Below, piece by piece: positions 1-64,000 of a DNA stretch of 64,000 bases. Both the position numbers and the translations under genes were made by a program. The notes beneath the pieces were generated by a model, which saw nothing but the letters and a program-made list of their open reading frames with translations, did not search any database and was not told where the DNA came from. The stretch is from contig JAIXOX010000135.1 of the NCBI GenBank assembly GCA_027486555.1, positions 2,802 through 66,801 of the forward strand, given 5' to 3'. The DNA comes from Comamonadaceae bacterium. Its GTDB lineage: Bacteria > Pseudomonadota > Gammaproteobacteria > Burkholderiales > Burkholderiaceae_C. Each line of letters starts with the position of its first letter. Positions within the stretch are counted from its first letter, which is position 1.

Positions 1-18
1 GCGAAGCAGTCGTTCCAT
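1..18 (-). CDS. 5' fragment of a gene running off the window (MERLLR...), possibly AlpA-family regulator/excisionase
   Basis: AGGAG RBS (26-30, minus) 7 nt upstream of ATG at 18; MERLLR resembles AlpA N-termini; only 6 codons visible. Confidence 0.3.
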
Positions 19-29
19 GTGTTTTCTCC

Positions 30-743
30 TTAAATTTGTTCAGTTGTTGAAACCACAACCAGTTGAAGTCGTGGCGGGTTGGGAGAGGTTGCCTTCAACA
101 GCCCCGCCGACTTGAGCGCCAGCATCTTGTCAATGGTCCTCAGGTAATCACGGACATCCCGATTGCTGCCGGTGTATTTCTCCAGATTTTTGATGACCTC
201 CGCCAGCGTCATAACAACTCCCTCCTGCTGAAGGATGTACTGGGCACGGGGCGCAAATTCAGTTGGCGAAATCTGCGTGAATTCGTATTTGTCACAGCGT
301 GAGCGGACGGCTTTTTCAAACTTCATCGGGTCATTAGTCGTGAAAATCACCATCAATTGGTCCTTGTGATCGTCCATGAGCGTCCACAGGCGATTGAGGC
401 TATTTCTGTATTTGTCCAACTCATGAAACACCACTACACAGCGCTGGTGCTGTGAGTCACCAAACCAATGGATCGTGTTGGACAGATAGTTGCTGAGGTC
501 ATTACGACCAAGAAATTTCTCAATGGTGTCTTGAATGAACAGGCAAGAATTCCCGGTAAGTACTTTGGCAACCAGATTGGCGATGGTCGATTTTCCATTT
601 CCGTTTGAGCCATAAAGCATCAAATTGTCACAGGAATATCCTCCCGAAACAATCGCTTTTATAAAAAACTCAGTGTCCGGGTCATTGAAAACTACATCAT
701 TGATGGTCTGCGGGGCATACTTGATCTCGGTGCGAATGGTCAT
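30..743 (-). CDS. Clamp-loader-like (RFC small subunit / T4 gp44 / DnaX N-terminal type) AAA+ ATPase
   Basis: N-terminal KYAPQTINDVV, Walker A GSNGNGKST, degenerate Walker B VVVFHELD, sensor-1 FTTN, SRC motif AVRSRCDKYEF. Confidence 0.8.
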   Translation of the reverse strand: MTIRTEIKYAPQTINDVVFNDPDTEFFIKAIVSGGYSCDNLMLYGSNGNGKSTIANLVAKVLTGNSCLFIQDTIEKFLGRNDLSNYLSNTIHWFGDSQHQRCVVVFHELDKYRNSLNRLWTLMDDHKDQLMVIFTTNDPMKFEKAVRSRCDKYEFTQISPTEFAPRAQYILQQEGVVMTLAEVIKNLEKYTGSNRDVRDYLRTIDKMLALKSAGLLKATSPNPPRLQLVVVSTTEQI

Positions 744-769
744 TTATCTCTTTCAATTTGGTTGATGAC

Positions 770-799
770 GGCACACATGGCAGCATTGCCCTGTGTGCC
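770..799. other. Intercistronic stem-loop between the 259-aa gene and the ATPase
   Basis: GGCACACA-t-GGCA-gcat-TGCC-c-TGTGTGCC; no clear U-tract on the minus strand. Confidence 0.5.
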
Positions 800-806
800 A
801 TATTGA

Positions 807-1586
807 TCAGGCTGCTTTGAGTTCCAGTTCTTCGGCGGACTGGATGAACTTTTCGGCTTCGGCATTCAGTTGGCTCTTCTCATCATTGGTGGCCTTCCAT
901 GTTCGGGCGGCGCTACGAACCAGCGATTTGTAAACGCCCGTTTCGATACCCTCAACAACACAGACGATCTTGAATTCGCCGTTCAAGCCGGGCTGGGTAA
1001 TCAGGGCACTGATCTTTTGCGAGTTGTAGCCCGTGATGGTCAAGGAAGCCAAAGGCTTGTTGTTGCGCTGGTCGATCACAGCGTTGAGTTTTGCCACCGT
1101 CGCTTCCAGTTCTTGACGCTTCGCCTTTTTCTCTTTACTCTCTTTGGTCAAATGGGTAACGCCATCAATGCCATGGTTCTCACGAAGCCAGACAGCAAGT
1201 TCGGTCGGTTTCACATTGAACTTCTTGGCGACCTCAACTGCCTTTTGGTAGCAGAGCACTCGCTTACGGTCGCTCTTGAAGACATAACGGATCAACAAGC
1301 CCAAAACGCTGGAGTTGCTCTGAACACGAACCCCCGACTGGGTCAACTTGCTGGCGATTTCTTGGCGAAGTGCCAAGCGCTCCTCAGAGGTGCGATTGAT
1401 GAATGATTTTTCATAGAAACCATAGACTTTTCCGAGCAATCCATACAAGGCTTCGGTAGCAGTCTGGTAAAGTGTTTTTTCCCAAATATCACGCTCACCC
1501 GACAATTCCTCCAATTGCTCAATGGCTTTGTTGGTGTAGATCTGGATGGTCTTGGCGACCGTTTTGGGTTTATTGGCTGCTTTCAC
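807..1586 (-). CDS. Hypothetical protein, 259 aa, helical N-half
   Basis: Long ORF, GTG start with AGGAG 6 nt upstream, co-oriented with the ATPase; no motif recognised. Confidence 0.75.
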   Translation of the reverse strand: MKAANKPKTVAKTIQIYTNKAIEQLEELSGERDIWEKTLYQTATEALYGLLGKVYGFYEKSFINRTSEERLALRQEIASKLTQSGVRVQSNSSVLGLLIRYVFKSDRKRVLCYQKAVEVAKKFNVKPTELAVWLRENHGIDGVTHLTKESKEKKAKRQELEATVAKLNAVIDQRNNKPLASLTITGYNSQKISALITQPGLNGEFKIVCVVEGIETGVYKSLVRSAARTWKATNDEKSQLNAEAEKFIQSAEELELKAA

Positions 1587-1601
1587 TTCATTCTCCTGGA
1601 G

Positions 1602-1674
1602 TCGTCGGCGGTAAGTAACTCACTCACACTTGTTTTGCCGACAAATTGAATTCTGGAAACCTATGCGCCGACGA
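1602..1674. promoter_or_regulatory. Divergent promoter region with inverted repeat
   Basis: TCGTCGGCG (1602-1610) and CGCCGACGA (1666-1674) are exact reverse complements; a third related half-site TGCCGACA lies at 1636-1643. Confidence 0.45.
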
Positions 1675-1685
1675 TCTCGGTCAGG

Positions 1686-2672
1686 ATGACTTCTATTGAT
1701 GCCAGCCAAATGATCTATTCATCAAACAATGACGAATACGAGAAGCCCCGTCAAAAGGGCATGGACCAGTTTGGGCATGCCACCATGGATGAAGAAGTTG
1801 CCGATGCCAGCAAAAGCATCCGGCGCTGGTGGTGGGAGTACTTAAGGCTAAGCAAGGACTACTGGCTCCTGTGCCAAACGACAAAGGGTGGCATTCCTGA
1901 GACTTATGATCAGCGATTGGCCCAGATCTATTGGGACTTCGGCAATGTCCACGACTGCTCGTTCGACGAGTGGTGGCGCCGGACAGGGTCTGAGTTGTTT
2001 AGAGAGCAGCGACTTCCGCCCCGTGTTCAGCAAATCACATCGGTTGAAAGTGCCATTTCAGGTGATCGGGCGGGGAAAATTCTTGTCGAGATTCCGCTTC
2101 AACTGAGCAAGGAAACGGTTCAAAAACAGATAAACGGCATTCTTGAGCTCTATCAGGACAAGCGGCCATCAAATCGGTTGGAAACCAGCACCTCTCGATA
2201 TCCGATCAATGTCACCTTGGCCCGTTTGAATGTGCTCCAGAAGTCACATGAGGTGTTCTGCCTTCACCGTGAATTAATTGCTAAACCAGCGGCTATGTTG
2301 AAGTCAAATAGAAGCCGTTTAGACATAGAGTTTCAAGAGCGGGCAGACCTTTTCAAGATCGGCAAAGCACTTGGAATCAGTCCATCCAACGAGCGGCTGA
2401 CTGGCACGAAAGAAGAGATCGACCGCCGTGCCAACAGCATGAGACAGATGGTCTGGGTTCACATGAAAAGAGCCAAGGCGCTGATTGCCAATGTCGAGCA
2501 TGGTGTGTTCCCAGACGACGAAATGCCTGAGATGACACCACCTCGGTTTTCGACTAAGCAAGAAGCCCAACACAAGGAACTTGAGGCTCAGTGGTTGTCG
2601 TTGGACCTGTCGTCATCACTGAGTGAGAAAAAACTGGCTTTAGCACGAAGAATTCATTACGATGGCAATTAA
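1686..2672 (+). CDS. Putative FseA-like (DUF6499/DUF2285-type) transcriptional activator; start codon uncertain
   Basis: N-terminal WWWEYLRLSKDY resembles the WAWEFLRRNPDY motif; C-terminal HTH-like LFKIGKALGI...VWVHMKRAKALIANVEHG. ORF is solid, function is inferred. Confidence 0.55.
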   Translation: MTSIDASQMIYSSNNDEYEKPRQKGMDQFGHATMDEEVADASKSIRRWWWEYLRLSKDYWLLCQTTKGGIPETYDQRLAQIYWDFGNVHDCSFDEWWRRTGSELFREQRLPPRVQQITSVESAISGDRAGKILVEIPLQLSKETVQKQINGILELYQDKRPSNRLETSTSRYPINVTLARLNVLQKSHEVFCLHRELIAKPAAMLKSNRSRLDIEFQERADLFKIGKALGISPSNERLTGTKEEIDRRANSMRQMVWVHMKRAKALIANVEHGVFPDDEMPEMTPPRFSTKQEAQHKELEAQWLSLDLSSSLSEKKLALARRIHYDGN

Positions 2673-2675
2673 TAC

Positions 2676-2708
2676 ATTGTGAGCGTCTAAAAATAGGACG
2701 CTCATAAT
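2676..2708 (+). terminator. Probable intrinsic terminator separating the island core from the AT-rich cargo
   Basis: 12-bp stem ATTGTGAGCGTC/GACGCTCATAAT (one G-U pair), 9-nt loop, followed by TTTCTTCTT, starting 4 nt after the stop. Confidence 0.55.
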
Positions 2709-2741
2709 TTCTTCTTACCTGGCAATAAATGAGGAGTTGAG

Positions 2742-3842
2742 ATGGCTACGGAAGCAGAGAAAGAAAAATATCTTAGAAGCAAATCATATGCCCTGATCTA
2801 TTGGCACTCCAGTTACCAGCACCCTTTGAAGCACTTACATGATTTTCTTCTTAATGAACAAGATGAGTCTATTATCATTTCCGCTCGGTCTGAGGCTTTG
2901 ATATTTAATGATCTATATTACATCAATAGCAGTGTCGAACTTGAAAATCCTGTTTATGGAACGGCTGGAGCACTTTCTGGTAAATGTAGCAGATTAGATA
3001 TTTATTTTTGGCTTTGCTCATCGCCGATAAAGGATGTAAAAAAACTGCTAAGAAGCAATAAATCGGTCAGATCGATAATTTCTGAAATATTCAAATGCTA
3101 TAACGGCTCTATTAATGATTTTTCAACAGCCCTATTCCTGGTTGATATGAAAAATAAAAATGCTGAGGATTTGAATTTAATTTTTAAAGATTTTAAAATT
3201 TTACAGTGCTTAAAAATAGTTTGCGGAGGGGTGGAAGTTGTTTATGAATATTTACTTTCAAATTTCATATATGAAAATGAAAATCAATATGATATTTTAA
3301 GGGGCTCCCATCTCTTACATGATGAGAAAGGGGATGCCAAAATAAAAATATTCCCAGAATATCCTTCAAGTACAAAATCAAGTGAAGTATATTTTTCTCC
3401 CATTTACCAATTTTCGAAAAATACCGATTTATTTCATCTCACACCTCAAAAAATGGAGGAATATTATGATGATTATGGTTTTTCATATACCAAGAAGGGA
3501 GGAAGTTATCCTTACTATAGATTGAAATTGAATTATGTAGAAAAGATTAATCATGAATTTATAATCCCCCAGAGAGTGTATGAAATCTTGACACAGGAGC
3601 AATTGGAGAAATTGGAGTCATCTGCTGCTGACACATTGGATCGTTTTTTAATCTTTATATTCGATAATGTATTTGGATACCGTTATAAAGATATTACCTC
3701 CAGTAATGTAGAAACCATTGTATCAAACGGAAAGTGCTGGAATAATGATATGTATGAGATACTTGGCGGCGATGGGAGTGACTCTGTATATCTTGGAGAT
3801 GGTTTGTCAATTGATAAAAATGGAAATATTGTTGATGATTAA
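2742..3842 (+). CDS. Hypothetical AT-rich protein, 366 aa, with acidic Gly/Asp-rich C-terminal motif
   Basis: GAGGAG RBS at 2731-2736; ~30% GC (18/60 in the line at 3121); ends YEILGGDGSDSVYLGDGLSIDKNGNIVDD. Confidence 0.8.
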   Translation: MATEAEKEKYLRSKSYALIYWHSSYQHPLKHLHDFLLNEQDESIIISARSEALIFNDLYYINSSVELENPVYGTAGALSGKCSRLDIYFWLCSSPIKDVKKLLRSNKSVRSIISEIFKCYNGSINDFSTALFLVDMKNKNAEDLNLIFKDFKILQCLKIVCGGVEVVYEYLLSNFIYENENQYDILRGSHLLHDEKGDAKIKIFPEYPSSTKSSEVYFSPIYQFSKNTDLFHLTPQKMEEYYDDYGFSYTKKGGSYPYYRLKLNYVEKINHEFIIPQRVYEILTQEQLEKLESSAADTLDRFLIFIFDNVFGYRYKDITSSNVETIVSNGKCWNNDMYEILGGDGSDSVYLGDGLSIDKNGNIVDD

Positions 3843-4012
3843 ATTTAAGTAGGAATTAAAGATTTAAAAAATTACTTGAGGATATTTAATTTCCCCCACT
3901 TTGATGAATCTTAATAAATTAGGCCAACCATCGAAATCGATTTTTACGGATTCTATAGTTGGCCAGTTGAGTGAATTCACGTGAAATAGTTTTACTTAAA
4001 AAAAAATTCTAT

Positions 4013-5446
4013 CTATTCCTGACTCGCAATGAAAAGATTATCTTTGGCTCTTGTGAGTGCGACATAGTTAAGCCTAGCGTCATTTCTCAATAACCAATCA
4101 TCACCTCGACTTAGGTTGACTAGGGCAGCATTAGATACACCCATTCCTTTAGATGTATGTATGGTTTGAACATAAACTTTAGTGTCGGTTGATAAAACAT
4201 CCTGACGGTGACGAAAATGTGGTACATTCATTGCCGCCAATCCACGCGATATTTTTTCACAAGTCGCTCTTGTAGGCGCCATTACAAGCCATTCTTCGTC
4301 TTTTTTACTCTCGATTATTCTCATCAATTCACGTAAAGTTAAAGGGCGAGTTTGCTTTTGAGATTGATTGGTTTTGTCATTGTTATCTAGCAATACTTTG
4401 TTTATAACGCGACCATCATTATTGGAATTTGGATTGTCCGTCCATATCTTTTTCTTTCTTGAATTATAAGAATCAAGATTGATATTGTTATCAACAAATA
4501 ATTTAATATTTTTAGGAATTCTCCATGATATAGATAGCACTTCATCAGGCAGTGTTGTTGGAAATTCATTAAATAATTTTGGCGAAGCACCGAATGACTC
4601 CATAATTGCTTGATCATCGTCCCCACCAAGGATTGTCTCTTTCGCATTAGTTGCTAGTTTTTTTACTACATCCCACTGTAAGGCGCTTAGATCCTGTGCT
4701 TCATCAATAATTAGCAATTCAAACGTTGGTATTTTTTCTTTTGGAAATGTTTCTTTGGCAACTGAGAAGATCACGTCGTTGAAGTCAGCCAAATTATTTT
4801 TTTCTTTGAAATACTCATATTCTTTGTAATATTTTTGAGCAAACTCTTCAACTTCACCATCAAGAATTTTCCTCTTATAATAATTACCAAGGAGCATTTG
4901 GGCATCACTAAATGACTTTCCAAAAAATTCTGGAGAATCTCTTTTCTTATTAAACATGATGCTGTATTCGCTTAGCACTGGATGTATTGGCCTAACGACA
5001 ACACTGGTTGGATCTCCGGCTCGTAACCACTCCTCTCTAGCACCAATATTAAGATCGAATTTCTGTAAATGCTCTTTTTGACATAGTTGCTTTCCCTCTG
5101 TGCCACCCATTCTAGTTGTCAAACTGTGTAGAGTTGAAAAATTAGTGAATCTTGATGTGGGTATTTTTAATTTTTCAGATATTTTGTCTCTTGCCTCATC
5201 GGCAGCAATATTTGTAAAAGCAAAATAACCAATATTTTCCGGCATAATGCCATGATTAATTGCTTCTGTCGCAATTCTCACAAGTTCTGAAGTCTTTCCT
5301 GTTCCTGGTGGACCATATATTCTTCTGCTTGTTTGAAATTCCCAATTAATTCCCAAGGGAAAGTCAGAAGAAAATGTCTTTTCCATTGAATCTTGAAGGT
5401 TCATTTTGTGATTTCTAGTTGGTGTGGCTTTAATGAATATTTTCAA
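4013..5446 (-). CDS. Compact superfamily-1 UvrD/Rep-like helicase lacking most of the 2B domain
   Basis: Motifs I GPPGTGKT, Ia FAFTNIAA, STLHS, DFND, II DEAQD, III GDDDQAI, IV SWR, V TIHTSKG, VI YVALTRAK; TTG start with GGGAG 7 nt upstream; ~32% GC. Confidence 0.9.
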   Translation of the reverse strand: MKIFIKATPTRNHKMNLQDSMEKTFSSDFPLGINWEFQTSRRIYGPPGTGKTSELVRIATEAINHGIMPENIGYFAFTNIAADEARDKISEKLKIPTSRFTNFSTLHSLTTRMGGTEGKQLCQKEHLQKFDLNIGAREEWLRAGDPTSVVVRPIHPVLSEYSIMFNKKRDSPEFFGKSFSDAQMLLGNYYKRKILDGEVEEFAQKYYKEYEYFKEKNNLADFNDVIFSVAKETFPKEKIPTFELLIIDEAQDLSALQWDVVKKLATNAKETILGGDDDQAIMESFGASPKLFNEFPTTLPDEVLSISWRIPKNIKLFVDNNINLDSYNSRKKKIWTDNPNSNNDGRVINKVLLDNNDKTNQSQKQTRPLTLRELMRIIESKKDEEWLVMAPTRATCEKISRGLAAMNVPHFRHRQDVLSTDTKVYVQTIHTSKGMGVSNAALVNLSRGDDWLLRNDARLNYVALTRAKDNLFIASQE

Positions 5447-5524
5447 TTTAATTCTCCCATAAAAGAAGAATTTTCACAATTCAACTGATGCTAGTTTTGG
5501 GCCATTCGGGTGATTTTCGAGTGC

Positions 5525-6724
5525 CTATAGCACTAATTTATTCATAAATTGGGACCAGTCCTCCATCAGCGTCCGGCGCTTCTCTAGGTAGTCTCCACGC
5601 TGATAGGCTGCTTCGGTCTGATCAGCCAGCGAGTGGGCCAGTGATTGTTCGATCACCTCGCGGCTGTGCCCGGTTGTCTCGCCTGCCCAGTCACGGAACG
5701 AAGAGCGGAAGCCATGAACGGTATATTGCTTGAAGCCCAATGTACCCTTTAGATAGTTGCTCATTGCCATGTTCGACAAGGGCTTGCCTTTGCCTCGACT
5801 GTCGAACACCCACGGCGAACCTTCGATTCGATTGATCGATTTCAGAACTTCAATCGCCTGATCTGACAGCGGCACCCTGTGCTCACGACCCTTTTTCATT
5901 CGTTCTTTCGGGATCGTCCAAATCGCCTTGTCAAAGTCGAACTCTTCCCACTTCGCTTCAATCGTCTCGCTGGTTCTGGTCGCTGTCAAAACACACAGGA
6001 GCAAGGCTTTTGCCGACAACACTGGCGTGATACCAATCGTCTGAAATAACGCCGGGATCTGAGCGTACGGCATCGCGGCATGGTGCTTGACTCGCTGACG
6101 CTTGCTGATTGACGGCAGCAAGTGAGCCAACTTGCCTTTCCATATTGCTGGGTTGTCGCCTGTTCTGTGCCCTGACACAACAGCCCAGTCCATGATGCTT
6201 TCAATACGACCTCTGAGCCGTGTTGCCGTCTCGTTCTTTGTTGTCCAGATTGGCTTGAGAATTTCCAGCACCTGCTCAGTCGTTACCTCTGAACATGCCA
6301 AATAACCTATGACCGGATTGGCATAGGTTGTGATCGTGTTCGTCCACTGATCAGCGTGTTTAGCGTTTCGCCAGCCGTGTCGCTTTGTCTCAATGTAAAT
6401 TTGGGCGGCTCGTTGAAAAGTCATGACATCACTGGCAGCGGCAGCCGCCGCCTGAATCTTGCTTCGTTCAACTCGGGGATCACCACCTTGACGAACCAGT
6501 CTGTGGTGTTGAACTGCCGTATCCCTTGCTTCGGCCAGAGAGACATCCCTGAGCGGACCCAGACCAATCGTGTTCTTGCCGCCAGCACCCCAGCGAAAGA
6601 TCCAACTCTTGTTTGGCTGGCTCGGGTCGGGTGAAGTCTGAACCTTGAGGTACAGCCCGCCACCGTCAGCGTGAAGGCCGACCGTCTTAATTGACCTGAT
6701 TGAAAGCGCTGTTAGTTTGCCCAT
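5525..6724 (-). CDS. P4-like tyrosine integrase with N-terminal arm-DNA-binding domain
   Basis: ADGGGLYLKV N-terminus; catalytic residues TATRTSE (R), MK, HGFRSSFRDW (HxxR), SLAH, AAYQR (Y). Confidence 0.95.
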   Translation of the reverse strand: MGKLTALSIRSIKTVGLHADGGGLYLKVQTSPDPSQPNKSWIFRWGAGGKNTIGLGPLRDVSLAEARDTAVQHHRLVRQGGDPRVERSKIQAAAAAASDVMTFQRAAQIYIETKRHGWRNAKHADQWTNTITTYANPVIGYLACSEVTTEQVLEILKPIWTTKNETATRLRGRIESIMDWAVVSGHRTGDNPAIWKGKLAHLLPSISKRQRVKHHAAMPYAQIPALFQTIGITPVLSAKALLLCVLTATRTSETIEAKWEEFDFDKAIWTIPKERMKKGREHRVPLSDQAIEVLKSINRIEGSPWVFDSRGKGKPLSNMAMSNYLKGTLGFKQYTVHGFRSSFRDWAGETTGHSREVIEQSLAHSLADQTEAAYQRGDYLEKRRTLMEDWSQFMNKLVL

Positions 6725-6734
6725 GATGACCCTA

Positions 6735-6767
6735 TATCTTGAATTCCAAGATACATTCTAAGACACA
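6735..6767. promoter_or_regulatory. Putative integrase arm-type/operator sites
   Basis: Inverted repeat TATCTTG-N5-CAAGATA (6735-6753) and direct repeats AAGATACA (6748-6755) / AAGACACA (6760-6767) just upstream of int. Confidence 0.4.
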
Positions 6768-6823
6768 CTAATGAGCAAAACGCTGTAGGATTCGGCTGGA
6801 CAAACAAAGATCAATGAAATTCG

Positions 6824-6836
6824 TAAGTCCTTGATT
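6824..6836 (-). promoter_or_regulatory. IHF binding site in the att arm
   Basis: Reverse complement AATCAAGGACTTA matches the consensus WATCAANNNNTTR exactly. Confidence 0.7.
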
Positions 6837-6905
6837 TGTATAGAGTAAATTTGATTTATTGGTTGCTATTGAACAGCGCTGGACAACATAGTAGAATGAC
6901 GCCTG

Positions 6906-6913
6906 CTCCGCCA
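6906..6913 (+). other. Possible att core: displaced tRNA 3' end (CTCC-G-CCA, Ser-like discriminator G)
   Basis: CTCCGCCA lies 5 nt before a bidirectional terminator and ~180 bp from int; no complete tRNA upstream; only 8 nt, so weak on its own. Confidence 0.4.
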
Positions 6914-6918
6914 GAAAG

Positions 6919-6950
6919 AAAAAAAGCCTGCACATGTGCAGGCTTTTTTT
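6919..6950. terminator. Bidirectional intrinsic terminator
   Basis: Perfect 32-bp palindrome A7-GCCTGCACATGTGCAGGC-T7. Confidence 0.85.
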
Positions 6951-6958
6951 CGTCTTGA

Positions 6959-7015
6959 CTTGCCCTGTCATGGATTGACCAAGACAGGGCAAGATCGCCG
7001 ATTTAATCGGCGATC
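6959..7015. repeat. Two further tandem hairpins 3' of livK
   Basis: CTTGCCCTGTC/GACAGGGCAAG (6959-6993) and GATCGCCGATT-t-AATCGGCGATC (6993-7015). Confidence 0.7.
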
Positions 7016-7023
7016 AATGCAAA

Positions 7024-8193
7024 TCAGCGAACCACAGCGATCTGTGAACGCTCGCCACCTTTGTAGGTGTAAATGGTCAAAGCGCCATTCTTCACATCGC
7101 CTTTTTCGTCAAAGGAAATGTCGCCGGTCACGCCTTTGTAAGTGATGCTCTTGAGAGCAGGCAGGTACTTGGCTGGATCAGCGGAGCCTGCGTTGACCAT
7201 GGCTGTGGCCATGATTTTGACAGCGTCGTAAACGTAAGGAGCGTACACCTGGACGTCCGCGTTGTACTTGGCCTTGAAGTCTGCGCGGAACTTGTCCATG
7301 CCCACTTTTTGCTCGCCTTCAACGCCACCGGCTTCAGCGCAAACCACAGCTTCGTCTTTCATGGCGTCGCCAGCCAGTTTGGCCAATTCAGCGGTGCAGA
7401 TGCCATCGCCACCCATGAACTTGGCTTGAATGCCCAAGGACTTCATTTGACGCAACATCGGGCCAGCCACAGCATCCATGCCGCCGAAAAACACGACGTC
7501 GGGCTTCTTGGCCTTCAAGGTGGTCAGGATAGAGTTGAAGTCAGAGGCTTTGTCGGTGGTGAATTCATGACCAACGATGGTGCCACCAGCAGCAGTAACG
7601 CTCTTTTTGAACTCTTCGGCCACACCTTGGCCGTAAGCGGTGCGGTCATCGATCACGGCGATGTTTTTGCCCTTGAGCGTCTCAACGGCGTATTTACCGA
7701 GTGTGCCGCCCAAATGGACGTCGTCAGCCACCACGCGGAACGCACCGGCGTAACCTTGGCGTGTGTACTTGGGGTTGGTGGCCGATGGTGAAATTTGAGG
7801 AATGCCCGCAGTGTTGTAAATCTGTGAAGCAGGAATGGTGGTACCGGAGTTCAGGTGACCGATCACGCCATTGACTTTGGCGTCCACCAGTTTCTGGGCA
7901 GCAGCAGTGCCCTGCTTGGGATCAGCTGCGTCATCTTCAGCCAGCAATTCGAACTTGACGGCTTTATCGCCGATCTTCAGGCCAGCAGCATTGAGCTCTT
8001 CGATGGCCATGCGAGCGCCATTTTCGTTGTCTTTGCCCAAGTGGGCGATTGCGCCACTGACAGGGCCTACGTGACCAATTTTGATCACTTGAACGTCAGC
8101 CACGGGGGCTTCTTTTTTACCGCAAGCTGCCAAGGCAACAGCGGCAACAGCAACAGCCACAACGGTCAAAGTACGATTACCAGAAAATGTCAT
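7024..8193 (-). CDS. livK: Branched-chain amino acid ABC transporter substrate-binding lipoprotein
   Basis: Lipobox LAAC, KIGHVGPVSG, GHLNSG, DRTAYGQG and YDAV motifs. Confidence 0.9.
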   Translation of the reverse strand: MTFSGNRTLTVVAVAVAAVALAACGKKEAPVADVQVIKIGHVGPVSGAIAHLGKDNENGARMAIEELNAAGLKIGDKAVKFELLAEDDAADPKQGTAAAQKLVDAKVNGVIGHLNSGTTIPASQIYNTAGIPQISPSATNPKYTRQGYAGAFRVVADDVHLGGTLGKYAVETLKGKNIAVIDDRTAYGQGVAEEFKKSVTAAGGTIVGHEFTTDKASDFNSILTTLKAKKPDVVFFGGMDAVAGPMLRQMKSLGIQAKFMGGDGICTAELAKLAGDAMKDEAVVCAEAGGVEGEQKVGMDKFRADFKAKYNADVQVYAPYVYDAVKIMATAMVNAGSADPAKYLPALKSITYKGVTGDISFDEKGDVKNGALTIYTYKGGERSQIAVVR

Positions 8194-8298
8194 AAAAACT
8201 CCAAAGAATAAATTGCTTCAATCAAGCAACTCCTTAAGATACTTCAAAAACGACATCTTGTGACTCAGGGAAAACCAAATTTCTCTTTGAGAAAATGG

Positions 8299-8574
8299 CT
8301 AAAGCGGTCTATTTTGGTAACTTTCGCTGCGCTTGCGCCAGAGTTCTTGAAGGGTTTGTTGCACCAATTGCGCCGTCATGCGGTCCAACTCGGGCCGCAG
8401 ATTCTGAATCAGCACGCCAGACAGATCGAGCAGCGCTTGTTTTTCTGCCATCCTGGCATCTAAAGCCAGTTGCAGTGCGGTCGGGAAAGAGTCAGGTTGA
8501 AGGCGGTCAGTGAGCAAAGGAATTGGCCCAAGGTGCGGATGTGTGGCGTTTTTTTCAGTGCTGCCTTCGCTCAT
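8299..8574 (-). CDS. Small hypothetical protein coupled to holC
   Basis: 4-nt overlap with the holC stop; IPLLTD motif then an amphipathic helix. Confidence 0.55.
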   Translation of the reverse strand: MSEGSTEKNATHPHLGPIPLLTDRLQPDSFPTALQLALDARMAEKQALLDLSGVLIQNLRPELDRMTAQLVQQTLQELWRKRSESYQNRPL

Positions 8575-9005
8575 GTTTCAGCCTTTTTTGAAAGATCGTG
8601 CTGTTCCAGATCAAACCCTTGAGCTTTGTAATGTTTCCACCGATGACGCGCCTCGGAGAGGCCATGCTCATCCTTGGCAACGACTTCTATCAATCGTTCA
8701 AATCGCTCAAATGCTGGAGGCACTTGGTCACCGAGATTGATCAGAACGGTCAAATCGTGTCTTTGCAAGGCCTGTTCGCCCAAGAACAAGGCGCTGGCTT
8801 GCTGCACCAAGGGTGGGTCATCCGAGGTGCAATGCGCCAAAAATTCAGTCTCAGAAAACGACCAAAGTGCTTGATCCAAGCGTTGCAGAGTGCTGGCTTC
8901 ACCGAGCACAGCCACTCGAAATCCTTGCAACCGCGCCTTGCGCAATAAGCGGCTGGTGTAAATCAAACGTTCTTGGGTATTGAAATGGAATTCAATGCGC
9001 GTCAT
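8571..9005 (-). CDS. holC: DNA polymerase III subunit chi
   Basis: MTRIEFHFN start at 9005, LDQALWSFSETEFLAH, INL, RLIEVV, ARHRWKHY; adjacent to pepA. Confidence 0.9.
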   Translation of the reverse strand: MTRIEFHFNTQERLIYTSRLLRKARLQGFRVAVLGEASTLQRLDQALWSFSETEFLAHCTSDDPPLVQQASALFLGEQALQRHDLTVLINLGDQVPPAFERFERLIEVVAKDEHGLSEARHRWKHYKAQGFDLEQHDLSKKAET

Positions 9006-9037
9006 AGATGGAATGGACTCAGTCAGCTCGAACCCAC

Positions 9038-10543
9038 TCAAGCGACCTTTCGCTTGGCTTTGGTTTTGACTGTGCTTGTCTGCTGTGGCGTTGTCTTGGC
9101 TGCGGACACCAAATATTGCAGGAGTAATCCAACAGGACGACCAGTCGCACCTTTTGCAGCCCCACTGCGCCAGGCGGTCCCAGCAATGTCCAGGTGCGCC
9201 CAAGCAAAAGACTTGGCAAAGCGTTGCAAAAATTTGGCCGCAGTGACCGAACCAGCAGCACGACCTGCTACGTTGGCGACGTCCGCGAATTTGGATTTCA
9301 AACCCTCGGCGTAGTCGTCGTCCAAGGGCATGCGCCAGCAGGTATCGCCCGCTGTTTCACCGGCTTGGTAAATTTCTTGAGCGAGCGGGTCATCGCTTGA
9401 AAACAAGCCCGACCTGACTGCACCCAAAGCGACGACGCAGGCCCCTGTGAGGGTGGCGATGTCAATCACCGCCTTGGGTTTGAATCGCTCAGCGTAGGTC
9501 AAGGCATCACAAAGAACCAGTCGGCCTTCTGCGTCGGTATTTAGAATTTCAATGGTTTGCCCACTCATGCTGGTGACCACATCGCCGGGTTTGACGGCCT
9601 GTCCATCGGGCATGTTTTCAGTGGCAGGTATGAGCCCAACCACGTTGATGCTTGGCCTGATCTCACCCAAAGCTTTGAAAACCCCCAAAACACTGGCAGC
9701 ACCGCTCATGTCGTATTTCATTTCGTCCATCTCGGGGGCCGGTTTGATGGAGATGCCGCCGGTGTCAAAGGTGATGCCTTTGCCCACCAGGACAACGGGC
9801 GCTTGAGCGGCAGCAGCACCGTTGTAGCGCATCACGATGAAGCGCAATGGTTCCGATGCACCTTGCGCCACGGCCATGAAAGCCCCCATGCCCAACTTGG
9901 CGACTTCTTTAGGGCCTAACACGTCGCATTTAAAAGAGCGTCCGGTGGCAATGCTTTGAGCTGCTTGGGCCAATTGTGTGGGGGTAGCGTGGTTTGCCGG
10001 ACGGTTGGCCCACTCTTTGGCCACTTCAATACCGCTGACCAAGGCCTGTGCGTAAGCCACACTCTCTACCGCATCGGCTTGTACCGAGGTCAAACTGACC
10101 TGCACTTGCTTGAGGCTGCGCAATTTGGGCTGACTCAAGGTGGTGGCGTAACTGTAAGAGGCATCGGCGAGGCTGACCAATGCGGCTTGAATGCTTTGCG
10201 ATGCACAATCACCGGCCATGTGGATGCCCAAATGCTTGATTTTAAAAGACTTCAAGCACAGCCAAGCGGCTTGAATGGCGGCACGAACGGCGCTGGGCGA
10301 GTTGTCTGCACTGCAAACCACCACCACATGCCGCGCTTTGATGTCTGGGTGCGCGTAAAGTGCAAGGGTGCTGTTGGGCTTGAGCTCAAAATCCCCATTT
10401 TTGCAGGCTCCACTCAAAAGACGCGAAATGGGGTCCGTTGCGGCGGAGTCAGGCAAGGTGGCGTCAGGCCACAAAAAAATCAAACCGTCAAAATCGCCCC
10501 GTGTGACAGATAAGAGCGTCCGCTTTTGGATTTCGAAGTTCAT
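9038..10543 (-). CDS. pepA: Leucyl aminopeptidase (M17)
   Basis: GKGITFDTGG, MKYDMSG, NTDAEGRL, ATLTGA. Confidence 0.97.
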   Translation of the reverse strand: MNFEIQKRTLLSVTRGDFDGLIFLWPDATLPDSAATDPISRLLSGACKNGDFELKPNSTLALYAHPDIKARHVVVVCSADNSPSAVRAAIQAAWLCLKSFKIKHLGIHMAGDCASQSIQAALVSLADASYSYATTLSQPKLRSLKQVQVSLTSVQADAVESVAYAQALVSGIEVAKEWANRPANHATPTQLAQAAQSIATGRSFKCDVLGPKEVAKLGMGAFMAVAQGASEPLRFIVMRYNGAAAAQAPVVLVGKGITFDTGGISIKPAPEMDEMKYDMSGAASVLGVFKALGEIRPSINVVGLIPATENMPDGQAVKPGDVVTSMSGQTIEILNTDAEGRLVLCDALTYAERFKPKAVIDIATLTGACVVALGAVRSGLFSSDDPLAQEIYQAGETAGDTCWRMPLDDDYAEGLKSKFADVANVAGRAAGSVTAAKFLQRFAKSFAWAHLDIAGTAWRSGAAKGATGRPVGLLLQYLVSAAKTTPQQTSTVKTKAKRKVA

Positions 10544-10566
10544 AATTGCGCTTTTCCTTTTTGCCA

Positions 10567-11673
10567 ATGTTATTCCATTCCACCCTGCGCAAAGACCTTG
10601 CGCGCAATTTTGGTGCTGCGCTGGTCATTCTGGTGACCATTGTGATGACCATCACTTTGATCCGGACGCTTGGCCAAGCCAGTCGAGGCAGCGTCAACCC
10701 TTCTGACGTGGTGTTGGTCATGAGCCTGAGCGTATTGGGGCAAATGACGACCATTGCCACTTTGAGTTTGTTCATCACCGTGGTTGCCACCTTGTCGCGC
10801 ATGTATGCAGACAGTGAAATGGTGATCTGGTTTTCAAGTGGGCGAGGCCTGGGCAACTTCATTTGGCCCCTTTTCCGATTCACTTGGCCCATTTTGACCA
10901 TGATTGCCATGCTGGCATTGTTCATTTGGCCTTGGAGCAACCAGCAAGTAGAAGACCTCAAGCAACGCTTTGAGAAACGCAATGACGTTGAGCGCATTGC
11001 ACCCGGTCAGTTTCAAGAGTCAGCGGGAGGCAATCGGGTCTTTTTTATCGACAAGGACAGCCCTGGACAACAATGGGGCAACAACGTTTTTGTTTCAAGT
11101 CGTGATGGCAGCACGGAAAGTGTCACCACCGCCACCCAAGGACGCATAGAACGGGTGGGACCTGACCGATTTTTGCTGCTTGAAAAAGGACAGCAATGGT
11201 GGACGAATTTGGTCAGTGGCGAAACCCGTTTGACTCAATTTGAAAAATACCAGTTGCTGATTGACTCTGACGCAGTGGTGGCAGGCGATCGCAGCAACAG
11301 TCGATTGAAGTCCACGCTTGAATTGATGCGGGACTTTACGCCCACTCACCAAGGCGAGCTGTCTTGGCGTCTGGGCTTGAGTCTTGCGGGCATCAATTTG
11401 GTTTTGATCGCTTTGGCCATGTCTGCAGTCAATCCCAGAGCAGGGCGCAGCTACCACCTGGGTTTGGCTTTGTTTGTCTTTATCGCTTACTACAACTTGC
11501 TGAGTGTGGGGCAAAACTGGATTGCAAATGGGCGGGTAGGCTTTGGCTCTTTCATGGTTCAACTGCATGGCGGGATGTTGCTCTTGGCCTGCATATGGCT
11601 GGCTTTGCGGCACATGAATTGGACTTGGCGAAGCTTGTGGCGTCGTGTTGCGCCGACAGGAGGTGCCGCATGA
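10567..11673 (+). CDS. lptF: LPS export ABC transporter permease LptF
   Basis: Divergent from pepA, six-TM pattern, DSEMVIWFSSG, ELSWRLG. Confidence 0.9.
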   Translation: MLFHSTLRKDLARNFGAALVILVTIVMTITLIRTLGQASRGSVNPSDVVLVMSLSVLGQMTTIATLSLFITVVATLSRMYADSEMVIWFSSGRGLGNFIWPLFRFTWPILTMIAMLALFIWPWSNQQVEDLKQRFEKRNDVERIAPGQFQESAGGNRVFFIDKDSPGQQWGNNVFVSSRDGSTESVTTATQGRIERVGPDRFLLLEKGQQWWTNLVSGETRLTQFEKYQLLIDSDAVVAGDRSNSRLKSTLELMRDFTPTHQGELSWRLGLSLAGINLVLIALAMSAVNPRAGRSYHLGLALFVFIAYYNLLSVGQNWIANGRVGFGSFMVQLHGGMLLLACIWLALRHMNWTWRSLWRRVAPTGGAA

Positions 11674-12776
11674 AAACGGTCCGAACTCTGCTGCACGGCG
11701 AAATTTTTCGGGCCGTTTTATTTGTGTTGGCTGGTTTTTTGGCTTTGTTTTTGTTTTTTGACCTGGTTGACGAACTCCAAGCCCTCGACAGGTATGCGTC
11801 TCAAGGCTATCGCATGCAGCATGCCTTGTTGTTCATTGCGCTCAAAACGCCCAACCATCTCTACGAGTTGATGCCCATTTCGGTCTTGATTGGCAGCATT
11901 TTTGTGATGGCCCGGCTGGCGCAAAGTTCTGAGTTCACCATCTTACGAACCGGGGGACTCGAGCCATGGAAGGCACTGAACCTGCTCCTTCAACTTGGTT
12001 TGATTTTTGTAAGTCTGACGTTTCTCTTTGGTGATTACGCGTCACCTTGGGCCGAGCGCCAGGCCCAACACATCAAAACAAAATTTCAGGGCAACTTGAC
12101 AGTCGGCCAGACGGGTGCTTGGCTCAAGGAAAAACAAGATCAACAACAATTTGCGGTCAATGTACGTCGATTTGATGGCATTGCACAGATGCAAGACATT
12201 CGCATTCATGCCTTTAACAGCCAGGGTCGTTTACTCTCGATCACCACAGCAGCAACAGGGGAAATCCTGCCAAACGAATGGCAATTGAAACAAGTTCAAG
12301 AAAAAACACTGCTCAACGAGCCGTCAAATGGACTTGAAAGATACCAAGCCCTGCAGCACGCCCAGTTGACGTGGAAGACCACGATCAGCGCAGACATGGT
12401 GGCAGCGGCCTTACTCAGCCCGGACACCATGAGCACTTGGGATCTGTTCAATTACATGCGGCATTTGACAAGCAACAAGCAAAATGCCCAGCGGTATGAA
12501 ATTGCGTTTTGGCGCAAGGTTTTTTACCCTTTGAGCTGCTTGGTGATGCTGGTCCTCGCCATGCCCTTTGCTTATTTGCACTTTCGCTCTGGACAGATTG
12601 CAGGCCATGTTTTTGGTGGCGTTCTTGCAGGCATCAGCTTCACATTGCTCAACAATGTTTTCGGTCACATTGGGAATTTACAAAATTGGCAACCGTTGCT
12701 CACGTCTGCTGCACCGGCTTTGATTTACAGCGCCATATCTTTGGCTGCTTTTTGGTGGATGGTGTTGAGGCGATGA
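11670..12776 (+). CDS. lptG: LPS export ABC transporter permease LptG
   Basis: ATGA overlap with lptF; LAQSSEFTILRTGG, GAWLKE, FWRKVFYPL. Confidence 0.9.
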   Translation: MKTVRTLLHGEIFRAVLFVLAGFLALFLFFDLVDELQALDRYASQGYRMQHALLFIALKTPNHLYELMPISVLIGSIFVMARLAQSSEFTILRTGGLEPWKALNLLLQLGLIFVSLTFLFGDYASPWAERQAQHIKTKFQGNLTVGQTGAWLKEKQDQQQFAVNVRRFDGIAQMQDIRIHAFNSQGRLLSITTAATGEILPNEWQLKQVQEKTLLNEPSNGLERYQALQHAQLTWKTTISADMVAAALLSPDTMSTWDLFNYMRHLTSNKQNAQRYEIAFWRKVFYPLSCLVMLVLAMPFAYLHFRSGQIAGHVFGGVLAGISFTLLNNVFGHIGNLQNWQPLLTSAAPALIYSAISLAAFWWMVLRR

Positions 12777-13165
12777 TGCAAAAAGAAAACATAAAAAAAG
12801 GCGTCATCTTGTTTGCGCATGGATCACGCGATCCACTTTGGAGACTGCCCATGGATGCCGTCGTGCAACGCATGCTGGAGCAACAGCCAGATGTTGCCGT
12901 GAGCTGTGCCTTTTTGGAACTGACCAAGCCGGACTTGCCGCAAACCGTTGAAGCGTTGATGAAACAAGGCATCGAGCACCTGCGCATTGTTCCCATGTTT
13001 TTAGGTGTTGGGCGTCACGCCAGGGAAGACCTGCCCTTGTTGGTCAAGGACTTGGTTCAAGCTTATCCCCAAATGTGCTTTGAGTTGATGCCGCCCATTG
13101 GTGAGCACCCTGCCATGACCCAGCTCATGGCCGACATTGCCGGCGGGCCAAGCAAGCAGCAATAG
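12773..13165 (+). CDS. CbiX/SirB-family single-domain sirohydrochlorin chelatase
   Basis: LFAHGSRDP, AFLELTKP, PMFLGVGRHAREDL; ATGA overlap with lptG. Confidence 0.85.
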   Translation: MMQKENIKKGVILFAHGSRDPLWRLPMDAVVQRMLEQQPDVAVSCAFLELTKPDLPQTVEALMKQGIEHLRIVPMFLGVGRHAREDLPLLVKDLVQAYPQMCFELMPPIGEHPAMTQLMADIAGGPSKQQ

Positions 13166-13208
13166 ATGTTTAAAGCATAATATACGAAATCAATATAACA
13201 TTTCGCAT

Positions 13209-14150
13209 ATGAATCTTCACCAATTTCGCTTTGTCCAAGAGGCGGCACGTCGCAACCTCAACCTCACTGAAACGGCCAAAGCCCTGCACACATCCCAACC
13301 GGGTGTGTCCAAAGCCATCATCGAGCTTGAGGAGGAGCTTGGAATAGAAATTTTTGCTCGCCATGGCAAGCGGCTCAAGCGGATCACGGAGCCTGGCGAA
13401 CAGGTGCTGCGCAGCATTGAACTGATTTTGCGTGAGGTCAGCAATTTACGCAAAATCGGCGACCATTACAGTGCCCAGGACAGTGGCACCTTGTCGATCG
13501 CCACCACCCACACGCAAGCGCGTTACGTGCTGCCCCTGCCCGTGGCCAAATTGCGCGACAAATACCCCAAGGTCAACATCAGCCTTCACCAAGGTGCCCC
13601 AGACCAGGTGGCCAAAATGCTGCTGGATGACACCGCCGAGATTGGCATTGCCACCGAGTCGCTCTCGGCTTACGAAGATCTTGTGACACTGCCTTGCTAC
13701 GAATGGCAACACGTTCTCGTGCTGCCATTGGACCATCCACTGGCAGCAAAAACTTCACTGTCTTTGGAAGACATTGCCAGCGAACCACTGATCACTTACC
13801 ACCCCTCATTCACCGGTCGCAGCCGCATCGACCAAGCCTTTGCGGCCAAAAAAATCACCCCCCGCATTGCGCTGGAAGCCATCGATTCGGACGTCATCAA
13901 AACCTATGTGCGCTTGGGATTGGGCATCGGCATTGTGGCCGAAATGGCCGTGCAAGACGATCCGGTCAAAGACCTGGCCGTGCGCCCCTTGGGCCAACTG
14001 CTCGGCATGAATGTGGCCCGCGTGGCCTTCAAGCGCGGGGCCTATTTGCGCCAGTTTGTTTACCAATTTGCGGAGTTGCTGAGCGACCGCCTCACCGCAC
14101 CGCTGATCGCCAAAGCCATGACGGGCCACGTCAACGATTACGAACTCTGA
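13209..14150 (+). CDS. cysB: CysB/Cbl-family LysR regulator
   Basis: MNLHQFRFV..NLNLTETAKALHTSQPGVSK, IATTHTQARY, DSDVIKTYVRLGLG. Confidence 0.9.
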   Translation: MNLHQFRFVQEAARRNLNLTETAKALHTSQPGVSKAIIELEEELGIEIFARHGKRLKRITEPGEQVLRSIELILREVSNLRKIGDHYSAQDSGTLSIATTHTQARYVLPLPVAKLRDKYPKVNISLHQGAPDQVAKMLLDDTAEIGIATESLSAYEDLVTLPCYEWQHVLVLPLDHPLAAKTSLSLEDIASEPLITYHPSFTGRSRIDQAFAAKKITPRIALEAIDSDVIKTYVRLGLGIGIVAEMAVQDDPVKDLAVRPLGQLLGMNVARVAFKRGAYLRQFVYQFAELLSDRLTAPLIAKAMTGHVNDYEL

Positions 14151-14173
14151 TCACCGCCTCCCCCCCTTTGCAT

Positions 14174-15343
14174 ATGACCGTCAACAGCCCCGCTCTCATC
14201 TCCAAGGCGCCCCACATGGGCACCAACATCTTCAGCGTCATGTCTGCCCTGGCCGCCGCAAAAAAAGCCGTGAACCTTGGCCAAGGCTTTCCAGACTTTC
14301 CGTGTGATCCCCGACTCACCGACTTGGTGGGCGACGCCATGCGCGAGGGCCACAACCAATACCCGCCCATGCCCGGCGTGGCCCCGCTGCGCGAAGCCGT
14401 CGTCACCAAAATTGAAGCCTTGTACGGCCGCCGTTACAACCCGAGCACTGAAATCACAGTGACCGCAGGTGCCACCCAAGCCATCTTGGCCATCATTTTG
14501 GCCATCGTGCACCCCGGCGACGAAGTCATCGTGCTCGAACCTTGTTACGACAGTTACGTGCCCAACATCGAACTGGCTGGCGGTCGCGTGGTGCGTGTGC
14601 CGCTCACACCGGGCAGCTTCAGGCCCGACTTCGACCGCATCCGCGCCGCCATCGGTCCTCGCACCCGCGCCATCCTGATCAACACCCCGCACAACCCCAG
14701 CGGCATGGTCTGGAGCCGTGAAGAAATGCTCACCCTGCAAGACTTGTTGGCCCCCACCAATGTGGTGCTGATCAGCGACGAAGTCTACGAACACATGGTC
14801 TACGCCCCTTTGCAACATTGGAGCGCCGCGCATTTTGATGGCCTCGCCGCTCGGGCCTTCATCGTTTCCAGCTTTGGTAAAACCTACCACGTCACGGGCT
14901 GGAAAGTTGGCACTGTTGCTGCCCCCGCCGAGTACACCGCCGAGCTGCGCAAAGTGCACCAGTTCATGGTGTTCACCGTAAACACCCCCATGCAACACGC
15001 CCTGGCCCGCTACATGGCCGACCCGGCCCCCTATTTGGAGTTGCCCGCTTTTTACCAACGCAAGCGCGACCTGTTTCGCCAAGGCCTGGCGCAAACCCAC
15101 TTCAAACTCTTGCCCAGTGAAGGCACGTACTTCCAGTGCGTCAACATTTCAGAACTGCAAGTGCCTGAAAAAAACCTGAGTGAAGCCGACTTCTGTCAAT
15201 GGCTCACCGCCGAGATTGGTGTGGCTGCGATTCCCTTGTCGGCCTTTTATGGCAGCGGTTTCGACCAAAAAGTCATCCGGTTTTGCTTTGCCAAAACCGA
15301 GGCGACCCTTTTCGCTGCTCTGGACAAACTCAAAGCCCTTTGA
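14174..15343 (+). CDS. ybdL: PLP-dependent (methionine) aminotransferase, class I
   Basis: NLGQGFPDF, NQYPPMPG, NTPHNPSG, SDEVYEH, SSFGKTYHVTGWKVG. Confidence 0.85.
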   Translation: MTVNSPALISKAPHMGTNIFSVMSALAAAKKAVNLGQGFPDFPCDPRLTDLVGDAMREGHNQYPPMPGVAPLREAVVTKIEALYGRRYNPSTEITVTAGATQAILAIILAIVHPGDEVIVLEPCYDSYVPNIELAGGRVVRVPLTPGSFRPDFDRIRAAIGPRTRAILINTPHNPSGMVWSREEMLTLQDLLAPTNVVLISDEVYEHMVYAPLQHWSAAHFDGLAARAFIVSSFGKTYHVTGWKVGTVAAPAEYTAELRKVHQFMVFTVNTPMQHALARYMADPAPYLELPAFYQRKRDLFRQGLAQTHFKLLPSEGTYFQCVNISELQVPEKNLSEADFCQWLTAEIGVAAIPLSAFYGSGFDQKVIRFCFAKTEATLFAALDKLKAL

Positions 15344-15400
15344 AATCCGAAAAATGGTATCCAAATAGACCTCGCCCATGTACTTGCCCTGAAATCGCTC

Positions 15401-16465
15401 ATGACTCCCCTGCGTACCTGCCAGCTCAAATTCAGACACTGGATCTGTGCTGTTGGTCTGTTGCTCTTGGCTGGCTGCAGCGCCTCTTCGCTGACATCGC
15501 CTGCACCGCACAAGTTGGACGCCGTCGACAAAATCAGCCCCACCCAAGCCATCACGCCCGTGCCCATGCGCTTTGATTTGCCCGGTGGCGATCATCTTGC
15601 CGCACGGGTCTGGACCTCAGTGACGCCCCGGCACATCGTTTTGGGCGTGCACGGTTTCAACGACTACAGCAAAGCTTTTGAACCATTGGCGCAGCACTTG
15701 TCGGGCGAAATGGGTGCCACGGTTTATGCCTACGACCATCGCGGCTTTGGGGCCAACCCGCAGCCCGGCATCTGGCCCGGTGCGGACACACTCTTGGACG
15801 ACCTGCGCCACATCGCGGCACAACTGCGCGTTCGGCACCCGAGCTTACCCATCACGGTGGTGGGCGAAAGCATGGGCGGTGCCCTGGTGTGGGTGGCGGC
15901 TTCTGAATCGCCCGGCTTGGAGGCCGATCAGATTGTGCTGAAGGCCCCCGCCGTCTGGGGCGCGAACAGCATGCCTTGGTACCAGCGGCTGAGCCTGAAG
16001 TTCATGAACGCCGTGGCCCCCGACATGGTATTCACCGGCCGGGGCGTGCGGTCATTGGGCATCACGCCGACCAACGACCCCGAGGTCGCGCGCGACCTGG
16101 GGCGCGACCCGCTGTTCATCAAAGCCACCCGCGTCAGCAGTTTGGCGGGGGTGACAGACCTCATGGGCCGGGCACAAAACCTCAGCACCCTGCCGCTGCA
16201 GCGCAGCCTTGTACTTTACGGCCTGCGCGACCGCATCATCCCCCCCCCGCCCGTGTGCGATTGGTTGACCCACCTGAACGGGGCAAGCTCCCCCGGCGCA
16301 GCGCTGGACTTTGTGGTTTATCCCGAAGGCTGGCACTTGTTGACGCGCCAGCTGCACACCCAAGAAGTATTACAAGACCTGCAGCAGTGGTTGCTGCAAA
16401 GCCCAATGCCCCGGCGTCAAAGCCTGCAGCAAGCCCAACAAGCGGTCTGCACCAAACGTCCTTGA
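15401..16465 (+). CDS. Alpha/beta hydrolase (lysophospholipase-like) lipoprotein
   Basis: Lipobox LAGC, HGFNDY, GESMGG nucleophile elbow, D (GLRDRII) and H (GWHLL) completing a triad. Confidence 0.85.
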   Translation: MTPLRTCQLKFRHWICAVGLLLLAGCSASSLTSPAPHKLDAVDKISPTQAITPVPMRFDLPGGDHLAARVWTSVTPRHIVLGVHGFNDYSKAFEPLAQHLSGEMGATVYAYDHRGFGANPQPGIWPGADTLLDDLRHIAAQLRVRHPSLPITVVGESMGGALVWVAASESPGLEADQIVLKAPAVWGANSMPWYQRLSLKFMNAVAPDMVFTGRGVRSLGITPTNDPEVARDLGRDPLFIKATRVSSLAGVTDLMGRAQNLSTLPLQRSLVLYGLRDRIIPPPPVCDWLTHLNGASSPGAALDFVVYPEGWHLLTRQLHTQEVLQDLQQWLLQSPMPRRQSLQQAQQAVCTKRP

Positions 16466-16605
16466 AAATTTTCTTGATGTTGAGGTTCTTCAACCGATTC
16501 GCTCTTTGTCTTCAATCAAATCGTTTAATCGTTCAACACCCTTTTTCGTGAAATGGATGTGCTCGTTGCCTGTGAGAAGTTCAAAAGCACGACACATCAA
16601 ACAGG

Positions 16606-16632
16606 CTGTCACGGTAATTTCACTGAAATTAC
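16606..16632 (+). promoter_or_regulatory. Operator region of the lipid-modification operon: Pho-box-like repeat plus perfect 9-1-9 palindrome
   Basis: CTGTCAC-N4-ATTTCAC (16606-16623, 11-bp period) overlapping GTAATTTCA-C-TGAAATTAC (16614-16632), ~57 nt before the ATG. Confidence 0.5.
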
Positions 16633-16688
16633 TTCATTTTGAAACGTTAAAAATGTAAAATTTAAGTTTATTTGTAGCCAGTTTATTC

Positions 16689-17552
16689 ATGCATGTAAGC
16701 CCTAAATCCCAGCCTCATGCCCTTAAGGTCTCCACTGCTCAGTGCAACATCGAATTAAGTCAGCTACCAAGGTGGATTTGGTGGGTGGCGTTGGCCATAA
16801 TGGTTTTGGGACTGGGAATTCACCGCAGTGATCTCAACATGGCGTGGATGCTTTGGGCCCACACCCAAGCGTTTTTTCCAGATTTCTTTTGGGCCAGCAC
16901 CACTCTTTTGGGATTTGGTTGGGCTGTGCTCATTGTGGTCACGGTCTTTGACCGCGAACACGGACGATGGGCCGTTGCCGCTTTATTGACTGTGGTTTTT
17001 GGTGGTTTGTTTGTTGCGTTTGTCAAACGGGTTGCGTACCACCCAAGACCACTTTCCTGGCTCAACGATTCCAATTTGCAAGTGATTGGCGAGCCAATTC
17101 TTCACAGCGGTTCCATGCCATCAGGTCATGCAGCGGGCGCTGCAGCGTTGATCACTTTGTTGGCGCTGGCGCTGCGCGAGCGGGGTCAATTGGACAAGAC
17201 GCGTTTGTACATTTTGGTGTTGTCGGGTTTTTTGGTGGCCTGGTCTCGTGTGGCTGTTGGCGCACACTGGCCTGCTGACGTGATGGTTGGTGCACCTTTG
17301 GGCATGGCATTGGCGGTGGGTGCTTACCGGCTTGTGCATGTTTGGATGCCTCACCCACCCGTGTTGTCTTTGGCCCATGACAAGCACCGCAGGTGGTGGC
17401 TTTGCACATTGGAGTTGGCCTTGGCCGCCATTTGTTTCGGTACCGACACTGGACAACCGCAGGCCGTTTGGTTTCAAGGTTTTTTGGGATCGATGGCCAT
17501 CGTGAGTTGCTTGGTGCGTTTGCGTCCTGTCATGAAACTGGCTTTCAAATGA
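16689..17552 (+). CDS. PAP2-family membrane phosphatase (LpxE-like or polyprenyl-PP phosphatase)
   Basis: C1 KRVAYHPRP, C2 PSGH, C3 SRVAVGAHWPAD; multiple TM helices. Confidence 0.85.
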   Translation: MHVSPKSQPHALKVSTAQCNIELSQLPRWIWWVALAIMVLGLGIHRSDLNMAWMLWAHTQAFFPDFFWASTTLLGFGWAVLIVVTVFDREHGRWAVAALLTVVFGGLFVAFVKRVAYHPRPLSWLNDSNLQVIGEPILHSGSMPSGHAAGAAALITLLALALRERGQLDKTRLYILVLSGFLVAWSRVAVGAHWPADVMVGAPLGMALAVGAYRLVHVWMPHPPVLSLAHDKHRRWWLCTLELALAAICFGTDTGQPQAVWFQGFLGSMAIVSCLVRLRPVMKLAFK

Positions 17553-18565
17553 ATACGGTCGCTTCCAAAGTTCGTGCACATGTGGGCTGGGCGGCCTCTT
17601 TGCTTTTGGGCTTGGTGCTGTTGATATGGCTGTTGAAAGCGGTGGATTGGAGCTTGGTTTGGGAACGCAGCCAATCGGTGAGTGCATCGGCGTGGTGTGT
17701 GGGTGTGTGCGGCCTGATGCTCAGCCATGTGTTGCGGGCGGGTCGGATACGAAACGAATGGTCACAACGCTTGGACATGCGTTGGCACGAGGCTTGGGGC
17801 TTGCTGGTGACACACAGTGCCTGGGTGGTTTTGGTTCCCATGCGGGCGGGTGAGGCGGTTTATGTTTGGGCTTTGCACAAACGTGGTCATGTCAGTCTTC
17901 TTGAGGCCACCCTGAGCCTTGTGAAAATGAGGCTTCAGGACATGGGCATCTTGCTTTGTTTTGCTGTATTTTTCTGGCTGCCCTTGGTTTTGGCATGGCG
18001 CAGTTTGCTGACTGTCTTTATGCTCTTCGTGGTTTTGCCGTGGGTGTTTCCATGGGTTTGGAAAATGGCGTACCAAAGGCTGGCTGGAAAAGTCTTGAAG
18101 CAGGATGCCTCACATGCACAGCCGCAAAACACTCGCTCACAAGTCAACCCACCCAAGCTGGTGGCCCCTGTACAAGTCAATTGGACTTCTTGGTTTTACG
18201 CCGTCTCTAACTGGGCCGTAAAACTGCTGGCCATTGCTTGGCCCTTGTCGGAATTGGGTGGCTTGGATATGCGTTATGCATTGGCTGGCGCTTTGGGTGG
18301 TGAGTGGGGCGCTGCCATGCCGCTCCAGCCGCCGGCTGGTTTCGGTCCCTACGAAGCCGGTGCTTGGGCTGGTGCAACGTGGGCCCATCATTCGGATTCT
18401 TTGACCCATCCTCTGGATTTTGCCCCTTTGCCTTTGCCTTTGCATTTGCCAGCTGCCTTTTTGGTGGTGCATTTGATGGCGTTGGCTGTCACCATCATTT
18501 CGGCCCTTGCGGCCCGTCTTTTGGGCTGGACTGAGCAGCCTTTTTCAGGGATCCATCCAGCATGA
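17549..18565 (+). CDS. Lysylphosphatidylglycerol-synthase-TM / UPF0104 flippase-like membrane protein
   Basis: Multi-TM; LRAGRIR, PMRAGE, QPPAGFGPYEAG; ATGA overlaps on both sides. Confidence 0.75.
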   Translation: MNTVASKVRAHVGWAASLLLGLVLLIWLLKAVDWSLVWERSQSVSASAWCVGVCGLMLSHVLRAGRIRNEWSQRLDMRWHEAWGLLVTHSAWVVLVPMRAGEAVYVWALHKRGHVSLLEATLSLVKMRLQDMGILLCFAVFFWLPLVLAWRSLLTVFMLFVVLPWVFPWVWKMAYQRLAGKVLKQDASHAQPQNTRSQVNPPKLVAPVQVNWTSWFYAVSNWAVKLLAIAWPLSELGGLDMRYALAGALGGEWGAAMPLQPPAGFGPYEAGAWAGATWAHHSDSLTHPLDFAPLPLPLHLPAAFLVVHLMALAVTIISALAARLLGWTEQPFSGIHPA

Positions 18566-19575
18566 GTTTTCAAGAAGCATTGACGCTCGCGTCTGCTCCC
18601 CGTTTGTCGGTCGTCATTCCCATGTTCAATGAGGTGGAAAGCGCAGTCCCCATGTTGGACAGTGTGCAATCGGCCTTGACCTCGTGTGGCATGCCGTGGG
18701 AATTGATTGTGGTGGATGATGGCAGCACCGATGGCACAGCCAAGATTTTGAGAGCCCATGCAGCCAAGCTGGGCCCACACATTCGCATCATTGCCCTTCG
18801 GCGCAACTTTCGCCAGACGGCGGCCATGCAGGCGGGGATTGACTACGCCCGAGGCGATGTGATTGCAACGCTGGATGGTGATTTGCAAAACGACCCGGCC
18901 GACATTCCTCGATTGGCCCAACGTCTTTGGGCCGAGGACTTGGACTTGGTGGCCGGCTGGCGGGTGCAACGACAAGATGGTTGGTTGTTGCGAAAACTCC
19001 CCTCTTTTTTGGCCAACCGTTTGATCGCGCGGGTCACGGGCCTGAAATTTCAAGACTTGGGTTGCAGTTTGAAAGTTTTCCGCGCACCGGTTTTGAAAGA
19101 AATTCGGCTTTATGGAGAAATGCACAGGTTCATTCCTGCTTGGTTGTCCACCGTCACGTCCCCTGACCGCATGGCCGAAGAACCTGTCAAGCACCAAGCG
19201 CGGCAATTTGGTCAGTCCAAATACGGTCTGTCTCGCACACTGCGGGTTTTGACGGACCTTTTGGCCATCCATTTCTTTTTGCGTTTTGGCTCCAGGCCAG
19301 GGCATTTTTTTGGGGGAATCGGTCTGCTTTTAGGTGCCATGGGCAGCTTGGTATTGGCCTATTTGTTGGCCTTGAAATTCAACGGCGAGTCGGTGGGCGG
19401 ACGGCCATTGCTCTGGATGGGGTTTTTCTGCGTGATTGCCGGGCTGCAGTTTTTGACCACCGGGGTCTTGGCTGAGATCTTGGCGCGTATTTATTTCGAT
19501 GGCAACCACGCACGCGCCTACCATGTGCTGCCCCATGCTTTGGTGCTCAGTCCGGATGAGGCTTGGCATGGCTGA
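18562..19575 (+). CDS. GT2 polyprenyl-phosphate glycosyltransferase (ArnC/RgtE-like)
   Basis: SVVIPMFNE, DDGSTDGT, RRNFRQTAA, DGDLQNDP, GEMHRFIP, two C-terminal TM helices. Confidence 0.92.
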   Translation: MSFQEALTLASAPRLSVVIPMFNEVESAVPMLDSVQSALTSCGMPWELIVVDDGSTDGTAKILRAHAAKLGPHIRIIALRRNFRQTAAMQAGIDYARGDVIATLDGDLQNDPADIPRLAQRLWAEDLDLVAGWRVQRQDGWLLRKLPSFLANRLIARVTGLKFQDLGCSLKVFRAPVLKEIRLYGEMHRFIPAWLSTVTSPDRMAEEPVKHQARQFGQSKYGLSRTLRVLTDLLAIHFFLRFGSRPGHFFGGIGLLLGAMGSLVLAYLLALKFNGESVGGRPLLWMGFFCVIAGLQFLTTGVLAEILARIYFDGNHARAYHVLPHALVLSPDEAWHG

Positions 19576-21157
19576 ACCAGGCTTGCGCACGGCTTCGGCT
19601 GAGCGACTGTGGTGGGCCCTCGGGTTCTTGGCCATCGCTTTGTTGTTGATGGGGCGATTGGGCGCTTATCCTCTTTTTGATGTAGACGAAGGAGCGTTTG
19701 CCGAGGCCTCGCGAGAAATGCTTGAAAGTGGCGATTGGTGGCACACCACGCTCAATGGTGCCGACCGCTTTGACAAACCCATTTTGGTGTATTGGCTTCA
19801 AGCGTTTGCCATGCACCTGTTTGGCGTGAACGAATGGGCCGTCAGGTTTCCCTCTGCGCTGTGTGCTGCACTCTCTTTGTTTGGACTGGTTTGGCATGCT
19901 CGTCGCTTATGGCCAGAGGCGTCGGGCGAACGGGGCTGTTTGGCCGCTGGTTTGCTGGGCACCAGTGCAGGCTTTTTGTTGATTTCAAGAGCCGCCACGG
20001 CTGACGCATTGCTCAATGCCTTGTTGCTGCTGGGCGGCTTGCGTTTGGTTTTGTTTGCCACCCAAGGCCATTTGCGGGATTTGCGGTGGTCTGTGCTGTG
20101 GTTCGGTTTGGGTGTACTGGCCAAAGGCCCTGTTGCGCTGTTCATTCCCGGAGTCACTTTGTTGCTCTGGTCGCTGTCGTCGGACCGGGGTCGTCGCTTT
20201 CGCCAAGCCTTGGTCGATGGGCCCAGTTGGATCCTTTTAGGGCTCATTTGTCTGCCCTGGTACCTGTACGCCTGGCAGCGCCACGGTGACGCGTTCATCG
20301 ATGGTTTTTTCTTGAGGCACAACCTTGAGCGCTTCAGTGGGCCATTGGAGGGCCACGGTGGCAGCTTGCTCTATTACGTGGTGGTTTTGCCTTTGTTGTG
20401 GTTGCCCTGGTCGGCCTTGCTTTTGCCCATGGTTTGGCGGGTGCGGCAATTTTGGGCAGACAGCACCGATCGATTTTTACTCATTTGGGCCGTTTTTGTG
20501 GTGGTGTTTTTCTCGCTGTCTGGCACCAAATTGCCGCACTATGTCTTGTATGCCGGCATGCCCATCGCACTGCTCCTGGCGCGAGTGATGCTGACCGATC
20601 ACGGTGGCCGAGGGCTGAAGTTGGGTTTGTTGTCAGGCATGTTGATCACACCTGTTTTGTGGCTTGGCATGATTGGCGCGGTGCCCTACGTGGCGCAGCA
20701 AATGGACAACGGACCTGTTCAACAACTTCTGAGCACAGCCCCCGAAACTTCTGAGGTGTTGGCTTGGGCCGTCTTGGCGCTGGTGCTTACCGTCTTGAGC
20801 CTTTTTGCCCCCTCGAGGCTTGGCCCCAAACGCTGGTTTTTGCCAGCGGGCGTGGCTGCTGTTTTTTTGGCATGGGTCGTTGTTCCTTGGTGGGGTGAGA
20901 CTTTGCAAGGTCCAGTCAAGGCAGCAGGGCTTTGGGCCCGATCGCAGGGCTTGGCGCATGCCACCCAATGGGGCTTGCACCAGCCCAGTGTTGGTTTTTA
21001 CCGGCAAAGCGAAACGCCGCGCCAAGCGCCTCAAGTCGGGCATTGGGCGCTTGTTCAAACCATGCCCCAGGATGGTCAGACTTTTGTGATCGGTTTTGAG
21101 TCCAGAGGTCTGCGTTGGGTCAGTCCTGTTGCACCCCAAGCCGTAGTTGCCCCCTGA
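19568..21157 (+). CDS. ArnT/RgtA-D-like GT-C lipid glycosyltransferase
   Basis: FDVDEGAFAEASREM, RFDKPILVYW, VRFPSA, LAKGPV, KLPHY; ~13 TM segments. Confidence 0.9.
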   Translation: MAEPGLRTASAERLWWALGFLAIALLLMGRLGAYPLFDVDEGAFAEASREMLESGDWWHTTLNGADRFDKPILVYWLQAFAMHLFGVNEWAVRFPSALCAALSLFGLVWHARRLWPEASGERGCLAAGLLGTSAGFLLISRAATADALLNALLLLGGLRLVLFATQGHLRDLRWSVLWFGLGVLAKGPVALFIPGVTLLLWSLSSDRGRRFRQALVDGPSWILLGLICLPWYLYAWQRHGDAFIDGFFLRHNLERFSGPLEGHGGSLLYYVVVLPLLWLPWSALLLPMVWRVRQFWADSTDRFLLIWAVFVVVFFSLSGTKLPHYVLYAGMPIALLLARVMLTDHGGRGLKLGLLSGMLITPVLWLGMIGAVPYVAQQMDNGPVQQLLSTAPETSEVLAWAVLALVLTVLSLFAPSRLGPKRWFLPAGVAAVFLAWVVVPWWGETLQGPVKAAGLWARSQGLAHATQWGLHQPSVGFYRQSETPRQAPQVGHWALVQTMPQDGQTFVIGFESRGLRWVSPVAPQAVVAP

Positions 21158-21284
21158 GATGAACATGTTCAACCTGCACGCACCAGGCGGCCGTTGCAGC
21201 TGCGTTTTCAGGGATTGGCCACCCCTGAACACGGTGGTTTGAGATGGAACTTTGGCGGCTCACACCCCTGACCGATGGACACTT

Positions 21285-22061
21285 ATGAAAACAATTGAGC
21301 AAGAGCGCATGCTGTTGATGGTTTTGTGGGCGCTTTTGATTGCGCTTTTTGGCTTGTGGCCAGAGCTTGATTTGCATTTCACGGGTCTCTTTTATTCTCC
21401 CGAGGCGGGATTCACTGCGCGGAAATTGGAGTGGGTTGTCGCGTTTGACAGCGCGGTGCCATGGGCTGGTCGAGCGCTGCTGCTGGGCGCTTTGACAGGG
21501 ATTGTCTGGTCTTGGTGGCAGGGGCGCATGCGCCACGCTGCGCTGGACAACATCCGTTCGTACGCCCTGCCAACCAATTCTCGCCACACATGGCGTTGGA
21601 GTGCTGCTTTGATGCTGACTTTGATGCTGGGCTTGGGCGCCGTGGTGCACAGCGTCTTCAAAGACAATTGGGGCCGTTCAAGGCCTGAGGCTGTGCAGGC
21701 GTTTGGCGGCCCAGTGCAATTCACGGGACCATTGGTGCCCACCAACAGCTGTCAACGCAATTGTTCATTTGTCAGCGGCCACGCCGGGACAGGCTTTGCC
21801 CTCATGGCGGTGGGCATTCTGGGTTCGAAGGTTCGCCGCAGACGGTGGTTGCTTGTGGGAGCCGCCTGCGGTCTGACCATTGGGATGGTGAGGATCATTT
21901 TTGGCAAGCATTTCTTGAGCGACATCTTGTTTTGCTGGGCCATGATGTGGACGGTTGTCATGCTTGTTCGCTGGGCGTGGTTGGGCTTGACCCTCCTGCA
22001 GATGCGCCGCAAGCGCGCGCTCAATCTCAATAAGTCGCAACTTGACGGGGCCTCTCCATGA
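21285..22061 (+). CDS. Second PAP2 phosphatase, LpxF (lipid A 4'-phosphatase)-like
   Basis: KDNWGRSRP, CQRNCSFVSGHA, RIIFGKHFLSD. Confidence 0.8.
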   Translation: MKTIEQERMLLMVLWALLIALFGLWPELDLHFTGLFYSPEAGFTARKLEWVVAFDSAVPWAGRALLLGALTGIVWSWWQGRMRHAALDNIRSYALPTNSRHTWRWSAALMLTLMLGLGAVVHSVFKDNWGRSRPEAVQAFGGPVQFTGPLVPTNSCQRNCSFVSGHAGTGFALMAVGILGSKVRRRRWLLVGAACGLTIGMVRIIFGKHFLSDILFCWAMMWTVVMLVRWAWLGLTLLQMRRKRALNLNKSQLDGASP

Positions 22062-23071
22062 ACATCTTGGTCACCGGAGCCGCAGGCTTCATTGGCATGC
22101 ACACCAGCGAGCGCTTGTTGCAACAAGGCCACCATGTGCTGGGACTTGACAGTTTCAGTCCTTATTACGACGTGGGCCTCAAACGTGACCGTGCATCGCT
22201 CTTGCTCCAGCACCCAAACTTTCAATTGTTAGAAGCCGACATCAACCGCCCCGATGTGCTGGCGGCTATAGAAAAGACCATGAAGCCCCAGCGTGTTGTG
22301 CATTTGGCCGCGCAGGTTGGGGTCAGGCACTCGATTCTTCAGCCCATGGATTACGCCAGTGCCAATTTGACGGGTTTCTTGCAGGTCTTGGAGTGGTCCC
22401 GCCGCTGGCGGGTGGAGCATCTTGTTTACGCCAGCAGTTCCAGCGTTTATGGCGGTAACCGCATTGTCCCATTTGCCGAGTCGCACCCGGTGGACCACCC
22501 GATCTCACTTTATGCGGCCACCAAAAAATCCAATGAGTTGATGGCGCATTCCTACAGCCATTTGTACGGTTTGCCTACAACAGGTTTGCGTTTTTTCACG
22601 GTTTACGGACCCTGGGGAAGGCCCGACATGGCGGCTTGGGGCTTCACTCGCGCCATCGCAGCTGGAGAGCCCATCGAAGTGTTCAACCATGGCCGCATGG
22701 TTCGTGATTTCACCTATGTCGATGATGTGGTGGACAGTGTGTTGGCCGTCTTGTACCGACCCGCAGAACCCATCGAAACCGGCTCGACGGCCACAGGCCC
22801 TGACACCAGTACCGCGCCTTACAGGATCTTCAACGTGGGCAATGCCAACCCTGTTCAACTCGATGTGTTCATCCAGGCCATTGAGCAGGCGCTCGGCAAG
22901 TCTGCGATTCGAATCAACCGTGAGATTCAAGCGGGAGATGTCGAGGTCACGGCCGCTGAAACCAGCTCACTCCAGGCTTGGACGGGCCAGTCTCCCGGCA
23001 CTGATTTGCATGTGGGTGTGAAGCGGTTTGTGGACTGGTACATACAGCGTTATGGCGTGCAAAATATGTAA
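22058..23071 (+). CDS. UDP-glucuronate 4-epimerase (makes UDP-galacturonate)
   Basis: GAAGFIG, HLAAQVGVR, YASSSSVYG, YAATK, LRFFTVYGPWGRPDMA; ATGA overlap with the upstream gene. Confidence 0.88.
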   Translation: MNILVTGAAGFIGMHTSERLLQQGHHVLGLDSFSPYYDVGLKRDRASLLLQHPNFQLLEADINRPDVLAAIEKTMKPQRVVHLAAQVGVRHSILQPMDYASANLTGFLQVLEWSRRWRVEHLVYASSSSVYGGNRIVPFAESHPVDHPISLYAATKKSNELMAHSYSHLYGLPTTGLRFFTVYGPWGRPDMAAWGFTRAIAAGEPIEVFNHGRMVRDFTYVDDVVDSVLAVLYRPAEPIETGSTATGPDTSTAPYRIFNVGNANPVQLDVFIQAIEQALGKSAIRINREIQAGDVEVTAAETSSLQAWTGQSPGTDLHVGVKRFVDWYIQRYGVQNM

Positions 23072-23210
23072 CCAACACCTTAGAAACATCTCACTTTCCC
23101 TTTTTAAAGCGTCCTGACCATCTTTTGAAATGGTGCGCCCAAGCTGGATGCAAGCCGTTTTAACCTCTGTGAACTTGGCCTCGTGGGACTTCAAACAAAG
23201 ATCGGTCTCG

Positions 23211-23648
23211 ATGCACCATGGCCCACATCTCGAGGTTCGATACCTCCCCTGGCCTTTAAGGCCTTTGACCATCACCTTGTTTGTTTTGAGCTTGCTGATA
23301 CCCAGCGCTTTTGCCCAGCGCATGTACGACAGCAGTGGTCGTGCGTTGGGACGGGTGGATGAAAAACGTTTTTACAACGGATCAGGCCAACTGATGGGCC
23401 GAGTGGACGGCGGGCGTATTTATGACACCTCAGGACGGCAACTGGGCCGCATCGATGGGAATCGGGTGTACAACGCCACGGGCAGCCCAATCGGGCGCAT
23501 CGATGGTGAGCGGCTTTACAGCGCTTCGGGCACGCTCATGGGGCGCATCGATGGTGAGCGGCTGTACGATCCATCAGGCCGAACCATTGGCCGCGCCGAT
23601 GCGCTTGGGCGGACGCAAATGATCGTGTTTTTTTATTTCTTCTTGTGA
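23211..23648 (+). CDS. Secreted beta-repeat protein (6 x 16-aa repeats; 5-fold beta-flower-like); start uncertain
   Basis: Signal peptide ending AFA-Q; repeats RxY[DNS]xSGxxxGR[VI]DGx; an exact 23-nt DNA repeat at 48-nt spacing (23493 and 23541). Confidence 0.75.
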
Positions 23649-23658
23649 GGCTGCTGCC

Positions 23659-24198
23659 ATGACTGTTCGTGAAATCCTCAAAATGGGCGATACGCGTTTG
23701 CTGCGCGTGGCCGAGTCCGTGACCACATTCGACACCCGTGAGCTGCATGCGTTGATCGTCGACATGCAAGACACCATGGCCAGCGTCAATGGCGCAGGCT
23801 TGGCCGCGCCGCAAATTGCTGTGAACCTGCAGGTGGTGATTTTTGGCAGCTCAAGCGTGAACCCGCGCTACCCTGGCCGTCCGTTGGTGCCGCGCACGGT
23901 GCTGATCAACCCGGTGATCATGCCACTGGATGCTGCAGAAGAAGAGGATTGGGAAGGTTGCTTGTCGGTGCCCGGCTTGCGTGGTGTGGTGCCTCGCTGG
24001 TCGCGCATTCGCTACACAGGGTTTGACCAACAAGGCACGCCCATTGACCGCACAGTTGATGGTTTTCATGCGCGGGTGGTGCAGCATGAATGCGACCACC
24101 TGATCGGCAAGCTTTATCCCATGCGGGTGCGTGACTTCAGCCGCTTTGGCTTCACCGAGGTGCTTTTTCCGGAGATCAGCGCGGCTGAAGACGATTGA
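23659..24198 (+). CDS. def: Peptide deformylase
   Basis: [19 protein letters not shown]. Confidence 0.95.
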
Positions 24199-24201
24199 GG
24201 C

Positions 24202-26331
<2,130 letters not shown>

Positions 26332-26340
26332 TCAACACCC

Positions 26341-27387
26341 TCAAGAAAACAAGCGACGCGCTTGTGCCGATCCTGCCGACAATTCACGGGCATTGAGCGC
26401 CTCGTAAAGAACGAGCAAGTCACTGGCAATTTGGTCAAGCGCCACATCGTTCAGAACCTGCCCATCACCGTCGGTGATCAACCCTTCCATGTTGTCGGCC
26501 AGCGAGCAGGCCACTTCACGCATGCGTTCAAAAGGAAGGTTTTCAACGGCAATTTGCGGAACATCCAGGCTCAGTGTGAATTCACGGATGGCCGACAAAG
26601 CCTGGTCTTCGGCCATTGCGGCCTGCGTGTCAAAACTCAGTGACAACAAGGGGAGTCCTGCTTGTTCAGAAGGCAGCACCATGCGCCCCGGGATAAGGCC
26701 CATGACAAAGCCCAAGCGTGCTGCATGTTGCTGGATGTATCCCGAACTCCAAGCCGCCGACCGTGCACAAAGCGTAAAGCTCAGTTGCACGTCGTGTGCA
26801 CTGGCGAATTGATCCAGTTCGCGAGCGCGGGCCACCTCCTCCATCATGTCGCTGAAATGGGCAGTCCCTCCGATGGCGTCCGCAAAGGCTTGGGTTTTAA
26901 CCACAAACTCAGAAAATTCAATGTCGTTGAGTGCGCCGACCCGATTGGCCAACTGCACACCGGCTTGAAAAGCCACATAGCGTTTGCCAAGCTCTACAGG
27001 CTCCCATGGCCCCTGAAGCTGACAACATCCCTCGATGTGAAAGGCTTTGGTGCCCACCCGACGCGTGGGCGGTAAGGCAGCCAATACAGATTGGGCGGGC
27101 ACGGCTTGCTCCACTTCAATGCTCGAGATCACATCGATCAAGGCATCCAAATGCGGTTTTTTATCAACCGGTGACAAAGCGACAAAATCATCGTTCAAGA
27201 CAGGCTCAATCGCCTGGCTGCTGGCAAATGAAGCGGCAGGATGCAGTCCCGTCGGCTCAGTTTGGGGTTCGGCTTGTTTGGGGGCTTTTTGACGCGAAGT
27301 CCAATAGTTGTAGGCCACAACAGCCACCACCGTCAGCCCCCCAATGGCGGCCAAACTCACTTGCAAAGAACTCAAAGAATCCGCCAT
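26341..27387 (-). CDS. zipA: ZipA-like cell division protein (FtsZ-binding C-terminal domain)
   Basis: N-terminal TM, QLANRVGALNDIEFSEF, ARELDQFA, LDVPQ; position between smc and ligA. Confidence 0.8.
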   Translation of the reverse strand: MADSLSSLQVSLAAIGGLTVVAVVAYNYWTSRQKAPKQAEPQTEPTGLHPAASFASSQAIEPVLNDDFVALSPVDKKPHLDALIDVISSIEVEQAVPAQSVLAALPPTRRVGTKAFHIEGCCQLQGPWEPVELGKRYVAFQAGVQLANRVGALNDIEFSEFVVKTQAFADAIGGTAHFSDMMEEVARARELDQFASAHDVQLSFTLCARSAAWSSGYIQQHAARLGFVMGLIPGRMVLPSEQAGLPLLSLSFDTQAAMAEDQALSAIREFTLSLDVPQIAVENLPFERMREVACSLADNMEGLITDGDGQVLNDVALDQIASDLLVLYEALNARELSAGSAQARRLFS

Positions 27388-27394
27388 AACTTCC

Positions 27395-30300
27395 TCAGGC
27401 CACGTCGGCCAATGACGCTGCAGACTCCATGTCCACAGCCACAATGCGGGAAACACCCTGCTCTTGCATGGTCACGCCAATCAACTGCTCGGCCATTTCC
27501 ATGGCGATTTTGTTGTGGCTGATGAACAAAAACTGGGTCTCTTTGCCCATGCCCTTGACCAACTTGGCGTAGCGTTCAGTGTTGGCATCGTCCAGCGGTG
27601 CGTCCACCTCATCGAGCAAACAAAAAGGTGCCGGGTTGAGCTGAAAAATCGCAAACACCAAAGCAATCGCAGTCAGGGCCTTTTCGCCGCCCGACAGCAA
27701 ATGAATGGTTTGGTTCTTTTTACCGGGTGGCTGCGCCAGCACTTGTACACCCGCATCCAAAATCTCATCACCCGTCATGACCAAGCGGGCATTGCCGCCG
27801 CCAAATAATTCGGGAAACATCCGACTGAAGTGCTCGTTGACAATCTTGAAAGTGCCGCCCAGCAAATCCCGGGTTTCCGCATCGATTTTCCGGATCGCAT
27901 CTTCCAGCGTGTTCATCGCATCGGTCAAGTCGGTGCATTGCGAATCCAGGAAAACCTTGCGCTCGCGCGAGGTCGTCAATTCGTCCAGCGCTGCCAAATT
28001 GACAGGACCCAAAGCCATGATTTCCCGGTGAATGCGGTCGATTTCACCCTGCAGTCCGGTCAAGCGCACCGCGCTGTCTTCGATGGACTGGGCGACAGCT
28101 TGAAGATCCGCTTGGGCGTCGGCCAACAATTGGGTGTACTGCTCAAACCCCAAGCGGGCTGCTTGCTCCTTGAGTTGCAGGTCACTGATGCGTTGGCGCA
28201 GGGGATCGAGTTCCCGCTCAAAACTGCCTTTGCGATCATCACTGGCCCGCAATTTGGCCGTCAAATCATCGTAAGCGCTGCGGCAAGCACCCAAAGCTTG
28301 CTCTCGCTCCAATTTGATGGCAAGGACGTTTTGCAGCCCTGCTTGGGCGGCCGCATCGGTCAATCGGCTGAGTTCATCGCGGGCGCGTTGCGTTTCGGCT
28401 TCAATGCCGACGACTTGCTGTTGTGCGGTGTCGATGGTGCGCTTGAGTTCTGCACGCCGAGCGTCCAGGCTGCGCTGGGAAAACTGGGCTTCCTGAGCGC
28501 GACGCTCCAAACTGCGTTGTTGCTCGCGGCACTCGGAGAGTTTGCGCTCGGACGCCATCACCCGTTCGTCCAACTGGGCATGGCGCTCTTGGGTATCTGC
28601 CAACTGCATGTCAAGTTCTTCAAAGCGCGCCTCAGCTGTGACACGCCGCTCCTGCAACTCATCGAGCAAAGCCTCCACCTCGGCCAAATCGTTGTTGATT
28701 TGTTCACCGCGGGCACGGGTTTGGGCCACCATCTGCGAAAGACGCAGGGTTTCAACTTGCAGTTCGTGTGCGCGCGACTGGTTTTCACTGGCTTCGCGAC
28801 GCACCGTGATCAAGCGTTGGGACGCATCGGCATAGGCCGCCTCCGCACGCACCAAAGCGCTGCGACTTTCCTCTGAAATCAGGGTTTGGGCCCGAAGTTG
28901 CTTTTCGAGGTTGTCAATTTCCTGAGCACGCCCGAGCAAACCTGCTTGCTCGGAATCTTGGGCATAAAACACCACACTGTGGCTGTCCACAGCATGACCG
29001 GCCTGCACATACAAAGTCTCGCCCGCGCTCAGCTCATTGCGCCAGGCCATGGCGTCGTCCATCTTTGGCGCCGTCAAGCAACCGTGTAGCCAGTCCGTCA
29101 ACAAGGCGGACAAGCCCGCATCGTGCACTCGCAAAAAATCGGCCAAAGGCTTGCAACCGGCGGGCAGACCGGTGCGTGGTGCGGCTTTGCAAGCCAAAGG
29201 TGAAGTGAAAAAGGTCAGCTTGGCAGGCGGCGCGTCCAGCGCAAAAGCCCGCACCAGCTCCAGTCGAGAGACCTCGAGCGCAGACAAACGTTCACGCAAT
29301 GCCGATTCAAGCGCATTTTCCCAGCCCGGCTCAATCTGGATGCGACTCCACAGGCCCTCCAGCCTGTCCATACCATGCTTGGACAACCAAGGCTTGAGCT
29401 TGCCATCGGTGCGCACTTTTTCTTGCAGGGCCTTGAGGGCATCCATGCGCGCACGCAAATCGGCCAAGGTGGCCGTCTCTTGGTTAACAGCCGCTTGACG
29501 CAGCCGGCGATCTTCGTCGAGCGCGGGCACAAGTTCCTGCAATTCGTGCAAGCGCGCCTCGGACTCTTGTGTCAAGGCTTCAGCCTCGGCCGCTTGTTCT
29601 TGCAAATGCTTCAATCGGGCTTCATCGGGTGCGGTCAGTGCATTGCGGTCCGTCAACAGGCGCTCCCGGCGCTGATCGAGTTGACGCGATTGCTCTTGAA
29701 TGTTGCGCTGGTCAGCGGCCAACACGCCAATTTGCTGCTGCACATGAACCACTGAGGCCCGTTGGGCCGTGGCGTCGTTTTGGGCTTTGCGTAGCGCTTC
29801 CTCAAGATCGGGCAAAGCCATGGCCTGGTCTTCGACCTGCGCTGCCAACGTCATGCTGTGGTCTTCGGCCATGGCCGTTTGCTCGGCAAATGTTTCGAGC
29901 TCGGTTTGTGCGTCCAAGCGGCGTGTGCCCCATTGCGTGGTTTGTTCCAGCAGTTGGTGCAACCGCTGTTCTGCACGTTGTCGGCCCTCAACCACATAAC
30001 GAATTTCGGCCTCTAGGCGACCGACCTCGGCGCTGGCCTCGTACAAAGCGCCCTGCGCTTGGTTGACTTGGTCACCCGCTGCGTAATGGGCTTGGCGGAT
30101 TGTCTCCAAATCGGCCTCGACACCGCGCAAATCGGCCATGCGTGACTCCAAAGCATTCACCGCCTGGTCCACATCGGCTTTGGTGCGAACTTGGTCAGCC
30201 TCGGCGTCGCGGCGTTTTAAAAACCACAGCTGATGCTGTTTCAAGGTGCTGTCAGCCTGCAAGCGGTTGTACCGATGGGCCACTTCGGCTTGCCTTTCCA

Positions 30301-30922
30301 GCTTATCCAGGTTGGCATTCAATTCGCGCAGGATGTCGTCAACGCGGGTCAGGTTTTCGCGCGTGTCAGACAGGCGGTTTTCCGTCTCGCGTCGGCGCTC
30401 TTTGTATTTGGACACACCCGCGGCTTCTTCCAAAAACATGCGAAGCTCTTCGGGGCGCGACTCGATGATGCGGCTGATCGTGCCCTGGCCGATGATGGCG
30501 TAAGCGCGTGGACCCAGACCGGTGCCCAAAAACACATCCTGCACATCTCGGCGGCGCACCGGCTGGTTGTTGATGTAATAACTGCTGTTGCCGTCGCGGG
30601 TCAGCACCCGCTTGACGGCGATCTCGGCAAACTGCCCCCACTGACCACCGGCGCGATGGTCGTCGTTGTTGAAGACCAACTCGACGCTGGCGCGGCTGGC
30701 GGGCTTTCGGGTGGTGGTGCCGTTGAAAATCACGTCCTGCATGGACTCGCCACGCAATTCAGACGCCTTGGACTCGCCCAGCACCCAGCGCACCGCATCC
30801 ATGATGTTGGATTTGCCGCAACCGTTGGGGCCAACCACGCCCACCAACTGCCCGGGCAGCAGAAAGTTGGTCGGTTCGGCAAACGATTTGAAGCCAGCAA
30901 GTTTGATGGAATTGAGACGCAC
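27395..30922 (-). CDS. smc: Chromosome segregation protein SMC
   Basis: GPNGCGKSN, coiled coils with hinge, LSGGEK, LLDEVD. Confidence 0.97.
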   Translation of the reverse strand: MRLNSIKLAGFKSFAEPTNFLLPGQLVGVVGPNGCGKSNIMDAVRWVLGESKASELRGESMQDVIFNGTTTRKPASRASVELVFNNDDHRAGGQWGQFAEIAVKRVLTRDGNSSYYINNQPVRRRDVQDVFLGTGLGPRAYAIIGQGTISRIIESRPEELRMFLEEAAGVSKYKERRRETENRLSDTRENLTRVDDILRELNANLDKLERQAEVAHRYNRLQADSTLKQHQLWFLKRRDAEADQVRTKADVDQAVNALESRMADLRGVEADLETIRQAHYAAGDQVNQAQGALYEASAEVGRLEAEIRYVVEGRQRAEQRLHQLLEQTTQWGTRRLDAQTELETFAEQTAMAEDHSMTLAAQVEDQAMALPDLEEALRKAQNDATAQRASVVHVQQQIGVLAADQRNIQEQSRQLDQRRERLLTDRNALTAPDEARLKHLQEQAAEAEALTQESEARLHELQELVPALDEDRRLRQAAVNQETATLADLRARMDALKALQEKVRTDGKLKPWLSKHGMDRLEGLWSRIQIEPGWENALESALRERLSALEVSRLELVRAFALDAPPAKLTFFTSPLACKAAPRTGLPAGCKPLADFLRVHDAGLSALLTDWLHGCLTAPKMDDAMAWRNELSAGETLYVQAGHAVDSHSVVFYAQDSEQAGLLGRAQEIDNLEKQLRAQTLISEESRSALVRAEAAYADASQRLITVRREASENQSRAHELQVETLRLSQMVAQTRARGEQINNDLAEVEALLDELQERRVTAEARFEELDMQLADTQERHAQLDERVMASERKLSECREQQRSLERRAQEAQFSQRSLDARRAELKRTIDTAQQQVVGIEAETQRARDELSRLTDAAAQAGLQNVLAIKLEREQALGACRSAYDDLTAKLRASDDRKGSFERELDPLRQRISDLQLKEQAARLGFEQYTQLLADAQADLQAVAQSIEDSAVRLTGLQGEIDRIHREIMALGPVNLAALDELTTSRERKVFLDSQCTDLTDAMNTLEDAIRKIDAETRDLLGGTFKIVNEHFSRMFPELFGGGNARLVMTGDEILDAGVQVLAQPPGKKNQTIHLLSGGEKALTAIALVFAIFQLNPAPFCLLDEVDAPLDDANTERYAKLVKGMGKETQFLFISHNKIAMEMAEQLIGVTMQEQGVSRIVAVDMESAASLADVA

Positions 30923-31243
30923 GGCGGTCTGGTCGATCCAAAGAAAAGCGAAATATCACAAGGGACATGGGACAACTGCCAAGGAGTCACCAAAACCCTC
31001 AAAAAAGCACGAATCAAAGAACTCAATCCTTGATCACGGATAAGCTTAGATGTTAACTCAGCCACTGCCGCTGCCCGCCGTCAAAATAGGCCATGCATTT
31101 CAAATCTCTCTGCTTGATCAAACGGTGCAGTGGTCTGTGCAAGCTCCTTGGAGAGGATCGAGAAAATCAGGCCTCACGGACCAATTCTCAGGCTGGCCGA
31201 TGCTTGACCCATGCGCCGCTATTTCATCCGGGATAATCGAGGC

Positions 31244-32479
31244 ATGAACCCCCTTCTCGCCAAACTGCAGCCCTACCCCTTCGAACGGCTCAAACAGCTG
31301 TTTGCCAGCGTGACGCCCAACCCCGGCCTCAAGCCCATCAGCCTAGGCATTGGCGAGCCCAAGCACGCCACGCCCGCTTTCATTCAGGAAGCGCTCAAGT
31401 CGGCAGTGGCCACCGGCTTGTCGGCCTATCCCGCTACTGCTGGCGAGCCTGCATTGCGAAAAGCCTGTGCGTCCTGGCTCAAAACGCGTTATGACCTGAC
31501 GCTGGACGCGGCCACGCAAGTGCTGCCGGTCAACGGTTCGCGAGAAGCGTTGTTTGCCCTGACGCAAACGGTGATCGACCCGACCCGCTCCGGTGCCACC
31601 GTGCTCAGTCCCAACCCTTTTTATCAAATCTACGAAGGCGCGGCCTTGCTCTCAGGCGCTGAGCCTTATTACGTGCCCAGTGACCCGGCGCGCAACTTTG
31701 CCAACGACTGGGACAGCGTGCCTGCCGAAGTCTGGGCCCGCACGCAGCTTTTGTTCGTTTGCTCGCCCGGCAACCCCACCGGCGCGGTCATGCCCCTGTC
31801 GGAATGGCAAAAGCTGTTTGCCCTGTCGGACCAACACGGTTTTGTGATTGCGTCCGACGAGTGTTACAGCGAGATTTACTTCCGTGAAGAAGCGCCTTTG
31901 GGGGGTCTGGAAGCTGCCCACCAGCTCGGCCGCGCCGACTTCAAACGCCTGATCGCCTTCACCAGCTTGAGCAAGCGCAGCAACGTGCCGGGTTTGCGCA
32001 GCGGCTTTGTGGCGGGTGATGCGGCCATCATCCAGCAGTTTTTGCTTTACCGCACCTACCACGGCAGCGCCATGAGCCCGGTGGTGCAAGCGGCCAGCGT
32101 GTCTGCTTGGGGCGACGAAACCCATGTGGTGGACAACCGCAACCAGTACCGCACCAAATTCGCCCAAGTCACGCCCGTGCTGGCCCAGGTGCTGGACGTG
32201 ACTCTGCCCGACGCCAGCTTTTACCTGTGGGCGGGTGTGCCTGCGGGCTGGCAAGGCGACGACGCGGCATTTTCCAAGGCGCTGTACGAGGCCGAAAGCG
32301 TCACCGTGCTCCCCGGCAGCTACCTGGCACGGGACTTCAATGGCAGCAACCCGGGCCAAGGCCGCATCCGCATGGCCTTGGTGGCCGAGACCGCCGAGTG
32401 CCTGGAAGCGGCCGAACGCATCGCCCGTTTTGTGCGCACCCATCCTCAAAAGATGGACCCCGGGTCAAGCCCGGGGTGA
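31244..32479 (+). CDS. dapC: Succinyldiaminopimelate transaminase; last ~8 residues and stop encoded by a REP
   Basis: MNPLLAKLQPYPFE, IGEPKH, CSPGNPTG, SDECYSE, SLSKRSNVPG. Confidence 0.93.
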   Translation: MNPLLAKLQPYPFERLKQLFASVTPNPGLKPISLGIGEPKHATPAFIQEALKSAVATGLSAYPATAGEPALRKACASWLKTRYDLTLDAATQVLPVNGSREALFALTQTVIDPTRSGATVLSPNPFYQIYEGAALLSGAEPYYVPSDPARNFANDWDSVPAEVWARTQLLFVCSPGNPTGAVMPLSEWQKLFALSDQHGFVIASDECYSEIYFREEAPLGGLEAAHQLGRADFKRLIAFTSLSKRSNVPGLRSGFVAGDAAIIQQFLLYRTYHGSAMSPVVQAASVSAWGDETHVVDNRNQYRTKFAQVTPVLAQVLDVTLPDASFYLWAGVPAGWQGDDAAFSKALYEAESVTVLPGSYLARDFNGSNPGQGRIRMALVAETAECLEAAERIARFVRTHPQKMDPGSSPG

Positions 32480-32532
32480 CAATTTTCAGAGCAGCCCAAC
32501 ACAATGTCATGCCGGGCTTGACCCAGCATCCA
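32454..32532. repeat. Inverted dimer of CGTC/GTCA-tagged REP-like palindromes
   Basis: 32454-32481 reverse complement TGTCACCCCGGGCTTGACCCGGGGTCCA vs 32505-32532 TGTCATGCCGGGCTTGACCCAGCATCCA; same 28-nt layout with a CTTGA loop. Confidence 0.8.
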
Positions 32533-32554
32533 TCCCCTCAACACCCTCCAAGCC

Positions 32555-33721
32555 ATGACCAACACCTGTCACGACACCCTGCGCCTGGCCGAGCAACTGA
32601 TCTCCAAACCCTCCGTCACCCCACATGATGCAGGCTGCCTGGACCTGATTGCCGACGCCCTGAAGCCCCTGGGCTTTGTCTGCGAATTCATGGATTCCGG
32701 CCCCGAGACCTTCCGCGTGCGCAACCTATGGGCAAAGCGCGCTGGCAGTTCAGGTCAAACCCTGGCTTTTGCGGGCCACACCGATGTCGTGCCCACCGGG
32801 CCGCTGACGCAATGGGACAGCGACCCCTTCACACCCACGCACCGCGACGGCAAGCTCTTTGGCCGCGGCGCAAGCGACATGAAAACCTCGCTGGCGGCCA
32901 TGGTGGTGGCGGTGCAAGAGTTTTTGGCCAGCAACCCAGAGCCGAAACTTGGCCTGGCCTTTTTGCTGACCAGCGACGAAGAAGGCCCAGCACTGGACGG
33001 TACCGTGGTGGTCTGCGAAAAGCTCCAAGCCCGTGGCGAAGCGCCGCAGTTTTGCATCGTGGGTGAACCCACCTCGGTACAGCAAACGGGTGACATGATC
33101 AAAAACGGCCGACGCGGCACCCTGAGCGGCAAGCTCACCGTCAAGGGCGTCCAAGGCCACATCGCCTACCCTCACCTGGCCGACAACCCGATCCACCGCC
33201 TGGCCCCCGCGCTGGCCGAACTGGTGGCCATCCGATGGGACGAAGGCAACGCCTTCTTCCCCCCCACCAGCTGGCAAGTGAGCAACATCCACGCGGGCAC
33301 CGGCGCGAGCAATGTGATCCCCGGCGACTGCGTGGTGGATTTCAACTTCCGCTTTTGCACCGAATCCACGCCCGAAAGCCTGCAGCAGCGGGTGACTGCT
33401 GTGCTGGACCAACATGGTTTGAAATACGAGCTCACCTGGACACTGGGAGGCCTGCCTTTCCTCACCGCACCGGGCACTTTGCTCGCTGCCATTGAGCAAG
33501 CCATCACAGACGAAACGGGTTTGACGACGGCGCTGTCCACCACAGGCGGCACGAGCGACGGCCGCTTCATCGCACAGATCTGCCCCCAGGTGATCGAGTT
33601 CGGCCCTCCCAACGCGACCATCCACAAGGTCAACGAGCATGTGGCGCTGACCGACATCGCTCCGCTCAAAGCCATCTACCGCCGCACCTTGGAAAAACTG
33701 AACCGGGATTTGTCCTCATGA
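32555..33721 (+). CDS. dapE: Succinyl-diaminopimelate desuccinylase
   Basis: [48 protein letters not shown]. Confidence 0.96.
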
Positions 33722-34608
33722 GCGGTGTGAGGCTCGCCGCGCTGATCGAGCACTCCGCCGCCCGTCTGAACCATGCCGATGTCGCCTATGGGCACGGCAC
33801 CCTGTGCGCTTTTGACGAAGCCGTCTGGTTGGTGCTCTGGCGTCTGGGTTGGCCCTTGGACACCGATTTGGACGAGGTGGCCGACCATGTCGTGACACCC
33901 GAGCAAGAAGCCGCTTGTGCTGCACTGATCGACGAGCGCATCTTGATCCGCAAGCCCGCCGCTTACCTCACACGAGAAGCTTGGTTGCAGGGTGTGTCGT
34001 TTTACATCGACGAACGCGCGATCGTGCCGCGCAGTCTGATCGCCGAAGTGCTGGCCGACGGGACCATCGACGCTTGGCTGAACGAGCAAACCCGGCAAGT
34101 TCTGGACCTGTGCACCGGCAACGGCAGTCTGGCCGTGCTGTCAGCGCTGGCCTGGCCCGGGGTGCAAGTCACAGGGGCCGACATTTCCGAAGACGCACTG
34201 GCTGTGGCCACCATCAACGTCGAGCGGCATGAGTTGCAAGAGCGCGTGGTGTTGGTGCACAGCGATGGCCTGAACAAACTGAACCCACCCACTCACGGTC
34301 CGTTTGATTTGATCCTGTGCAACCCCCCCTATGTGTGCCAAGCCAGCATGAACGCCCTGCCTGCCGAATACCGCGCCGAACCTGAACTGGCGCTGGCAGG
34401 CGGCACTGACGGCATGGACTTTGTGCGGCAGCTGCTCAAGGATGCGCCGGCGCGAATGAGCGAGCAAGCGGTGCTGGTCTTAGAGATCGGCAACGAGGTG
34501 GATCATTTCATCGCCGCTTTCCCCGAACTCGAAGTGGCTTGGCTGGCGACCAGTGCAGGCGAGGATCAGGTTTTACTGATCACCCGCCAAGCCCTGATTG
34601 GCCTGTAA
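33718..34608 (+). CDS. prmB: 50S ribosomal protein L3 glutamine methyltransferase
   Basis: [38 protein letters not shown]. Confidence 0.93.
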
Positions 34609-34764
34609 AAACCATTCCTGCATCCGAGGGAAACAGTAAAACTTACAAGCTGCCATCTCACCGACATGCACATCGGCGAAAATGGCGGGTTATGCCCTTT
34701 TGACACCAGCCCCGAAGCTGGTGTGCCCCCCTCTTACCGGAACTTGTCCGGTCACTGCTTTTTC

Positions 34765-36759
34765 ATGATCAACCTCAAAAACGTCACCCTCCGCCGAGGC
34801 ACCAAGGTGCTGCTGGACAAAGCCTCCGTCACCCTCAACCCCGGAGAAAAAGTAGGTCTGGTGGGGCGCAACGGTGCGGGCAAATCCACCTTGTTTGCAC
34901 TGTTCAACGGCACACTGACCGAAGATGGCGGAGACTTTGAAATGCCCCGCCAGTGGCGCATGGGCCAAGTCGCCCAAAACATGCCTGAAACCGAGCAAGC
35001 CGCGTCTGACTTTGTGCTCGAAGGCGACACCCGCTTGGCCGATCTGCGCCAACGCCTTGTTGCGGCCGAAGCAAGTGGCGACGGCATGGAAATGGCGCAC
35101 GTTTACACCGACCTCGCCGACGCGGGCGATCACGACGCCCTGCCCCGCGCAGAAGCCCTGATTTTGGGTCTGGGCTTTCGAGTGGACGAGCTGAGCAACC
35201 CGGTCAACAGCTTTTCGGGTGGTTGGCGCATGCGCTTGCAATTGGCCCGTGCGCTGATGTGCCCATCCGACATCCTGATCTTGGACGAACCCACCAACCA
35301 TTTGGACTTGGACGCACTGGTCTGGCTCGAAGCCTGGTTGCAGCGCTACACAGGCACCATGATCGTGATCAGCCACGACCGCGAATTTCTGGACGCAGTG
35401 ACCGACGTCACTTTGCACATCGACCACGCCAAACTCACCCGCTATGGCGGAAATTACAGCGCCTTTGAAATCTTGCGGGCGCAACAGATGGAGTTGCAAC
35501 AGGCGTCGTTTTCCAAACAGCAGGACAAAATCGCCCACCTGCAAAAGTTCATCACCCGCTTCAAAGCCCAGGCCAGCAAGGCCAAACAAGCGCAAAGCCG
35601 GGTCAAAGCCTTGGAGCGCATGGAAAAAGTCGCCCCGCTGCTGGCCGATGCCGAGTTCACCTTCGGTTTCAAAGAGCCCAACAACCTGCCCAACCCCATG
35701 TTGGCCATCAGCGAAGCGAGCTTTGGCTATGTGGTGGACGACGAGCCCAAATCCATCTTGCAAGGCGTCAGCAAATCGGTGCTGGCTGGACAGCGCATTG
35801 GTATTTTGGGTGCCAACGGCCAAGGTAAATCGACCCTGGTCAAGACCATTGCCCGCACCATGCCGCTGCTGGCAGGCACACTCACCGAAGGCAAAGGTCT
35901 GAACATCGGCTACTTTGCCCAGCAAGAACTCGATGTGTTGCACCCGAACGACAACCCGCTGGAGCACATGATCCGTCTGGCCAGAGAGCTGGGCAGCAAC
36001 GAGCCCAGCCGTGAGCAGGACCTGCGCAACTACCTGGGCACCTTCAACTTCAGTGGCGACATGGTCAAGCAGTCCGTAGGCTCCATGAGCGGCGGCGAAA
36101 AAGCCCGTTTGGTGTTGGCCATGATCGTTTGGCAACGCCCCAACCTGCTGCTGTTGGACGAGCCCACCAACCACTTGGATCTGGCCACGCGAGAAGCGCT
36201 GTCCATGGCACTCAACGAATTCGAAGGCACCGTCATGCTGGTCAGCCACGACCGCGCCTTGCTGCGTGCGGTGTGTGACGAATTCTGGATGGTGGGCCGG
36301 GGCAAGGTCGAGCCGTTTGACGGCGACCTGGACGATTACCAGAGGTATTTGCTGGAAGAGTCCAAGCGTTTGCGTGAAGTGGCCAAAAATTCCGCCAAAA
36401 ATGCCCCAGCAGTGCCAGCGCCTGTGGTTGTTGAAGTGCCAAAACCCACACCCGTGGCACATGCCATCAGCCCCGCCTCAGCGGTTCTGAGCAGCGCCGA
36501 ACAACGCAAGCAAGATGCTCAGCGGCGTCAGCAAATGGCGGCGCAAACACGCCCACTGAAAAAAGAGCTGGAGCAAAACGAGCAACGCATGGTGGGCATC
36601 GAAGCTGAAAAGAGCGCATTAGAGCAATTGCTGAGCACCCCATTGCCTGCCGCTGAAATTGCAGATGCAGGTCGCAAACTCAAAGCACTCAGCGATGAGT
36701 TCAAGATCTTGGAAGAACGCTGGCTGGAACTGACACAACTGCTGGAAGAAACGGCTTGA
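34765..36759 (+). CDS. ABC-F family ATPase (YheS/Uup-like)
   Basis: Two NBDs (GRNGAGKST, GANGQGKST), FSGGWRMR, MSGGEK, DEPTNHLD twice, no TM, C-terminal coiled coil. Confidence 0.93.
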   Translation: MINLKNVTLRRGTKVLLDKASVTLNPGEKVGLVGRNGAGKSTLFALFNGTLTEDGGDFEMPRQWRMGQVAQNMPETEQAASDFVLEGDTRLADLRQRLVAAEASGDGMEMAHVYTDLADAGDHDALPRAEALILGLGFRVDELSNPVNSFSGGWRMRLQLARALMCPSDILILDEPTNHLDLDALVWLEAWLQRYTGTMIVISHDREFLDAVTDVTLHIDHAKLTRYGGNYSAFEILRAQQMELQQASFSKQQDKIAHLQKFITRFKAQASKAKQAQSRVKALERMEKVAPLLADAEFTFGFKEPNNLPNPMLAISEASFGYVVDDEPKSILQGVSKSVLAGQRIGILGANGQGKSTLVKTIARTMPLLAGTLTEGKGLNIGYFAQQELDVLHPNDNPLEHMIRLARELGSNEPSREQDLRNYLGTFNFSGDMVKQSVGSMSGGEKARLVLAMIVWQRPNLLLLDEPTNHLDLATREALSMALNEFEGTVMLVSHDRALLRAVCDEFWMVGRGKVEPFDGDLDDYQRYLLEESKRLREVAKNSAKNAPAVPAPVVVEVPKPTPVAHAISPASAVLSSAEQRKQDAQRRQQMAAQTRPLKKELEQNEQRMVGIEAEKSALEQLLSTPLPAAEIADAGRKLKALSDEFKILEERWLELTQLLEETA

Positions 36760-36797
36760 GCCGACCACCACTGCGCCCATAAAAGTTCGGCTCTGAA

Positions 36798-37049
36798 TCA
36801 GCCGCCCACCACGGACCAGCCCGCGTGCTGGTCTGATTTGTTGTTTTCGTATTCCCAAGATGTGCCACAGCGGTCGCAGCGGTATTGGGTGACAGTGACC
36901 TGGCCGGTTTCGCGGGCTTCTTTGCGGTTGTTGCCTTGAACCAGTTCGGCGTGACCAGGGGCTCGGCGCCAGTTGCGCTGGATGCCGGTGCAGGGTTCAC
37001 ACAACTGCATTTTTTTTAATTCGTTTTGGATGTTTGATTCAACTGACAT
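36798..37049 (-). CDS. Small putative zinc-binding protein (83 aa)
   Basis: CEPC...H...CDRC with aromatic tail WEYEN...GWS; follows the tRNA-Lys terminator. Confidence 0.65.
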   Translation of the reverse strand: MSVESNIQNELKKMQLCEPCTGIQRNWRRAPGHAELVQGNNRKEARETGQVTVTQYRCDRCGTSWEYENNKSDQHAGWSVVGG

Positions 37050-37106
37050 GTCGAGACGCTTTCCGATGGGTGTGCCAAAAGCGCGCCCATCCTTCAAAAG
37101 ACAATG

Positions 37107-37142
37107 AAAAAAGCACTTTGTACCGAAATACAAAGTGCTTTT
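37107..37142 (-). terminator. tRNA-Lys terminator
   Basis: AAAAGCACTTTGTA-N6-TACAAAGTGCTTTT with a T-run on the minus strand. Confidence 0.85.
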
Positions 37143-37147
37143 AAATT

Positions 37148-37223
37148 TGGTGGGACCAGCGGGGGTCGAACCCACGACAAACGGATTAAAAGTCCGCTGC
37201 TCTACCAACTGAGCTATGGTCCC
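37148..37223 (-). tRNA. tRNA-Lys (anticodon UUU)
   Basis: 76-nt GGGACCATAGCTCAGTTGGTAGAGCAGCGGACTTTTAATCCGTTTGTCGTGGGTTCGACCCCCGCTGGTCCCACCA; encoded CCA. Confidence 0.97.
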
Positions 37224-37271
37224 GTGCTTTAGTGCGGTGCATTAAAGCAAGTCTAAGATTATAGCGTCTTT

Positions 37272-38039
37272 TCAGGGCTTCTCGAGTGAAGTTGCCAAAT
37301 AGTTCAATACGACTGAGGCTGCGCACATGCCAAATGTGGCGGTCACACTGACCACTGACCCATAGCCATGGCAATTGAGGGTGCCATCACCGTCGACCGC
37401 ACAGGAAGCATCTGGGGGTGCAACGGCTTCACGGCTAAATACCCCCTGAACACCCATAGGCTTGCCATCTCGCTCACCCCCGTGGTGTTTTCTGAGGCGG
37501 TAGCGCACTTGCGCCAACAAAGGGTCGTGCGTGATGCGGGACAAGTCTTGCACGTCTACGAGGTGCGCCAATCGTTTGCCACCTGCAGCACCCACAGAAA
37601 CAAAACCGATTTTGTTTTGCACAGCCCAGTGGGCCAAACTGACCTTGGCTTTGACCTGATCGCAGGCATCAATCACAGCATCTGGTAAAGCTGGCAAAAG
37701 GCCAGGCCAATTCTCAGGGGTCACAAAATCATCGATGGCATCGACTTGGCATTCGGGGTGAATCAACGCGATTCTCTCGCGCATGGCCTGCACCTTGGCT
37801 TGTCCCGTGGTGTTCGTCAGGGCATGGATTTGGCGATTGATGTTGGAAGCTGCGATGTGATCCATGTCCAACAGAGTCAGGCGTGCAACACCGCTTCTCG
37901 CCAGAGCCTCAGCTGACCAAGATCCAACACCACCAATGCCGACCACCACCACATGGGCTTGGCGAATGCGTTGTGCACCGGACAAACCATACAGGCGCTG
38001 CAAACCCCCAAAACGCCGATCCTCATCGTTGACATTCAT
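37272..38039 (-). CDS. tcdA: tRNA threonylcarbamoyladenosine dehydratase (ThiF/E1-like)
   Basis: RRFGGLQRLYG, GIGGVGSW, SNINRQ, GAAGG, DPLLAQVR, CHGYGS, TATFG. Confidence 0.9.
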   Translation of the reverse strand: MNVNDEDRRFGGLQRLYGLSGAQRIRQAHVVVVGIGGVGSWSAEALARSGVARLTLLDMDHIAASNINRQIHALTNTTGQAKVQAMRERIALIHPECQVDAIDDFVTPENWPGLLPALPDAVIDACDQVKAKVSLAHWAVQNKIGFVSVGAAGGKRLAHLVDVQDLSRITHDPLLAQVRYRLRKHHGGERDGKPMGVQGVFSREAVAPPDASCAVDGDGTLNCHGYGSVVSVTATFGMCAASVVLNYLATSLEKP

Positions 38040-39154
38040 GCCAAGGCCTCTGCGCTGCGGATTTGCCACTGAAAGGTCAACCACGCACCCAAAACCATGC
38101 CCGCCACGGCCAACATGCTGCTCCAACTCAGTGTCGACAAACCGGACAATCCTTGACCAAACGTGCACCCCATGGCCATGACACCACCCACGCCCATCAA
38201 CAGCCCGCCCAGCAAATGCGACACCAGATCGGGCGTCTGGGTGAATCCCTCCCAGCGAAATGAGCCCTCATGTCTTGCACTCAGGAAAGACCCAAAAATC
38301 AAGCCAGGCACCCAAACCATACCCAAAGTCAAACGTTTGCTGCCATCGCTGAAGTACATCCAAGCGTCCCACCACAACGCCACAGGTGCCGTCATGCTGA
38401 TGGCCTCCATGCGGGCACTTGCAGTGGTCAAAAACACGGCGTCAAGGGTTTCCGGGTGTTCGGGCACAAAGCCCAAAACGCCGCTGACCCACCAAGCAGC
38501 CACCACAAAACTTCCAAGGGCCAGCCCAGGCCATGCATCCCTCAAGGAACGAAACGGTGCATCCTTGAAGACCCAAAACAGCAATGCCGCACCGGCACCA
38601 CAAGCCGAAACACCGGCGGCTGTTGCAAGGCTCCATCCGGTCCAGTCCATGACCCATTGGCTCACAAAGGCTCCGTGGTGCAAAGGAAAGCTGATGGGAT
38701 CAAGCTCTCGCACACGCCATACCGCTGGAAAGCCGCGCAGGGTGGCCAATGCCGATACCCCCACGACCAAAAGAACCACCAAAGACTTTAAATTGCCAGC
38801 GCCCAAACGCGTCAAGGTTTTGCTGATGCACCCCGACGCCAACACCATACCCACACCAAACAGCAAGCCACCCAAGCCCAAAGACACAAAGCTCAATGAT
38901 GTATTCGCGTAAATGGTGTTTTGAGGCGATATCAAGCCCAGGCCAACCATCGCACCAAAACCCAGAATCGCCACAGCCACAGCCAAAACCCATTGGCGCA
39001 GACGGGTGCGGTTGCCCATCAAAAAAATATCACTGAGCGCACCCATGGTGCAAAAATGACTGCGGTGCAAAACACCTCCTGCCAACACGGCCAGGACAAA
39101 GGAAAGACCCAAAACCCATTGGCTCTGGGCCTGAACATCAGCCAATGAGATCAC
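38036..39154 (-). CDS. YeeE/YedE-family sulfur (thiosulfate) transporter
   Basis: Three family cysteine motifs HFCTMG, ASGC, AMGCTFGQG; multi-TM; overlaps the tcdA start. Confidence 0.88.
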   Translation of the reverse strand: MISLADVQAQSQWVLGLSFVLAVLAGGVLHRSHFCTMGALSDIFLMGNRTRLRQWVLAVAVAILGFGAMVGLGLISPQNTIYANTSLSFVSLGLGGLLFGVGMVLASGCISKTLTRLGAGNLKSLVVLLVVGVSALATLRGFPAVWRVRELDPISFPLHHGAFVSQWVMDWTGWSLATAAGVSACGAGAALLFWVFKDAPFRSLRDAWPGLALGSFVVAAWWVSGVLGFVPEHPETLDAVFLTTASARMEAISMTAPVALWWDAWMYFSDGSKRLTLGMVWVPGLIFGSFLSARHEGSFRWEGFTQTPDLVSHLLGGLLMGVGGVMAMGCTFGQGLSGLSTLSWSSMLAVAGMVLGAWLTFQWQIRSAEALA

Positions 39155-39166
39155 TTTGGACCCACC

Positions 39167-39970
39167 TCAGCGCAGGAGAGACAAGCGGTCACGGGCCGTC
39201 GCAGCAGTTTCGGAATTGGGGTAAGCCTTGACCAAATCGGTCAGCGTGACACGCGCCGCTTTGAGATCTTTCAATTCAATTTGCACATTCGAAATCGCCA
39301 GCATGGACTCCGCAGCACGGGGATGGTTGGGCGCAAGCGTCAACATTTTCTGGAAATTGGCCATCGATTCTTTGTAAGATTTGGTGGCGTATTGGGCGTT
39401 GCCCAACCAAAAAAGGGCTTGAGGCATGTAAACACTGCTGGGATGGCGGGTCACAAAACCCGACAAAGCCACTTGAGCCGCCAAGAAATCACCTTGGCGA
39501 AAAATATCCATGGCTTGCTCAAAATCACGTTTTTCGGCAGGTTCCACCAAGTGCTCACGTCCGTCGAGCGTGACTTTGACAGGCTCAAAACGCTTCAAAC
39601 GGTCATCCACGGTCAAAAGAACATCTTTTTGCCGCAATTGCAATTCAGTCAGGTCACGCGCGAGCCGTTCTTGTTGACCCAGGCTTTTGGCCAGCTCCGC
39701 CTTCAACGCATCGATTTGTGTTTGCAAATCCAACAAAGACCGCCGCAACTGAGCGTTGAGTTGGGCTTGTGACTGGTTGCTTTCCTCGACCAAGGCTTTT
39801 TGAGCCAACTGGGATTGCTCTAACTTTTGACGCAGGTCCAAAATCGCACGTCTGGCTTCGTCGTCACCAAACAGGGCAGCGTGGGCTGTGCCACCCGCAG
39901 CGAACAAGGCCAGAGTGAGTGCAAGGCCGGCATAGACCGGCCGTGTGTGAAAAATCGGCATAGCGGTCAT
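39167..39970 (-). CDS. cpoB: Tol-Pal protein CpoB/YbgF
   Basis: LFGDDEARRAI, coiled coil, TPR ALFWLGN. Confidence 0.92.
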   Translation of the reverse strand: MTAMPIFHTRPVYAGLALTLALFAAGGTAHAALFGDDEARRAILDLRQKLEQSQLAQKALVEESNQSQAQLNAQLRRSLLDLQTQIDALKAELAKSLGQQERLARDLTELQLRQKDVLLTVDDRLKRFEPVKVTLDGREHLVEPAEKRDFEQAMDIFRQGDFLAAQVALSGFVTRHPSSVYMPQALFWLGNAQYATKSYKESMANFQKMLTLAPNHPRAAESMLAISNVQIELKDLKAARVTLTDLVKAYPNSETAATARDRLSLLR

Positions 39971-40503
39971 CAGTAACGTATTTCAACACGGCGGTTTTTG
40001 GCCAAATCGGATTCGGCACTGCCTTGTGCCGAGGGCTTTTCTTTGCCATAACTGACCGCCTCGAGTTGGGCGTCAGACACGCCCAACAAAGCCAATGCCT
40101 GGCGAACGGCCTCCGCGCGTTTTTGGCCCAGGGCCAGGTTGTATTCACGGCCTCCGCGCTCGTCGGTGTGGCCTTCCAGATTCGCTTTGCGTTGTTTGTT
40201 GACCTGCAAGAATCGGGCGTGATTTTCAATCACGGGGCGTGCATCCGCACGAACCACGAAGCTGTCATAGTCGAAGAACACCACATGTTCGACACCCGCG
40301 GGACCCATGCCGTTGTTCGTTTTTTCGCTGATCAAGCTGGACACGCTGGTTTGAGCAGCACTGACAATGGGCTGGCTTTGCACATTGGCCCTGGGGGACG
40401 TGGACGAGCGGTCCTCTACAGGCACCTCATCGAGCTTGACCCCCGAAGAACAAGCGGCTAAAAGTGCCGAAAAAAACAAAAGTGTCAAAATTTTTGTACG
40501 CAT
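39970..40503 (-). CDS. pal: Peptidoglycan-associated lipoprotein
   Basis: Lipobox LAAC, FDYDS, GHTDERGGREYNLALG, SYGKEKP, NRRVEI. Confidence 0.96.
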   Translation of the reverse strand: MRTKILTLLFFSALLAACSSGVKLDEVPVEDRSSTSPRANVQSQPIVSAAQTSVSSLISEKTNNGMGPAGVEHVVFFDYDSFVVRADARPVIENHARFLQVNKQRKANLEGHTDERGGREYNLALGQKRAEAVRQALALLGVSDAQLEAVSYGKEKPSAQGSAESDLAKNRRVEIRY

Positions 40504-40532
40504 ATTTCACCTTTTAATAACAATTTACAACA

Positions 40533-41822
40533 TCATTTTCGCATGGGGCCCCAATGAGGCTCACGAAGATCACCGGCTTGACCTGCCAAGCGCGCACGGA
40601 TTCGGCCATCCAAGGTGGTCGTCATCAAGGCCTCTTGCCCTCGCTGAACTGTGGCATACATGATCATTCGGCTGTTGGGCGCAAAACTGGGGCGCTCATC
40701 AGCGGATGTATCGGTCAATGCCGTGACTTGGCCAGAAAGGATGTCCATCAACTGCAATGAAAAGCCAGCACCTGAGCGGGACACATAAGCCAGCCAGCGC
40801 CCATCTGGGCTGATGGTTGGCGAAATGTTGTAGTTGCCCGCAAAAGTGACACGCTCGGCCGGGCCACCTTGCGCGGGCATGCGGTAAATCTGAGGGCTGC
40901 CGCCACGGTCGCTGACGAAATAAAGGGCCGTGCCGTCCGGAGAAAAGGCAGGCTCAGTGTTGATATTGCCCTGGGTCAGGCGTTTGGGATCCCCCCCTGC
41001 CAAATCAATGCGATACAGCTGGGAGCCGCCATCACGGCTGAGCGTTGCCACCAAGGAGCGGCCGTCGGGTGCCCAAGCCGGTGCGCTGTTGGAGCCCTTG
41101 AAATTGGCCACCACCCGACGCTGGCCACTGGCCAGTTCATGCACATAAATCACCGCTTTGCGAGTCTCGAAAGAAACATACGCCAATTGCTGACCATTGG
41201 GAGACCATGAGGGTGAAATGATGGGCTCAGGGCTGCTGAGCGCCGACTTGGCACCCTCCCCGTCAGCATCTGCAATCCACAAGCTGTAGCGGCCTGCCGC
41301 CTTGGTCACATAACTGATGCGGGTTGCAAAAACACCCGGTGTCCCCGTCAATTGCTGGTAAACCCAGTCGGACAAACGGTGGGCGGACATGCGCAAATCA
41401 CCCACCACAACGGTGTCGCGAAAATCTGCTTTTTCTTGCCCTTTGACTGCATCCCACAACCGGGCACGAACGTCAAAACGCCCATCTGCCAAACGTGTAA
41501 CCGAGCCGGCCACGAGGGCTTCAACAGACGAGGAGCGCAGCGAAGACCAGTCAGGACGGCTCATTTCATCGAGCGAAATGCCAGCCGAATTCAGCGCCTT
41601 GAACAGGCCACTTCGCTCTAGGTCAGACTGCACAATGCCGGCCATTTTTTGCGGTACCAATGCTTCACCCTTGAAGGGTGCAATGAGCACAGGCAACTGG
41701 GTCATGCCCACCCCAGAAACCTCTACGCGAAATTGTCCCCAGGCAGGCACGCTCAATGCCAGCAAAACAAGCGATCTGAACAGCGGTGCGATCCTCAGTG
41801 AGGATTTGGAAAACAAAGTCAT
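40533..41822 (-). CDS. tolB: TolB
   Basis: N-terminal domain DLERSG plus WD40-like repeats SPSWSPNG, APAWAPDG, EPAFSPDG. Confidence 0.93.
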   Translation of the reverse strand: MTLFSKSSLRIAPLFRSLVLLALSVPAWGQFRVEVSGVGMTQLPVLIAPFKGEALVPQKMAGIVQSDLERSGLFKALNSAGISLDEMSRPDWSSLRSSSVEALVAGSVTRLADGRFDVRARLWDAVKGQEKADFRDTVVVGDLRMSAHRLSDWVYQQLTGTPGVFATRISYVTKAAGRYSLWIADADGEGAKSALSSPEPIISPSWSPNGQQLAYVSFETRKAVIYVHELASGQRRVVANFKGSNSAPAWAPDGRSLVATLSRDGGSQLYRIDLAGGDPKRLTQGNINTEPAFSPDGTALYFVSDRGGSPQIYRMPAQGGPAERVTFAGNYNISPTISPDGRWLAYVSRSGAGFSLQLMDILSGQVTALTDTSADERPSFAPNSRMIMYATVQRGQEALMTTTLDGRIRARLAGQAGDLREPHWGPMRK

Positions 41823-41879
41823 ATACGTCTCTGTGCAGAAGTGACCAATGAAGCGCTGATCGTACACCGCCACATGGGT

Positions 41880-41915
41880 GTTTTGCGTTACATGCCCCCG
41901 CATGTAACGCAAAAC
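41880..41915. promoter_or_regulatory. Perfect 16-bp inverted repeat in the tolB/msbA divergent promoter
   Basis: GTTTTGCGTTACATGC-cccc-GCATGTAACGCAAAAC. Confidence 0.6.
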
Positions 41916-41985
41916 CGGCTCCTCATGCACCATTCGCACGCCATTGAGCACCGCGACCAAGAGGGCTGCTTACAATCCACACCAC

Positions 41986-43773
41986 ATGTCCGACCACCCA
42001 TCCTCACCTGCTCCAGTCCCCCAACAGCCGGGCCTGCGTCGAAGACTGCTTCGCTTGTCCCCTTACTTTGCCAAGCAACGTGGCGTTTGGCTTTTGGCTA
42101 TTGGCGCAACAATGGTTGCGGCGCTGACCGAGCCTTTGATTCCCGCCTTGTTTCAACCCCTGCTTGACAGTGGGTTTGCTCAAAACAAGCTGCCTTTGTG
42201 GACCATTCCTGTGGTGGTCATTGGCTTGTTCAGTTTGCGCGGTTTGGCCCATTTTTTGGCCCAATACGCCTTGGCCCGGGTGACCAACGACGGCATGGAA
42301 AAACTGCGCAGTGATCTTTTTGGAAAGTTGGTCCGCGCTGACATGTCCTTGTTCAGCCGCCAGTCGGCCAGTGCTTTGTCCAATACCGTGGTTTACGAGG
42401 TCCAAACAGGCGCTTCACAACTCATTTCTGCCTTGATTGGTTTGTCACGCGATGGCTTCACCTTGCTGGCCTTGGTGGGTTACTTGATGTGGTTAAACTG
42501 GAAACTCACGCTGGTGGTGTTCACGGTGGCACCCGGCCTGAGCTGGATCATGAAAGTCCTGTCCCGACGCCTGTATCGATTGACCAAAGAAAGTCAGCGA
42601 GCGACCGACGACTTGGCCTATGTGGTGGAAGAAAATGTACTGGCCCACCGCATGGTCCGCTTACACGGCGCACAAAGCCAACAAATGGCACGCTTTAACA
42701 CCTTGGGCCAGCGTTTAAGGCATTTGGCCCTCAAATCCACCATTGCTTCAGCCGCCATGACGCCCATGACCCAGATCATGGCGGCAATCGCCCTGTCGCT
42801 GGTGTTGATGATCGCCCTGATGCAAAGCCGGGATGCCGCGTCTGGGGCCACCGTTGGCGGTTTTGTGGCCTTCATCACGGCCATGCTCATGCTGATTGCG
42901 CCCATCAAACGTCTGGCCGATGTGGCCAACCCGATCACCCGAGGTTTGGCTGCGCTCGAAAGAGGCTTGGCCCTCCTGCACGATTCACCAGAAGAAGCGC
43001 AAGGCAAACACCAGGTTCAGCGGGTCAGTGGTGCCATTGAATGGCAAGAGGTGAGCGTTCAGTTCAACCCGGACAGCGCGCCGGCCCTCTCGCACATCAA
43101 TTTGAACGTCAAACCTGGCGAAACGGTCGCTTTGGTTGGGACTTCAGGCGCGGGCAAAACCACCTTGATTCAACTGCTACCCCGTTTTTTGAACCCCACC
43201 AGCGGGCAAGTGCTGCTCGATGGTGTGCCTTTAGGCCAATGGCAGCTTGACAGCTTGCGCGCACAACTGGCCATGGTCAGCCAAGATGTGGTCATGCTCA
43301 ATGACAGCTTGGCAGCCAATGTGAGTCTGGGTCATGACATGGACCGTGACAAGGTTCAAGAATGTCTGCAAGCGGCCAATTTGTGGGCTCATGTGCAAAC
43401 CTTGCCCCAAGGCATGGACACCCTGCTTGGGCACAACGCCAACCAACTTTCAGGAGGGCAGCGCCAACGTTTGGCCATTGCACGCGCCTTGTACAAAGAC
43501 GCACCGATCTTGATTTTGGATGAGGCCACTTCGGCGCTGGACAACGAGTCCGAACGCCTGGTTCAAGACGCCTTGCAAAAACTCATGGAAAACCGCACCA
43601 CCTTGATCGTCGCCCATCGTTTATCCACCATCGAACATGCAGACCGCGTGGTCGTCATGGAACGTGGCTGCATTGTCGAGCAAGGCGTCCCTGCTCAATT
43701 GTTGACCCGGGCGGGGGCTTATGCACGGCTTCACCACCGCGGCGAATGGGCCAGCGAAGACCCATCTGCTTGA
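41986..43773 (+). CDS. msbA: Lipid A export ABC transporter MsbA
   Basis: Six-TM domain plus NBD GTSGAGKT, LSGGQRQR, LDEATSALD. Confidence 0.93.
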   Translation: MSDHPSSPAPVPQQPGLRRRLLRLSPYFAKQRGVWLLAIGATMVAALTEPLIPALFQPLLDSGFAQNKLPLWTIPVVVIGLFSLRGLAHFLAQYALARVTNDGMEKLRSDLFGKLVRADMSLFSRQSASALSNTVVYEVQTGASQLISALIGLSRDGFTLLALVGYLMWLNWKLTLVVFTVAPGLSWIMKVLSRRLYRLTKESQRATDDLAYVVEENVLAHRMVRLHGAQSQQMARFNTLGQRLRHLALKSTIASAAMTPMTQIMAAIALSLVLMIALMQSRDAASGATVGGFVAFITAMLMLIAPIKRLADVANPITRGLAALERGLALLHDSPEEAQGKHQVQRVSGAIEWQEVSVQFNPDSAPALSHINLNVKPGETVALVGTSGAGKTTLIQLLPRFLNPTSGQVLLDGVPLGQWQLDSLRAQLAMVSQDVVMLNDSLAANVSLGHDMDRDKVQECLQAANLWAHVQTLPQGMDTLLGHNANQLSGGQRQRLAIARALYKDAPILILDEATSALDNESERLVQDALQKLMENRTTLIVAHRLSTIEHADRVVVMERGCIVEQGVPAQLLTRAGAYARLHHRGEWASEDPSA

Positions 43774-43889
43774 CCTTTCAGCGCCAGACGGTATTTGGAA
43801 CTCAGGCTCAGCCGAGTCATTCAATGATCGGCAATTGAGGCTGGCAAAAGCCGATCTTCATCGCTCACCGATGCACCTTGTATCGGGTC

Positions 43890-45362
43890 TCAAAGCAAGA
43901 CGATGTCATACTGCTCCGGCCCCATGGAAGACTCGACTTGCAAGGAGATCGGTTTGGAAATGAAGTCTGACAGACCTGCCAAATGCTGGCTTTCTTCGTC
44001 CAGCAACAAATCGATCACCGCAGAGGTTGCCAAAATGCGAAATTCACGCGGGTTGAACTGTCGCGCTTCGCGCAATATCTCTCGCAAGATGTCATAAACC
44101 ACAGAGCGGGGCGTCTTGACAATCCCTTTGCCTTGGCAGCTTGGGCAAGGCTCACACAGCATGTGGGCCAAAGATTCTCGCGTGCGCTTGCGCGTCATCT
44201 CCAGCAAACCCAATGATGAAAAACCACCTGCCATGGTCTTGACCCGGTCTCTGGCCAATTGCTTGTGAAATTCCGCCAGCACCGCATCTTGGTGCTCAGT
44301 TCGGGCCATGTCGATGAAGTCCGCAATGATGATGCCCCCCAAATTGCGAAGGCGCAATTGCCTTGCAATGGCTTGTGCCGCTTCCAAATTGGTTTTGAAG
44401 ATCGTGTCCTCAAAATTGCGCGCCCCCACGTACCCGCCTGTGTTCACATCCACGGTGGTCAGGGCCTCGGTCTGGTCAATGATCAGGTAGCCACCCGACT
44501 TGAGCTCGACCCGACGCCCCAATGCTTTGGCAATTTCCTCATCGATGGCGTAGAGGTCAAAAATTGGCCGCTCACCCTTGTAGTGCTGCAAACGCTCAGC
44601 GGCCTTGGGCATGAACTCATGGCCAAACCCCTTCAACAATGCAAACTGCTCTTGCGAGTCAATGCGAATGCTTTGCGTGGCATCACCCACCAAATCACGC
44701 AGCACGCGTTGGAGCAATGTCAAATCCTGGTGCAGCAAAGAGGTGGGCGGCAAGCGCATCGAGGCCTCTTTGATACGGGCCCAAGTCTTGCGCAAGTAGG
44801 CAATATCGTCATGCAACTCATCGTCACTGGAGTCCTCCGCATTGGTGCGCAAAATGAAGCCGCCACCTGACGGCCCAGCCAAAGCCTGCACGCGTTTGCG
44901 CAAGGCATCGCGCTGCTCGGAAGGAATTTTTTGCGACACCCCAATGTGATCGTCTTGCGGCAAAAACACCAGATGACGCCCCGCAATGCTGATTTGCGTG
45001 GACAAGCGGGCCCCCTTGGTGCCCATGGGGTCCTTGATGACTTGCACCATGATGGGGCGGCCCTCGAACACCTGCTTTTCAATCGGCACCATCGGCTGAC
45101 CCGTTCGTGCTGCTGCTGCCTCGCCTTCGGCGTGTTTGTGCCACACGTCTGCCACATGCAAAAAGGCCGCTTTATCAAGGCCAATGTCAACAAAAGCCGA
45201 TTGCATGCCAGGCAACACACGGGCCACCTTGCCCAAGTAAACATTGCCCACCAAACCACGCTCAAGCGTGCGCTCGACGTGCAATTCCTGCACAGCACCA
45301 AACTCCACCACCGCAACACGTGTTTCCTGCGGGGACCAATTGACCAATATATCTTGTTGCAT
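43890..45362 (-). CDS. rng: Ribonuclease G
   Basis: GNVYLGKVARVLPGMQSAF, TVDVNTG, LRNLGGIIIADFIDM, EMTRKR. Confidence 0.95.
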   Translation of the reverse strand: MQQDILVNWSPQETRVAVVEFGAVQELHVERTLERGLVGNVYLGKVARVLPGMQSAFVDIGLDKAAFLHVADVWHKHAEGEAAAARTGQPMVPIEKQVFEGRPIMVQVIKDPMGTKGARLSTQISIAGRHLVFLPQDDHIGVSQKIPSEQRDALRKRVQALAGPSGGGFILRTNAEDSSDDELHDDIAYLRKTWARIKEASMRLPPTSLLHQDLTLLQRVLRDLVGDATQSIRIDSQEQFALLKGFGHEFMPKAAERLQHYKGERPIFDLYAIDEEIAKALGRRVELKSGGYLIIDQTEALTTVDVNTGGYVGARNFEDTIFKTNLEAAQAIARQLRLRNLGGIIIADFIDMARTEHQDAVLAEFHKQLARDRVKTMAGGFSSLGLLEMTRKRTRESLAHMLCEPCPSCQGKGIVKTPRSVVYDILREILREARQFNPREFRILATSAVIDLLLDEESQHLAGLSDFISKPISLQVESSMGPEQYDIVLL

Positions 45363-45470
45363 GGAGGGAAATCAGATGGGAACTGTTGAAATCAAGAACA
45401 TCCGCGAAAGAGCGCGCAACAGCACTTCATCAAAGCCGGCACCAACTCATGGCAACCGACCGACAAAGGC

Positions 45471-46073
45471 TCAACAGCGCACACCCAGCGAGCGCAGCAA
45501 CGCAGCGGTCTCGAAAAGCGGCAAACCCATGATGCCTGAATAACTGCCTCGAATCTGCTCGATGTGAGCAGCGGCCCTGCCCTGAACACCGTAAGCCCCG
45601 GCTTTGCCCATGGGCTCGCCCGTGGCCACATAGGCCTGGATCTGAGCGGCAGTCATGGGCGAAAAACGCACCCACGATTCGGACACCACCGCCACCCGCT
45701 GCTGGCCTTTTTGTACGGCCACAGCGGTCAACACCCGGTGGGATTGGCCCGCCAGCCGCTGGAGGATGCGCAGCGCATCGGCTTCGTCAGCCGGTTTACC
45801 CAATATGTCGCGGCCCAAGCAGACGGTGGTGTCGGCGCACAACACCGGCGCTGCGGGCAAGCCTTGGCGATTCAATCGTTGTACAGCTGCATCGAGCTTG
45901 AGGCCCGTGACACGCGCCACATAGCGCCCAGGCGCTTCTGCGCCACGCAAGGCTTCCAAGGACTCGGCGTCTTCATCAGGACCCGCCAAAAGCAGTTGGT
46001 GGGCTACGCCGATTTGGTCCAGAAGTTGGCTGCGCCTTGGGCTTTGGGAAGCCAGATAAATGAAGTCACTCAT
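45471..46073 (-). CDS. maf: Maf-family nucleoside triphosphate pyrophosphatase
   Basis: [27 protein letters not shown]. Confidence 0.93.
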
Positions 46074-46537
46074 TCTCGGTGATAAGGGTGGTTGGCGTTG
46101 ATCGACCAGGCACGGTAAAGCTGCTCGATCAAGAGCACCCGGGCCATGGCGTGGGGCAAAGTCATGTCCGACAAGCGGATGCGCTCGTGAGCAGCTTGCC
46201 GGAATTCAGGGTCCAGCCCGTCTGGGCCACCAATGACCAAAGCCACATCATCCCCCCCCAGCTGCCAACTGGTCAGGCGAGTGGCCAGGGCTTGGGTGGT
46301 CAGGTGGGTGCCGCGCTCGTCAAGCACCACAATGCGGGTGCCGCGCGCAATGGCCGCTTCAATACGCTGGCGCTCGGCCGCGTACAAGGAGGGCAGGGTT
46401 TTGGAGCCCCGTGGTTCGGTTTTCACGGCCTTGAGCTCGACTTTGAGCTCAGGCGGAAAACGTTTGGCGTAGTCGTCCCAAGCGGTTTGCGCCCAGTCGG
46501 GCACGCGCAGACCGACCGCCACGATCAGCAGCTTCAT
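46070..46537 (-). CDS. rlmH: 23S rRNA pseudouridine-1915 N3-methyltransferase
   Basis: [31 protein letters not shown]. Confidence 0.96.
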
Positions 46538-46543
46538 GCAGAA

Positions 46544-47347
46544 TCAATCGGCTTTGCGACGGGTCGCAGCTTGCACGGCCTTGCGCACTGGGGACTTTTT
46601 GGCTGCGGGTTTGGCTGCAGATTTCGCCGCAGTCTTGGTGGCTGGCTTGCCGACTGTTTTCACGGTGGGCTTGCTGGTCTTGGTGGCTGCCTTAACGGCT
46701 GTCTTTGCTGCGCTTGGAGCGCTGGTTTTCGCCCCAGTTGTCTTCGCTGCAGTTTTGGAAGCCGGTTTGGCGGCGGATTTGGCAGCAGTTTTAACCGCTT
46801 TGAGCGGCGCTTTCAATGCCGGCTTGGCTTTGGACGCGGTTTTGGATGCGGTTTTGGTTGCGGTTTTGGGCGCAGCAGTTTTGGACGTGGTGGTTTTGGC
46901 TGAAGCAGTTTTGGCGCTGGCTTTTTTTGCCACCGAATTCTTGATATGGCCTTTGACCTCAGCTGTGGCCGCCGGCTTGGGCGCACCAAACTTCAAACGC
47001 ACAGGCGTGCCACCCCAGATTTCTTCAAGGTTGTAATAAGTTCTGATGGTGGGCTGCATGATATGAACAACCGCTGGGCCACAATCCACAATGATCCATT
47101 CCCCGTTGTCTTCGCCCTCCATTCGGGGCTTGCCGAAACCGGCTTCGCGCACTTTGTCACGCACGCTGGCGGCCAGCGCTTTGGTCTGGCGGTTGGAAGT
47201 GCCTGAGGCAATGATGACTCGCTCAAACAAAGAAGACAAATGTTCGGTGTCAAACACCTGGATTTCCTGGGCCTTGACGTCTTCCAAAGCGTCCACGATG
47301 GCCCTCTGGAGTTTTTGAATGTCTTTTTTGGCTGCGATTTCTGTCAT
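46544..47347 (-). CDS. rsfS: Ribosome silencing factor RsfS fused to a ~140-aa Lys/Ala/Thr-rich histone-H1-like tail
   Basis: LEDVKA, IASGTSNRQ, WIIVDCG, YNLEEIWG; position between nadD and rlmH; tail of KTA/AAK repeats. Confidence 0.93.
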   Translation of the reverse strand: MTEIAAKKDIQKLQRAIVDALEDVKAQEIQVFDTEHLSSLFERVIIASGTSNRQTKALAASVRDKVREAGFGKPRMEGEDNGEWIIVDCGPAVVHIMQPTIRTYYNLEEIWGGTPVRLKFGAPKPAATAEVKGHIKNSVAKKASAKTASAKTTTSKTAAPKTATKTASKTASKAKPALKAPLKAVKTAAKSAAKPASKTAAKTTGAKTSAPSAAKTAVKAATKTSKPTVKTVGKPATKTAAKSAAKPAAKKSPVRKAVQAATRRKAD

Positions 47348-48036
47348 CAATGGGGCCTGTATAGGTGGTGTTCGTTTATGTAGCGCTCGACGGCGGGACT
47401 GATCAAGCCTGTCATGGCTTGCTCTGTGGCCGCCAGAACACGGATGGCCGTGGCACTGTGAGGCATCAGCGGCATGTCCAGAGAAAGAATGCGCGCTTGC
47501 AGCGTGTCAAAAAGACGGGTTGAAGTTGCGGGCTCTTGTGGGTCTTCACGCCACGCACGCACGGCCTTATCACGGCTTGCGGCACATATTATAGCGATGC
47601 GCCCGATTTCATCGATTTGATGCCATGAGGACAAAGAACGACGCTGATCATCACCGATCAATAAAAACAATTGCGCCTGAGGCCACTGGGCTTGCAGTTC
47701 ATGCAAAGTGTCCACCGTGTAACTGGGGCCAGTCCTGCTGATTTCACGGTCATCCACCACCACCTTAGGCAAATGAGCAAAGGCCAAACGGGTCATGGCC
47801 AAGCGGTGGACAGACGGTGTCAAATCGCGGGGTTTGTGCCAAGCCCTCCCCGTTGGCAACACATGCACCAGGTCCAGCCGGAGCTGTTCAATGGCCGCCT
47901 CAACCAAGGCCACATGGGCTTGGTGGGGGGGGTCAAACGCACCTCCAAAAACACCTGCTCGCTGAACAGCTTCGGCCATGGGCCTGCCGCTCTCGGTGCC
48001 CAGGGCTTGAGGATCCGGAACGGTTTCTGTAGGCAT
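47347..48036 (-). CDS. nadD: Nicotinate-nucleotide adenylyltransferase
   Basis: FGGAFDPPHQAH, SYTVDTL, IGDD, SATAIR. Confidence 0.9.
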   Translation of the reverse strand: MPTETVPDPQALGTESGRPMAEAVQRAGVFGGAFDPPHQAHVALVEAAIEQLRLDLVHVLPTGRAWHKPRDLTPSVHRLAMTRLAFAHLPKVVVDDREISRTGPSYTVDTLHELQAQWPQAQLFLLIGDDQRRSLSSWHQIDEIGRIAIICAASRDKAVRAWREDPQEPATSTRLFDTLQARILSLDMPLMPHSATAIRVLAATEQAMTGLISPAVERYINEHHLYRPH

Positions 48037-48044
48037 CAAAGGGG

Positions 48045-48965
48045 TCAAACCCAGTCCTTGGGCACGAGAAAGTGGCTGAGTAAGTGGGCTTCTGGTGTGC
48101 CAGGCTCGTCTTGGCGCTGGTACGACCAACGCACCTCGGGGGGCATGGACAGCAAGATCGACTCGGTGCGACCGCCGGACTGCAACCCAAAATGGGTGCC
48201 CCGATCCCACACCAGGTTGAACTCCACGTAGCGGCCACGACGGTAAAGCTGAAAGTCACGCTCATGTTCGCCATAGGCCAAGTCTTTGCGCCGCTGCACG
48301 ATGGGCATGTAGGCGCTGAGCAAAGCGTTGCCCACGCTTTGCATCATGGCAAAACTCTGGTCCATGCCCAGCTCTGAAAAATCGTCAAAGAAAATGCCAC
48401 CCACGCCGCGCTGCTCATGGCGGTGTTTGTTGCAAAAGTAATCGTCGCACCAAGTCTTGAAACGCGGGTGCAAAGCTTCGCCAAATGGAGACAAGGCCTC
48501 TTTGCAGGTCTGGTGGAAATGCACTGCATCTTCGTCAAAGCCGTAGTAAGGCGTCAGGTCCATGCCACCGCCAAACCAGGCCACAGGAGCCCTGCCCTCA
48601 GGCTTGGCTGCAATCATGCGAACGTTCATGTGCACGGTGGGCACATAGGGGTTGCGGGGATGGAACACCAAAGACACGCCCATGGCCTCAAATGCAGAAC
48701 CCGCCAATTCGGGGCGATGCTGCGTGGCCGATGGCGGCAGTTGTGGCCCCGTGACATGAGAAAAACCGCAACCGGCCCGCTCAAAAATGGGGCCACCCTC
48801 CAAAATTTGGGTGATGCCATTGCCCTGAAGCTTTTCACCGGGATCTTTTTTCCAAACATCGGTCAAAAAAGGCGTGCCATCCAGATCGGTCAAAGCCCCG
48901 GTGATGCGAGACTGCAAGTCCATCAGGTATTTTCTGACCGTGTCGAGTTCAAAACTGGTGCTCAT
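48045..48965 (-). CDS. hemF: Oxygen-dependent coproporphyrinogen III oxidase
   Basis: [47 protein letters not shown]. Confidence 0.96.
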
Positions 48966-48988
48966 GGTGTGTGGTGTTTTTAAAAAAT

Positions 48989-49642
48989 TCAGGAATTTGC
49001 AGCGCTGACAGGCTTTGCCGATTCGGCGTTTGCAGGCGATCGCCACGGCATGATGGGTCCCATTTGGTGCTCATGGAAGCCTTTAACACCATCGAACTCA
49101 CGGGCCATGTGTGCGTAATCGTGCTCGAGCTGGCCGGTCAAGTGGTAAAAATTCACCACGCTAAAGCAGCGCTGCTGCCAATCGAGTTTGACCAAGGCCA
49201 AGGGCACTTTTGCACTCAAAGCCAGCTGGTAAAAATCACTTCGCCAGCCCGATGTATAACTTCGAGTGCCCTCTGGTGCCAGAACCAACCAGAGCAGTTG
49301 CTCATTGTGTTTGTGCTGATCAAACACATTCACCATTTGACCCACCGCGCCCTTGGGCGAGCTGCGGTCGATAGGAATGCCCCCAACCCAGCGCATCCAC
49401 ATCCCCAGCAGCGGCCATTTGAACAAGGCATCTTTGCCCCAAAAGTGGGCTGGAATGCCCAAGGCCCATTTGGCCAACATGCCAATCGGAAAGTCCCAGT
49501 TGCTGGTGTGCGGATACACAATGGCCACGCCCTGAAGGGTTGGAAACCCTTCAAAAACCAAACGCCACCCCAGTAATTTCAGGACCCAACGGGCCAAACG
49601 AGAGCCCTGAAATTGCACTGGATGGCGGATCGAATCAGGCAT
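48989..49642 (-). CDS. 1-acyl-sn-glycerol-3-phosphate acyltransferase-family protein
   Basis: PHTSNWD (HxxxxD), GGIPIDR, APEGTR. Confidence 0.88.
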
Positions 49643-49655
49643 GAAAAAAACTGCT

Positions 49656-50936
49656 TCAGTTTTTGATGGCTCGAAAACCAATGTCCCGGCGCATTTGCAT
49701 GCCGTCATAGACAATCGGACTGGCCGTTTGGTAGGCCTTTTGCTGCGCCAGTTTGACCGAATCGGCCAACGCAGTGACGCACAAAACACGCCCGCCAGAG
49801 GTCAGGATTTGCCCATCTTGTTCCGTTGTGCCCGCGTGAAAAACCATGGCCTCCTCACTGTCTTTGGGCAGCCCACTGATGACATCGCCTTTGCGCGGGT
49901 TGAGCGGATAGCCATCAGCGGCCATGACCACCCCCAAAGCCACGCGGCGGTCCCACTCCATGTCACAGGTGTCAAGACCTTGTGAAGTGGCCGCCAACAA
50001 GACTTCAAAGAAATCTGACTTCATGCGCATCAGGATAGGTTGGGTTTCAGGGTCACCCATGCGGCAATTGAATTCCAGCGTTTTGACACGCCCCTCCGGG
50101 TCAATCATCAGCCCGGCATACAAAAAGCCCGTGTAATTGATGCCATCCTTGTCCATGCCGCGAATGGTGGGCAAGATGACTTCGCGCATGGCGCGCGCAT
50201 GCACCTGGGCGGTCACCACTGGCGCAGGCGAGTAAGCCCCCATTCCGCCGGTGTTGGGACCTTCATCACCGTCGAGAAGGCGTTTATGGTCTTGGCTGGT
50301 GGCCAAAGCCGCCACATTTTTGCCATCACACAACACCATGAAACTGGCCTCTTCGCCTGTCAAAAATTCTTCAATCACCACCCGCGCGCCACCCGAGTTG
50401 TGAGCCACCCCCAATGCATTGTCCAGCAGCATGAAATCAATGGCTTGATGGGCTTGCGCCAATGTCATGGCCACGACCACCCCTTTTCCTGCAGCCAAGC
50501 CATCGGCTTTGACCACAATGGGAGCCCCCTTGCTGTCCACATAGGCATGGGCCAGACTGGCGTCGGTGAACGTTTCAAATTCAGCCGTTGGAATGCCGTG
50601 ACGGTGCATGAAGGCCTTTGAAAAAGCCTTGGAGCTTTCCAATTGAGCAGCAGCTTGGGTGGGGCCAAAAATGCGCAAAGCGTGCGCCCGAAAATCGTCC
50701 ACGATGCCCGCAGCCAATGGGGCCTCGGGACCGACCAGTGTCAAACCAATGCCTTGTTCGATCGCCCACTCGCGAAGTTGTTTCACATCAGTGATCGGCA
50801 CATTGATCAGCTGACTGTCTTTGGCTGTTCCCCCATTGCCCGGTGCGACAAAGACTTGCTGGACTTTGGGCGACTGGGCCAATTTCCACGCCATGGCGTG
50901 TTCACGTCCACCGCCGCCAACAACCAATACTTTCAT
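49656..50936 (-). CDS. purD: Phosphoribosylamine-glycine ligase
   Basis: GGGGREH, VGPEAPL, KADGLAAGKG, QDHKR, NTGGMG, GGRVL. Confidence 0.97.
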   Translation of the reverse strand: MKVLVVGGGGREHAMAWKLAQSPKVQQVFVAPGNGGTAKDSQLINVPITDVKQLREWAIEQGIGLTLVGPEAPLAAGIVDDFRAHALRIFGPTQAAAQLESSKAFSKAFMHRHGIPTAEFETFTDASLAHAYVDSKGAPIVVKADGLAAGKGVVVAMTLAQAHQAIDFMLLDNALGVAHNSGGARVVIEEFLTGEEASFMVLCDGKNVAALATSQDHKRLLDGDEGPNTGGMGAYSPAPVVTAQVHARAMREVILPTIRGMDKDGINYTGFLYAGLMIDPEGRVKTLEFNCRMGDPETQPILMRMKSDFFEVLLAATSQGLDTCDMEWDRRVALGVVMAADGYPLNPRKGDVISGLPKDSEEAMVFHAGTTEQDGQILTSGGRVLCVTALADSVKLAQQKAYQTASPIVYDGMQMRRDIGFRAIKN

Positions 50937-50945
50937 CAAACTTCC

Positions 50946-51671
50946 TTAATCTTCAAATTCTGCATTGTGGAAAACGTTTTGCACATCGTCCAAATCTTCC
51001 AATATATCCAATAGTTTTTGCATTTTGGCAGCTTCTTCGCCTGACAAAGTGATGGCATTTTCGGGACGCATGGTCACCTCCGCGATGTCCGCCACCAGTC
51101 CTGCCGCTTCCAAGGCGTTTTTCACAGATTCAAAGTCTGCATAGGCGGTCAAGACCTCAATGGCCCCCTCTTCATCGGTGATCACATCCTCGGCACCCGC
51201 CTCCAAGGCCACTTCCATGACCTTGTCTTCGTTCGTGCCGGGGGCGAAAATCAGCTGACCGCAGTGCTTGAACTGGAAAGCCACCGATCCATCGGTGCCC
51301 AAATTACCACCGTGCTTGTTCAATGCATGCCGCACCTCGGCCACCGTGCGCACTTTGTTGTCGGTCATGGTGTCCAAAATGATGGCCGCTCCGCCGATCC
51401 CATAACCCTCGTAACGTATTTCCTCGTAGCTGACACCTTCAAGATTGCCGGTGGCTTTGTCCACGTTGCGTTTGATGGTGTCGGCCGGCATGTTGGCTGC
51501 TTTGGCCTTTTCAATGGCCAGACGCAAACGGGGATTGGCACTGACATCACCACCACCGGTGCGCGCTGCCACCATGATTTCCCGGACCACACGGGTCCAA
51601 ATGCGCTGGCGTTTTTCGTCTTGACGCCCTTTGCGGTGCTGAATATTTGCCCATTTACTGTGGCCAGCCAT
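50946..51671 (-). CDS. yebC: YebC/PmpR-family protein
   Basis: [26 protein letters not shown]. Confidence 0.95.
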
Positions 51672-51742
51672 CTGGAATTCCTTGAATGTTGATTTAATCT
51701 ATAGCGAGGATTTTACTTTTCACAAGCGGGAGAATTTCAAAA

Positions 51743-53272
51743 ATGGCTGAACCTATGCTGATTGCACAAAACGCACAAGCTCAGTGCCACTTGTTGCCTG
51801 GTCTGTCAAACCGTCACGGCTTGATCACGGGCGCAACAGGCACTGGCAAAACAGTGACATTGCAAACCCTTGCAGAGAATTTTTCTCGTCTGGGTGTGCC
51901 AGTCTTCATGGCCGACGTCAAGGGCGATCTGACAGGCATCAGCCAGCCGGGCAAGATCGGTGAGAAACTGACCGCCATTCTCAAAGACCGTGGCATCCCC
52001 ATCCCAACGCCAAAGGCTTGCCCAACCGCTTTATGGGACGTTTTTGGCGAGAGCGGACACCCGGTGCGCGCCACCATCTCAGACATGGGCCCTCTGTTGT
52101 TGACGCGCATGTTGGGGCTCAACGACACACAGTCCGGGGTGCTCAATTTGGTGTTCAAAATAGCCGACGACAACGGCTTGCTGCTGCTGGACATGAAAGA
52201 CTTGCGTGCCATGTTGCAGTTTGTGGGCGAAAACGCCAAACAATTCACCACCGAATACGGCAACATCAGTGCCGCCAGCATCGGTGCCATTCAACGCGGT
52301 TTGCTGCAAATCGAAAGCCAAGGCGGTGACAAATTCTTTGGCGAGCCCATGCTCAACATTGAAGATTTCATGCAAACCGATGCACAGGGCTTGGGGTTTG
52401 TGAACATCCTTGCCGCAGACAAGTTGATGAACTCACCTCGTCTTTACGCCACCTTCTTGCTCTGGATGTTGTCGGAACTGTTCGAAGTGTTGCCCGAAAT
52501 TGGTGACCCGGAAAAGCCCAAACTGGTGTTCTTTTTTGACGAAGCACACTTGCTTTTCAAGGACGCCCCTGCGGCCTTGGTTGAACGGATTGAGCTTGTT
52601 GTGCGATTGGTACGTTCCAAAGGCGTGGGTGTGTATTTCGTCACTCAAAACCCTTTGGACATTCCCGACAGCGTGTTGGGCCAACTGGGCAATCGGGTTC
52701 AACACGCCTTGCGTGCCTTTACACCCAGAGATCAAAAAGCGGTAGCGGCCACCGCGCAGACCATGCGGCCCAAGAGCGGGCTGAACATCGAGGCGGCCAT
52801 CACGGAATTGGGGGTGGGCGAAGCCTTGGTGAGCCTTCTGGATGCCAAGGGGCGGCCCACCGAAACAGAACGTGTGTTTGTGATGCCACCGGCCAGCCAG
52901 TTGGGACCCATCACCCCGGAACAACGCCAAGTCCTGCTCCAAAGTTCATTGGTAGCAGGTATTTATGAACAGGCGCTTGATCGGGAATCCGCTTTTGAAA
53001 AAATCAAAGGTCAAAGTGCCTCGACCCCCAACAGTGCTGCAAACCCGACCCGAACGGGCGAACCAGCCCAAAGCGCTGAAAAAGAGTCCGGCGGCTTGAT
53101 GGGGAGCTTGTCTGACATTCTTTTCGGCAGCTCTGGCCCTCGGGGTGGGCAGCGTGATGGCGTCGCTCAATTGGTGGTGAAAAGCGCTGTTCGAACCGTT
53201 GGTTCAGCCATTGGCCGTGAAATTGTCCGTGGCGTTCTTGGTGGCCTGTTGGGTGGGAGCAGGCGCAGATAA
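51743..53272 (+). CDS. DUF853 / YjgR HerA-like ATPase
   Basis: [43 protein letters not shown]. Confidence 0.9.
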
Positions 53273-53307
53273 GAAGATAAGGGCCTGCAGCGGATCAACT
53301 CCAGTCC

Positions 53308-53335
53308 AAAAAAAGGCCCATCAGGGCCTTTTTTT
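53308..53335. terminator. Bidirectional terminator between DUF853 and clpA
   Basis: A7-GGCCC-atca-GGGCC-T7. Confidence 0.85.
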
Positions 53336-53372
53336 GCACAGCCAGCCTGACAGCTGGCAAGGCCGTGCTGGG

Positions 53373-55706
53373 TTAGCTTGCAGTTGCCTCTTCAGGCTCG
53401 GCAGGCTCTGACCTCGATGCACGGCCTTCCTTTTTAGGCGTGGCAGAGATGTCCAGAAGCACCTCGTCTTTGGCATCAATGTCTACCGTCAATCGACCGC
53501 CGTCGGTCAAACGGCCAAACAGCAACTCATCGGCCAGAGCTTTTCGAATCGTGTCCTGAATCAAACGCTGCATCGGACGAGCCCCCATCAAAGGATCAAA
53601 GCCTTTTTTGCCCAAGAACTTGCGCAGGGCATCGGTGAAGGTGACCTCGACTTTCTTCTCGGCCAGTTGGGTCTCCAATTGCAGCAAGAACTTGTCCACC
53701 ACGCGCAAGATGATTTGTTCATCCAGCGGTTTGAAGCTGACCATGGCGTCTAGACGGTTGCGGAACTCAGGCGTGAAAAAGCGCTTGATGTCGGCCATTT
53801 CGTCCCCAGCCGCACGCGGGTTGGTAAAGCCAATGGTCGCCTTGTTCATGGTTTCGGCCCCTGCGTTGGTGGTCATGATGATGATCACGTTGCGGAAGTC
53901 GGCCTTGCGCCCATTGTTGTCAGTCAGCGTGCCATGGTCCATGACCTGCAGCAGCACGTTGAAGATGTCCGGATGGGCTTTTTCGATTTCGTCAAGCAAG
54001 AGGACGCAATGCGGCTTTTTGGTGACCGCCTCGGTCAATAAACCTCCTTGGTCAAAGCCCACATAGCCTGGAGGCGCACCAATCAGGCGGCTCACAGCAT
54101 GGCGTTCCATGTACTCGGACATGTCAAAACGGATGAGCTCAATGCCCATGATGTAGGCCAGTTGCTTGGCCGCTTCGGTCTTGCCCACGCCTGTGGGACC
54201 CGAGAACAGGAACGACCCAATGGGTTTGTCGGTCTTGCCCAAACCAGAGCGGGCCATCTTGACAGCGGAGGCCAAGACCTCGAGCGCTTTGTCCTGCCCA
54301 AACACCACCGACTTGAGATCGCGCTCAATGGTCTGCAACTTGCTGCGGTCGTCGTTGGACACGTTGGCTGGCGGAATGCGTGCGATCTTGGCAACAATGT
54401 CCTCGATCTCGGTTTTGCCAATGGTCTTTTTGCGCTTGGATGCCACCAAAATACGTTGGGCAGCTCCGGCCTCGTCAATCACATCAATCGCCTTGTCTGG
54501 CAATTGGCGATCGTTGATGAACTTGGCCGACAACTCAGCTGCCGCCTGCAATGCGGCAATGGTGTACTTGACACTGTGGTGGTCTTCAAAACGGCTCTTG
54601 AGGCCTTTGAGAATGTCCACCGTCTCGGACACCGTGGGTTCAACCACATCCACTTTCTGAAAACGCCGCGAAAGGGCCGCGTCTTTTTCAAAAATGCCAC
54701 GGTACTCGGTGAAGGTCGTGGCACCAATGCATTTGAGCTGACCACTGGACAGGGCCGGTTTGAGCAGGTTGGAAGCGTCGAGCGTCCCGCCTGAGGCAGC
54801 ACCTGCACCAATCAAGGTGTGAATTTCGTCAATGAAAAGAATCGCGTGCGGTTTGTCCTTGAGCGACTTGAGAACGCCTTTGAGGCGTTGCTCGAAATCA
54901 CCACGGTATTTGGTGCCCGCCAACAAAGCGCCCATGTCGAGCGAGTAAACCTGTGCTTCAGCCAGGATTTCCGGCACAGTGCCTTGGGTAATGCGCCAAG
55001 CCAAACCCTCGGCAATGGCCGTTTTACCCACACCGGCTTCACCCACCAAAAGCGGGTTGTTTTTGCGGCGGCGGCACAAAATTTGAATGGTGCGCTCTAC
55101 CTCGTACTCTCGACCGATCAAAGGATCAATTTTTCCCTCTTTGGCCGCTTGGTTGAGGTTGTTGGTGAACTGCTCGAGAGGCGAAGCTTTCTCGTTTCTC
55201 TCGCCTCCCGTGGATTCTTCGGCATCGGAATTGGAGGGTGCATCCGATTTGGCCGCTTCCGGTGGATCGGTTTTGCGGATACCGTGGGCGATGAAGTTGA
55301 CCACATCCAAGCGCGTGATGCCCTGCTGGTGCAGGTAATACACCGCATGAGAATCCTTTTCTCCAAAGATGGCCACGAGGACATTGGCCCCGGTCACTTC
55401 TTTTTTGCCATTGCCGGTCGATTGCACATGCATGATGGCACGTTGAATGACCCGCTGAAACCCGAGTGTTGGCTGGGTGTCCACCTCTTCGATTCCGGCC
55501 ACCTGAGGGGTGTTGTCCTTGATGAAATTACCCAATGCTTTTCGCAAATCATCGATATTGGCTGCACAGGCACGCAAAACTTCTGCTGCACTGGGGTTAT
55601 CGAGCAATGCCAAGAGCAAATGTTCGACCGTGATGAATTCGTGGCGTTGCTGCCGAGCCTCAACAAAGGCCATGTGCAGACTGACTTCCAATTCTTGGGC
55701 AATCAT
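53373..55706 (-). CDS. clpA: ATP-dependent Clp protease ATP-binding subunit ClpA
   Basis: N-domain [10 protein letters not shown]; two AAA modules GEAGVGKT and GPTGVGKT. Confidence 0.97.
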
Positions 55707-55777
55707 GTGATTTCCTTATGCCTTGCTGAGAGATTGATTGGGGATTGGTGAGAGTGAAATATGGGGAACATGCACAG

Positions 55778-56137
55778 TTATTCAATGGGCTCGCTGACAC
55801 ATTGCAGGGGATGCCCTGCCTGTTTGGCCGCTTCTAGAACTTGATCAACTTTGGTTGCGGCCACATCGCGTGAATAAACCCCGCAAATGCCTTTTCCATC
55901 CAAATGGATTTTGAGCATGATCTGAGTAGCAGCTTCGCGGTCTTTGCTGAAAAACTCCTGAATCACCATCACCACAAATTCCATGGGTGTGTAGTCGTCA
56001 TTGAGCATCGCCACCTGATACATCTGGGGCGGTTCAATTTTTTGGGCGCGTCGCTCAAGCACGACCGAATCACCGCCATCGGGCGTTCGGGGTGTCAAGG
56101 TCGGCAGCGTGGGGTTCACATTTTTTTTCGTTGCCAT
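55778..56137 (-). CDS. clpS: ClpS adaptor
   Basis: [23 protein letters not shown]. Confidence 0.95.
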
Positions 56138-56293
56138 GATTTCATTCTATCGAGGCTTTCAAGTCCTTTAAGGTCAAGGCTTGAAAAGTCTTGCCAATGA
56201 AAACCCCAAGAGAAGCCTCGGGAAAACCTTACATTGACAAAACTGGTGGTAATTACTCAAACTGATAGCCATAAAAGCACAAGGAGACATCGC

Positions 56294-56554
56294 ATGCCTA
56301 CAGGCACGGTCAAATGGTTCAACGATGCCAAAGGTTTTGGCTTTATCCAGCCTGATGGGGGTGGGCCTGATGCTTTTGCTCACTTTTCGGCCATTCAAGC
56401 CGAAGGATTCAAGAGTTTGAAAGAAGGTGCGAGGGTCAGATTTTCCTTGACCGAAGGTGCCAAAGGCATGATGGCCACGGACATCAACACCGACACCCCT
56501 TCTGAAGCACCTGCTGACAGCACAAGCATGGACAATCTGCACACAGCGCCGTGA
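56294..56554 (+). CDS. cspD: Cold-shock domain protein (CspD-like)
   Basis: [22 protein letters not shown]; divergent from clpS. Confidence 0.88.
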
Positions 56555-56605
56555 CTGCTTTATCCTCTGCGCTTGGCCAACAACGGCCAGTCACATCGAT
56601 ACACC

Positions 56606-57130
56606 ATGAAGTTCACCTCTTTGTTTGCTCCCCTTTTGACGTGCTTGCAACGCCAATTGCCTCTTGAACACCATTTCAAATCGCTGTGCCGAAGCGCATC
56701 TGTCTTTGTGCTGGGTACGGCTTTGTCCTTGAATGCCATGTCCCAGCAAGCACCCCAATTGCAATTGCCCCGAACCAAGCTCAGCGCAGGCATGCACATG
56801 CTCGATGTTCAGTTGGCTCAAACACCCGAACAACGCCAAACTGGCCTGATGTGGCGCAAGGACATGCCCCAACACGAGGGCATGCTGTTTGTCTTTGAGC
56901 AAGCCACAACGCAGTGCTTTTGGATGCGCAACACGCTGATTCCCCTGTCAGCAGCTTTTTTGTCCGACGACGGGACCATCGTGAACATCGCTGAGATGAA
57001 ACCCCAAAGCGATGATTCGCATTGCTCAGAAAAACCCGTCCGCTTTGTCTTGGAAATGAACGCAGGTTGGTTTGCCAAGCGGCAACTCAAGGCAGGTTAC
57101 CAACTGAGCGGCACTGTTTTCAAGCGCTGA
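56606..57130 (+). CDS. DUF192-family protein; start uncertain
   Basis: AQTPEQRQTGLM, GMLFVF, FWMRNT, VLEMNAG. Confidence 0.85.
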   Translation: MKFTSLFAPLLTCLQRQLPLEHHFKSLCRSASVFVLGTALSLNAMSQQAPQLQLPRTKLSAGMHMLDVQLAQTPEQRQTGLMWRKDMPQHEGMLFVFEQATTQCFWMRNTLIPLSAAFLSDDGTIVNIAEMKPQSDDSHCSEKPVRFVLEMNAGWFAKRQLKAGYQLSGTVFKR

Positions 57131-57147
57131 GCCAGCGGTTTTAATGT

Positions 57148-57489
57148 TCAAACCCCCCAAACCAGGTCTGCATTTTCAGCCATACACCGTTTGAGGGTTT
57201 GAAGCATGGGGGCGGCACGTTGGCTGAAAAGCACTGCCTCCACCAATGCACCGTCTTCTGAGTTGTCCAAGCCAGAGCTCTTGTCTTGAAGCCGGTCTTT
57301 TGCCACAGCGTCTTGGGCCGATTCCTGCGCCAAGGCGGACTCGAGTTTTGCGATCGTGGCAGGCAGATCTTTCGCCAACACAATGCCCTTGACCGGATCA
57401 TCGCCCAACATCATTTTCAGCAAAACGCGCGCGTCGGGCTCCAACATGATGAGATCACTGGTGGCTTTGGATTTGAACTTGAACAACAT
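57148..57489 (-). CDS. DUF1840-family protein
   Basis: MLFKFKSKATSDLIML, GIV, QRAAP, ADLVWGV. Confidence 0.8.
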   Translation of the reverse strand: MLFKFKSKATSDLIMLEPDARVLLKMMLGDDPVKGIVLAKDLPATIAKLESALAQESAQDAVAKDRLQDKSSGLDNSEDGALVEAVLFSQRAAPMLQTLKRCMAENADLVWGV

Positions 57490-57512
57490 AGGCAGCTCCG
57501 TGAGGTGAACAT

Positions 57513-57863
57513 TCAGCGACCTACCGTCTCCACACCTTCGTCGTCAACGGCATCGCCCTGAATCAAGGCCTTGAGTTTATGGCTGGCATGGAACGTTGCG
57601 ACACGACGTGCATCAATGGGAATCAATTCTCCTGTGCGTGGATTTCGCCCAGGGCGCGCAGCTTTGGTGCGAATTTGAAAATTTCCAAAGCCAGAAATCT
57701 TGACATCGTGACCCGAAATCAAGCTGTCCACCACCAGATCAAAAAAAGCATCGACCATGTCCTTGGACTCGCGCTTGTTCAAACCGATTTGTTCAAACAA
57801 CAAATCGGACAGCTGAGCCTTGGTCAAGGCGGGGGTCTCCAATGTTTCAAAGCTGATTTGCAT
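57513..57863 (-). CDS. ihfA: Integration host factor alpha
   Basis: [24 protein letters not shown]; directly after pheT. Confidence 0.95.
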
Positions 57864-57893
57864 GACCGTGTTCCGAAGTGGTTTGACAGTGCA

Positions 57894-60323
57894 TCAGCTG
57901 CGCAGCCGCGCTGACAAATCTGAGGCCAGCTGCGCCATCACGGCCTGCATGACCGGCTCGATTTGAACATCGGTCAAGGTGGATTCCTCGCTTTGCAAGC
58001 TCAATCGAACCGCCAGACTCTTCTCGCTTGCAGCCAGGCCGCCAGTCGATTCGGCTTTGGGGCGATAAATGTCAAACAACACCGCATCGCGCAGCAAACC
58101 CTGGGTGGGTGCTGCGTGGATGGCCGCCATCAATTGGCCATGTGTGACGTGCTCTGCGACGATGACCGCGATGTCTCGCTCCACTGACTGGTGTTTTGCC
58201 ACCGCATGTGCCTCAGGCACAACGCGTGCAATGACCGAATCCAGCGACAACTCAAACACCACAGGCGCACTGTTCAGCTCCCAAGACTGTCGCCAGCGGG
58301 GGTGCAACTCACCCACATGGCCGATGACAACGCCATCCAGCAGCACTTGTGCAGAGCGGCCCGGGTGCAAGGCAGGGTGTTCGGCAGCCACAAATTCAGC
58401 TTTGCGCGGGGCCAGCAGCTTTTCCACATCGGCCTTGACATCGTAAAAATCAACATGGCGGGCCTTGCCCTGCCAGCCCAAAGGCTCCTGTGGGCCCCAA
58501 GCCATACCCGACACGCGCATGGGCTGGTCAAAGCCTTCAACCGACGTGTCAGTGCTTTGCACGGCCGCATTGCGCAAAAACACCCGCCCCAGTTCGAACA
58601 CGCGCACGCGGTCAGCTTTGCGGTCGGCGTTGAACTTGACCACCTGCAGCAAAGAACCGATCAGGCTCGAGCGCATCACGCTCATCTGGCTGGCAATCGG
58701 GTTGAGCAGGCGGATCGGGTTGGCATTGCCAGCAAGGTCTTTTTCCCAAGACTCTTCGACAAAGCTGTAGTTGATGGTTTCCTGGTAACCCAGGGCCGCA
58801 ATGGCGCGGCGCACAGCAGAAGGGCTGCGCTCGGTCTCTGGGCGCACCTTGGCGGTGATGGGCGCCAGCGGTGGGTTGGTGGGCAGCTTGTTGTAACCCA
58901 CCATGCGGGCCACTTCCTCGATCAGGTCCTCTTCAATCTGCAGGTCAAAGCGGAAGCTGGGCGGCGTCACGGTGACGGTGCCATCGCCTTCAGCCACTTG
59001 CAAGCCCAGACCGCGCAGGGCGTCGGCGCACTGCTGCTGGGTCAAAGGCATGCCAATCACCTTGACCGCACGGGCCACGCGCAGCGTGACGGGCGTGATC
59101 GCTGGCATGTTCAGAATCTGGTCGTCGATGGGGCCGACTAGGGTCTCGGGCGAGCCGCAAATGTCTAGCACCAACTGGGTGATGTGCTCGATGTGCTCCA
59201 CCGTCAGCTGCGGGTCCACACCGCGCTCAAAACGGTGACCGGCGTCGGTCGAAAAGTTGAAGCGGCGCGAACGGCCGGCAATCGAGGTGGGCCACCAAAA
59301 AGCGGCTTCGATGTAAATGTTTTGCGTGTCGTCGGACACGGCTGTGGCGTCGCCACCCATGATGCCCGCCAAGGACTCGACCTGGCTGTCATCGGCGATC
59401 ACGCCCACTTTGTCATCCACAGTCACGGTGTTGCCGTTGAGCAGTTTGAGCGTTTCACCCGCCTGACCCCAACGCACTTGCAGGCCTCCGTGGATTTTGT
59501 CAAGGTCAAAAATGTGCGAGGGACGGCCGAACTCGAACATCACGTAGTTGGAAATGTCCACCAGCGGGCTCACGCTGCGCTGGCCGCAACGCGCCAGACG
59601 GTCCACCATCCACTGAGGGGTTTGCGCCTTCGTGTTCACGCCCTTGACCACACGGCCACTGAAACGGCCGCACAAGTCGCTGGCCAATACTTTCACCGCC
59701 AGCTTGTCGCTGACTTGGGAAGCCACAGCCGGGAAAGCCGGGGCCTTCAAAGGCGCGCCGGTCAAGGCCGACACCTCGCGGGCGATGCCGTACACGCTCA
59801 AGCAGTGCGCCAAATTGGGCGTGAGCTTGAGCGTCATCAGGGTGTCGTCCAGATTCAAATACTGGCGAATGTCCTGACCTAAAGGGGCGTCAGCGGGCAA
59901 CTCCAGCAGGCCGCCATGGTCATCGGCGATCTTCAGCTCTTTGGCCGAGCACAACATGCCCTGGCTTTCCACGCCACGCAATTTGCCGACCTTGATGACG
60001 AACGGCTTGCCGTCTTCGCCAGGGGGCAATTCAGCGCCCACCATGGCGCAGGGCACGCGGATGCCCACGCGGGCGTTGGGCGCACCACAAACAATGTTCA
60101 GCAAAGCGCCCTGCCCCACATCCACTTGGCAAACGCGCAAGCGGTCGGCGTTGGGGTGTTGCACGGCCTCCTTGATTTCACCGACCACGATTTTTGTGAA
60201 GGGCGGGGCCACAGGCTCGAGCTCTTCCACTTCGAGGCCTGCCATGGTCAGGGTGTCGGCCAGTTGCTGGGTCGTCAGGGGCGGGTTGCAGAACTCGCGC
60301 AACCAGGATTCGGGGAATTGCAT
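57894..60323 (-). CDS. pheT: Phenylalanine-tRNA ligase beta subunit
   Basis: HPNADRL, TPN.AHCLS, RFERGVDP, DLIEEVAR, FDX-ACB tail. Confidence 0.97.
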   Translation of the reverse strand: MQFPESWLREFCNPPLTTQQLADTLTMAGLEVEELEPVAPPFTKIVVGEIKEAVQHPNADRLRVCQVDVGQGALLNIVCGAPNARVGIRVPCAMVGAELPPGEDGKPFVIKVGKLRGVESQGMLCSAKELKIADDHGGLLELPADAPLGQDIRQYLNLDDTLMTLKLTPNLAHCLSVYGIAREVSALTGAPLKAPAFPAVASQVSDKLAVKVLASDLCGRFSGRVVKGVNTKAQTPQWMVDRLARCGQRSVSPLVDISNYVMFEFGRPSHIFDLDKIHGGLQVRWGQAGETLKLLNGNTVTVDDKVGVIADDSQVESLAGIMGGDATAVSDDTQNIYIEAAFWWPTSIAGRSRRFNFSTDAGHRFERGVDPQLTVEHIEHITQLVLDICGSPETLVGPIDDQILNMPAITPVTLRVARAVKVIGMPLTQQQCADALRGLGLQVAEGDGTVTVTPPSFRFDLQIEEDLIEEVARMVGYNKLPTNPPLAPITAKVRPETERSPSAVRRAIAALGYQETINYSFVEESWEKDLAGNANPIRLLNPIASQMSVMRSSLIGSLLQVVKFNADRKADRVRVFELGRVFLRNAAVQSTDTSVEGFDQPMRVSGMAWGPQEPLGWQGKARHVDFYDVKADVEKLLAPRKAEFVAAEHPALHPGRSAQVLLDGVVIGHVGELHPRWRQSWELNSAPVVFELSLDSVIARVVPEAHAVAKHQSVERDIAVIVAEHVTHGQLMAAIHAAPTQGLLRDAVLFDIYRPKAESTGGLAASEKSLAVRLSLQSEESTLTDVQIEPVMQAVMAQLASDLSARLRS

Positions 60324-60357
60324 GACTCGTGTCTCGTGTATCGGACTTGGGAGGGAA

Positions 60358-61395
60358 TTACTGGAACTGGCTCAGGAAGCGCACATCGCCGTCAAAAAAC
60401 AGACGCAGATCGTTCACACCGTAGCGCAGCATGGTGAAACGGTCCATGCCCATGCCAAAGGCAAAACCGATGAAGCGCTCGGGGTCCAGGCCCATGTTGC
60501 GCACCACGTTCGGGTGCACTTGGCCGGAGCCGCCCACTTCGAGCCAGCGACCGGCCAACGGGCCGCTTTGAAACTGGATGTCGATCTCGGCGCTGGGTTC
60601 GGTAAAGGGGAAAAAGCTGGGACGAAAGCGCAGCACCAGGTCGTCGCTTTCAAAAAAGGTGCGGCAGAAATCGGTGACCACAACCTTGAGGTCCTTGAAG
60701 CTCACGTTTTCGCCAATCCACAGGCCTTCGCACTGGTGGAACATGGGCGAATGGGTGGCATCGCTGTCCACTCGGTAGGTGCGGCCTGGGGCAATGACAC
60801 GGATCTCGGGCATCGCTTGACCGGCGTCGATTTGGTTGCGGTAACGCTTGACGTGCTGCACCGCATGGCGGATCTGCATCGGGCTGGTGTGTGTGCGCAG
60901 CAGGTGACCGCCCTCGACGTAGAAGGTGTCGTGCATGGAACGGGCGGGGTGGTCTTCGGGCGTGTTGAGCGCGGTGAAGTTGAACCAGTCGGTCTCGATC
61001 TCGGGGCCTTGGGCCACTTCGAAGCCCATCGAGCCAAAAATGTTTTCGACCCGCTCCAGCGTGAGCGAGACAGGGTGCAAACCACCTGAGTTGGCACTGC
61101 GTCCCGGCAGCGTCACATCAAGCGCTTCGGCCTTGAGCTGGGCTTGCAATTCTGCGTCGGCCAAGGCCTGGCGTTGCGCGTTCAGCGCAGCCTCGATCGC
61201 CTGCTTGGCGATGTTGATGGCGGCGCCGCGGGTTTTTTTGTCTTCCACGCTCAGAGCGGCCATGCCCTTCATCAGCTCGGTGAGGCGACCGGCTTTGCCC
61301 AGAAACTGGGCCTTGGCGTTTTCGAGGTCAGCAGGTGTCAGTGCCTGCGCAAAACTCTGGCGGGCGGATTCGACCAGGGTGTCCAGCTCGTTCAT
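60358..61395 (-). CDS. pheS: Phenylalanine-tRNA ligase alpha subunit
   Basis: [29 protein letters not shown]. Confidence 0.96.
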
Positions 61396-61434
61396 GGTAA
61401 GGGAGATCGTTGAGTGATCTGTGAGTTTGGTAAT

Positions 61435-61473
61435 AAAAAAGGGATTGAAGCTTTTGTGAGCCTCAATCCCTTT
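61435..61473 (-). terminator. Terminator between rplT and pheS
   Basis: Minus strand AAAGGGATTGA...TCAATCCCTTTTTT. Confidence 0.75.
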
Positions 61474-61519
61474 GATCGAGTGCGTGGCACAGGCCCGAGG
61501 ACCCATGTCACTCATGGAC

Positions 61520-61882
61520 TCAAGCTGCGGCCAATTTGGCTTTGACTTGGTTCACGATGCCAGCAAAAGCGGCCTTGTCATGCACGGCGATGTCCGCCAG
61601 CATCTTGCGGTCGATTTCGATGGCAGCCTTCTTCAGGCCGTTGGCGAACTGGCTGTAGGTCAGACCGCATTCACGCGAGGCAGCGTTGATACGGGCAATC
61701 CACAACTGACGGAACACACGCTTTTTGGTGCGGCGGTCACGGTAGGCGTACTGGCCAGCCTTCATCACCGCCTGTTTGGCGATACGGAAGACATTGCCGC
61801 GGCGACCGCGGAAACCTTTTGCAAGGGCCAAAACTTTCTTGTGACGGGCGCGTGCCGTTACACCACGTTTAACGCGAGGCAT
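61520..61882 (-). CDS. rplT: 50S ribosomal protein L20
   Basis: [19 protein letters not shown]. Confidence 0.98.
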
Positions 61883-61907
61883 ATTTATTCTCCTTGTTCG
61901 TCAGTAA

Positions 61908-62111
61908 TTACAGGCCAGCCATGGGCAGCATTTGCGCGATGTGACCCATATTGGTCTCATGCACAGACACAGCACCGCGAAGGTGGCGCTTGTTTTTGGT
62001 GGTCTTCTTGGTCAGGATGTGACGTTTGAAGGCTTGGCCGCGTTTAACGGTTCCACCGGGACGAACACGGAAGCGCTTTTTAGCACTGCTTTTGGTCTTC
62101 ATCTTGGGCAT
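61908..62111 (-). CDS. rpmI: 50S ribosomal protein L35
   Basis: [20 protein letters not shown]. Confidence 0.98.
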
Positions 62112-62190
62112 ATCAATGCTCCTTTAATTGTGCTCGTGAGGCGTCTGCAAAAACTTTGCAGCCTTGTTGGCCCCGAGCCACTTTTAACAA

Positions 62191-62237
62191 AAGTCACCCG
62201 AAAGTGACTTCCGACCTGACCCACCCGCAGGCAGGTC
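62191..62237 (-). promoter_or_regulatory. Two hairpins in the infC-rpmI spacer, possible L20 autoregulatory leader
   Basis: AAGTCAC/GTGACTT and GACCTG/CAGGTC stems; position matches known L20 feedback sites. Confidence 0.4.
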
Positions 62238-62247
62238 AAATTCTCTT

Positions 62248-62844
62248 TTACACCGACTCCGCAGGTGCTGCTGCGTCGGCGGGTTTGCCGCTGGCCGGTT
62301 TTTTGCGGCCCGGTGCAATCATCATGATCATCTGGCGGCCTTCCAATTTGGGAAACTGCTCCACGGTGATCGAATCGGCCAACTCGTCGCGAATACGGTT
62401 GAGCAAGTCGATGCCCAACTCCTGGTGTGTGATCTCACGGCCACGGAAACGCAAGGTGATCTTGCACTTGTCGCCATCTGCCAAAAATCGCCGGATGTTG
62501 CGCATTTTGATGTTGTAGTCACCGTCGTCCGTGCCCGGGCGGAACTTGACTTCTTTGATGTCAATGACCGTTTGCTTGGCTTTGGCTTCTGCCGCTCGCT
62601 TTTGCTCTTGGTACTTGAACTTGCCGTAGTCCATCAAACGACAAACGGGTGGATTGGCGGTGGCGGCAATTTCAACCAGATCCACATCCATCTCACCTGC
62701 AAGTCGCAGGGCTTCGCCCAAGGACAAAATGCCCATGGGCTCATTTTCAGGGCCGGAAACACGGACCTCTGGGGCCATGATTTCACGGTTCAAACGGTGT
62801 TTACGTTCTTCGCGGTGGCGACGATCACGAAATTCGGTAGCGAT
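62248..62844 (-). CDS. infC: Translation initiation factor IF-3 with non-canonical ATC start
   Basis: AAAGGA RBS 7 nt before an in-frame ATC at 62844 (IATEFRDRR...); KLMDYGK-like [22 protein letters not shown]. Confidence 0.92.
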
Positions 62845-62930
62845 GACTCAATCCTTTACGGAACAAAACTGCGACATGCAGCCCATCCATCTTTGTGCCC
62901 ACGGGCCAAAGCTTGCGGCGAAACTCACCT

Positions 62931-64000
62931 TCAGGCTTTAGAAGCGATGTCGGCAGCAATGAGTTCAATGAACGCATCGATCGACATCACACCGAGGTCT
63001 TTGTTGCCTCGGGCGCGCACTGCGACGGTACCTGCTGCCTTTTCTTTGTCACCTGCGACAAGTATAAAGGGCAGCTTTTGCAACGAATGCTCTCGTATTT
63101 TATACGTGATTTTCTCGTTACGAAGGTCCAATTCAACCCTAAGGCCTTGATTTGACACTGACTTTTGCAGTTTTTCAGCTATTTCGCGACAGTAATCGGA
63201 CTGTGCATCGGTGATGTTGAGCACTGACACCTGCAAAGGCGCAAGCCATGTTGGCAAGGCGCCCGCATGCTGCTCGATCAAAATACCGATGAAGCGCTCC
63301 AAACTGCCGACGATGGCACGGTGCAGCATGATGGGGCAATGACGCGAACCGTCTTCCCCCACAAACTCAGCGTCCAGGCGCTCGGGCGAGTTGGGGTCTA
63401 CTTGGATGGTGCCGCACTGCCATTCACGACCGATCGCATCTTTCAAGGTGTATTCAATTTTGGGGCCATAAAACGCCCCCTCCCCCGGCAAATAAGAAAA
63501 TTCGCATCCCGAGGCACGCAATCCTTCAGCCAAAGCGTTTTCAGCACGATCCCAGCTTTCTTCCGTGCCAATGCGTTTTTCAGGTCGGGTGGAGAGCTTG
63601 TAGATGATGTCTGTGAAGCCAAAGTCTTTGTAGACGTTTTGCAGCAACTTGGTGAAAGCAACCACTTCACCTTGTATTTGGTCTTCGGTGCAAAAAATAT
63701 GGCCATCGTCTTGAGTGAATGCACGTACCCGCATGATGCCGTGCAAACCACCCGAAGGCTCGTTGCGGTGGCATTGGCCAAACTCACCAAAACGAAGTGG
63801 TAAATCGCGGTAGCTTTTGATCCCTTGCTTGAAGATGATGATGTGCCCCGGGCAATTCATGGGCTTCAAAGCGTAGTTGCGCTTTTCGGACTCGGTCACA
63901 AACATGTTCTCGCGGTACTTGTCCCAATGGCCAGTTTTTTCCCACAATTTTTGGTCCAAGATTTGCGGGCCTTTGACTTCAAGGTAGCCGTTATCACGGT
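62931..64000 (-). CDS. thrS: Threonine-tRNA ligase (3' part; runs off the window)
   Basis: [40 protein letters not shown]. Confidence 0.97.

Follow-up and report, generated by a model that had tools for sequence, protein, structure and literature searches.

We report that genomic islands of approximately 10 to 12 kb inserted at tRNA genes in freshwater Burkholderiales represent an undescribed family, no description of which was found in the literature, and that positions 1-2672 of the analysed stretch of Comamonadaceae DNA (64,000 nucleotides, referred to as the window) constitute its conserved control module. In this module a protein of 328 amino acids (A328), which our data support, only as remote homology, as a single-ORF and very distant member of the FseA/RovC family, is encoded divergently from an operon comprising a 259-residue orphan (U259), a clamp-loader-type AAA+ ATPase and, in one lineage, AlpA. 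To date, regulators of the FseA/RovC type have been described from conjugative elements and one T6SS locus, and two Pfam domains have served to recognise them; the A328 family would extend the fold well past the reach of the Pfam models, with a regulator that appears wired to a new output, i.e. a DNA-binding-like orphan together with a clamp-loader-type ATPase. At present the homologues of A328 and U259 are all annotated as hypothetical. They are carried on small islands of constrained size, which move defence genes among such abundant freshwater genera as Limnohabitans, Polynucleobacter and Zwartia, and since the control region is concrete and testable and cultured carriers exist (for instance Limnohabitans sp. 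Jir72, locus L008), the module offers a handle on the excision, replication and movement of such minimalist islands.

Organization of the island

Positions 1-6915 of the window cover the right two-thirds of an integrative island of approximately 10 kb at a tRNA-Ser gene, with 1-2672 as the conserved core (Table 1). The attL site and the tRNA-Ser gene of this island are located to the left of the window, and its integrase gene and attR lie inside on the right. Same-strain contigs reached via U259 extend the window leftwards by only 114 nt; for the region beyond, the loci L008, L142 and L145 served as stand-ins. The preliminary description had placed the A328 gene opposite a three-gene minus-strand operon, with an exact inverted repeat of 9 bp in the 99-bp spacer between them, and this layout was confirmed in all its coordinates.

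Table 1. Features of the island in the window
Feature	Position	Strand	Remarks
alpA, start	18..1	-	Six codons, ATGGAACGACTGCTTCGC (MERLLR); operon-terminal gene, which continues beyond the left window edge
AAA+ ATPase gene	30..743	-	237 aa, ATG 743 to 30; clamp-loader clade
U259 gene	807..1586	-	259-aa orphan, first gene of the operon; GTG 1586 to 807
Divergent control region	1587..1685		99 bp
A328 gene	1686..2672	+	328 aa, ATG 1686 to stop 2672
Intrinsic-terminator-like hairpin	2676..2708	+	13-bp stem and T-rich tail
Low-GC cargo (30-36%)	2742..5446		Two genes
Cargo orphan gene	2742..3842	+	366 aa
Cargo SF1 helicase gene	4013..5446	-	UvrD/GajB-like, 477 aa
Island integrase gene	5525..6724	-	P4-type tyrosine integrase, 399 aa; Arm-DNA-bind_3, Phage_int_M and Phage_integrase domains
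attR core	6900..6915	+	CGCCTGCTCCGCCAGA; island end, host SBP gene next

The intergenic gaps in the operon are 63 and 11 nt, no convincing terminator was found inside the U259-ATPase-alpA unit, and the GTG start of U259 is preceded by AGGAGA 5 nt upstream. On the other strand, the terminator-like hairpin probably closes a monocistronic A328 unit ahead of the low-GC cargo. The attR core differs at one position from a 16-bp direct repeat that corresponds to the 3' end of tRNA-Ser(gga) in L008. Rfam gave only sub-threshold leader-like matches, on the terminator at 6917-6993.

Synteny and mobility across related islands

That the module belongs to a mobile island, as had been proposed, is borne out by its relatives, in which the homologues accompany integrases in discrete tRNA-bounded islands. 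The U259 and A328 homologues are divergently arranged in all 16 loci compared, including L148 and L149 of the RD subgroup (see below), and the ATPase gene is present in 15. The deeply conserved partners of A328 are U259, the ATPase and a small tyrosine recombinase of approximately 188 aa, which consists of the catalytic domain only and is degenerate in the lineage of the window. Direct repeats at tRNA genes bound the related islands, which are 10.1-12.6 kb long, a narrow size range kept by six independent islands with differing cargo, and in L142 islands occur in tandem. The arm-binding, central and catalytic domains of the integrase, together with the 16-bp repeat that L008 has at its tRNA-Ser(gga) 3' end, identify P4-type integrase islands; the window integrase is 93% identical to that of L008. 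We recognised no oriT on the islands and no gene for a replicase, a relaxase or capsid hijacking, and a PHROG scan returned clamp-loader and helicase matches alone.

The MERLLR gene had been called AlpA-like from its first codons, and we can substantiate this since its L008 orthologue, with 63 aa in the range of AlpA proteins (MerR-like HTH proteins of roughly 60-70 aa, linked to P4-type integrases), reaches 27.8 bits on PF05930 (cut-off 21), while the same-strain contigs L146 and L147 lengthen the AlpA of the window to 38 aa that are 97% identical to the L008 protein. An alpA gene is present at the operon end in seven loci, all in the lineage with the P4-type integrase (the integrase gene itself is found in 5/7, the remaining two being short contigs without it), and in more distant loci it is absent beside the ATPase gene. 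AlpA is a lineage-specific addition, restricted to the Limnohabitans-type lineage. The earlier view of an "excision operon" thus needs correction, since with alpA in one lineage only, and with U259, the ATPase and the small tyrosine recombinase as the constant partners, the operon is not primarily devoted to excision; the absence of alpA from distant loci also means that excision control is not the ancestral role of the module. An "excision switch" would therefore be a plausible reading of the module.

A328 is remotely related to FseA and RovC

A328 appears to consist of an N-terminal DUF6499-like domain (residues ~25-110), a variable region and a C-terminal DUF2285-like domain (~181-285) with a predicted extended-turn HTH. 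In the N-terminal domain WWWEYLRLS is part of a predicted helix (residues 45-55), and residues W49-W50-E51-Y52-L53-R54-L55-S56 are the counterpart of the AWEFLRRN alpha-2 helix of FseA. In the C-terminal domain the model predicts a helix at 211-229, a loop of 12 residues and a helix at 242-271.

The FseA-like assignment made for A328 in the preliminary description is upheld by profile-profile comparison and by covariation; curated HMMs and Foldseek were silent. Specifically, neither A328 nor any of 22 close relatives matched Pfam even at E<=10, and NCBIfam, PHROG and PADLOC gave no match to A328. The only recurrent sub-threshold Pfam match in the A328 family is PF20109 (Trans_reg_dom, i.e. DUF6499), on which distant relatives score at most 20.0 bits (gathering threshold 23.8); PF10074 (RovC_DNA-bd, i.e. 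DUF2285) was never matched by A328 or its relatives. Structural similarity did not emerge either, an outcome that the preliminary description had itself named as counting against its reading: with the AF2 model of A328 (pLDDT 80) no PDB entry was matched by Foldseek at E<1, RovC (6XZ5) was absent among the best 50 of its 88 matches, and fold similarity of A328 to 6XZ5 or QseM (7UQT) came out negative. Moreover, HMM-to-sequence searches of the PDB with the profiles A1, A2 and A6 reached neither RovC nor QseM. As HMM-to-sequence searches fail, the tie between A328 and FseA/RovC is visible only by profile-profile comparison.

For this comparison FseA-like reference ORFs were gathered from metagenomes through DNA that codes for AWEFLRRN; PF20109 was matched by 37/37 and PF10074 by 24/37 of these, and the set matches RovC (6XZ5) at 1e-22 and QseM (7UQT) at 8e-7. 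Using hhalign, the N-terminal domain of the A328 family aligned with bona fide DUF6499 with a probability of 93.7% (P 1.9e-7), and the C-terminal domain aligned directly with DUF2285 in the expected register with a probability of 12.5% (P 2.3e-3), to be compared with P values of 0.46 and 0.67 for cross-domain controls and 0.1-0.96 for decoys (reversed, column-shuffled and unrelated). The RD subgroup (25 members, motif YYWWWEYLRRN) matched the A328 family with a probability of 100% (E 7e-39) and the FseA-like set with 92% (P 6e-7) across the DUF2285 region, the N-terminal motif being recovered as a second alignment. Since it matches both sides, this subgroup represents an intermediate between the A328 family and the FseA-like set; WEYLRRN is carried by 25 A328-family members.

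Further support comes from the contact between the two domains, which in FseA is a conserved salt bridge of Arg37 and Asp210 and is essential (PMC10359603). The Arg-Asp pair is not kept in A328, where Leu55 and Cys192 are the equivalent residues. Among 241 relatives these two positions covary (Leu-Cys in 106, Arg-Asp in 25 and mixed in 3), which supports a homologous contact with altered chemistry, and the swap is a natural experiment on this interdomain contact.

The homologues of A328 form approximately 1,000 clusters at 50% identity, and for the exact A328 product no database record was found. A tblastn search with A328 and U259 against 50,697 phage records gave no homologue. In plasmids, A328 had two marginal matches, both from Bradyrhizobium.

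U259 and the clamp-loader-type ATPase

At least 693 homologues of U259 were found, and none of them carries a Pfam domain. For U259 itself no family match was obtained in Pfam, NCBIfam, PHROGs or PADLOC, and with its AF2 model (pLDDT 82) Foldseek found nothing at E<0.4 in the PDB and BFVD. In this model U259 is helical and includes a beta hairpin, and a predicted HTH-like part (residues 93-142) precedes a long coiled-coil-like helix. We regard U259 as a putative DNA-binding-like orphan. Its motif LLIRYVFKSDRKRV is invariant. A sub-threshold IS3 OrfA-like match (E 0.005) was considered noise.

The ATPase had been described as a clamp-loader protein, and both HMM matches and the alignment of its motifs show it to be a true clamp-loader-clade AAA+ protein. 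It matches PF00004 (1e-12), dnaX_nterm (3e-13), the RFC small subunit (3e-9) and the PHROG 168 clamp loader (2e-25), and shares ~25% identity with dnaX and with the clamp loaders of T4-like cyanophages. Its RFC box II-like N-terminus (KYAPQTINDVV), Walker A (GSNGNGKST) and B, sensor 1 (TTN), SRC arginine finger (VRSRC) and sensor 2 with a conserved Arg place it in the clade of the RFC small subunit, DnaX and T4 gp44. Walker B is FHELD; most relatives have DE where this lineage has HE. The protein comprises the AAA+ module and the lid, after which it ends without a C-terminal collar, and the dnaX and RFC models are covered only in their N-terminal parts. Other loader subunits or a clamp gene were not found on the island.

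The divergent control region

The exact inverted repeat is formed by TCGTCGGCG (1602-1610) and CGCCGACGA (1666-1674), which are complementary at 9/9 positions with 55 nt between them, and it extends imperfectly over 1595-1610 and 1666-1685. When the spacer was shuffled by dinucleotides, 0.7% of the shuffles contained an inverted repeat of at least 9 bp, as did 3% of the 99-bp segments of the 64 kb. The 9-bp repeat taken alone is unusual but not striking, and it gains weight from the hexamers and from the conservation described next. It is better described as three in-phase hexamers with a CCGAC core: GTCGGC at 1604-1609 and GCCGAC at 1637-1642 and 1667-1672, i.e. three copies in 70 bp vs 64 copies in 64 kb, with centre-to-centre spacings of 33 and 30 bp or approximately three helical turns. 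Among six close relatives (alignment A4) the right-arm block GTGCGCCGACGATCTCGGTC and the middle CCGAC are invariant, and the left arm has uncompensated mismatches, one in L145 and two in L142. The same inverted repeat was looked for in distant subfamilies, in which other palindromes (GAACTCAT-N5-ATGAGTTC, ATTAAC-type) or none were detected.

No sigma-70 consensus promoter was found in the spacer, as expected if transcription depends on an activator, and 6 nt separate the end of the right arm from a -35-like TTTCCA (4/6) on the minus strand. The outer arms of the repeat are positioned 12-16 nt from the two start codons, which suits repression as well as activation. A fimS-like promoter inverted by the small tyrosine recombinase was considered and rejected: the inverted orientation was seen in 0/6 aligned spacers, the segment is only 55 bp and the recombinase is degenerate.

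Proposed mechanism and alternative explanations

Taken as a whole, we propose, with about even confidence for and against, that on this ~10-kb island the FseA/RovC-like A328 turns on the U259-ATPase-alpA operon and that this leads to excision and then to a DNA transaction of the element's own. An A328 oligomer would bind the spacer at its in-phase CCGAC hexamers, in parallel to the way FseA and RovC bind their targets (see below), and switch on a weak leftward promoter, resulting in co-production of U259, the ATPase and AlpA. AlpA may then help the P4-type integrase to excise the island, and U259, with its predicted HTH and coiled coil, would together with the ATPase carry out the post-excision transaction, likeliest replication or the loading of host replication factors. 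Possible triggers are a helper phage, a conjugative element or a host signal. We infer the role of A328 as an activator rather than a repressor, as well as any effect on excision or replication. A bolder version, which we put forward tentatively as a possibility, is that the A328-like protein, U259, the collar-less ATPase, the ~188-aa recombinase and DUF6641 form the backbone of an abundant, unrecognised family of hitch-hiking elements of 10-12.6 kb in freshwater Burkholderiales, either satellites or mobilizable islands, in which U259 and the ATPase would be new machinery for replication or helper exploitation that recruits the host clamp or polymerase, with the FseA-like protein as the sensor of the helper.

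A compact divergent layout of two units is the classic switch of mobile elements, and A328 might instead be a maintenance repressor in the manner of cI or Stl, bound to the hexamers beside both start codons and silencing the U259-ATPase-alpA operon and possibly its own gene until inactivated by a helper or by stress. The repeat arms, upstream of both start codons, fall within any possible 5' UTR, and the best-conserved part of the spacer is the right-arm block, which overlaps the translation start region of A328. We consider repression rather unlikely, as both characterised relatives, FseA and RovC, activate from upstream of a -35 (PMC10359603, PMC7535981) and as no consensus promoter in need of repression was found in the spacer.

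It is very unlikely, in our view, that A328, U259 and the ATPase are regulated cargo unrelated to mobility, for example in defence or abortive infection, with the 9-bp repeat as an incidental feature: the module is the invariant backbone and it is the cargo that varies, it is fixed beside an integrase or small recombinase whatever the integrase family and tRNA target, and the PADLOC models match neither A328 nor U259. Least probable is an action of the inverted repeat as RNA, where a U259 mRNA starting at ~1685 would form a leader hairpin in which the AGGAGA ribosome-binding site is partly hidden, so that translation or stability is controlled. The minus-strand spacer does have a stable predicted fold (-34.2 kcal/mol, z -3.0, equalled in 1/200 shuffles) with a stem extending to CAGG of the ribosome-binding site; however, the plus-strand fold is unexceptional (z -1.4), the stem is broken by the uncompensated mismatches in L142 (two) and L145 (one), and such a transcript would need a promoter within the A328 coding sequence.

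Comparison with known systems

FseA (Msi172-Msi171 of the Mesorhizobium ICEMlSymR7A; DUF6499, PF20109, plus DUF2285, PF10074) activates the promoter of the excisionase gene rdfS and binds widely spaced inverted-repeat hexamers just upstream of the -35 (PMC10359603). A328 resembles it in the predicted three-part architecture, the (A)WE[FY]LR helix and the putative extended-turn HTH, in its location on an integrative element beside an operon with a gene of the recombination directionality factor type, and in the hexamer repeats of the target region at integral helical-turn spacing. Unlike FseA, A328 stays below all Pfam thresholds, has Leu55-Cys192 in place of Arg37-Asp210, and is made without a frameshift as a 328-aa protein with an extra C-terminal helical extension. 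Its proposed target operon encodes the orphan and the clamp-loader-type ATPase whereas that of FseA is rdfS-traF-msi107, and the hexamers are spaced by 30-33 bp as compared with 22. The genes of FseA-controlled ICEs of the ICEMlSym/Tn4371 type (rdfS, T4SS, relaxase and QseM-type genes) were not found in the window, L001-L021 or L142-L150, and no quorum-sensing genes were found on the A328 island. A QseM-like antiactivator was sought among the conserved island ORFs of 81 and 127 aa and rejected (hhalign P of at least 0.017, no DUF2285 match).

RovC of Yersinia pseudotuberculosis (6XZ5), the hexameric activator of the T6SS4 operon, belongs to the FseA superfamily and regulates a neighbouring operon, as proposed for A328. 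It activates a divergent operon from a 39-bp site at -70 to -32 (PMC7535981), and this extended site upstream of the -35, with DNA proposed to wrap around the oligomer, fits three in-phase hexamers over 69 bp. RovC differs in that it has no detectable direct sequence match to A328 and resides at a chromosomal T6SS locus rather than on a mobile island.

With the phage satellites of Proteobacteria (P4-like, PICIs and PICMIs) the islands share the P4-type integrase and AlpA, insertion at tRNA genes, tandem arrays and a narrow size. None of the hallmark genes of P4-like, PICI, cfPICI or PLE satellites (primase/replicase such as pri-rep/alpha, psu/sid/delta, terS and capsid genes) was recognised, and in this comparison only the size of 10.1-12.6 kb is satellite-like.

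PIMEs are larger (~22 kb) and are defined by int, alpA, repA/repC and trbJ/trbL (and traJ or traI); replicase or trb/tra homologues were not recognised in any of the loci. The divergent regulator is of the LuxR family in PIME1 and FseA-like here. PIME1 and its relatives GIsul2 and BcenGI2 are, like the islands studied here, small islands of the tRNA or guaA type with a P4-like int and alpA, and PIME1 has a divergently transcribed second regulator: excision requires the divergent alpA/luxR pair (bioRxiv 10.64898/2026.01.12.698999), and replication depends on the two regulators as well. Finally, the accessory regions are rich in defence genes in both.

Organization of the regulator module and its control region

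The gene layout, the spacer and the 9-bp repeat of the preliminary description were confirmed by ORF listing and direct reading of the sequence, on which the A328, U259 and ATPase genes in the table are based. A328, the 328-aa gene, faces a minus-strand operon encoding the 259-aa orphan U259, an AAA+ ATPase and the start of a third gene. No tRNA gene was found in positions 1-12000, and the attL and tRNA belonging to this island are outside the window, to its left.

Positions of the module and of the right-hand part of the island in the window
Feature	Position	Strand	Remarks
AlpA gene start, ATGGAACGACTGCTTCGC (MERLLR)	18-1	-	11-nt gap after ATPase; continues beyond window edge
AAA+ ATPase	ATG 743 to 30	-	
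U259	GTG 1586 to 807	-	AGGAGA 5 nt upstream
Exact 9-bp inverted repeat	TCGTCGGCG 1602-1610 / CGCCGACGA 1666-1674		in 99-bp spacer; arms 55 nt apart
CCGAC-core hexamers	1604, 1637, 1667		spacing 33 and 30 bp (~three turns each)
A328	ATG 1686 to stop 2672	+	
Strong terminator-like hairpin	2676-2708		ends A328 unit
Low-GC (30-36%) cargo	2742-5446		two genes
P4-type integrase	5525-6724		
CTGGACAA direct repeats	6796-6803, 6879-6886		in region 6725-6915, between integrase start and attR; also 6241-6248
attR	6900-6915		one mismatch to L008 repeat
Host genes	7024 onward		

The exact repeat is moderately unusual, occurring in 0.7% of shuffles and 3% of comparable windows, and the pattern of three hexamers is more telling, the background in the window being one hexamer per kb. 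Among six close relatives the right block, GTGCGCCGACGATCTCGGTC, and the middle CCGAC are invariant while the left arm takes one or two uncompensated changes, which fits protein-binding boxes better than an RNA stem. An RNA-leader hairpin controlling U259 would be in keeping with the minus-strand spacer RNA, which folds well (z -3.0), but the left-arm changes and the plus-strand fold (z -1.4) speak against it. No sigma-70 consensus promoter was present in the spacer; 6 nt separate the right arm from a -35-like TTTCCA (4/6) on the minus strand, an arrangement that would permit A328 to activate the leftward operon. Since the arms also lie 12-16 nt from both start codons, A328 might instead act as a repressor.

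Spacers of more distant relatives carry other palindromes, as would follow from co-evolution of box and protein. In a 56%-identity subfamily (L001:9701-10000, L009:9545-9997) the divergent spacer is 300-450 bp and has tandem duplications of ~150 bp, each with the palindrome GAACTCAT-N5-ATGAGTTC, and in Polynucleobacter-type spacers ATTAAC-type inverted repeats occur just upstream of the regulator gene.

A328 is very probably a distant FseA/RovC relative

The A328 protein had no match in four curated HMM libraries. An AlphaFold model built from 23 homologues was all-helical (pLDDT 80, pTM 0.77), and a Foldseek search with it against the PDB returned nothing at E < 1, RovC (6XZ5) not being among the matches listed; the expected structural similarity to FseA/RovC was thus not found. 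The invariant motif of the family, RRWWWEYLRLSKDYW, resembles AWEFLRRN, the motif defining the DUF6499 alpha-2 helix in FseA (PMC10359603). An exhaustive profile search gave 995 representative clusters, and in 76 distant members the sole recurrent Pfam signal was a sub-threshold one to PF20109 (former DUF6499).

As a reference we collected FseA-like ORFs from metagenomes by scanning for DNA encoding the published AWEFLRRN motif. The resulting alignment (n=37; PF20109 in 37/37, PF10074 in 24/37) is valid, as its profile matches RovC 6XZ5 at 1e-22 and QseM 7UQT at 8e-7. In profile-profile comparisons with this set P was 1.3e-3 for the close A328 family, 1.9e-5 (probability 78%) for the distant family, 1.9e-7 (93.7%) for the N-domain alone and 2.3e-3, in a sensible register, for the C-domain alone; cross-domain controls gave 0.46 and 0.67, and reversed, column-shuffled and unrelated decoys 0.1-0.96.

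The strongest support for the link is internal to the A328 family. In FseA, Arg37 and Asp210 make an essential contact, which is also seen in the crystal structure of RovC. The residues that hhalign pairs with these two are A328 positions 55 and 192, and they covary: in the 241-sequence family alignment the pair is Leu-Cys in 106 and Arg-Asp in 25 sequences, with just three mixed pairs. The 25 Arg-Asp members carry the motifs YYWWWEYLRRN and L.VYD, are linked to the A328 family at E 7e-39 and align with the FseA set across the DUF2285 region (P 6e-7, probability 92%), the N motif appearing as a second alignment. The proposal that the 328-aa protein is FseA-like therefore holds as remote homology, by the P values and the 55/192 covariation, and A328 is very probably a single-ORF protein of the FseA/RovC superfamily that has diverged strongly, for which Foldseek gave no fold-level confirmation.

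The facing operon

The ATPase is a member of the clamp-loader clade, in agreement with the preliminary description. It has an RFC-box-like N-terminus (KYAPQTINDVV), Walker A, sensor 1 (TTN), an SRC arginine finger and sensor 2, matches HMMs of DnaX, RFC and phage clamp loaders, shares ~25% identity with loaders of T4-like cyanophages and ends with the lid domain. Walker B reads FHELD (His-Glu, residues ~117-121), where most relatives have Asp-Glu and L001, L009 and L011 Asn-Glu; the other motifs are intact. The AlpA-like reading of the MERLLR gene was likewise borne out: its full-length orthologue in L008 (Limnohabitans sp. Jir72) passes PF05930 and contigs of the same strain add to the window's gene, giving 38 residues that match, identifying it by homology as alpA. 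U259 had no match in the HMM libraries, its confident model (pLDDT 82) had no Foldseek neighbour in PDB or BFVD, and none of its at least 693 family members carries a Pfam domain. A weak IS3 OrfA-like match (E 0.005) and the pattern of predicted helices point to an HTH with a coiled coil after it.

The island as a mobile element

All 246 close matches of A328 are annotated as hypothetical, and the carrier genomes are freshwater Burkholderiales (Limnohabitans, Polynucleobacter, Zwartia). The nearest genome locus, L008, shares gene order and the right-hand host gene with the window, and its A328 and integrase are 80% and 93% identical to the window's. The L008 island spans 10.47 kb between copies of a 16-bp direct repeat, CGCCTGTTCCGCCAGA, of which one coincides with the tRNA-Ser(gga) 3' end and the second lies past the integrase. 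The proposed association with integrases was upheld, in that A328-type modules reside in integrase-bearing islands bounded by direct repeats at tRNA genes. The six independently bounded islands (L001, L008, L010, L012, L013 and L014), i.e. that of L008 (10.5 kb) and five more at tRNA-Ser(gct) (10.3 kb), tRNA-Ser(cga) (11.65 kb), tRNA-Cys (11.5 kb), tRNA-Met (10.1 kb) and tRNA-Phe (12.6 kb), differ in integrase, cargo and tRNA target (three tRNA-Ser genes, Cys, Met, Phe), and sizes within so narrow a range suggest a limit set by packaging or transfer.

The CTGGACAA direct repeats are probably arm-type sites of the integrase; the window has 11 copies versus 2.8 expected. In L142, where two islands lie in tandem with a common att site, the next island has similar copies (CTGGACAA/CTGGACCA/CCAGACAA) at its tRNA-proximal end. 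A serine resolvase gene is also found at a tRNA-proximal island end (L142:7893-8470). Positions 6917-6999 gave sub-threshold Rfam matches to Thr, Leu and Phe operon leaders (30-36 bits, cut-offs 50-55); these fall where a GC-rich hairpin and a run of T separate attR from the host SBP gene, most likely only a bidirectional terminator.

Conserved core and proposed mechanism

A U259 homologue diverges from the A328 homologue in 16/16 loci and is followed by the ATPase in 15. The fourth conserved gene, adjoining the regulator in most loci (L012:10951-11517, L008:6733-7272, L148:4292-4858), encodes a tyrosine recombinase of ~188 aa (~180-190) that consists of just the catalytic domain (PF00589, 4e-24 in L012); in Limnohabitans-type islands, including the window's lineage, its C-terminal half is without the HxxR and Tyr motifs, and in the window-type arrangement the gene lies left of the window. 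The Arg-Asp subgroup has the core plus DUF6641 (int, ATPase, U252 / regulator, small recombinase). Only in the Limnohabitans-type lineage do alpA and the P4-type integrase co-occur; in the remaining lineages the tyrosine integrases are different ones, with no alpA detected behind the ATPase. The four-gene alpA-AAA-U259/A328 module is flipped relative to integrase and tRNA between L001-type and window/L008-type islands. The regulator's conserved target would thus be the U259-ATPase unit, which AlpA joined later as a passenger of the integration module, and excision is not the ancestral output.

In the best-supported model, which we regard as having an even chance of being right, an FseA/RovC-type regulator would act on the shared spacer and control the U259-ATPase-alpA operon, AlpA would assist the P4-type integrase in excision, and U259 and the ATPase would carry out a DNA transaction for the element itself, replication being the likeliest. 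A competing view is that the core module has a non-mobility (defence) function. The excision/replication switch proposed initially is thus partly supported: the FseA-like, AlpA-like, clamp-loader and integrase assignments stood, and the switch itself is what we infer.

Relation to known systems

Among the closest known systems are FseA acting on rdfS in ICEMlSym, RovC acting on T6SS4, and the divergent alpA/luxR pair of PIME1, needed there for excision and replication. FseA binds inverted-repeat hexamers 22 bp apart, directly upstream of the -35 (PMC10359603), whereas those in the window are 33 and 30 bp apart; the RovC footprint covers 39 bp, from -70 to -32, and the DNA is proposed to wrap around the hexamer (PMC7535981). 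The element falls outside the definitions of FseA-type ICEs, PIMEs and known satellite families, because no T4SS, relaxase, replicase, trb or capsid-hijack genes were found on it. Full-text literature searches found no description of DUF6641 or of a clamp loader, AlpA and integrase combined on an island, and only three papers naming DUF2285 or DUF6499. As a regulator-controlled integrative island the element is of a kind already known; there is a real chance that its backbone stands for a hitherto unrecognised family of hitch-hiking elements.

The cargo between A328 and the integrase (GC content about 50% elsewhere) comprises genes for a 366-aa orphan (+) and a 477-aa UvrD-like SF1 helicase (-), a candidate two-gene defence system. 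The helicase matches PHROG 1967 (4e-58), PADLOC DRT RTasHel (4e-27) and GajB (3e-19). In L009 a 73%-identical helicase directly follows the A328 homologue.

Follow-up and report, generated by a model that had tools for sequence, protein, structure and literature searches.

The window analysed here, a stretch of 64,000 nucleotides from a Comamonadaceae contig, carries near its left end a gene (30..743 on the minus strand, with an ATG start) for a 237-aa protein that resembles the small subunits of clamp loaders, except that histidine takes the place of the first aspartate of the Walker B motif. The gene raises the question whether such a protein is the remnant of a phage replication gene or a working ATPase and, in the latter case, with which partners and on which DNA it might act.

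A collar-less ATPase of the clamp-loader clade

The protein matches the Pfam AAA family (1.1e-12) and PHROG 168, "clamp loader of DNA polymerase" (2.2e-25), and a profile of its family retrieves from the PDB the archaeal RFC small subunit (1iqp, 7e-19) and T4 gp44 (4e-17), its best sequence relatives. All three comparisons agree with the original prediction of a clamp-loader-like AAA+ ATPase, and the assignment to the clamp-loader clade, as judged from sequence, is far above chance. With RFC and gp44 the protein shares a KYxP box (an N-terminal KYRP-like box), the P-loop (Walker A GSNGNGKST, residues 45-53, nt 585-611 on the minus strand, as for all motifs that follow), the catalytic glutamate and the fourth-position aspartate of DExD (in the Walker B stretch VVVFHELD, residues 103-110, nt 414-437), the sensor-1 asparagine (Asn137, 333-335), the arginine finger motif SRC (294-302) and a sensor 2 of the GDxR type (D-V-R, 150-158). 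Walker A, catalytic glutamate, both sensors and arginine finger are all intact, and in the PDB alignments TTN falls on sensor 1, SRC on SRC and DVR on the sensor-2 sequences GDMR or PDFR. In the same alignments His107 (codon CAT, 425-423) coincides with the first aspartate of the RFC sequence LDEAD and the gp44 sequence IDEFD, and Glu108 (422-420) with the catalytic glutamate, which confirms the reported replacement of the Walker B aspartate, the residue that coordinates Mg.

RFC and gp44 differ from the protein not only in having aspartate where its family has histidine or asparagine, but also in their length of about 320 aa, whereas the members of the family are all about 230-240 aa long. 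The match to RFC stops near query residue 203, equivalent to residue 206 of the 327 of RFC, and the roughly 35 query residues beyond it comprise the end of the lid helix, a proline-rich linker and a tail; therefore the collar, which had been thought to be missing for the most part, is absent altogether. These short proteins, each an AAA+ module (ATPase domain plus lid) with a proline-rich tail ending in a conserved peptide, appear to be an undescribed family of the clamp-loader clade; no description of the family, or of the 23-bp palindromes considered below, was found in the literature searched. The tail that follows the linker (PRLQLVVVSTTEQI, 33..74, minus strand) takes in other clades the form of a terminal motif, [KQ]-P-x-L-[TS]-[VI]-[AV]-K-COOH, and is a candidate docking peptide. 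Its fit to the beta-clamp-binding consensus is loose, position one being K as often as Q. Hda, a member of the DnaA/initiator clade, is a protein of about 230-250 aa that consists of an AAA+ module only, with a short terminal clamp-binding peptide and an arginine finger that acts in trans, a way of working like the one envisaged in the original prediction. The window protein is like Hda in its size and in its restriction to the AAA+ module, but its own peptide is C-terminal and only loosely resembles QL[SD]LF, and no Hda or DnaA family was returned when the protein was searched against Pfam and NCBIfam.

Members of the family have been mislabelled as RarA, DnaX or HolB. The RarA/MgsA and DnaX labels given by the JGI pipeline are considered mis-annotations because the NCBIfam scores of the window protein are far below the cut-offs (49.6 bits against 250 for dnaX_nterm); no RarA model is among the 25 best-scoring NCBIfam families listed, and the HolB matches are likewise weak (26.6 bits against 180.6 for holB). 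RarA belongs to the same AAA+ clade, but is about 440 aa long and has an oligomerisation domain and the canonical D-E.

Histidine or asparagine in place of the Walker B aspartate

In about 150 homologues the Walker B aspartate position is occupied by histidine or asparagine, rarely by glutamate and only once by aspartate. At position 107, 91 database proteins have H (61), N (27) or E (3) and never D, while the 64 distinct proteins encoded at the loci collected have H (41), N (19), E (3) or D (1). Both codons of each residue are in use among the latter (CAT 28 and CAC 13 for histidine, AAC 12 and AAT 7 for asparagine), and H, N and E have been swapped at least nine times on the family tree; a single base change turns an aspartate codon (GAY) into CAY or AAY. 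The original prediction had allowed for a private decay mutation should close homologues carry the canonical aspartate. The retention of H or N in homologues instead, together with the synonymous codon turnover and the repeated switches, indicates that the residue is under selection and did not arise by private decay. Of 30 distant phage relatives found in IMG/VR, 26 carry D-E.

The remainder of the catalytic site is strictly conserved. The family retains Glu108 and D/E110 but not the Walker B aspartate; Glu108, Asn137, S148-R149-C150, D196 and R198 show little or no variation across it, the SRC triplet being without exception in a 48-sequence alignment and present in 89 of the 91 database proteins. 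That the catalytic glutamate, the arginine finger and both sensors are so conserved speaks for an ATP site that works and is tuned, not for a dead one, since a catalytic site that was no longer used would be expected to drift. In T4 gp44 no replacement of Asp107 or Glu108 is tolerated and position 110 accepts only D or E (PMC8121543), which makes plausible the earlier suggestion that the protein binds ATP but does not hydrolyse it normally. For AAA+ enzymology, the family provides a natural and long-conserved change of aspartate to histidine or asparagine within the clamp-loader clade, with the other catalytic elements retained, and because the aspartate of gp44 cannot be changed, it provides a ready test of the need for the carboxylate and of how a collar-less module works.

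There is practically no likelihood that the gene is a decaying remnant, without function, of a clamp-loader gene from a phage. The losses of the collar and of the Walker B aspartate are what such a remnant might display, but about 150 full-length homologues with 30-95% identity have intact motifs, conserved length and a fixed gene order, besides the synonymous turnover of their histidine and asparagine codons.

An operon with p259 and a divergent gene for p328

The ATPase gene had been taken to stand alone, but it has constant neighbours. The gene of a 259-aa protein, p259 (807..1586, minus strand, with the invariant motif LLIRYVFKSDRKRV), is directly upstream of it in 62 of 65 loci, and the gene of a 328-aa protein, p328 (1686..2672, plus strand, with the tryptophan-rich N-terminal motif RRWWWEYLRLSKDYW), diverges from the operon in 49 of 52. 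Only 11 nt past the ATPase stop is the ATG (18-16, minus strand) of a gene that begins MERLLR, has the ribosome-binding site AAGGAG at 31-26 (minus strand) and is cut short by the left edge of the window (1..18, minus strand); it is AlpA-like, as its orthologue at locus L003 matches Pfam Phage_AlpA at 2.3e-6, and its closeness to the ATPase stop places it in the same operon. The ATPase gene is thus predicted to be the second cistron after p259, with the alpA-like gene as third cistron in the clade of the window. A cognate clamp and loader set just left of the window had been considered; in close relatives that place is taken by a 63-aa AlpA and then small ORFs, none of them a clamp or loader gene. 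AlpA was rejected as a fixed member of the operon, since the gene downstream of the ATPase varies by clade.

Between p259 and p328 lies a divergent control region (1587..1685) with three invariant GTCGGC/GCCGAC boxes, at 1602-1610, 1637-1642 and 1666-1674. This region of about 100 bp, with its boxes, is duplicated before a second alpA at locus L005. Just past the p259 stop and before the ATPase gene there is a stem-loop with a 4-nt loop (GGCACACA.GGCA / TGCC.TGTGTGCC, 770..800, minus strand); a hairpin occurs at this junction in 28 of 58 distinct loci, with stem sequences that are unrelated to one another.

Neither partner resembles a protein of known function. Searches of Pfam, PHROGs, NCBIfam and PADLOC yielded nothing usable for p259 or p328, a Pfam scan of 62 members of the p259 family gave scattered single matches only, and the best match of the two sequence profiles to the PDB had E = 0.013. 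The AlphaFold2 model of p259 (pLDDT 74) consists largely of helices plus a small sheet of three strands, and that of p328 (pLDDT 84.5, pTM 0.80) is all-helical; at E <= 0.001 neither model had a Foldseek match in the PDB, and the p259 model had none in BFVD. As far as a model of pLDDT 74 can tell, p259 has no likeness to PCNA, gp45, gp62 or delta in the PDB. In IMG/VR the ATPase has only phage clamp loaders of 22-29% identity as relatives, and p259 and p328 have none. Because p259 and p328 lack detectable relatives of known function, the partner roles suggested for them here are guesses, p328 being a candidate regulator of the operon. In three lake metatranscriptomes, p328 and the promoter region were covered and p259 and the ATPase gene almost not at all, a weak indication as the contigs are those of related variants.

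These features invite an explanation in which p259 and the ATPase have no part in replication and instead form a regulatory ATP switch, either a nucleotide-gated sensor or anti-repressor that acts against p328 or a co-activator of excision and late genes, with AlpA as the output in the clade of the window. The coupling of the operon to alpA in that clade, the operator boxes shared with the second alpA and the apparent silence of the operon while p328 is transcribed would all be in keeping with it, and a histidine or asparagine in Walker B would suit a slow, switch-like ATPase, in contrast to gp44 (PMC8121543). It is nevertheless fairly unlikely, as AlpA follows the ATPase in one clade only, an unrelated gene being downstream elsewhere, and neither Pfam nor the scan of the p259 family reveals a DNA-binding domain in the ATPase, p259 or p328. 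A further point against it is that no transcription regulators are known among the AAA+ proteins of the clamp-loader clade.

The backbone of small tRNA-integrated islands

Comparison of the loci indicates that the genes of the ATPase, p259 and p328 are the invariant backbone of small islands at tRNA and tmRNA genes of freshwater Betaproteobacteria, bearing in mind that every locus was found by a search with the ATPase, which biases the presence of the trio in such islands. The islands are 10-20 kb long and occur in Limnohabitans, Polynucleobacter, Methylopumilus and their relatives; carriers that can be cultivated are Limnohabitans sp. Jir72 and Rim28, Polynucleobacter wuianus and Zwartia vadi. 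The trio is situated between an integrase gene, which is of three different types, and a gene for a small tyrosine recombinase; its GC content is host-like. The cargo slots, by contrast, are AT-rich and undergo replacement, so that syntenic islands differ in cargo and keep the trio. In the window the conserved backbone block ends at a terminator-like island palindrome (AGCGTC-N9-GACGCT, 2682..2702), 10 nt past the p328 stop. An AT-rich variable cargo slot (2742..5446) follows, which encodes a 366-aa protein with no assigned function (2742-3842, plus strand) and a UvrD/GajB-like SF1 helicase (4013-5446, minus strand), and then a P4-type tyrosine integrase (5525..6724, minus strand) with Arm-DNA-bind_3, Phage_int_M and Phage_integrase domains. 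An att-like core (TCTGGCGGAGCAGGCG, 6900..6915, minus strand) marks where the island ends on the right. This core forms the 3' end of tRNA-Ser(gga) in Limnohabitans sp. Jir72, where it is found on either side of an island of 10.5 kb. The island ends are defined at locus L009, by a 22-bp repeat identical to the tRNA-Ser 3' end that brackets 10.5 kb. Rfam gave only sub-threshold matches near the island end, of the leader or terminator type.

The ATPase gene marks islands whose conserved backbone consists of three orphan genes; these islands shuttle defence and other cargo among some of the most abundant freshwater bacteria and do so without the usual primase, helicase, relaxase and capsid genes. 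The backbone contained no recognisable replication gene (primase, helicase, Rep) and no packaging gene, helicases being encountered only as variable cargo. A 190-aa protein with an HFH motif at locus L009 was considered as an HUH Rep and dropped, as it has no Pfam match and occurs at that locus only. The original prediction was correct in seeing no clamp or partner subunit nearby: Pfam marks, BLAST and HMM searches found no clamp or A-position subunit gene (gp45/gp62, PCNA/RFC1 or beta/delta) within 8-10 kb at about 86 related loci. In this too the ATPase is unlike RFC and gp44, although its use of the host beta clamp is conceivable; unlike them it is also tied to the orphan p259 and resides on chromosomal islands, not in phages or among housekeeping genes.

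The cargo of the islands is of the defence type (UvrD/GajB-like helicase, type I restriction-modification, PIF1 helicase), and the ATPase might itself be, in line with the poisoning or hijacking suggested in the original prediction, an interference factor that caps a phage clamp loader of the gp44 type or the host DnaX loader or mimics one of its subunits, donating the SRC arginine or blocking the clamp, alone or with p259. Two non-catalytic subunits of clamp loaders resemble the window protein, delta-prime (HolB) of E. coli and the E-position subunit of RFC, which are AAA+ modules of the same clade with a degenerate catalytic site, keep SRC and can provide an arginine finger for a neighbouring subunit; both have collars and work inside a pentamer, and delta-prime has also lost nucleotide binding, whereas the window protein conserves the P-loop, catalytic glutamate and both sensors. 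Interference would be consistent with the protein being nearer to RFC and gp44 than to bacterial gamma/tau, and with a catalytic-site change that would be lethal in a real gp44 (PMC8121543). It is distinctly improbable all the same: the protein has no collar with which to join a pentamer, the collar being the domain that assembles clamp-loader pentamers; the trio is backbone and not variable cargo; PADLOC gave only weak generic AAA matches for the ATPase (best IetA, 5e-5, in the P-loop region only); the ATPase, p259 and p328 have no close relatives in IMG/VR; and simple mimicry leaves the strict linkage to p259 and p328 unexplained.

Palindromes and a small tyrosine recombinase

The island modules are bracketed by 23-bp palindromes (AAGCGTC-NN-GTWAC-NN-GACGCTT), of which one is 10-21 nt past the ATPase stop in 63 loci and another just after the stop of the p328-like gene. 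About 175 copies were found where about 8 were expected. Ends of homology blocks are 6.6-fold enriched within 25 nt of a palindrome, and at palindromes cassettes have been inserted and one integrase module has been inverted. The small tyrosine recombinase, of 188-200 aa, consists of the catalytic domain only, with the full R-K-HxxR-H-Y set, and is encoded at at least 55 loci. In the clade of the window the recombinase is truncated (no HxxR, no tyrosine) and palindromes are rare; there the trio is 78-95% conserved and keeps His107.

An alternative is that the trio is an accessory to cassette exchange, assisting the small recombinase on the palindromes, for instance by remodelling or loading onto folded sites in the manner of MuB, TnsC or IstB. 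MuB, TnsC, TniB and IstB are similarly small, collar-less AAA+ proteins encoded beside a recombinase on a mobile element, but they are of other AAA+ clades and serve DDE transposases, and Pfam gave no match of the window protein to the IstB or TniB families. The excess of palindromes near the ATPase and p328-like stops, the block ends, insertions and inversion at palindromes and the full catalytic set of the recombinase would all accord with such a role, yet conservation of the trio and of His107 in a clade with a truncated recombinase and few palindromes would not, and the palindromes may simply be shared terminators. Considering also that tyrosine recombinases are not known to need an AAA+ partner, this alternative is quite unlikely.

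A possible role in replication of the excised island

The reading that is tentatively preferred here, and that remains short of probable, is that the ATPase, together with p259, serves after induction as an ATP-dependent switch or loader on the DNA of the island. The ATPase would assemble into an ATP-bound oligomer, probably with p259 as a scaffold in place of the collar, and its arginine finger would act in trans; histidine or asparagine in Walker B would make ATP turnover slow or conditional, as befits a switch or a loader and not a fast motor. Once the operon controlled by p328 had been switched on, the ATPase would act on the island DNA, most likely as an initiator or helper of replication of the excised island that recruits a part of the host replisome, either the beta clamp or the helicase. 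Island replication and excision are themselves part of this proposal. The original prediction had included a helper for replication of the excised element, and such a role would, by analogy, fit the place of the gene in the island backbone.

A role in replication is suggested because the trio occupies the slot in which elements of the PICI, P4 and tycheposon types carry their regulation and replication module. Tycheposons and PICIs have an integrase at one end and a small replication module of 2-4 kb (10.1101/2020.12.28.424599). The modules of PICIs, P4-like elements and tycheposons are like that of the trio islands in that a small conserved module adjoins a tRNA-targeting integrase, with a divergent regulator, an AlpA-type gene and variable slots for cargo or defence; they differ in encoding primases, helicases or Rep, where the trio islands have only p328, p259 and the RFC-like ATPase.

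A point to be set against replication is that a search for origin-like iterons near the module found only weak two-copy repeats, and that the backbone has no primase, helicase, polymerase or clamp.

A bolder version of the preferred reading, and an unlikely one, makes the trio the engine of an undescribed type of modular island. The histidine/asparagine ATPase with p259 as its collar would be a DNA-structure-specific loader at the 23-bp palindromes or at an origin, which might, for example, deposit the beta clamp or the helicase of the host where island DNA is folded or nicked, and the small recombinase would exchange cassettes at the same palindromes. If this were true, abundant, genome-streamlined freshwater bacteria would possess an integron-like or pdif-like cassette platform with an AAA+ loader of its own.

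Proteins identical to that of the window were found on 2.5-kb contigs only. The palindrome was also considered as a genome-wide REP or uptake sequence, which was rejected, as the 64-kb window contains a single copy and that copy is inside the island.

The clamp-loader-like ATPase and its Walker B motif

The orf at 30..743 (minus strand, 237 aa, start codon ATG) was confirmed. Its product is placed by sequence in the clamp-loader clade of AAA+ proteins, on the basis of a Pfam AAA match (1.1e-12), a match of residues 6-203 to PHROG 168, 'clamp loader of DNA polymerase' (2.2e-25), many weak matches to DnaX, RFC and HolB models, every one far under its curated cut-off, and a PDB search with a 48-member family profile, in which the Pyrococcus RFC small subunit (1iqp, 7e-19) and T4 gp44 (4e-17) ranked highest and yeast and human RFC2-5 were also among the best matches. 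Such family-model scores leave the pipeline names RarA, DnaX and HolB unsupported. The profile-PDB alignments bear out the original prediction of an RFC/gp44-style ATPase with Walker A GSNGNGKST (residues 45-53), sensor 1 (TTN) and an SRC arginine-finger motif; they further identify DVR as the counterpart of sensor-2 GDMR/PDFR and Glu108 as the catalytic Glu. Within the Walker B stretch VVVFHELD (residues 103-110), vfhELd aligns with FLDEAD of RFC and VIDEFD of gp44; therefore His107 (codon CAT, 425-423, minus strand) does, as predicted, take the place of the Mg-coordinating Asp.

Relatives sought in a collection of 5.8 billion proteins numbered 91, nearly all 230-240 aa long. Their alignment has invariant G45, G48, K51, E108, T135/T136, S148-R149-C150, D196 and R198, and nearly invariant N137 and D110. 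At the position of the Walker B Asp, 61 of the 91 have H, 27 have N, 3 have E and none has D; among 64 distinct proteins from a second sample of 80 further loci (genomes and metagenomes), 41 have H, 19 have N, 3 have E and one has D, with codons CAT (28), CAC (13), AAC (12) and AAT (7). Of the H-E pair, the Glu is conserved and the His is a family trait that alternates mainly with Asn; the substitution is not the private decay mutation that canonical DE in close homologues would have implied. That the ATPase is a decayed remnant is contradicted by family conservation and is extremely improbable. A neighbour-joining tree requires at least nine interchanges of H, N and E at this position. A single base change converts either CAY or AAY into an Asp codon (GAY), but Asp is hardly ever fixed, a pattern that suggests selection for residues other than Asp. 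In contrast, 26 of 30 distant phage homologues from IMG/VR, at 22-29% identity, have D-E; one such clamp-loader homologue (contig L035, ~8403-8999) has N-E, in ILNEVH. The rare acidic variants within the family, one with canonical FDEFD (L102, 2039-2746) and three with [FL]EEFD (two FEEFD and one LEEFD; L097, L098 and L099), resemble natural revertants and are useful for comparison.

Deep mutagenesis of the DEFD motif of T4 gp44 found that Asp107 and Glu108 accept no substitution, D107E included, and that position 110 accepts D or E only (PMC8121543). The island family retains the Glu and the fourth-position D/E without the Asp. Because the residue that is intolerant to change in gp44 is replaced, the site is predicted not to be a working gp44-type motor site; because the remaining catalytic residues are all held fixed, it is predicted not to be dead either. 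In function, the closest parallels would be clamp-loader subunits that keep SRC without being catalytic, and short AAA+ regulators of the Hda kind. A role for the ATPase as a regulatory ATP switch is rather unlikely.

The original prediction that most of the collar is lacking was right about the loss and understated its extent. The alignment with RFC ends at about residue 203 (RFC residue 206 of 327), and the remainder comprises the last part of the lid helix, a linker rich in Pro and a short tail; therefore, the collar domain is wholly missing. Beyond the linker, family C-termini end in the conserved motif [KQ]PxL[TS][VI][AV]K-COOH, of which the ATPase in the window (33-74, minus strand) has the version PQLVVVS..EQI. 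Carried on a flexible linker, this peptide could mediate docking; its resemblance to beta-clamp-binding motifs is only loose, and it may alternatively dock as a strand onto the p259 sheet. Judged as a clamp-loader subunit, the ATPase belongs to the clade by sequence but falls short on three defining counts: the Walker B Asp is replaced, the collar is absent, and no gene for a cognate clamp or A-subunit was found nearby. It is quite unlikely that the ATPase interferes with a clamp loader of a phage or of the host.

Partner genes and regulation

Gene neighbourhoods were surveyed in an initial 16 loci and a further 72. The ATPase does not stand alone, contrary to what had been proposed: of 65 loci with enough sequence, 62 encode a homologue of the 259-aa protein p259 (807..1586, minus strand) immediately upstream in the same orientation, and in 49 of 52 a gene like that of the 328-aa protein p328 (1686..2672, plus strand) is found on the far side of p259 in opposite orientation. 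This linkage persists down to about 30% ATPase identity. Both partners are orphans. The p259 family is large, with 919 clusters (50% identity, E <= 0.001), but falls in no Pfam family, and p259 has no fold match in PDB or BFVD; the predicted model of p328 is confident and all-helical (pLDDT 84.5, pTM 0.80) and has no match in PDB. Within the clade of the window, the ATPase gene is followed after 11 nt by an AlpA-like gene with its own RBS (first six codons at 18-1 of the window); other clades have an unrelated gene downstream.

The 99-bp divergent region between p259 and p328 (1587-1685) contains three GTCGGC/GCCGAC boxes (1602-1610, 1637-1642 and 1666-1674) that are invariant within the clade, and the whole region of ~100 bp recurs before a second alpA-like gene in the related locus L005 (11441-11544). 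Contigs from three lake metatranscriptomes span p328 and the promoter region (~1490-2530) and leave p259 and the ATPase gene almost uncovered. This pattern is compatible with p328 being produced constitutively to regulate an operon that is mostly silent, although the contigs, as variants 90-97% identical to the window, are weak evidence. After the p259 stop codon is a stem-loop (770-800, minus strand); of 58 distinct loci, 28 have a hairpin at this position. Conservation of structure without conservation of sequence would fit an intercistronic RNA element, and the recurrence with unrelated stems suggests one that sets the ratio of p259 to ATPase.

A tRNA-associated island

In Limnohabitans sp. 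Jir72 (locus L009), a 22-bp direct repeat of the tRNA-Ser(gga) 3' end flanks a 10.5-kb island that holds an integrase and the trio of p259, ATPase and p328 genes. The window shares an att-like core with this repeat (6900-6915), adjoined by a P4-type integrase gene (5525-6724), and shows synteny to L009 in the chromosomal flank; on these grounds it holds the right-hand 6.9 kb of a Jir72-type island, with the ATPase gene at the cut. Islands of other clades adjoin tRNA-Phe, tRNA-Met or tmRNA genes and encode a 404-aa tyrosine integrase or a 562-aa serine recombinase. Genome records name Limnohabitans, Polynucleobacter, Ca. Methylopumilus/Methylophilaceae and Zwartia as hosts.

The trio and integrase have a host-like GC content (0.50-0.57) and are separated by AT-rich slots (0.30-0.39) whose genes differ from island to island, such as type I restriction-modification (L014) or a PIF1-like helicase (L015). 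The slot of the window (2742-5446) encodes a 366-aa protein and a 477-aa UvrD/GajB-like helicase, a candidate two-gene defence system. The best PADLOC matches of the helicase are the DRT-associated helicase (4e-27) and GajB (3e-19); neither GajA nor a reverse transcriptase was found nearby, and two Polynucleobacter islands (L007 and L008) carry a homologue with 31% identity. Near the tRNA end of the Jir72 island, next to a small serine resolvase, is a 190-aa protein with an HFH (HUH-like) motif (L009 13829-14401, minus strand), which has no Pfam match and was seen in no other locus. Immediately right of the island in the window, a chromosomal gene (7024-8193, minus strand) is very abundant in three lake metatranscriptomes, at a word depth of 220-430; the terminator-like hairpin of this gene (~6917-6999), which has sub-threshold matches to Rfam 'leader' models, is followed directly by the island end.

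PICIs and tycheposons likewise combine a terminal integrase with a small conserved module and exchangeable cargo, and there the small module encodes replication functions (10.1101/2020.12.28.424599); in these islands the module is the trio. The backbone was found to lack genes for a primase, helicase, Rep, relaxase or capsid. Fold and motif identity, selection for His/Asn, loss of the collar, obligate linkage to p259 and p328, and the position in the backbone of integrative islands are directly supported. Beyond these, it is tentatively proposed that the ATPase, probably with p259, supports replication of the excised island via the host replisome. Conservation of the P-loop, Glu, sensors and trans-acting Arg suggests an ATP-bound oligomer, for which p259 would probably be needed as a scaffold, since the ATPase has no collar; His or Asn would make hydrolysis slow or conditional. 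Once the operon is derepressed, the complex would act on island DNA, and its most plausible job, by analogy with other small islands, would be to start or support replication by recruiting a host replisome component. No description of the ATPase family, its partners or the palindromes described below was found in the literature, and the island system may be more novel than the ATPase itself.

Palindromes and a small tyrosine recombinase

A 23-bp palindrome, AAGCGTC-NN-GTWAC-NN-GACGCTT, is scattered through related islands (among many others L011, L012, L014, L015, L057, L073, L077, L080 and L082), a finding that may matter aside from the ATPase question. About 175 copies occur in 735 kb, where ~8 are expected (all spacings), and the spacing is exactly nine in almost all. 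One copy lies 10-21 nt past the ATPase stop codon in 63 loci and another just beyond the p328-like stop codon; thus the trio is bracketed by palindromes. Further copies flank the integrase gene or the restriction-modification module. In inspected loci, with islands mapped at the end adjacent to the tRNA or tmRNA gene, all copies are on the island side of that gene. The single copy in the window (2682-2702) marks the point where conservation with L009 and L005 stops, and ends of inter-island homology blocks fall within 25 nt of a palindrome centre 6.6 times as often as random positions do. A cassette is inserted between two copies in L073 versus L077, and the integrase module is inverted in L011 and L012 versus L014. 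The palindromes are candidate recombination sites or shared terminators.

Adjoining the trio in at least 55 loci is a tyrosine recombinase of 188-200 aa, consisting of the catalytic domain only, with a complete R-K-HxxR-H-Y set (L014 10744-11310, minus strand; L006 7710-8276, plus; L010 11268-11870, minus; L015 7509-8075, plus). A role for the ATPase as a helper of palindrome-based cassette recombination is nevertheless unlikely: in the window's clade the trio is intact even though palindromes are rare and the recombinase homologues (L003 4203-4709 and L009 11785-12324, both minus strand) are truncated, without HxxR and Tyr, which argues that the ATPase is independent of this system.

Follow-up and report, generated by a model that had tools for sequence, protein, structure and literature searches.

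Organization of the locus

The DNA analysed here is a 64-kb stretch (hereafter the window) of the genome of an uncultured, freshwater-type Burkholderiales bacterium labelled as Comamonadaceae, and it contains six intact forward-strand genes between coordinates 16689 and 23071. In order these code for a PAP2 phosphatase, an MprF-type flippase-like protein, a GT2 glycosyltransferase, an ArnT-like GT-C glycosyltransferase (GT-C1), another PAP2 and an epimerase of the SDR family (Table 1). All six are open reading frames positioned as in an earlier note on this sequence, and the four start/stop overlaps that it described are present as well: g1/g2, g2/g3 and g5/g6 are each joined by an ATGA overlap and g3 overlaps g4 by 8 bp, as read directly from the sequence, with a 127 bp gap between g4 and g5. 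The catalytic motifs of both PAP2s, the GT2 and the SDR are all intact, and g1 and g5 each have the K-x6-RP, (P/V)SGH and (S/V)R-x5-H-x3-D signatures; the start of g5 is also chosen by an independent gene caller. The same operon is carried by independent metagenome contigs (L001–L003) and is therefore not an assembly artefact.

Pfam and NCBIfam searches identified no ArnA-, ArnB- or ArnD-like genes in the cluster, as the note had reported, and no accessory enzymes for Ara4N, GlcN or GalN; g6 scores just 37 bits against ArnA.

Table 1. Features of the operon and its upstream region (window coordinates).
Feature	Description	Coordinates	Strand	Basis
Pho-box-like repeats	Direct repeats in 11-bp phase: TGTCAC (16607), TTTCAC (16618), TTACTT (16629), TGAAAC (16640)	16607..16645	+	sequence read
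Candidate -10	Hexamer TAAAAT, 10 bp past the fourth repeat	16656..16661	+	sequence read
g1	PAP2a, LpxE-like membrane phosphatase, putative lipid A 1-phosphatase	16689..17552	+	Pfam PAP2, 2.5e-20
g2	MprF-flippase-domain-like membrane protein, candidate flippase for polyprenyl-phosphate-sugar	17549..18565	+	Pfam LPG_synthase_TM, 4.1e-10
g3	GT2 polyprenyl-phosphate glycosyltransferase, ArnC/GtrB/RgtE type	18562..19575	+	Pfam Glycos_transf_2, 1.1e-34
g4	GT-C1, ArnT-like (GT83-type), putative enzyme adding GalA to dephosphorylated lipid A	19568..21157	+	Pfam PMT_2, 1.3e-20
GT-C2 relic	Relic of lost GT-C2 gene	21158..21284	+	alignment with L004
g5	PAP2b, LpxF-like membrane phosphatase, putative lipid A 4'-phosphatase	21285..22061	+	Pfam PAP2, 6.7e-17
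g6	UDP-glucuronate 4-epimerase (predicted), supplying UDP-GalA	22058..23071	+	Pfam SDR epimerase, 1e-53

A reduced version of a widespread cluster

Relatives of GT-C1 were counted in at least 552 genome stretches, mostly from Burkholderiales, where they usually sit inside this cluster, whose genes stay together in hundreds of Burkholderiales. Among the cultured carriers are Malikia granosa P1, Pseudacidovorax intermedius DSM 21352, Sphaerotilus mobilis DSM 10617 and a Limnohabitans isolate. Gene content was counted at 43 well-flanked loci, among which the GT2 is present in 37, PAP2a in 35, the flippase-like gene in 32, PAP2b and the epimerase in 25 each, a second GT-C (GT-C2) in 20 and ugd in seven. 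The order in the full cluster is ugd-PAP2a-flippase-GT2-GT-C1-GT-C2-PAP2b-epimerase, with exactly two PAP2s and two GT-Cs, and six loci have a bare pair of PAP2a and GT-C1. PAP2a is fused to the N-terminus of GT-C1 in three proteins (P0053, P0102 and P0119) and to the flippase-like protein in another (P0226). The only sugar-nucleotide genes of the cluster are ugd (670 bits against E. coli-type Ugd in the relatives) and the epimerase, a pair suited to uronate supply, and the related clusters also lack ArnA/B/D or a deacetylase. The lptF and lptG genes adjoin the cluster at seven loci and lie 4 kb upstream of it in the window, and genes for a GT4 of glycolipid type and for LplT are found nearby at several loci.

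Intact GT-C2 genes, divergent from GT-C1, lie between GT-C1 and PAP2b, the position at which the window has only a 127-bp relic. In the nearest relative (L004) this segment contains a 270-aa ORF with an internal deletion, which at its C-terminus matches residues 397–515 of GT-C2, and alignment of the two sequences gives ends common to both with a clean deletion of ~670 bp in the window. There is also no ugd anywhere in the 64 kb. The description of the operon as apparently complete and self-contained thus does not hold, as the fuller versions in relatives have both genes, and the operon is most likely a cut-down form of a modular cluster for envelope remodelling that is widespread in Burkholderiales.

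Relationships of the encoded proteins

The two PAP2s appear to discriminate reciprocally between the known lipid A phosphatases, PAP2a pointing to LpxE and PAP2b to LpxF. The best PDB match of g1 is Aquifex LpxE (6ebu, 2.7e-9), and the PAP2a family profile matches this protein at 6e-23 (residues 8–172 of 180) with the next-best match at 1e-12, placing it ten orders of magnitude ahead of any other PAP2 structure; the profile has no match to LpxF. By this profile, PAP2a is the putative LpxE of an Rgt/Lpx-type pathway. Aquifex LpxE itself is multifunctional, acting on lipid A, C55-PP and PGP (PMC6581854), so resemblance to LpxE is not enough to assign a substrate. The best NCBIfam match of g5 is LpxF (NF045633; 4.8e-26, 92 bits against a cutoff of 400), followed by PAP2_lipid_A, and an ortholog of g5 (L007) matches the LpxF model at 3.1e-35 over positions 10–214 of 217. 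Scores of the PAP2b family against this model (92–122 bits) are far under the curated cutoff, and its own profile has no match to LpxE.

The Pfam score of g2 against PF03706 (40 bits) is above the gathering score of 33.4, and its AF2 model (pLDDT 90.5, pTM 0.87) identified six MprF structures as the only Foldseek matches in the PDB with E < 0.01 (probability 1.0, TMq 0.41–0.50). Both the score and the MprF-like transmembrane fold of the model place g2 in the MprF flippase-domain family, with flipping a putative activity; the aminoacyl-PG synthase domain is absent. The g3 product aligns over its full length with ArnC (NF007986; 1.8e-52, 178 bits, cutoff 529), contains DDGSTD and DGD motifs, and has relatives of 58–71% identity at the loci with a GT2. 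Its architecture and motifs suggest the ArnC/GtrB type, whose donor specificity the sequence does not reveal. The best NCBIfam match of g4 is ArnT (9e-44, 150 bits, cutoff 567), and its sole sequence match in the PDB is CmArnT (5ezm; 1e-24, residues 14–453), with the DEG and (E/D)KP motifs aligned. It also weakly matches archaeal Agl23, and a plasmid tblastn search returned only ArnT-like matches (29–35%).

The g6 product matches a Klebsiella protein (5u4q) over its full length with ~58% identity (3.9e-113), and its GxxGxxG, SSS and YxxxK motifs are intact. Relative to the B. cereus UDP-glucuronate 4-epimerase (6zl6), T126/S127/S128 are kept as SSS and Y149, K153, T178 and R185 are conserved, the last of these having a role in carboxylate binding (PMC12338863). 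The members of its 90% cluster are named UDP-glucuronate 4-epimerase by JGI, and g6 is predicted to be the epimerase of an Rgt/Lpx-type pathway. The equivalog cutoffs for ArnC, ArnT and LpxF are all missed by wide margins, and the specificities of these proteins consequently rest on context. Membership in the Arn (Ara4N) pathway was considered and rejected, as ArnA/B/D are lacking and the ArnC and ArnT matches are below equivalog level.

The upstream region and links to phosphate genes

The upstream repeats include a T[GT]TCA[CT]-N5-T[GT]TCA[CT] arrangement that occurs once in the window when both strands are scanned. It scores 11/12 against a two-half-site Pho consensus, a level reached by 0.43% of random 200-bp windows, and the nearest relative keeps the repeat as TGTCAC/TTTCAC/TTTCAC with a different upstream gene and an otherwise non-conserved spacer. 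Pho-box-like sites are over-represented in the promoter regions of the cluster, although the pattern was noticed post hoc, scores of 11/12 are found in just two lineages, and sites are absent from many loci, many of which have plain -10-like boxes. The candidate -10 hexamer TAAAAT is in phase with the repeats; a Pho box consists of two or more PhoB-bound 7-mers of the TGTCA type in 11-bp phase that take the place of the -35. A sigma-70 consensus scan of the upstream region identified no -35/-10 pair, which fits an activator-dependent promoter but is no proof of one.

No pho genes are present within the window. Six loci in other lineages (L055, L060, L064, L069, L071 and L073) have the cluster flanked by the alkaline phosphatase gene (phoA) on one side and by ppk-sixA-ppx-pstSC or phoBR on the other, and such embedding in pho loci is seen in at least three lineages. 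The pstS promoter of these pho-linked genomes has a similar repeat. The operon promoter is probably of the PhoB type. A phosphorus-sparing role, which had been proposed for the operon, gains independent if circumstantial backing from the promoter element together with the synteny with pho genes in relatives.

A proposed pathway and its alternatives

The gene set (LpxE-like and LpxF-like PAP2s, a GT2, an ArnT-like GT-C and a UDP-GlcA 4-epimerase) matches the needs of a route that dephosphorylates and galacturonosylates lipid A. We propose, with each step drawn from homology and gene context, that g6 would convert UDP-GlcA, made by a Ugd from another part of the genome, to UDP-GalA, that g3 would place GalA on undecaprenyl phosphate at the cytoplasmic face, and that g2 would bring this lipid-linked GalA across to the periplasmic side. 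There g1 would remove the 1-phosphate of lipid A and its partner g4 would add GalA at that position, while g5 would remove the 4'-phosphate. Assignment of GT-C1 to position 1 is probable and comes only from its fusion or adjacency to the LpxE-like PAP2. With GT-C2 reduced to a relic, one transferase is left for two phosphatases and the 4' position is probably unsubstituted, although a single GT-C could act at both, as is the case for ArnT. We predict a phosphate-free lipid A that carries one GalA, probably at position 1, and has a probably bare 4' position; transcription from a PhoB-type activator-dependent promoter would make the remodelling inducible by phosphate limitation. The swap of phosphate for GalA suggested in the earlier note is thus retained insofar as the genes match the route and are conserved together, but the pathway is not complete here, and we infer both the acceptor and the sugar. 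We put the whole explanation (a reduced cluster, a dephosphorylated mono-GalA lipid A and a probable PhoB-type promoter) at slightly better than an even chance.

The strongest alternative concerns the regulatory part, namely that the pathway operates as proposed but is constitutive or under another OmpR-family regulator, with a role in stabilising the outer membrane, binding metals or evading phages or predators and not in sparing phosphate. Direct repeats spaced by 11 bp are bound by many regulators of this family, GalA-containing lipid A is constitutive in Rhizobium, Caulobacter and Aquifex, and the plain -10-like boxes at the many loci without a Pho-box-like site are as this alternative would predict. 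The repeat nonetheless fits the TGTCA(C/T) Pho half-site, is kept with the operon in the nearest relative and resembles the pstS repeat, and at least three lineages have the cluster within pho loci; we regard this alternative as a serious one that falls somewhat short of an even chance. The one related datum on lipid A counts against the proposed pathway: species of Sphaerotilus also carry the cluster, and the lipid A of Sphaerotilus natans is reported to be phosphorylated (Masoud 1991, as cited in PMC10179214), which suggests conditional expression or a different target.

Different targets would include the LPS core, with the GT-C adding GalA to Kdo or another core sugar as do Rhizobium RgtA/B/C, and the PAP2s separately trimming lipid A phosphates or recycling undecaprenyl pyrophosphate. 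The acceptor is not readable from sequence, the activity of Aquifex LpxE on C55-PP (PMC6581854) would suit such recycling, and in Rhizobium core GalA is added from the same donor by ArnT-like enzymes (Brown 2012, as cited in PMC9393093). The repeated fusion and adjacency of PAP2a and GT-C1 would, however, be difficult to account for if the phosphatase did not prepare the acceptor of the transferase, and the exact pairing of two PAP2s with two GT-Cs in full clusters also argues against the core, which we consider improbable. We give little credence to a target outside LPS, such as a periplasmic or outer-membrane protein or another glycolipid or glycan, with the PAP2s acting on phospholipids or C55-PP: the broad PMT_2 family takes in protein mannosyltransferases, and both the Agl23 match and the neighbouring GT4 and LplT genes point this way, but the best specific matches of both PAP2 families are lipid A phosphatases, ArnT is the closest characterised relative of g4, and lptFG adjoins the cluster at several loci. 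Least probable of all is a cationic change of the Arn, Lgm or Flm type, with an amino sugar (Ara4N, GlcN or GalN) added to lipid A phosphates against cationic peptides. Although the best curated matches are ArnC for g3 and ArnT for g4, the PDB has CmArnT alone as a sequence match to g4, and Bordetella, a related member of the order, has the lgm GlcN system, the scores are far below equivalog level, neither ArnA/B/D nor a deacetylase is encoded here or in relatives, the sole sugar-nucleotide enzymes are Ugd and an epimerase with its carboxylate-binding Arg intact, and the two phosphatases would take away the phosphates to which Arn-type enzymes attach their sugar.

Comparison with known systems

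The proposed galacturonosylation of dephosphorylated lipid A resembles most closely, in enzyme classes and logic, the pathway of Rhizobium leguminosarum and Mesorhizobium (LpxE, LpxF, RgtE, RgtD, RgtF and the UDP-GlcA epimerase LpsL). There PAP2s strip lipid A of its 1- and 4'-phosphates, polyprenyl-P-GalA is the product of a GT2, and ArnT-like GT-Cs add GalA periplasmically, as predicted here from the genes. LpxE and RgtF act at position 1, and LpxF and RgtD at 4' (PMC9393093). The Rhizobium parts are dispersed, whereas those of Burkholderiales form one overlapping operon, and the window differs further in having one GT-C (the second being a relic) and a Pho-box-like promoter. A flippase-like gene of the MprF type belongs to the Burkholderiales cluster as well, and we know of no defined flippase in the Rhizobium pathway. 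With the Arn pathway of Enterobacteria, Burkholderia and Cupriavidus the cluster shares homologs of ArnC and ArnT (g3 and g4) and, as predicted, a lipid-linked donor, flipping and periplasmic transfer, but it lacks ArnA/B/D and ArnE/F, contains phosphatases, and has uronate 4-epimerase supply in place of the aminoarabinose route.

The Francisella Flm/LpxE/LpxF and Bordetella Lgm systems likewise combine lipid A phosphatases, a GT2 and an ArnT-like transferase, and Francisella lipid A is dephosphorylated and unsubstituted at 4', as predicted here; these systems add GalN or GlcN, however, and need a deacetylase (NaxD/LgmC) that is absent from the cluster. The GalA-substituted, phosphate-free lipid A of Aquifex and Caulobacter is of the same type as the predicted product, and PAP2a is most similar to the Aquifex LpxE, but these lipids are constitutive with GalA at both positions where one is predicted here. 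Caulobacter appears to use CtpA in place of LpxF (PMC9393093). The putative PhoB-dependent promoter and pho-gene synteny are reminiscent of Pho-regulated lipid remodelling (PlcP/Agt glycolipids and ornithine lipids), and the predicted exchange of anionic phosphate for anionic uronate parallels glucuronosyl-DAG, although the target here would be lipid A and not glycerophospholipids.

The predicted chemistry is of a known kind in a clade without an earlier description: the note's statement that it was not characterised in Comamonadaceae agrees with our literature searches, which found no description of the pathway there or in Burkholderiales, and no paper reporting Pho-regulated, phosphorus-sparing remodelling of lipid A. 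In its widest form the proposal is tentative and we think it rather unlikely to hold in every part: that many Burkholderiales from freshwater and soil, represented by at least 552 genome stretches, possess a PhoB-controlled, conditional swap of lipid A phosphate for GalA, with an MprF-type protein as a hitherto unrecognised flippase of undecaprenyl-phosphate-GalA and with lineage-specific GT-C2 loss giving rise to a mono-GalA, phosphate-free lipid A. If true, phosphorus-sparing remodelling would extend beyond phospholipids to LPS itself.

Organization of the operon

The operon (window 16689-23071) comprises six plus-strand genes, g1 to g6, and direct reading of their junctions gives three ATGA overlaps, one 8-bp overlap and a 127-bp gap between g4 and g5. 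Catalytic motifs are intact in all of the encoded proteins that bear them, and independent metagenome contigs carry the same operon; an exact-sequence database look-up of g4 returned no match, and the same look-up with g6 gave matches. The six-gene description in the earlier note, made from the sequence alone, is borne out in its genes and its four overlaps, and the operon is a real feature with correct gene annotation. None of its proteins reaches a curated equivalog cutoff.

Features of the operon and of the remainder of the window
Feature	Coordinates	Strand	Description
AAA ATPase	30-743	-	
ORFs of 259, 328 and 366 aa	807-3842		no Pfam match (1e-4/1e-5)
UvrD-like helicase	4013-5446	-	
Tyrosine integrase	5525-6724	-	
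lptF and lptG	about 10546-12776		
Half-site pair	16607-16623		TGTCAC and TTTCAC in 11-bp phase, 5' of g1
g1	16689-17552	+	PAP2
g2	17549-18565	+	PF03706, transmembrane (flippase) region of MprF
g3	18562-19575	+	GT2; ArnC aligned full-length at 178 bits, equivalog cutoff 529
g4	19568-21157	+	PMT_2 GT-C; ArnT is top curated match, 150 bits, cutoff 567
g5	21285-22061	+	second PAP2
g6	22058-23071	+	extended SDR epimerase
Bflower_2 gene	23130-23648		secreted 5-fold beta-flower protein (Pfam Bflower_2, 5e-31), 59 bp 3' of g6
def	23659-24198		
371-aa ORF	26341-27456	-	between ligA and smc; no Pfam match (1e-4/1e-5)
tRNA-Lys	37148-37223		sole tRNA in the window
msbA	41944-43773		lipid A flippase, TIGR02203 654 bits, cutoff 602; adjoins tolB and cpoB/ybgF (39167-43773)

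The surroundings are chromosomal housekeeping genes. Upstream are pepA, lptF, lptG, cbiX and the genes of a LysR regulator, an aminotransferase and a hydrolase; downstream are the beta-flower protein gene, def, ligA and smc. We rejected the Bflower_2 gene as a seventh operon member, its synteny with the cluster being absent at every other locus. With msbA, lptF and lptG all present, several LPS transport genes lie in the same window as the operon. The place of the 371-aa ORF, between ligA and smc, is often that of zipA. The left-hand region of the window, 30-6724, encodes the integrase, the helicase, the ATPase and three ORFs without a Pfam match; it is possibly an integrated element or a defence island, and no tRNA adjoins it.

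Predicted functions of the encoded proteins

The two PAP2 proteins are unlike each other, g1 being LpxE-like and g5 LpxF-like by profile comparison. A profile of g1 orthologs matches Aquifex aeolicus LpxE over nearly the whole chain (6e-23) and gives no match to LpxF; every other PAP2 structure scores at least ten orders of magnitude worse. For g5 and its orthologs the curated LpxF model is the top match (4.8e-26 for g5, and 3.1e-35 over positions 10-214 of 217 for the ortholog at the related locus L007), but far under the curated cutoff, and no match to LpxE was found.

For the flippase-like g2, an AlphaFold2 model was built from 45 homologs (pLDDT 90.5), and with it a Foldseek search of the PDB gave E values below 0.01 only for six MprF structures; the model identifies g2 as a stand-alone MprF-type flippase domain, with flipping as its predicted activity. 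The sole solved structure matched by the g4 sequence is Cupriavidus ArnT (1e-24), and tblastn of g4 against plasmids, aimed at the Rhizobium rgt genes, recovers only Cupriavidus, Ralstonia and enterobacterial ArnT-like genes at 29-35% identity.

The epimerase g6 aligns over its full length with Klebsiella pneumoniae PDB 5u4q (~58% identity, 3.9e-113), labelled 'dTDP-glucose 4,6-dehydratase' by its depositors and possibly Klebsiella Uge/GlaKP. Alignment with the Bacillus cereus UDP-glucuronate 4-epimerase shows that the Ser/Thr triad, Tyr149, Lys153, Thr178 and Arg185 are all kept; Arg185 grips the UDP-galacturonic acid (UDP-GalA) carboxylate, and the enzyme without it becomes a decarboxylase (PMC12338863). 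Members of the g6 90% cluster are named UDP-glucuronate 4-epimerase by JGI. Across the related loci the only sugar-nucleotide enzymes found in the cluster are the UDP-glucose 6-dehydrogenase Ugd and the 4-epimerase; no Arn/Lgm/Flm-type aminotransferase, formyltransferase or deacetylase is present in the cluster at any of them.

The cluster in other genomes

A pattern scan using one genome per species found g4 relatives encoded on at least 552 stretches, nearly all from Burkholderiales or Rhodocyclales-like betaproteobacteria, including Limnohabitans, Rhodoferax, Polaromonas, Malikia granosa, Pseudacidovorax intermedius, Sphaerotilus mobilis, Ideonella azotifigens, Ramlibacter, Azoarcus and Uliginosibacterium. 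Of the cultured carriers, Malikia granosa P1 has the full cluster, and Pseudacidovorax intermedius DSM 21352 and Ideonella azotifigens JCM 15503 have a single GT-C; Sphaerotilus mobilis DSM 10617 and Limnohabitans isolates are carriers too. Several cluster-bearing MAG records (L017, L026, L028, L044, L072) have titles that include Chitinophaga pinensis, Rickettsia typhi, Bordetella parapertussis and Chlorobiaceae, and are probably mislabelled bins. In the 43 loci flanked on each side by 4.5 kb or more, the neighbours include a GT2 (37 loci), a g1-type PAP2 (35), a flippase-like gene (32), a g5-type PAP2 and a g6-type epimerase (25 each), a second GT-C gene (GT-C2; 20) and ugd (7). The fullest order, ugd-PAP2a-flippase-GT2-GTC1-GTC2-PAP2b-epimerase, in which PAP2a, GTC1 and PAP2b correspond to g1, g4 and g5, occurs at L007, L009, L013, L015 and L022, and six loci have a bare PAP2a-GTC1 pair.

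Three proteins from other metagenomes or genomes (P0053, P0102 and P0119; 757-823 aa) are natural fusions that join a g1-type PAP2 to a g4-type GT-C, an indication that GT-C1 and the LpxE-like phosphatase share a substrate. P0226 (570 aa) fuses a g1-type PAP2 to a flippase-like protein. Three further proteins (P0095, P0109, P0116) have 170-260 additional residues N-terminal to GT-C1.

The earlier note had called the operon apparently complete, a description that does not hold: ugd and GT-C2 are absent from the entire 64-kb window, and the operon is a reduced form. The nearest relative, L004, encodes a GT-C with 90% identity to g4, and between the g4 and g5 counterparts it has a 270-aa GT-C2 ORF with an internal deletion. 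Alignment shows that both ends of this ORF are common to L004 and the window, with ~670 bp between them gone from the window, so the 127-bp g4-g5 spacer is what is left of a second transferase gene. PAP2b directly follows GTC1 in many other lineages too. GT-C2 is a very divergent g4 paralog: hhalign matches its N-terminal part to GT-C1 across ~270 columns with 98% probability, but BLAST of GT-C2 against g4 detects no similarity. Its profile has no match in the PDB or NCBIfam, so kinship with ArnT rests on Pfam PMT_2 and the hhalign match to GT-C1.

Promoter region and possible phosphate regulation

The half-site pair 5' of g1 is followed by two weaker repeats in the same 11-bp phase and by a TAAAAT hexamer 10 bp beyond, and the two-half-site pattern is found only this once across the two strands of the window. 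L004 keeps the repeat block in an even improved form (TGTCAC/TTTCAC/TTTCAC) within an otherwise unrelated spacer. The gene 5' of the operon is a hydrolase gene in the window and def in L004 (L004 1-226), def lying downstream in the window; because its side differs, the operon and its ~85-bp promoter block must have moved or become inverted relative to def. A consensus sigma-70 scan identified no operon promoter, and terminator-like matches occur only at the level expected by chance.

Matches of 11/12 are present in 7 of 59 cluster promoters, compared with 0.43% of random 200-bp windows, and all seven are from two lineages. In the second of these (L055, L060, L064, L069, L071, L073) an alkaline phosphatase gene, lptG and an epimerase gene come before the cluster and ppk, sixA and ppx after it, then pstS-pstC or phoR-phoB, and the pstS promoter of these genomes has a similar repeat. 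At L018 and L079, ppk and ppx are no more than 6 kb away. The suggestion that the operon spares phosphorus thus gains independent, circumstantial support from the Pho-box-like repeat and the pho synteny of relatives, but the window has no phoB/R, pstS/C, ppk or ppx, and no such site was seen upstream of the cluster at many loci.

Genes for a GT4 glycosyltransferase and for the lysophospholipid transporter LplT (489 bits, cutoff 297) recur beside the cluster (L018 705-3899; L027, L052, L056, L074). The best GT4 matches, both under cutoff, are GlcNAc-PG synthase and monoglucosyl-DAG synthase, and the L018 GT4 gene has a triple Pho-box-like repeat, TGTCATgccggTGTCACcgaaaTTTCAT, upstream; this GT4 may be a phosphate-starvation glycolipid synthase.

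A proposed pathway

We put at slightly better than even the reading that the operon specifies an Rgt/Lpx-like swap of lipid A phosphate for GalA, in a reduced single-transferase form that is probably phosphate-regulated. UDP-GlcA from a Ugd encoded elsewhere would be epimerised by g6, g3 would make undecaprenyl-phosphate-GalA, and g2 would flip the lipid-linked GalA to the periplasmic face. The 1-phosphate of lipid A would be removed by g1 and GalA added there by g4, whereas g5 would remove the 4'-phosphate and leave that position free, GT-C2 having been lost. The model followed is the Rhizobium scheme, with LpxE and RgtF at position 1 and LpxF and RgtD at 4' (PMC9393093).

Position 1 is assigned to g4 solely from its linkage to the LpxE-like PAP2, and one GT-C enzyme may instead serve both lipid A positions. 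Sphaerotilus natans lipid A is reported, in work cited by PMC10179214, to be phosphorylated; this fits conditional expression of the pathway, and it fits another target too.

Significance

The open-access literature yielded no description of GalA-bearing lipid A in Comamonadaceae or in Burkholderiales at large, as the earlier note had supposed for Comamonadaceae, and none of Pho-regulated lipid A dephosphorylation or glycosylation; a Desulfovibrio paper was rejected as a precedent because it matched on 'lipid analyses' alone. The system is widespread in a clade for which this literature has no account of it, and its predicted chemistry is of a known kind.

Lipid A phosphates are usually counted as a fixed cost in phosphorus and seen as the anchor of divalent-cation bridges in the outer membrane. 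If the proposal is correct, phosphorus-sparing lipid remodelling would extend to LPS, with carboxylate in place of phosphate, through a compact operon that is widely distributed and possibly under Pho control; Limnohabitans, Rhodoferax and Polaromonas are among the abundant freshwater bacterioplankton concerned. Enzymes that are still ill-defined, namely the flippase for lipid-linked GalA and the 1- and 4'-specific transferases, would become accessible to genetics, and the pathway lends itself to testing in cultured relatives. Environmental Burkholderiales would then have lipid A with altered endotoxicity and altered interactions with polymyxin or phages.

Follow-up and report, generated by a model that had tools for sequence, protein, structure and literature searches.

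A predicted disordered polycationic tail on the ribosome silencing factor of a freshwater Limnohabitans bacterium

The rsfS locus and its canonical domain

The window analyzed here is a 64,000-nucleotide stretch of contig JAIXOX010000135.1 (GenBank assembly GCA_027486555.1), whose source is a freshwater Limnohabitans bacterium with a genome of 3.83 Mb. It carries the conserved nadD-rsfS-rlmH neighborhood of the RsfS family, with two further operon members downstream:

47347..48210 (maximal ORF), minus strand: nadD, nicotinate-nucleotide adenylyltransferase, upstream of rsfS (PF01467, E 8.5e-19)
46544..47347, minus strand: rsfS CDS, 267 codons from ATG plus a TGA stop at 46544-46546 (ORF list, PF02410, TIGR00090)
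46982..47347, minus strand: RsfS (Iojap/YbeB) domain, residues 2-123, net charge -2
46547..46981, minus strand: polycationic C-terminal tail, predicted to be disordered, residues 124-268, 145 aa, net charge +35
46070..46537, minus strand: rlmH, SPOUT 23S rRNA methyltransferase, beginning 6 nt past the rsfS stop (PF02590, E 1.7e-46)
45471-46073, minus strand: maf (PF02545, E 1.5e-53)
43890-45362, minus strand: rng, RNase G (PF10150, E 1.7e-99)

The open reading frame at 46544..47350 on the minus strand gives 268 aa when read from TTG, and residue numbers here follow the corresponding P0001 numbering (domain 2-123, tail 124-268). The start of rsfS is likely the ATG at 47347, one codon after the TTG, giving 267 aa; it overlaps the nadD stop (TGATG) and is also where databases begin the homologues, which they annotate as ribosome silencing factor [Limnohabitans sp.]. 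The actual start of nadD lies inside its maximal ORF. A search of the minus strand for a terminator-like site in the gap between rsfS and rlmH found none.

Family assignment is secure, with residues 17-112 matching PF02410 (E 3.9e-29; 101.2 bits, cut-off 21.6) and the protein scoring above the TIGR00090 equivalog cut-off in the NCBIfam search (106.4 bits against 56.9). The AlphaFold2 model of the domain has a pLDDT of ~90-97 over residues 1-118 and the order H-E-E-H-E-E-E-H-H, and Foldseek matched it to E. coli RsfS on the pre-50S subunit (9SS4, TMt 0.92, rmsd 1.1 A), 7BL2 (TMt 0.88), 4WCW (0.86), and the S. aureus 50S-RsfS complex (6SJ6, 0.82), while PDB entry 2ID1 matched at the sequence level (E 1.4e-33). 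An R103-x-Y105-Y106 motif, invariant in 69 aligned sequences, sits in the aligned C-terminal helix and, going by alignment offsets, would correspond to the S. aureus Tyr95/Tyr98 pair. In the S. aureus complex, RsfS Tyr95 and Tyr98 contact Arg97 of uL14, and the RsfS binding cavity includes bL19 and helix H95 of the 23S rRNA (PMC7125091). The protein is thus the RsfS gene product, with a canonical domain in the usual nadD-rsfS-rlmH operon.

The Limnohabitans protein shares its Pfam and TIGRFAM family, predicted fold (TMt 0.82-0.92), gene neighborhood, and, as far as alignment offsets suggest, the R-x-Y-Y of the putative uL14 contact region with canonical RsfS/RsfA proteins, among them E. coli YbeB (105 aa), S. 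aureus RsfS (6SJ5/6SJ6), M. tuberculosis Rv2420c (4WCW), and C. violaceum CV0518 (2ID1). RsfS is now regarded as both a starvation silencer and a late 50S assembly factor, and to our knowledge all structural and genetic work on it concerns short forms of 105-139 aa. These solved and studied proteins end soon past the domain, whereas the Limnohabitans RsfS adds 145 residues predicted to be disordered, with a net charge of +35. Our literature search found no paper on lysine-rich, disordered, polycationic, or C-terminal extensions of RsfS; the words "extension" and "tail" are both absent from the founding RsfA paper, and the S. aureus structure paper mentions the C-terminus only as a figure label (PMC7125091).

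Composition, layout, and selection on the tail

The first-pass annotation of this DNA had described a complete RsfS domain followed by a tail longer than the domain itself, which is confirmed here (145 aa against ~122 aa), and its tally of 33 Lys, 3 Arg, and 2 acidic residues proves exact when counting starts at residue 129. Over its full 145 aa the tail contains 42 Ala, 34 Lys, 23 Thr, 13 Ser, 11 Pro, 8 Val, 3 Arg, 1 Asp, and 1 Glu, so that Lys makes up 23%, Ala 29%, Thr plus Ser 25%, and Pro 8%, with acidic residues at 2/145. AlphaFold2 gives it a pLDDT of 42-57 without secondary structure, which predicts disorder. Tandem Repeats Finder recovered a 12-nt unit repeated 5.0 times at 46829-46891 and a 15-nt unit repeated 3.5 times at 46863-46914, in agreement with 12- and 15-nt DNA repeats previously reported around 46836-46920. 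In a six-frame scan of the 3.83-Mb genome the tail region, at 150 aa, far exceeded the six other acid-poor stretches rich in Lys and Ala, which reach at most 48 aa, and the tail therefore does not reflect a genome-wide compositional habit. Basic low-complexity stretches are also found in this genome on a SWIB protein and on DksA.

The tail has no evident relative at the level of sequence models. Used alone as a query, it matched nothing in Pfam at E values up to 10, including Hc2 (PF07382) and linker histone (PF00538), nor in NCBIfam at E values up to 1; an unfiltered tblastn search of its own genome, with the islands described below and the whole tail as queries, located no further copy on another protein, and an ESM Atlas search with the tail returned only low scores (≤0.85), all to RsfS fragments. 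The earlier description of the tail as histone-H1-like consequently stands for composition and fails for family, as no H1, Hc2, or other model matches it. Hc1/Hc2, BpH1, and the H1 C-terminal domain are nucleic-acid binders, disordered and polycationic, with much Lys and Ala and few acidic residues. Those of Chlamydia (Hc1/Hc2) and Bordetella (BpH1, PF07382-type) and that of H1 are chromatin proteins, either free-standing or linked to a winged helix, whereas the RsfS tail sits on a ribosome-docking domain.

An alignment of 25 Limnohabitans-clade homologues (A1) resolved the tail into four conserved islands separated by indel-rich KTA/AAK spacers. The segments, all on the minus strand, are as follows:

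46922..46981, minus strand: island 0, residues 124-143, PKPxATAEVKGHIKNSVAKK, forming the linker out of the domain; invariant in A1 at E131, K133, G134, H135, I136, N138, S139, V140, A141, K142, and K143
46832..46921, minus strand: spacer 1, residues 144-173, KTA/SKT repeats, holding the 12-nt and 15-nt tandem DNA repeats and indel-rich in A1
46799..46831, minus strand: island 1, residues 174-184, KAKPALKAPxK; invariant in A1 at K176, A178, L179, K180, A181, P182, and K184
46676..46798, minus strand: spacer 2, residues 185-225, AAK/KTA repeats
46643..46675, minus strand: island 2, residues 226-236, SKPTVKTVGKP; invariant in A1 at S226, K227, P228, T229, K231, T232, V233, G234, K235, and P236
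46613..46642, minus strand: spacer 3, residues 237-246, of variable length in A1, with 0 to 20 inserted residues
46547..46612, minus strand: island 3, the C-terminus, residues 247-268, AAKPAAKKAPARKAVQAATRRKAD; invariant in A1 at K251, K252, P254, R256, K257, V259, Q260, A261, R264, R265, K266, and A267

The four islands are clade-specific: when scored on tails from other genera they gave a weak signal (mean z 0.8-1.3). Those tails retain an island of their own, the 21-aa SLKRSNAAKKGVxEAFPSKAQ, which scores z = 13-16 relative to shuffled tails. A family-wide clustered hydrophobic V-x-V element was also considered and dropped, as a per-sequence shuffle test gave a median p of 0.68 with 10% of sequences below 0.05. 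We note that KVVV/VKTVG-like strings are present in many family tails at 55-80% of tail length. The arrangement of four islands between variable spacers suggests that the tail may have a role beyond bulk charge.

Whether the tail might be untranslated sequence was one way in which its proposed importance could have failed, and a coding signature was found instead. The dN/dS ratio is 0.16 for the tail and 0.034 for the domain, and within the tail 0.086 for the pooled islands and 0.22 for the spacers; tail differences fall at the three codon positions as 395/194/756, so that third positions dominate. All 76 gapped alignment columns lie in the tail, mostly in spacers, with 0 in the domain, and despite these indels the reading frame is open in every complete gene examined. 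These patterns indicate that the tail is real coding sequence under purifying selection. The low dN/dS of the pooled islands comes with a dS of ~1.2, which points to conservation at the protein level for the islands as a group, for which the rlmH start region alone would be an insufficient explanation. Because the substitutions fit the minus-strand frame, we take the two plus-strand ORFs that overlap the tail (46536-47036 and 46079-46903) to be shadows of its composition.

Sequencing runs covered small shares of the stretch (0.05-0.09). Four freshwater metatranscriptome libraries yielded contigs over the domain, rlmH, and the 3' end of the tail, including a 151-nt piece in run X13 that is identical to 46539-46689, and a further X13 contig crosses spacer 1 in frame but 54 nt shorter (skipping 46843-46904, with 6 nt inserted). 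These contigs derive from relatives and the libraries may contain DNA, so that they hint at transcription only weakly, if at all; the gap at 46704-46895 in three runs is uninformative.

Distribution of tails across RsfS proteins

A survey of tail presence and length across Burkholderiales had been suggested as a check on the tail, and when it was run a basic tail of 48-169 aa was present in 58 of 60 complete rsfS genes sampled from the Comamonadaceae-like family (20/20 from the genus, 38/40 from the family's other genera). Outside it, such tails occur in at least 16 of 136 genomes from the remaining Burkholderiales families and, across the rest of the Pseudomonadota, in 2 of 134. Tails of the Comamonadaceae-like family have a median Lys fraction of 0.22-0.23, a median net charge of +25 to +30, and few acidic residues, and among the matches listed 143 of 150 family matches have open frames of at least 200 aa. 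The polycationic tail is thus the rule across this family and is shared with sister families, rather than being the oddity of a single genome. Two streamlined 1.7-Mb genomes of the family encode RsfS without a tail, and the tail must therefore be dispensable in some settings. Limnohabitans, Rhodoferax, and their relatives make up a large and ecologically important family, and in the form of RsfS that they use, over half of the protein is polycationic, predicted to be disordered, under selection, and marked by conserved motifs.

More distant RsfS proteins bear tails of several kinds. Polycationic tails in distant Burkholderiales families are built from unrelated repeat types (KKPAAKKPVAKKP), and one other Pseudomonadota genome (L143) places a polycationic tail at the RsfS N-terminus, so that unrelated lineages have added basic tails at either end of the same domain. 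Elsewhere in the Pseudomonadota, RsfS carries an acidic tail with 53 D/E in 100 aa (L139), DSETDWEA repeats (L149 and L150), or KADKPA repeats (L142 and L151). Since strongly acidic or mixed-charge tails cannot grip rRNA, the RsfS C-terminus evidently tolerates other kinds of appendage as well.

MALSU1/C7orf30 and other organellar RsfS homologues (in human mitoribosome assembly intermediates such as 5OOL and 7O9K; T. brucei, 6YXY) also extend the RsfS fold at the N- or C-terminus. These extensions are targeting peptides or segments that bind L0R8F8/mt-ACP rather than polycationic repeats, and their sequence is unrelated to the Limnohabitans tail. MALSU1-type proteins act as anti-association and assembly factors of the large subunit (PMC11851116). 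Basic C-terminal extensions of the bacterial DEAD-box helicases SrmB, RhlE, and DeaD and the polycationic disordered regions of mycobacterial MDP1/HupB and Ku are described as giving extra, largely non-specific nucleic-acid affinity (PMC2770661, PMC8266600, PMC3553676, PMC10810275); they are joined to domains other than RsfS, and none is known as an anti-association factor.

Candidate roles for the tail

We hypothesize that the tail is a polyanion-binding tether that emerges beside the uL14 contact, grips interface rRNA, and thereby keeps the 50S more fully occupied and subunit joining more firmly blocked, a reading to which we give a probability of roughly 0.45, just short of even. As in E. 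coli and S. aureus, the RsfS domain would dock on uL14, on the interface side of the 50S or late pre-50S subunit, and the tail would leave the domain ~17 residues past the conserved Tyr-Tyr of the putative uL14 contact, toward a surface where 23S rRNA phosphates are densely packed. On that surface it could act as a flexible electrostatic tether, with the conserved islands as specific contact points and the spacers as adjustable linkers. Tethered in this way, RsfS would bind the large subunit more tightly and for longer, and the tail might obstruct 30S joining, both sterically and electrostatically, past bridge B8. The nearness of tail and rRNA is argued from position in the sequence; by this proximity, interface rRNA would be a more likely partner than DNA or polyphosphate. 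The first-pass annotation had ventured that silenced 50S subunits could be tethered to the nucleoid, RNA, or polyphosphate, or that the tail could drive condensates. The recurrence of basic tails at either end of one small ribosome-docking domain likewise suggests a partner near the docking site.

Composition does not separate rRNA from DNA or polyphosphate as the partner, because AlgP and PhaF have KPAA-type tails of similar charge that bind DNA or are found with polyphosphate granules (PMC9239181). These Pseudomonas proteins resemble the Limnohabitans RsfS in having a folded N-terminal domain followed by a ~150-aa Lys/Ala/Pro-rich disordered tail (net +35 to +55) encoded by repeats, and in repeat regions that vary in length (PMC9239181). 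They differ in the folded domain and in their partners, which are DNA, polyphosphate, or PHA granules, and the RsfS tail has KTA/AAK repeats with much Thr/Ser and 8% Pro, interrupted by non-repeat islands, without similarity at the level of sequence models.

The tail might instead bind chromosomal DNA, parking RsfS-bound 50S subunits on the nucleoid during starvation or storing RsfS on DNA. Its Lys/Ala/Thr/Pro composition and net charge of +35 resemble those of DNA-binding tails, and the basic stretches elsewhere in the genome are on proteins linked to DNA or transcription, the SWIB protein and DksA. However, the failure of H1, Hc2, and other models to match the tail tells against DNA binding, as does a Lys content of 23%, since H1 C-terminal domains and AlgP tails are denser in Lys. 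The only known partner of the anchoring domain is moreover the ribosome, where the nearest polyanion is rRNA, and we consider a nucleoid role unlikely.

A disordered tail with no partner could also serve through its bulk, adding excluded volume against the 30S subunit or affecting solubility or half-life, with charge secondary. The long tails of opposite or mixed charge on other Pseudomonadota RsfS proteins fit such a role, as do the range of tail lengths within the family (48 to 169 aa) and the unstructured AlphaFold2 prediction. It is made quite unlikely by the tight retention of positive charge across deep divergence in the family (median net +25 to +30) and by islands with a dN/dS of 0.086, which would be unexpected in a pure spacer.

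The tail could also bind polyphosphate granules or form coacervates with polyphosphate or RNA, storing large subunits in a dormant depot within this oligotrophic freshwater bacterium. AlgP, with its comparable tail, localizes to polyphosphate granules, whose spacing depends on the AlgP C-terminal domain (PMC9239181); the Limnohabitans genome encodes ppk1, and we see in the islands and charged spacers a layout that would fit the sticker-spacer design of condensate-forming proteins. The case is nonetheless one of analogy: ribosome-associated proteins in the granule proteome were set aside as likely salt artifacts (PMC9239181), gene order does not tie rsfS to ppk, and the tail is conserved in many copiotrophic genera of the family as well. 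We regard this role as improbable.

A broader proposal, and a long shot in our estimation, would make the tail a second binding module apart from uL14 and RsfS a multivalent scaffold that gathers capped 50S subunits into a polyanion-driven depot (on rRNA, the nucleoid, or polyphosphate) in starved Comamonadaceae. If so, bacteria would have their own counterpart of the eukaryotic lysine-rich disordered regions that organize ribosome biogenesis compartments, and a mode of ribosome hibernation that differs from 100S dimers.

Neutral low-complexity expansion, in which repeat slippage produced a tolerated and functionless tail, would account for the 12- and 15-nt tandem repeats, the frequent indels and strain-to-strain length differences, and the two tail-less family genomes, but it is already disfavored and highly improbable given a tail kept in 58/60 sampled genes over many genera, dN/dS well below 1 even in spacers (0.22), conserved composition and charge, and invariant islands.

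We also considered whether the tail might replace a missing hibernation factor, an idea that found no support. The genome has a short HPF/RaiA-type gene, RMF was not found in it (92% completeness), and a short HPF/RaiA-type gene without RMF is the usual betaproteobacterial state.

Should the interface tether, or any other action of the tail, alter the affinity, release, or localization of RsfS, the anti-association and hibernation models built on E. coli and S. aureus would not be directly transferable to bacteria with tailed RsfS. Such a tail would be easily overlooked, as tryptic proteomics reduces Lys-dense sequence to very small peptides and the coding repeats break short-read assemblies; three contigs end inside the repeats.

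The rsfS gene and its C-terminal tail

The tailed RsfS of the window is real and conserved, a well-known factor elaborated by a well-known type of appendage. Its gene lies in a co-directional string on the minus strand, nadD (PF01467), rsfS, rlmH (PF02590), maf (PF02545) and rng (PF10150), in a source genome of 3.83 Mb (150 contigs, 92% complete). rlmH begins 6 nt past the rsfS stop, and no terminator-like site was seen in this gap on the minus strand. The probable rsfS start is the ATG at 47347, one codon downstream of the TTG from which we number residues; this codon shares its A with the stop of nadD (TGATG), and the same Met is the annotated start of public homologues.

Features in and around rsfS
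46544..47350, minus strand: rsfS, uninterrupted, 268 residues from TTG
46547-46981, minus strand: RsfS tail, 145 residues (124-268)
46829-46891: 12-nt tandem repeat unit, 5 copies (Tandem Repeats Finder)
46863-46914: 15-nt tandem repeat unit, 3.5 copies (Tandem Repeats Finder)
47347-48210, minus strand: maximal nadD frame, 287 aa from GTG; ~85 residues precede the cytidylyltransferase domain, and translation therefore probably starts inside this frame
46536-47036 (166 aa) and 46079-46903 (274 aa), plus strand, opposite the tail and rlmH: rejected as genes, being shadows of a GCN/AAR-rich frame

PF02410 matches residues 17-112 (E 3.9e-29, 101 bits), and the complete protein scores 106 bits with the TIGR00090 equivalog, whose cut-off is 56.9. 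Its nearest named homologues carry the annotation "ribosome silencing factor [Limnohabitans sp.]". The tail that follows contains A42 K34 T23 S13 P11 V8 G3 R3 with a single D and a single E, for a net charge of +35. The first-pass annotation had described a complete RsfS domain followed by a polybasic tail, and was right in all particulars including the coordinates: its count of 33 Lys, 3 Arg and 2 acidic residues is reproduced when counting starts at residue 129, and the 12- and 15-nt repeats it placed around 46836-46920 are those found by Tandem Repeats Finder. Its term "histone-H1-like" holds for composition and fails for family membership; since a search with the tail alone drew no match from Pfam (E up to 10) or from NCBIfam (E up to 1), the tail's likeness to H1, Hc2, BpH1 and AlgP is compositional.

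An AlphaFold2 model built with a 69-sequence alignment has pLDDT 89-97 at residues 1-110; at 121-267 pLDDT falls to 42-57 and secondary structure is absent. The predicted domain superposes on pre-50S-bound Escherichia coli RsfS (9SS4, TMt 0.92, rmsd 1.1 Å; 7BL2, 0.88), on the Staphylococcus aureus 50S-RsfS complex 6SJ6 (TMt 0.82), on Mycobacterium tuberculosis RsfS and on mitochondrial MALSU1, and none of the matched solved chains carries a comparable tail. A full-text literature search (RsfS with tail, disorder, charge, uL14 and Comamonadaceae themes) found no paper describing a tailed RsfS; the words "extension" and "tail" are both absent from the founding RsfA paper (PMC3400551), and the C-terminus is only a figure label in the S. 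aureus structure paper (PMC7125091).

Selection and architecture of the tail

In a codon alignment of 13 genus members with the same tail architecture, all 76 gapped columns lie outside the domain, and tail differences by codon position number 395, 194 and 756. Compared pairwise with the gene in the window, the aligned genes average a dN/dS of 0.034 in the domain and 0.16 over the tail as a whole (0.086 in its islands, 0.22 in its spacers); dS is close to saturation (1.0-1.9), and alignment inside the repeats is uncertain. Because of this dN/dS and codon-position signature, we read the tail as translated sequence under purifying selection, which speaks against the first-pass proviso that it might not be translated. 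Freshwater metatranscriptome contigs extend over the domain and some of the tail, among them a 151-nt identical piece, and in one contig the repeat array is shortened by 54 nt with the frame kept; we take these as only a weak hint of transcription, because the contigs come from relatives and the libraries may contain DNA.

Among 25 Limnohabitans-clade homologues with 82-96% overall identity, the domain is nearly invariant and four tail islands are conserved to the same degree.

Conserved islands of the RsfS tail
Island 0, residues 124-143: PKPxATAEVKGHIKNSVAKK
Island 1, residues 174-184: KAKPALKAPxK
Island 2, residues 226-236: SKPTVKTVGKP
Island 3, residues 247-268: AAKPAAKKAPARKAVQAATRRKAD

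The three spacers between them consist of KTA/AAK/SKT repeats with many indels between homologues, and the first holds the 12- and 15-nt DNA repeats. With conserved islands set between indel-rich spacers, the tail is thus a disordered region of sticker-and-spacer type and no plain homopolymer-like run. The four islands are clade-specific: against tails of other genera they score just above shuffled tails (mean z 0.8-1.3), and they recur on no other protein of the source genome. Another, 21-residue island, SLKRSNAAKKGVxEAFPSKAQ, is nearly invariant in many Comamonadaceae genera including Rhodoferax and is missing from the window's protein; it occurs in 12 of 38 other genera (z 13-16 against shuffled tails), with weaker variants in two further genera (z about 6-8). 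Loci with this island are L034-L036, L042, L044, L046, L047, L055, L057 and L059, with variants at L056 and L065. A 45-residue tail segment, different again, is invariant in a second subclade of Limnohabitans.

Distribution of RsfS extensions

The first-pass annotation had proposed surveying tails across Burkholderiales. RsfS was matched in 23 of 24 other genomes of the genus, and all 19 complete genes are tailed (97-163 aa). In three relatives (L017, L021, L023) the draft contig ends within the tail-coding repeats; these interrupt assembly from short reads and leave the annotated gene truncated. Of 300 genomes covered in the same GTDB family, from 165 further genera, 296 have RsfS; among the matches listed, 143 of 150 have an open frame of at least 200 aa. 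Among 40 genes retrieved for measurement, the shortest deliberately included, 38 have basic tails of 48-169 aa (medians: 111.5 aa, Lys fraction 0.22, net charge +25); the two tail-less genes belong to a single genus, whose genomes are 1.7 Mb in size. A homology search from another locus of the family returned proteins of 224-269 aa named "ribosome silencing factor [Rhodoferax sp.]", which identifies the GTDB family as Comamonadaceae as commonly understood. Tailed RsfS proteins number thousands in public databases, under the plain name and with no comment on the tail.

We then covered 136 genomes from 59 other families of the GTDB order Burkholderiales, examining each gene with an open frame of at least 200 aa; one unpublished genome (G348) is in this tally, solely as a genome lacking such a frame. 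At least 16 of the 136 genomes, in eight families, have Lys-rich tails (74-176 aa), and most long frames are upstream read-through only. Three of the eight (f10, f13 and f36) score closest to the query; there, as in some of the home family, the domain is followed directly by an acidic patch (…ASE.DDE…) and then by the basic region, which suggests that the extension may be older than the Comamonadaceae-like family. More distant families carry quite different repeats, e.g., KKPAAKKPVAKKP, reaching as many as 60 Lys over 171 aa, which suggests that these tails may have grown independently.

In 134 genomes from the rest of Pseudomonadota we found one C-terminal Ala/Lys/Pro-rich tail (L144), one N-terminal Lys/Ala extension of 100 aa (L143) and six tails that are acidic or mixed-charge: L139 (53 D/E in 100 aa), L149 and L150 (DSETDWEA repeats, then KDK), and L141, L142 and L151 (zwitterionic DEAKPR or KADKPA repeats).

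Candidate roles of the tail and other Lys-rich proteins

Short RsfS binds uL14 through an acidic β-sheet face, in a cavity to which bL19 and helix H95 of 23S rRNA also contribute; this site overlaps that of bridge B8, and S. aureus Tyr95 and Tyr98 contact uL14 Arg97 (PMC7125091). In stationary phase RsfS keeps the subunits from joining (PMC3400551); in growing cells it also occurs on late pre-50S particles (PMC11851116). An R-x-Y-Y motif, the putative match to the uL14-contact region, is invariant in the 69-sequence alignment, and the tail begins ~17 residues after it, from which we infer that it would emerge at an rRNA-rich interface surface. We tentatively propose (probability roughly 0.45) that the 145-residue polycation is a tether gripping adjacent 23S rRNA near the docking site, where it would prolong RsfS residence and widen the block to the 30S subunit; the islands may make specific contacts and the spacers serve as linkers whose length drifts by repeat slippage in multiples of three. 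That basic tails recur at one or the other terminus of the small domain in unrelated lineages would fit a partner near the docking site.

Tethering to DNA or the nucleoid, for which AlgP/PhaF provide a precedent (PMC9239181), seems unlikely to us. An entropic bristle without a partner is suggested by the acidic and mixed-charge tails of RsfS elsewhere, but the tightly conserved positive charge and the islands speak against it, and we rate it as distinctly improbable. Very doubtful, too, is a polyphosphate or condensate association module, which could appeal to the same AlgP/PhaF precedent (PMC9239181) and to the presence of ppk1 in the source genome. Neutral expansion is scarcely credible given the selection on the tail and its retention.

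A Lys/Ala-rich stretch this long is no general habit of the source genome: in a six-frame scan for windows of 40 residues with K ≥ 9, A ≥ 9, small or basic residues ≥ 34 and acidic residues ≤ 2, the RsfS tail qualifies over 150 residues and six other matches over 40-48, namely a DksA homologue, a SWIB-domain protein, a large TPR/SEC-C-motif protein and three proteins without a Pfam match. The DksA homologue (contig C88, 12362-13426, plus strand; 354 aa) has its DksA_N and zinc-finger domains only at residues 239-346, after ~230 residues of Lys/Ser/Thr/Ala-rich low complexity, and the SWIB/MDM2-domain protein (C126, 80402-80914, minus strand) has an N-terminal Ala/Lys/Pro-rich stretch of ~45 aa. 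A Lys-rich protein of 185 aa without a Pfam match (C76, 37626-38183, plus strand) lies ~1.6 kb from ppk1 (C76, 39810-40358, minus strand) and could be a candidate AlgP-like polyphosphate or nucleoid protein. The same contig (52237-52482, plus strand) encodes an 81-aa protein, also without a Pfam match, whose N-terminus resembles a signal peptide, whose middle is rich in Pro and Ala and which has KKKAAKKTSKKTKKSKKKSKA at the C-terminus.
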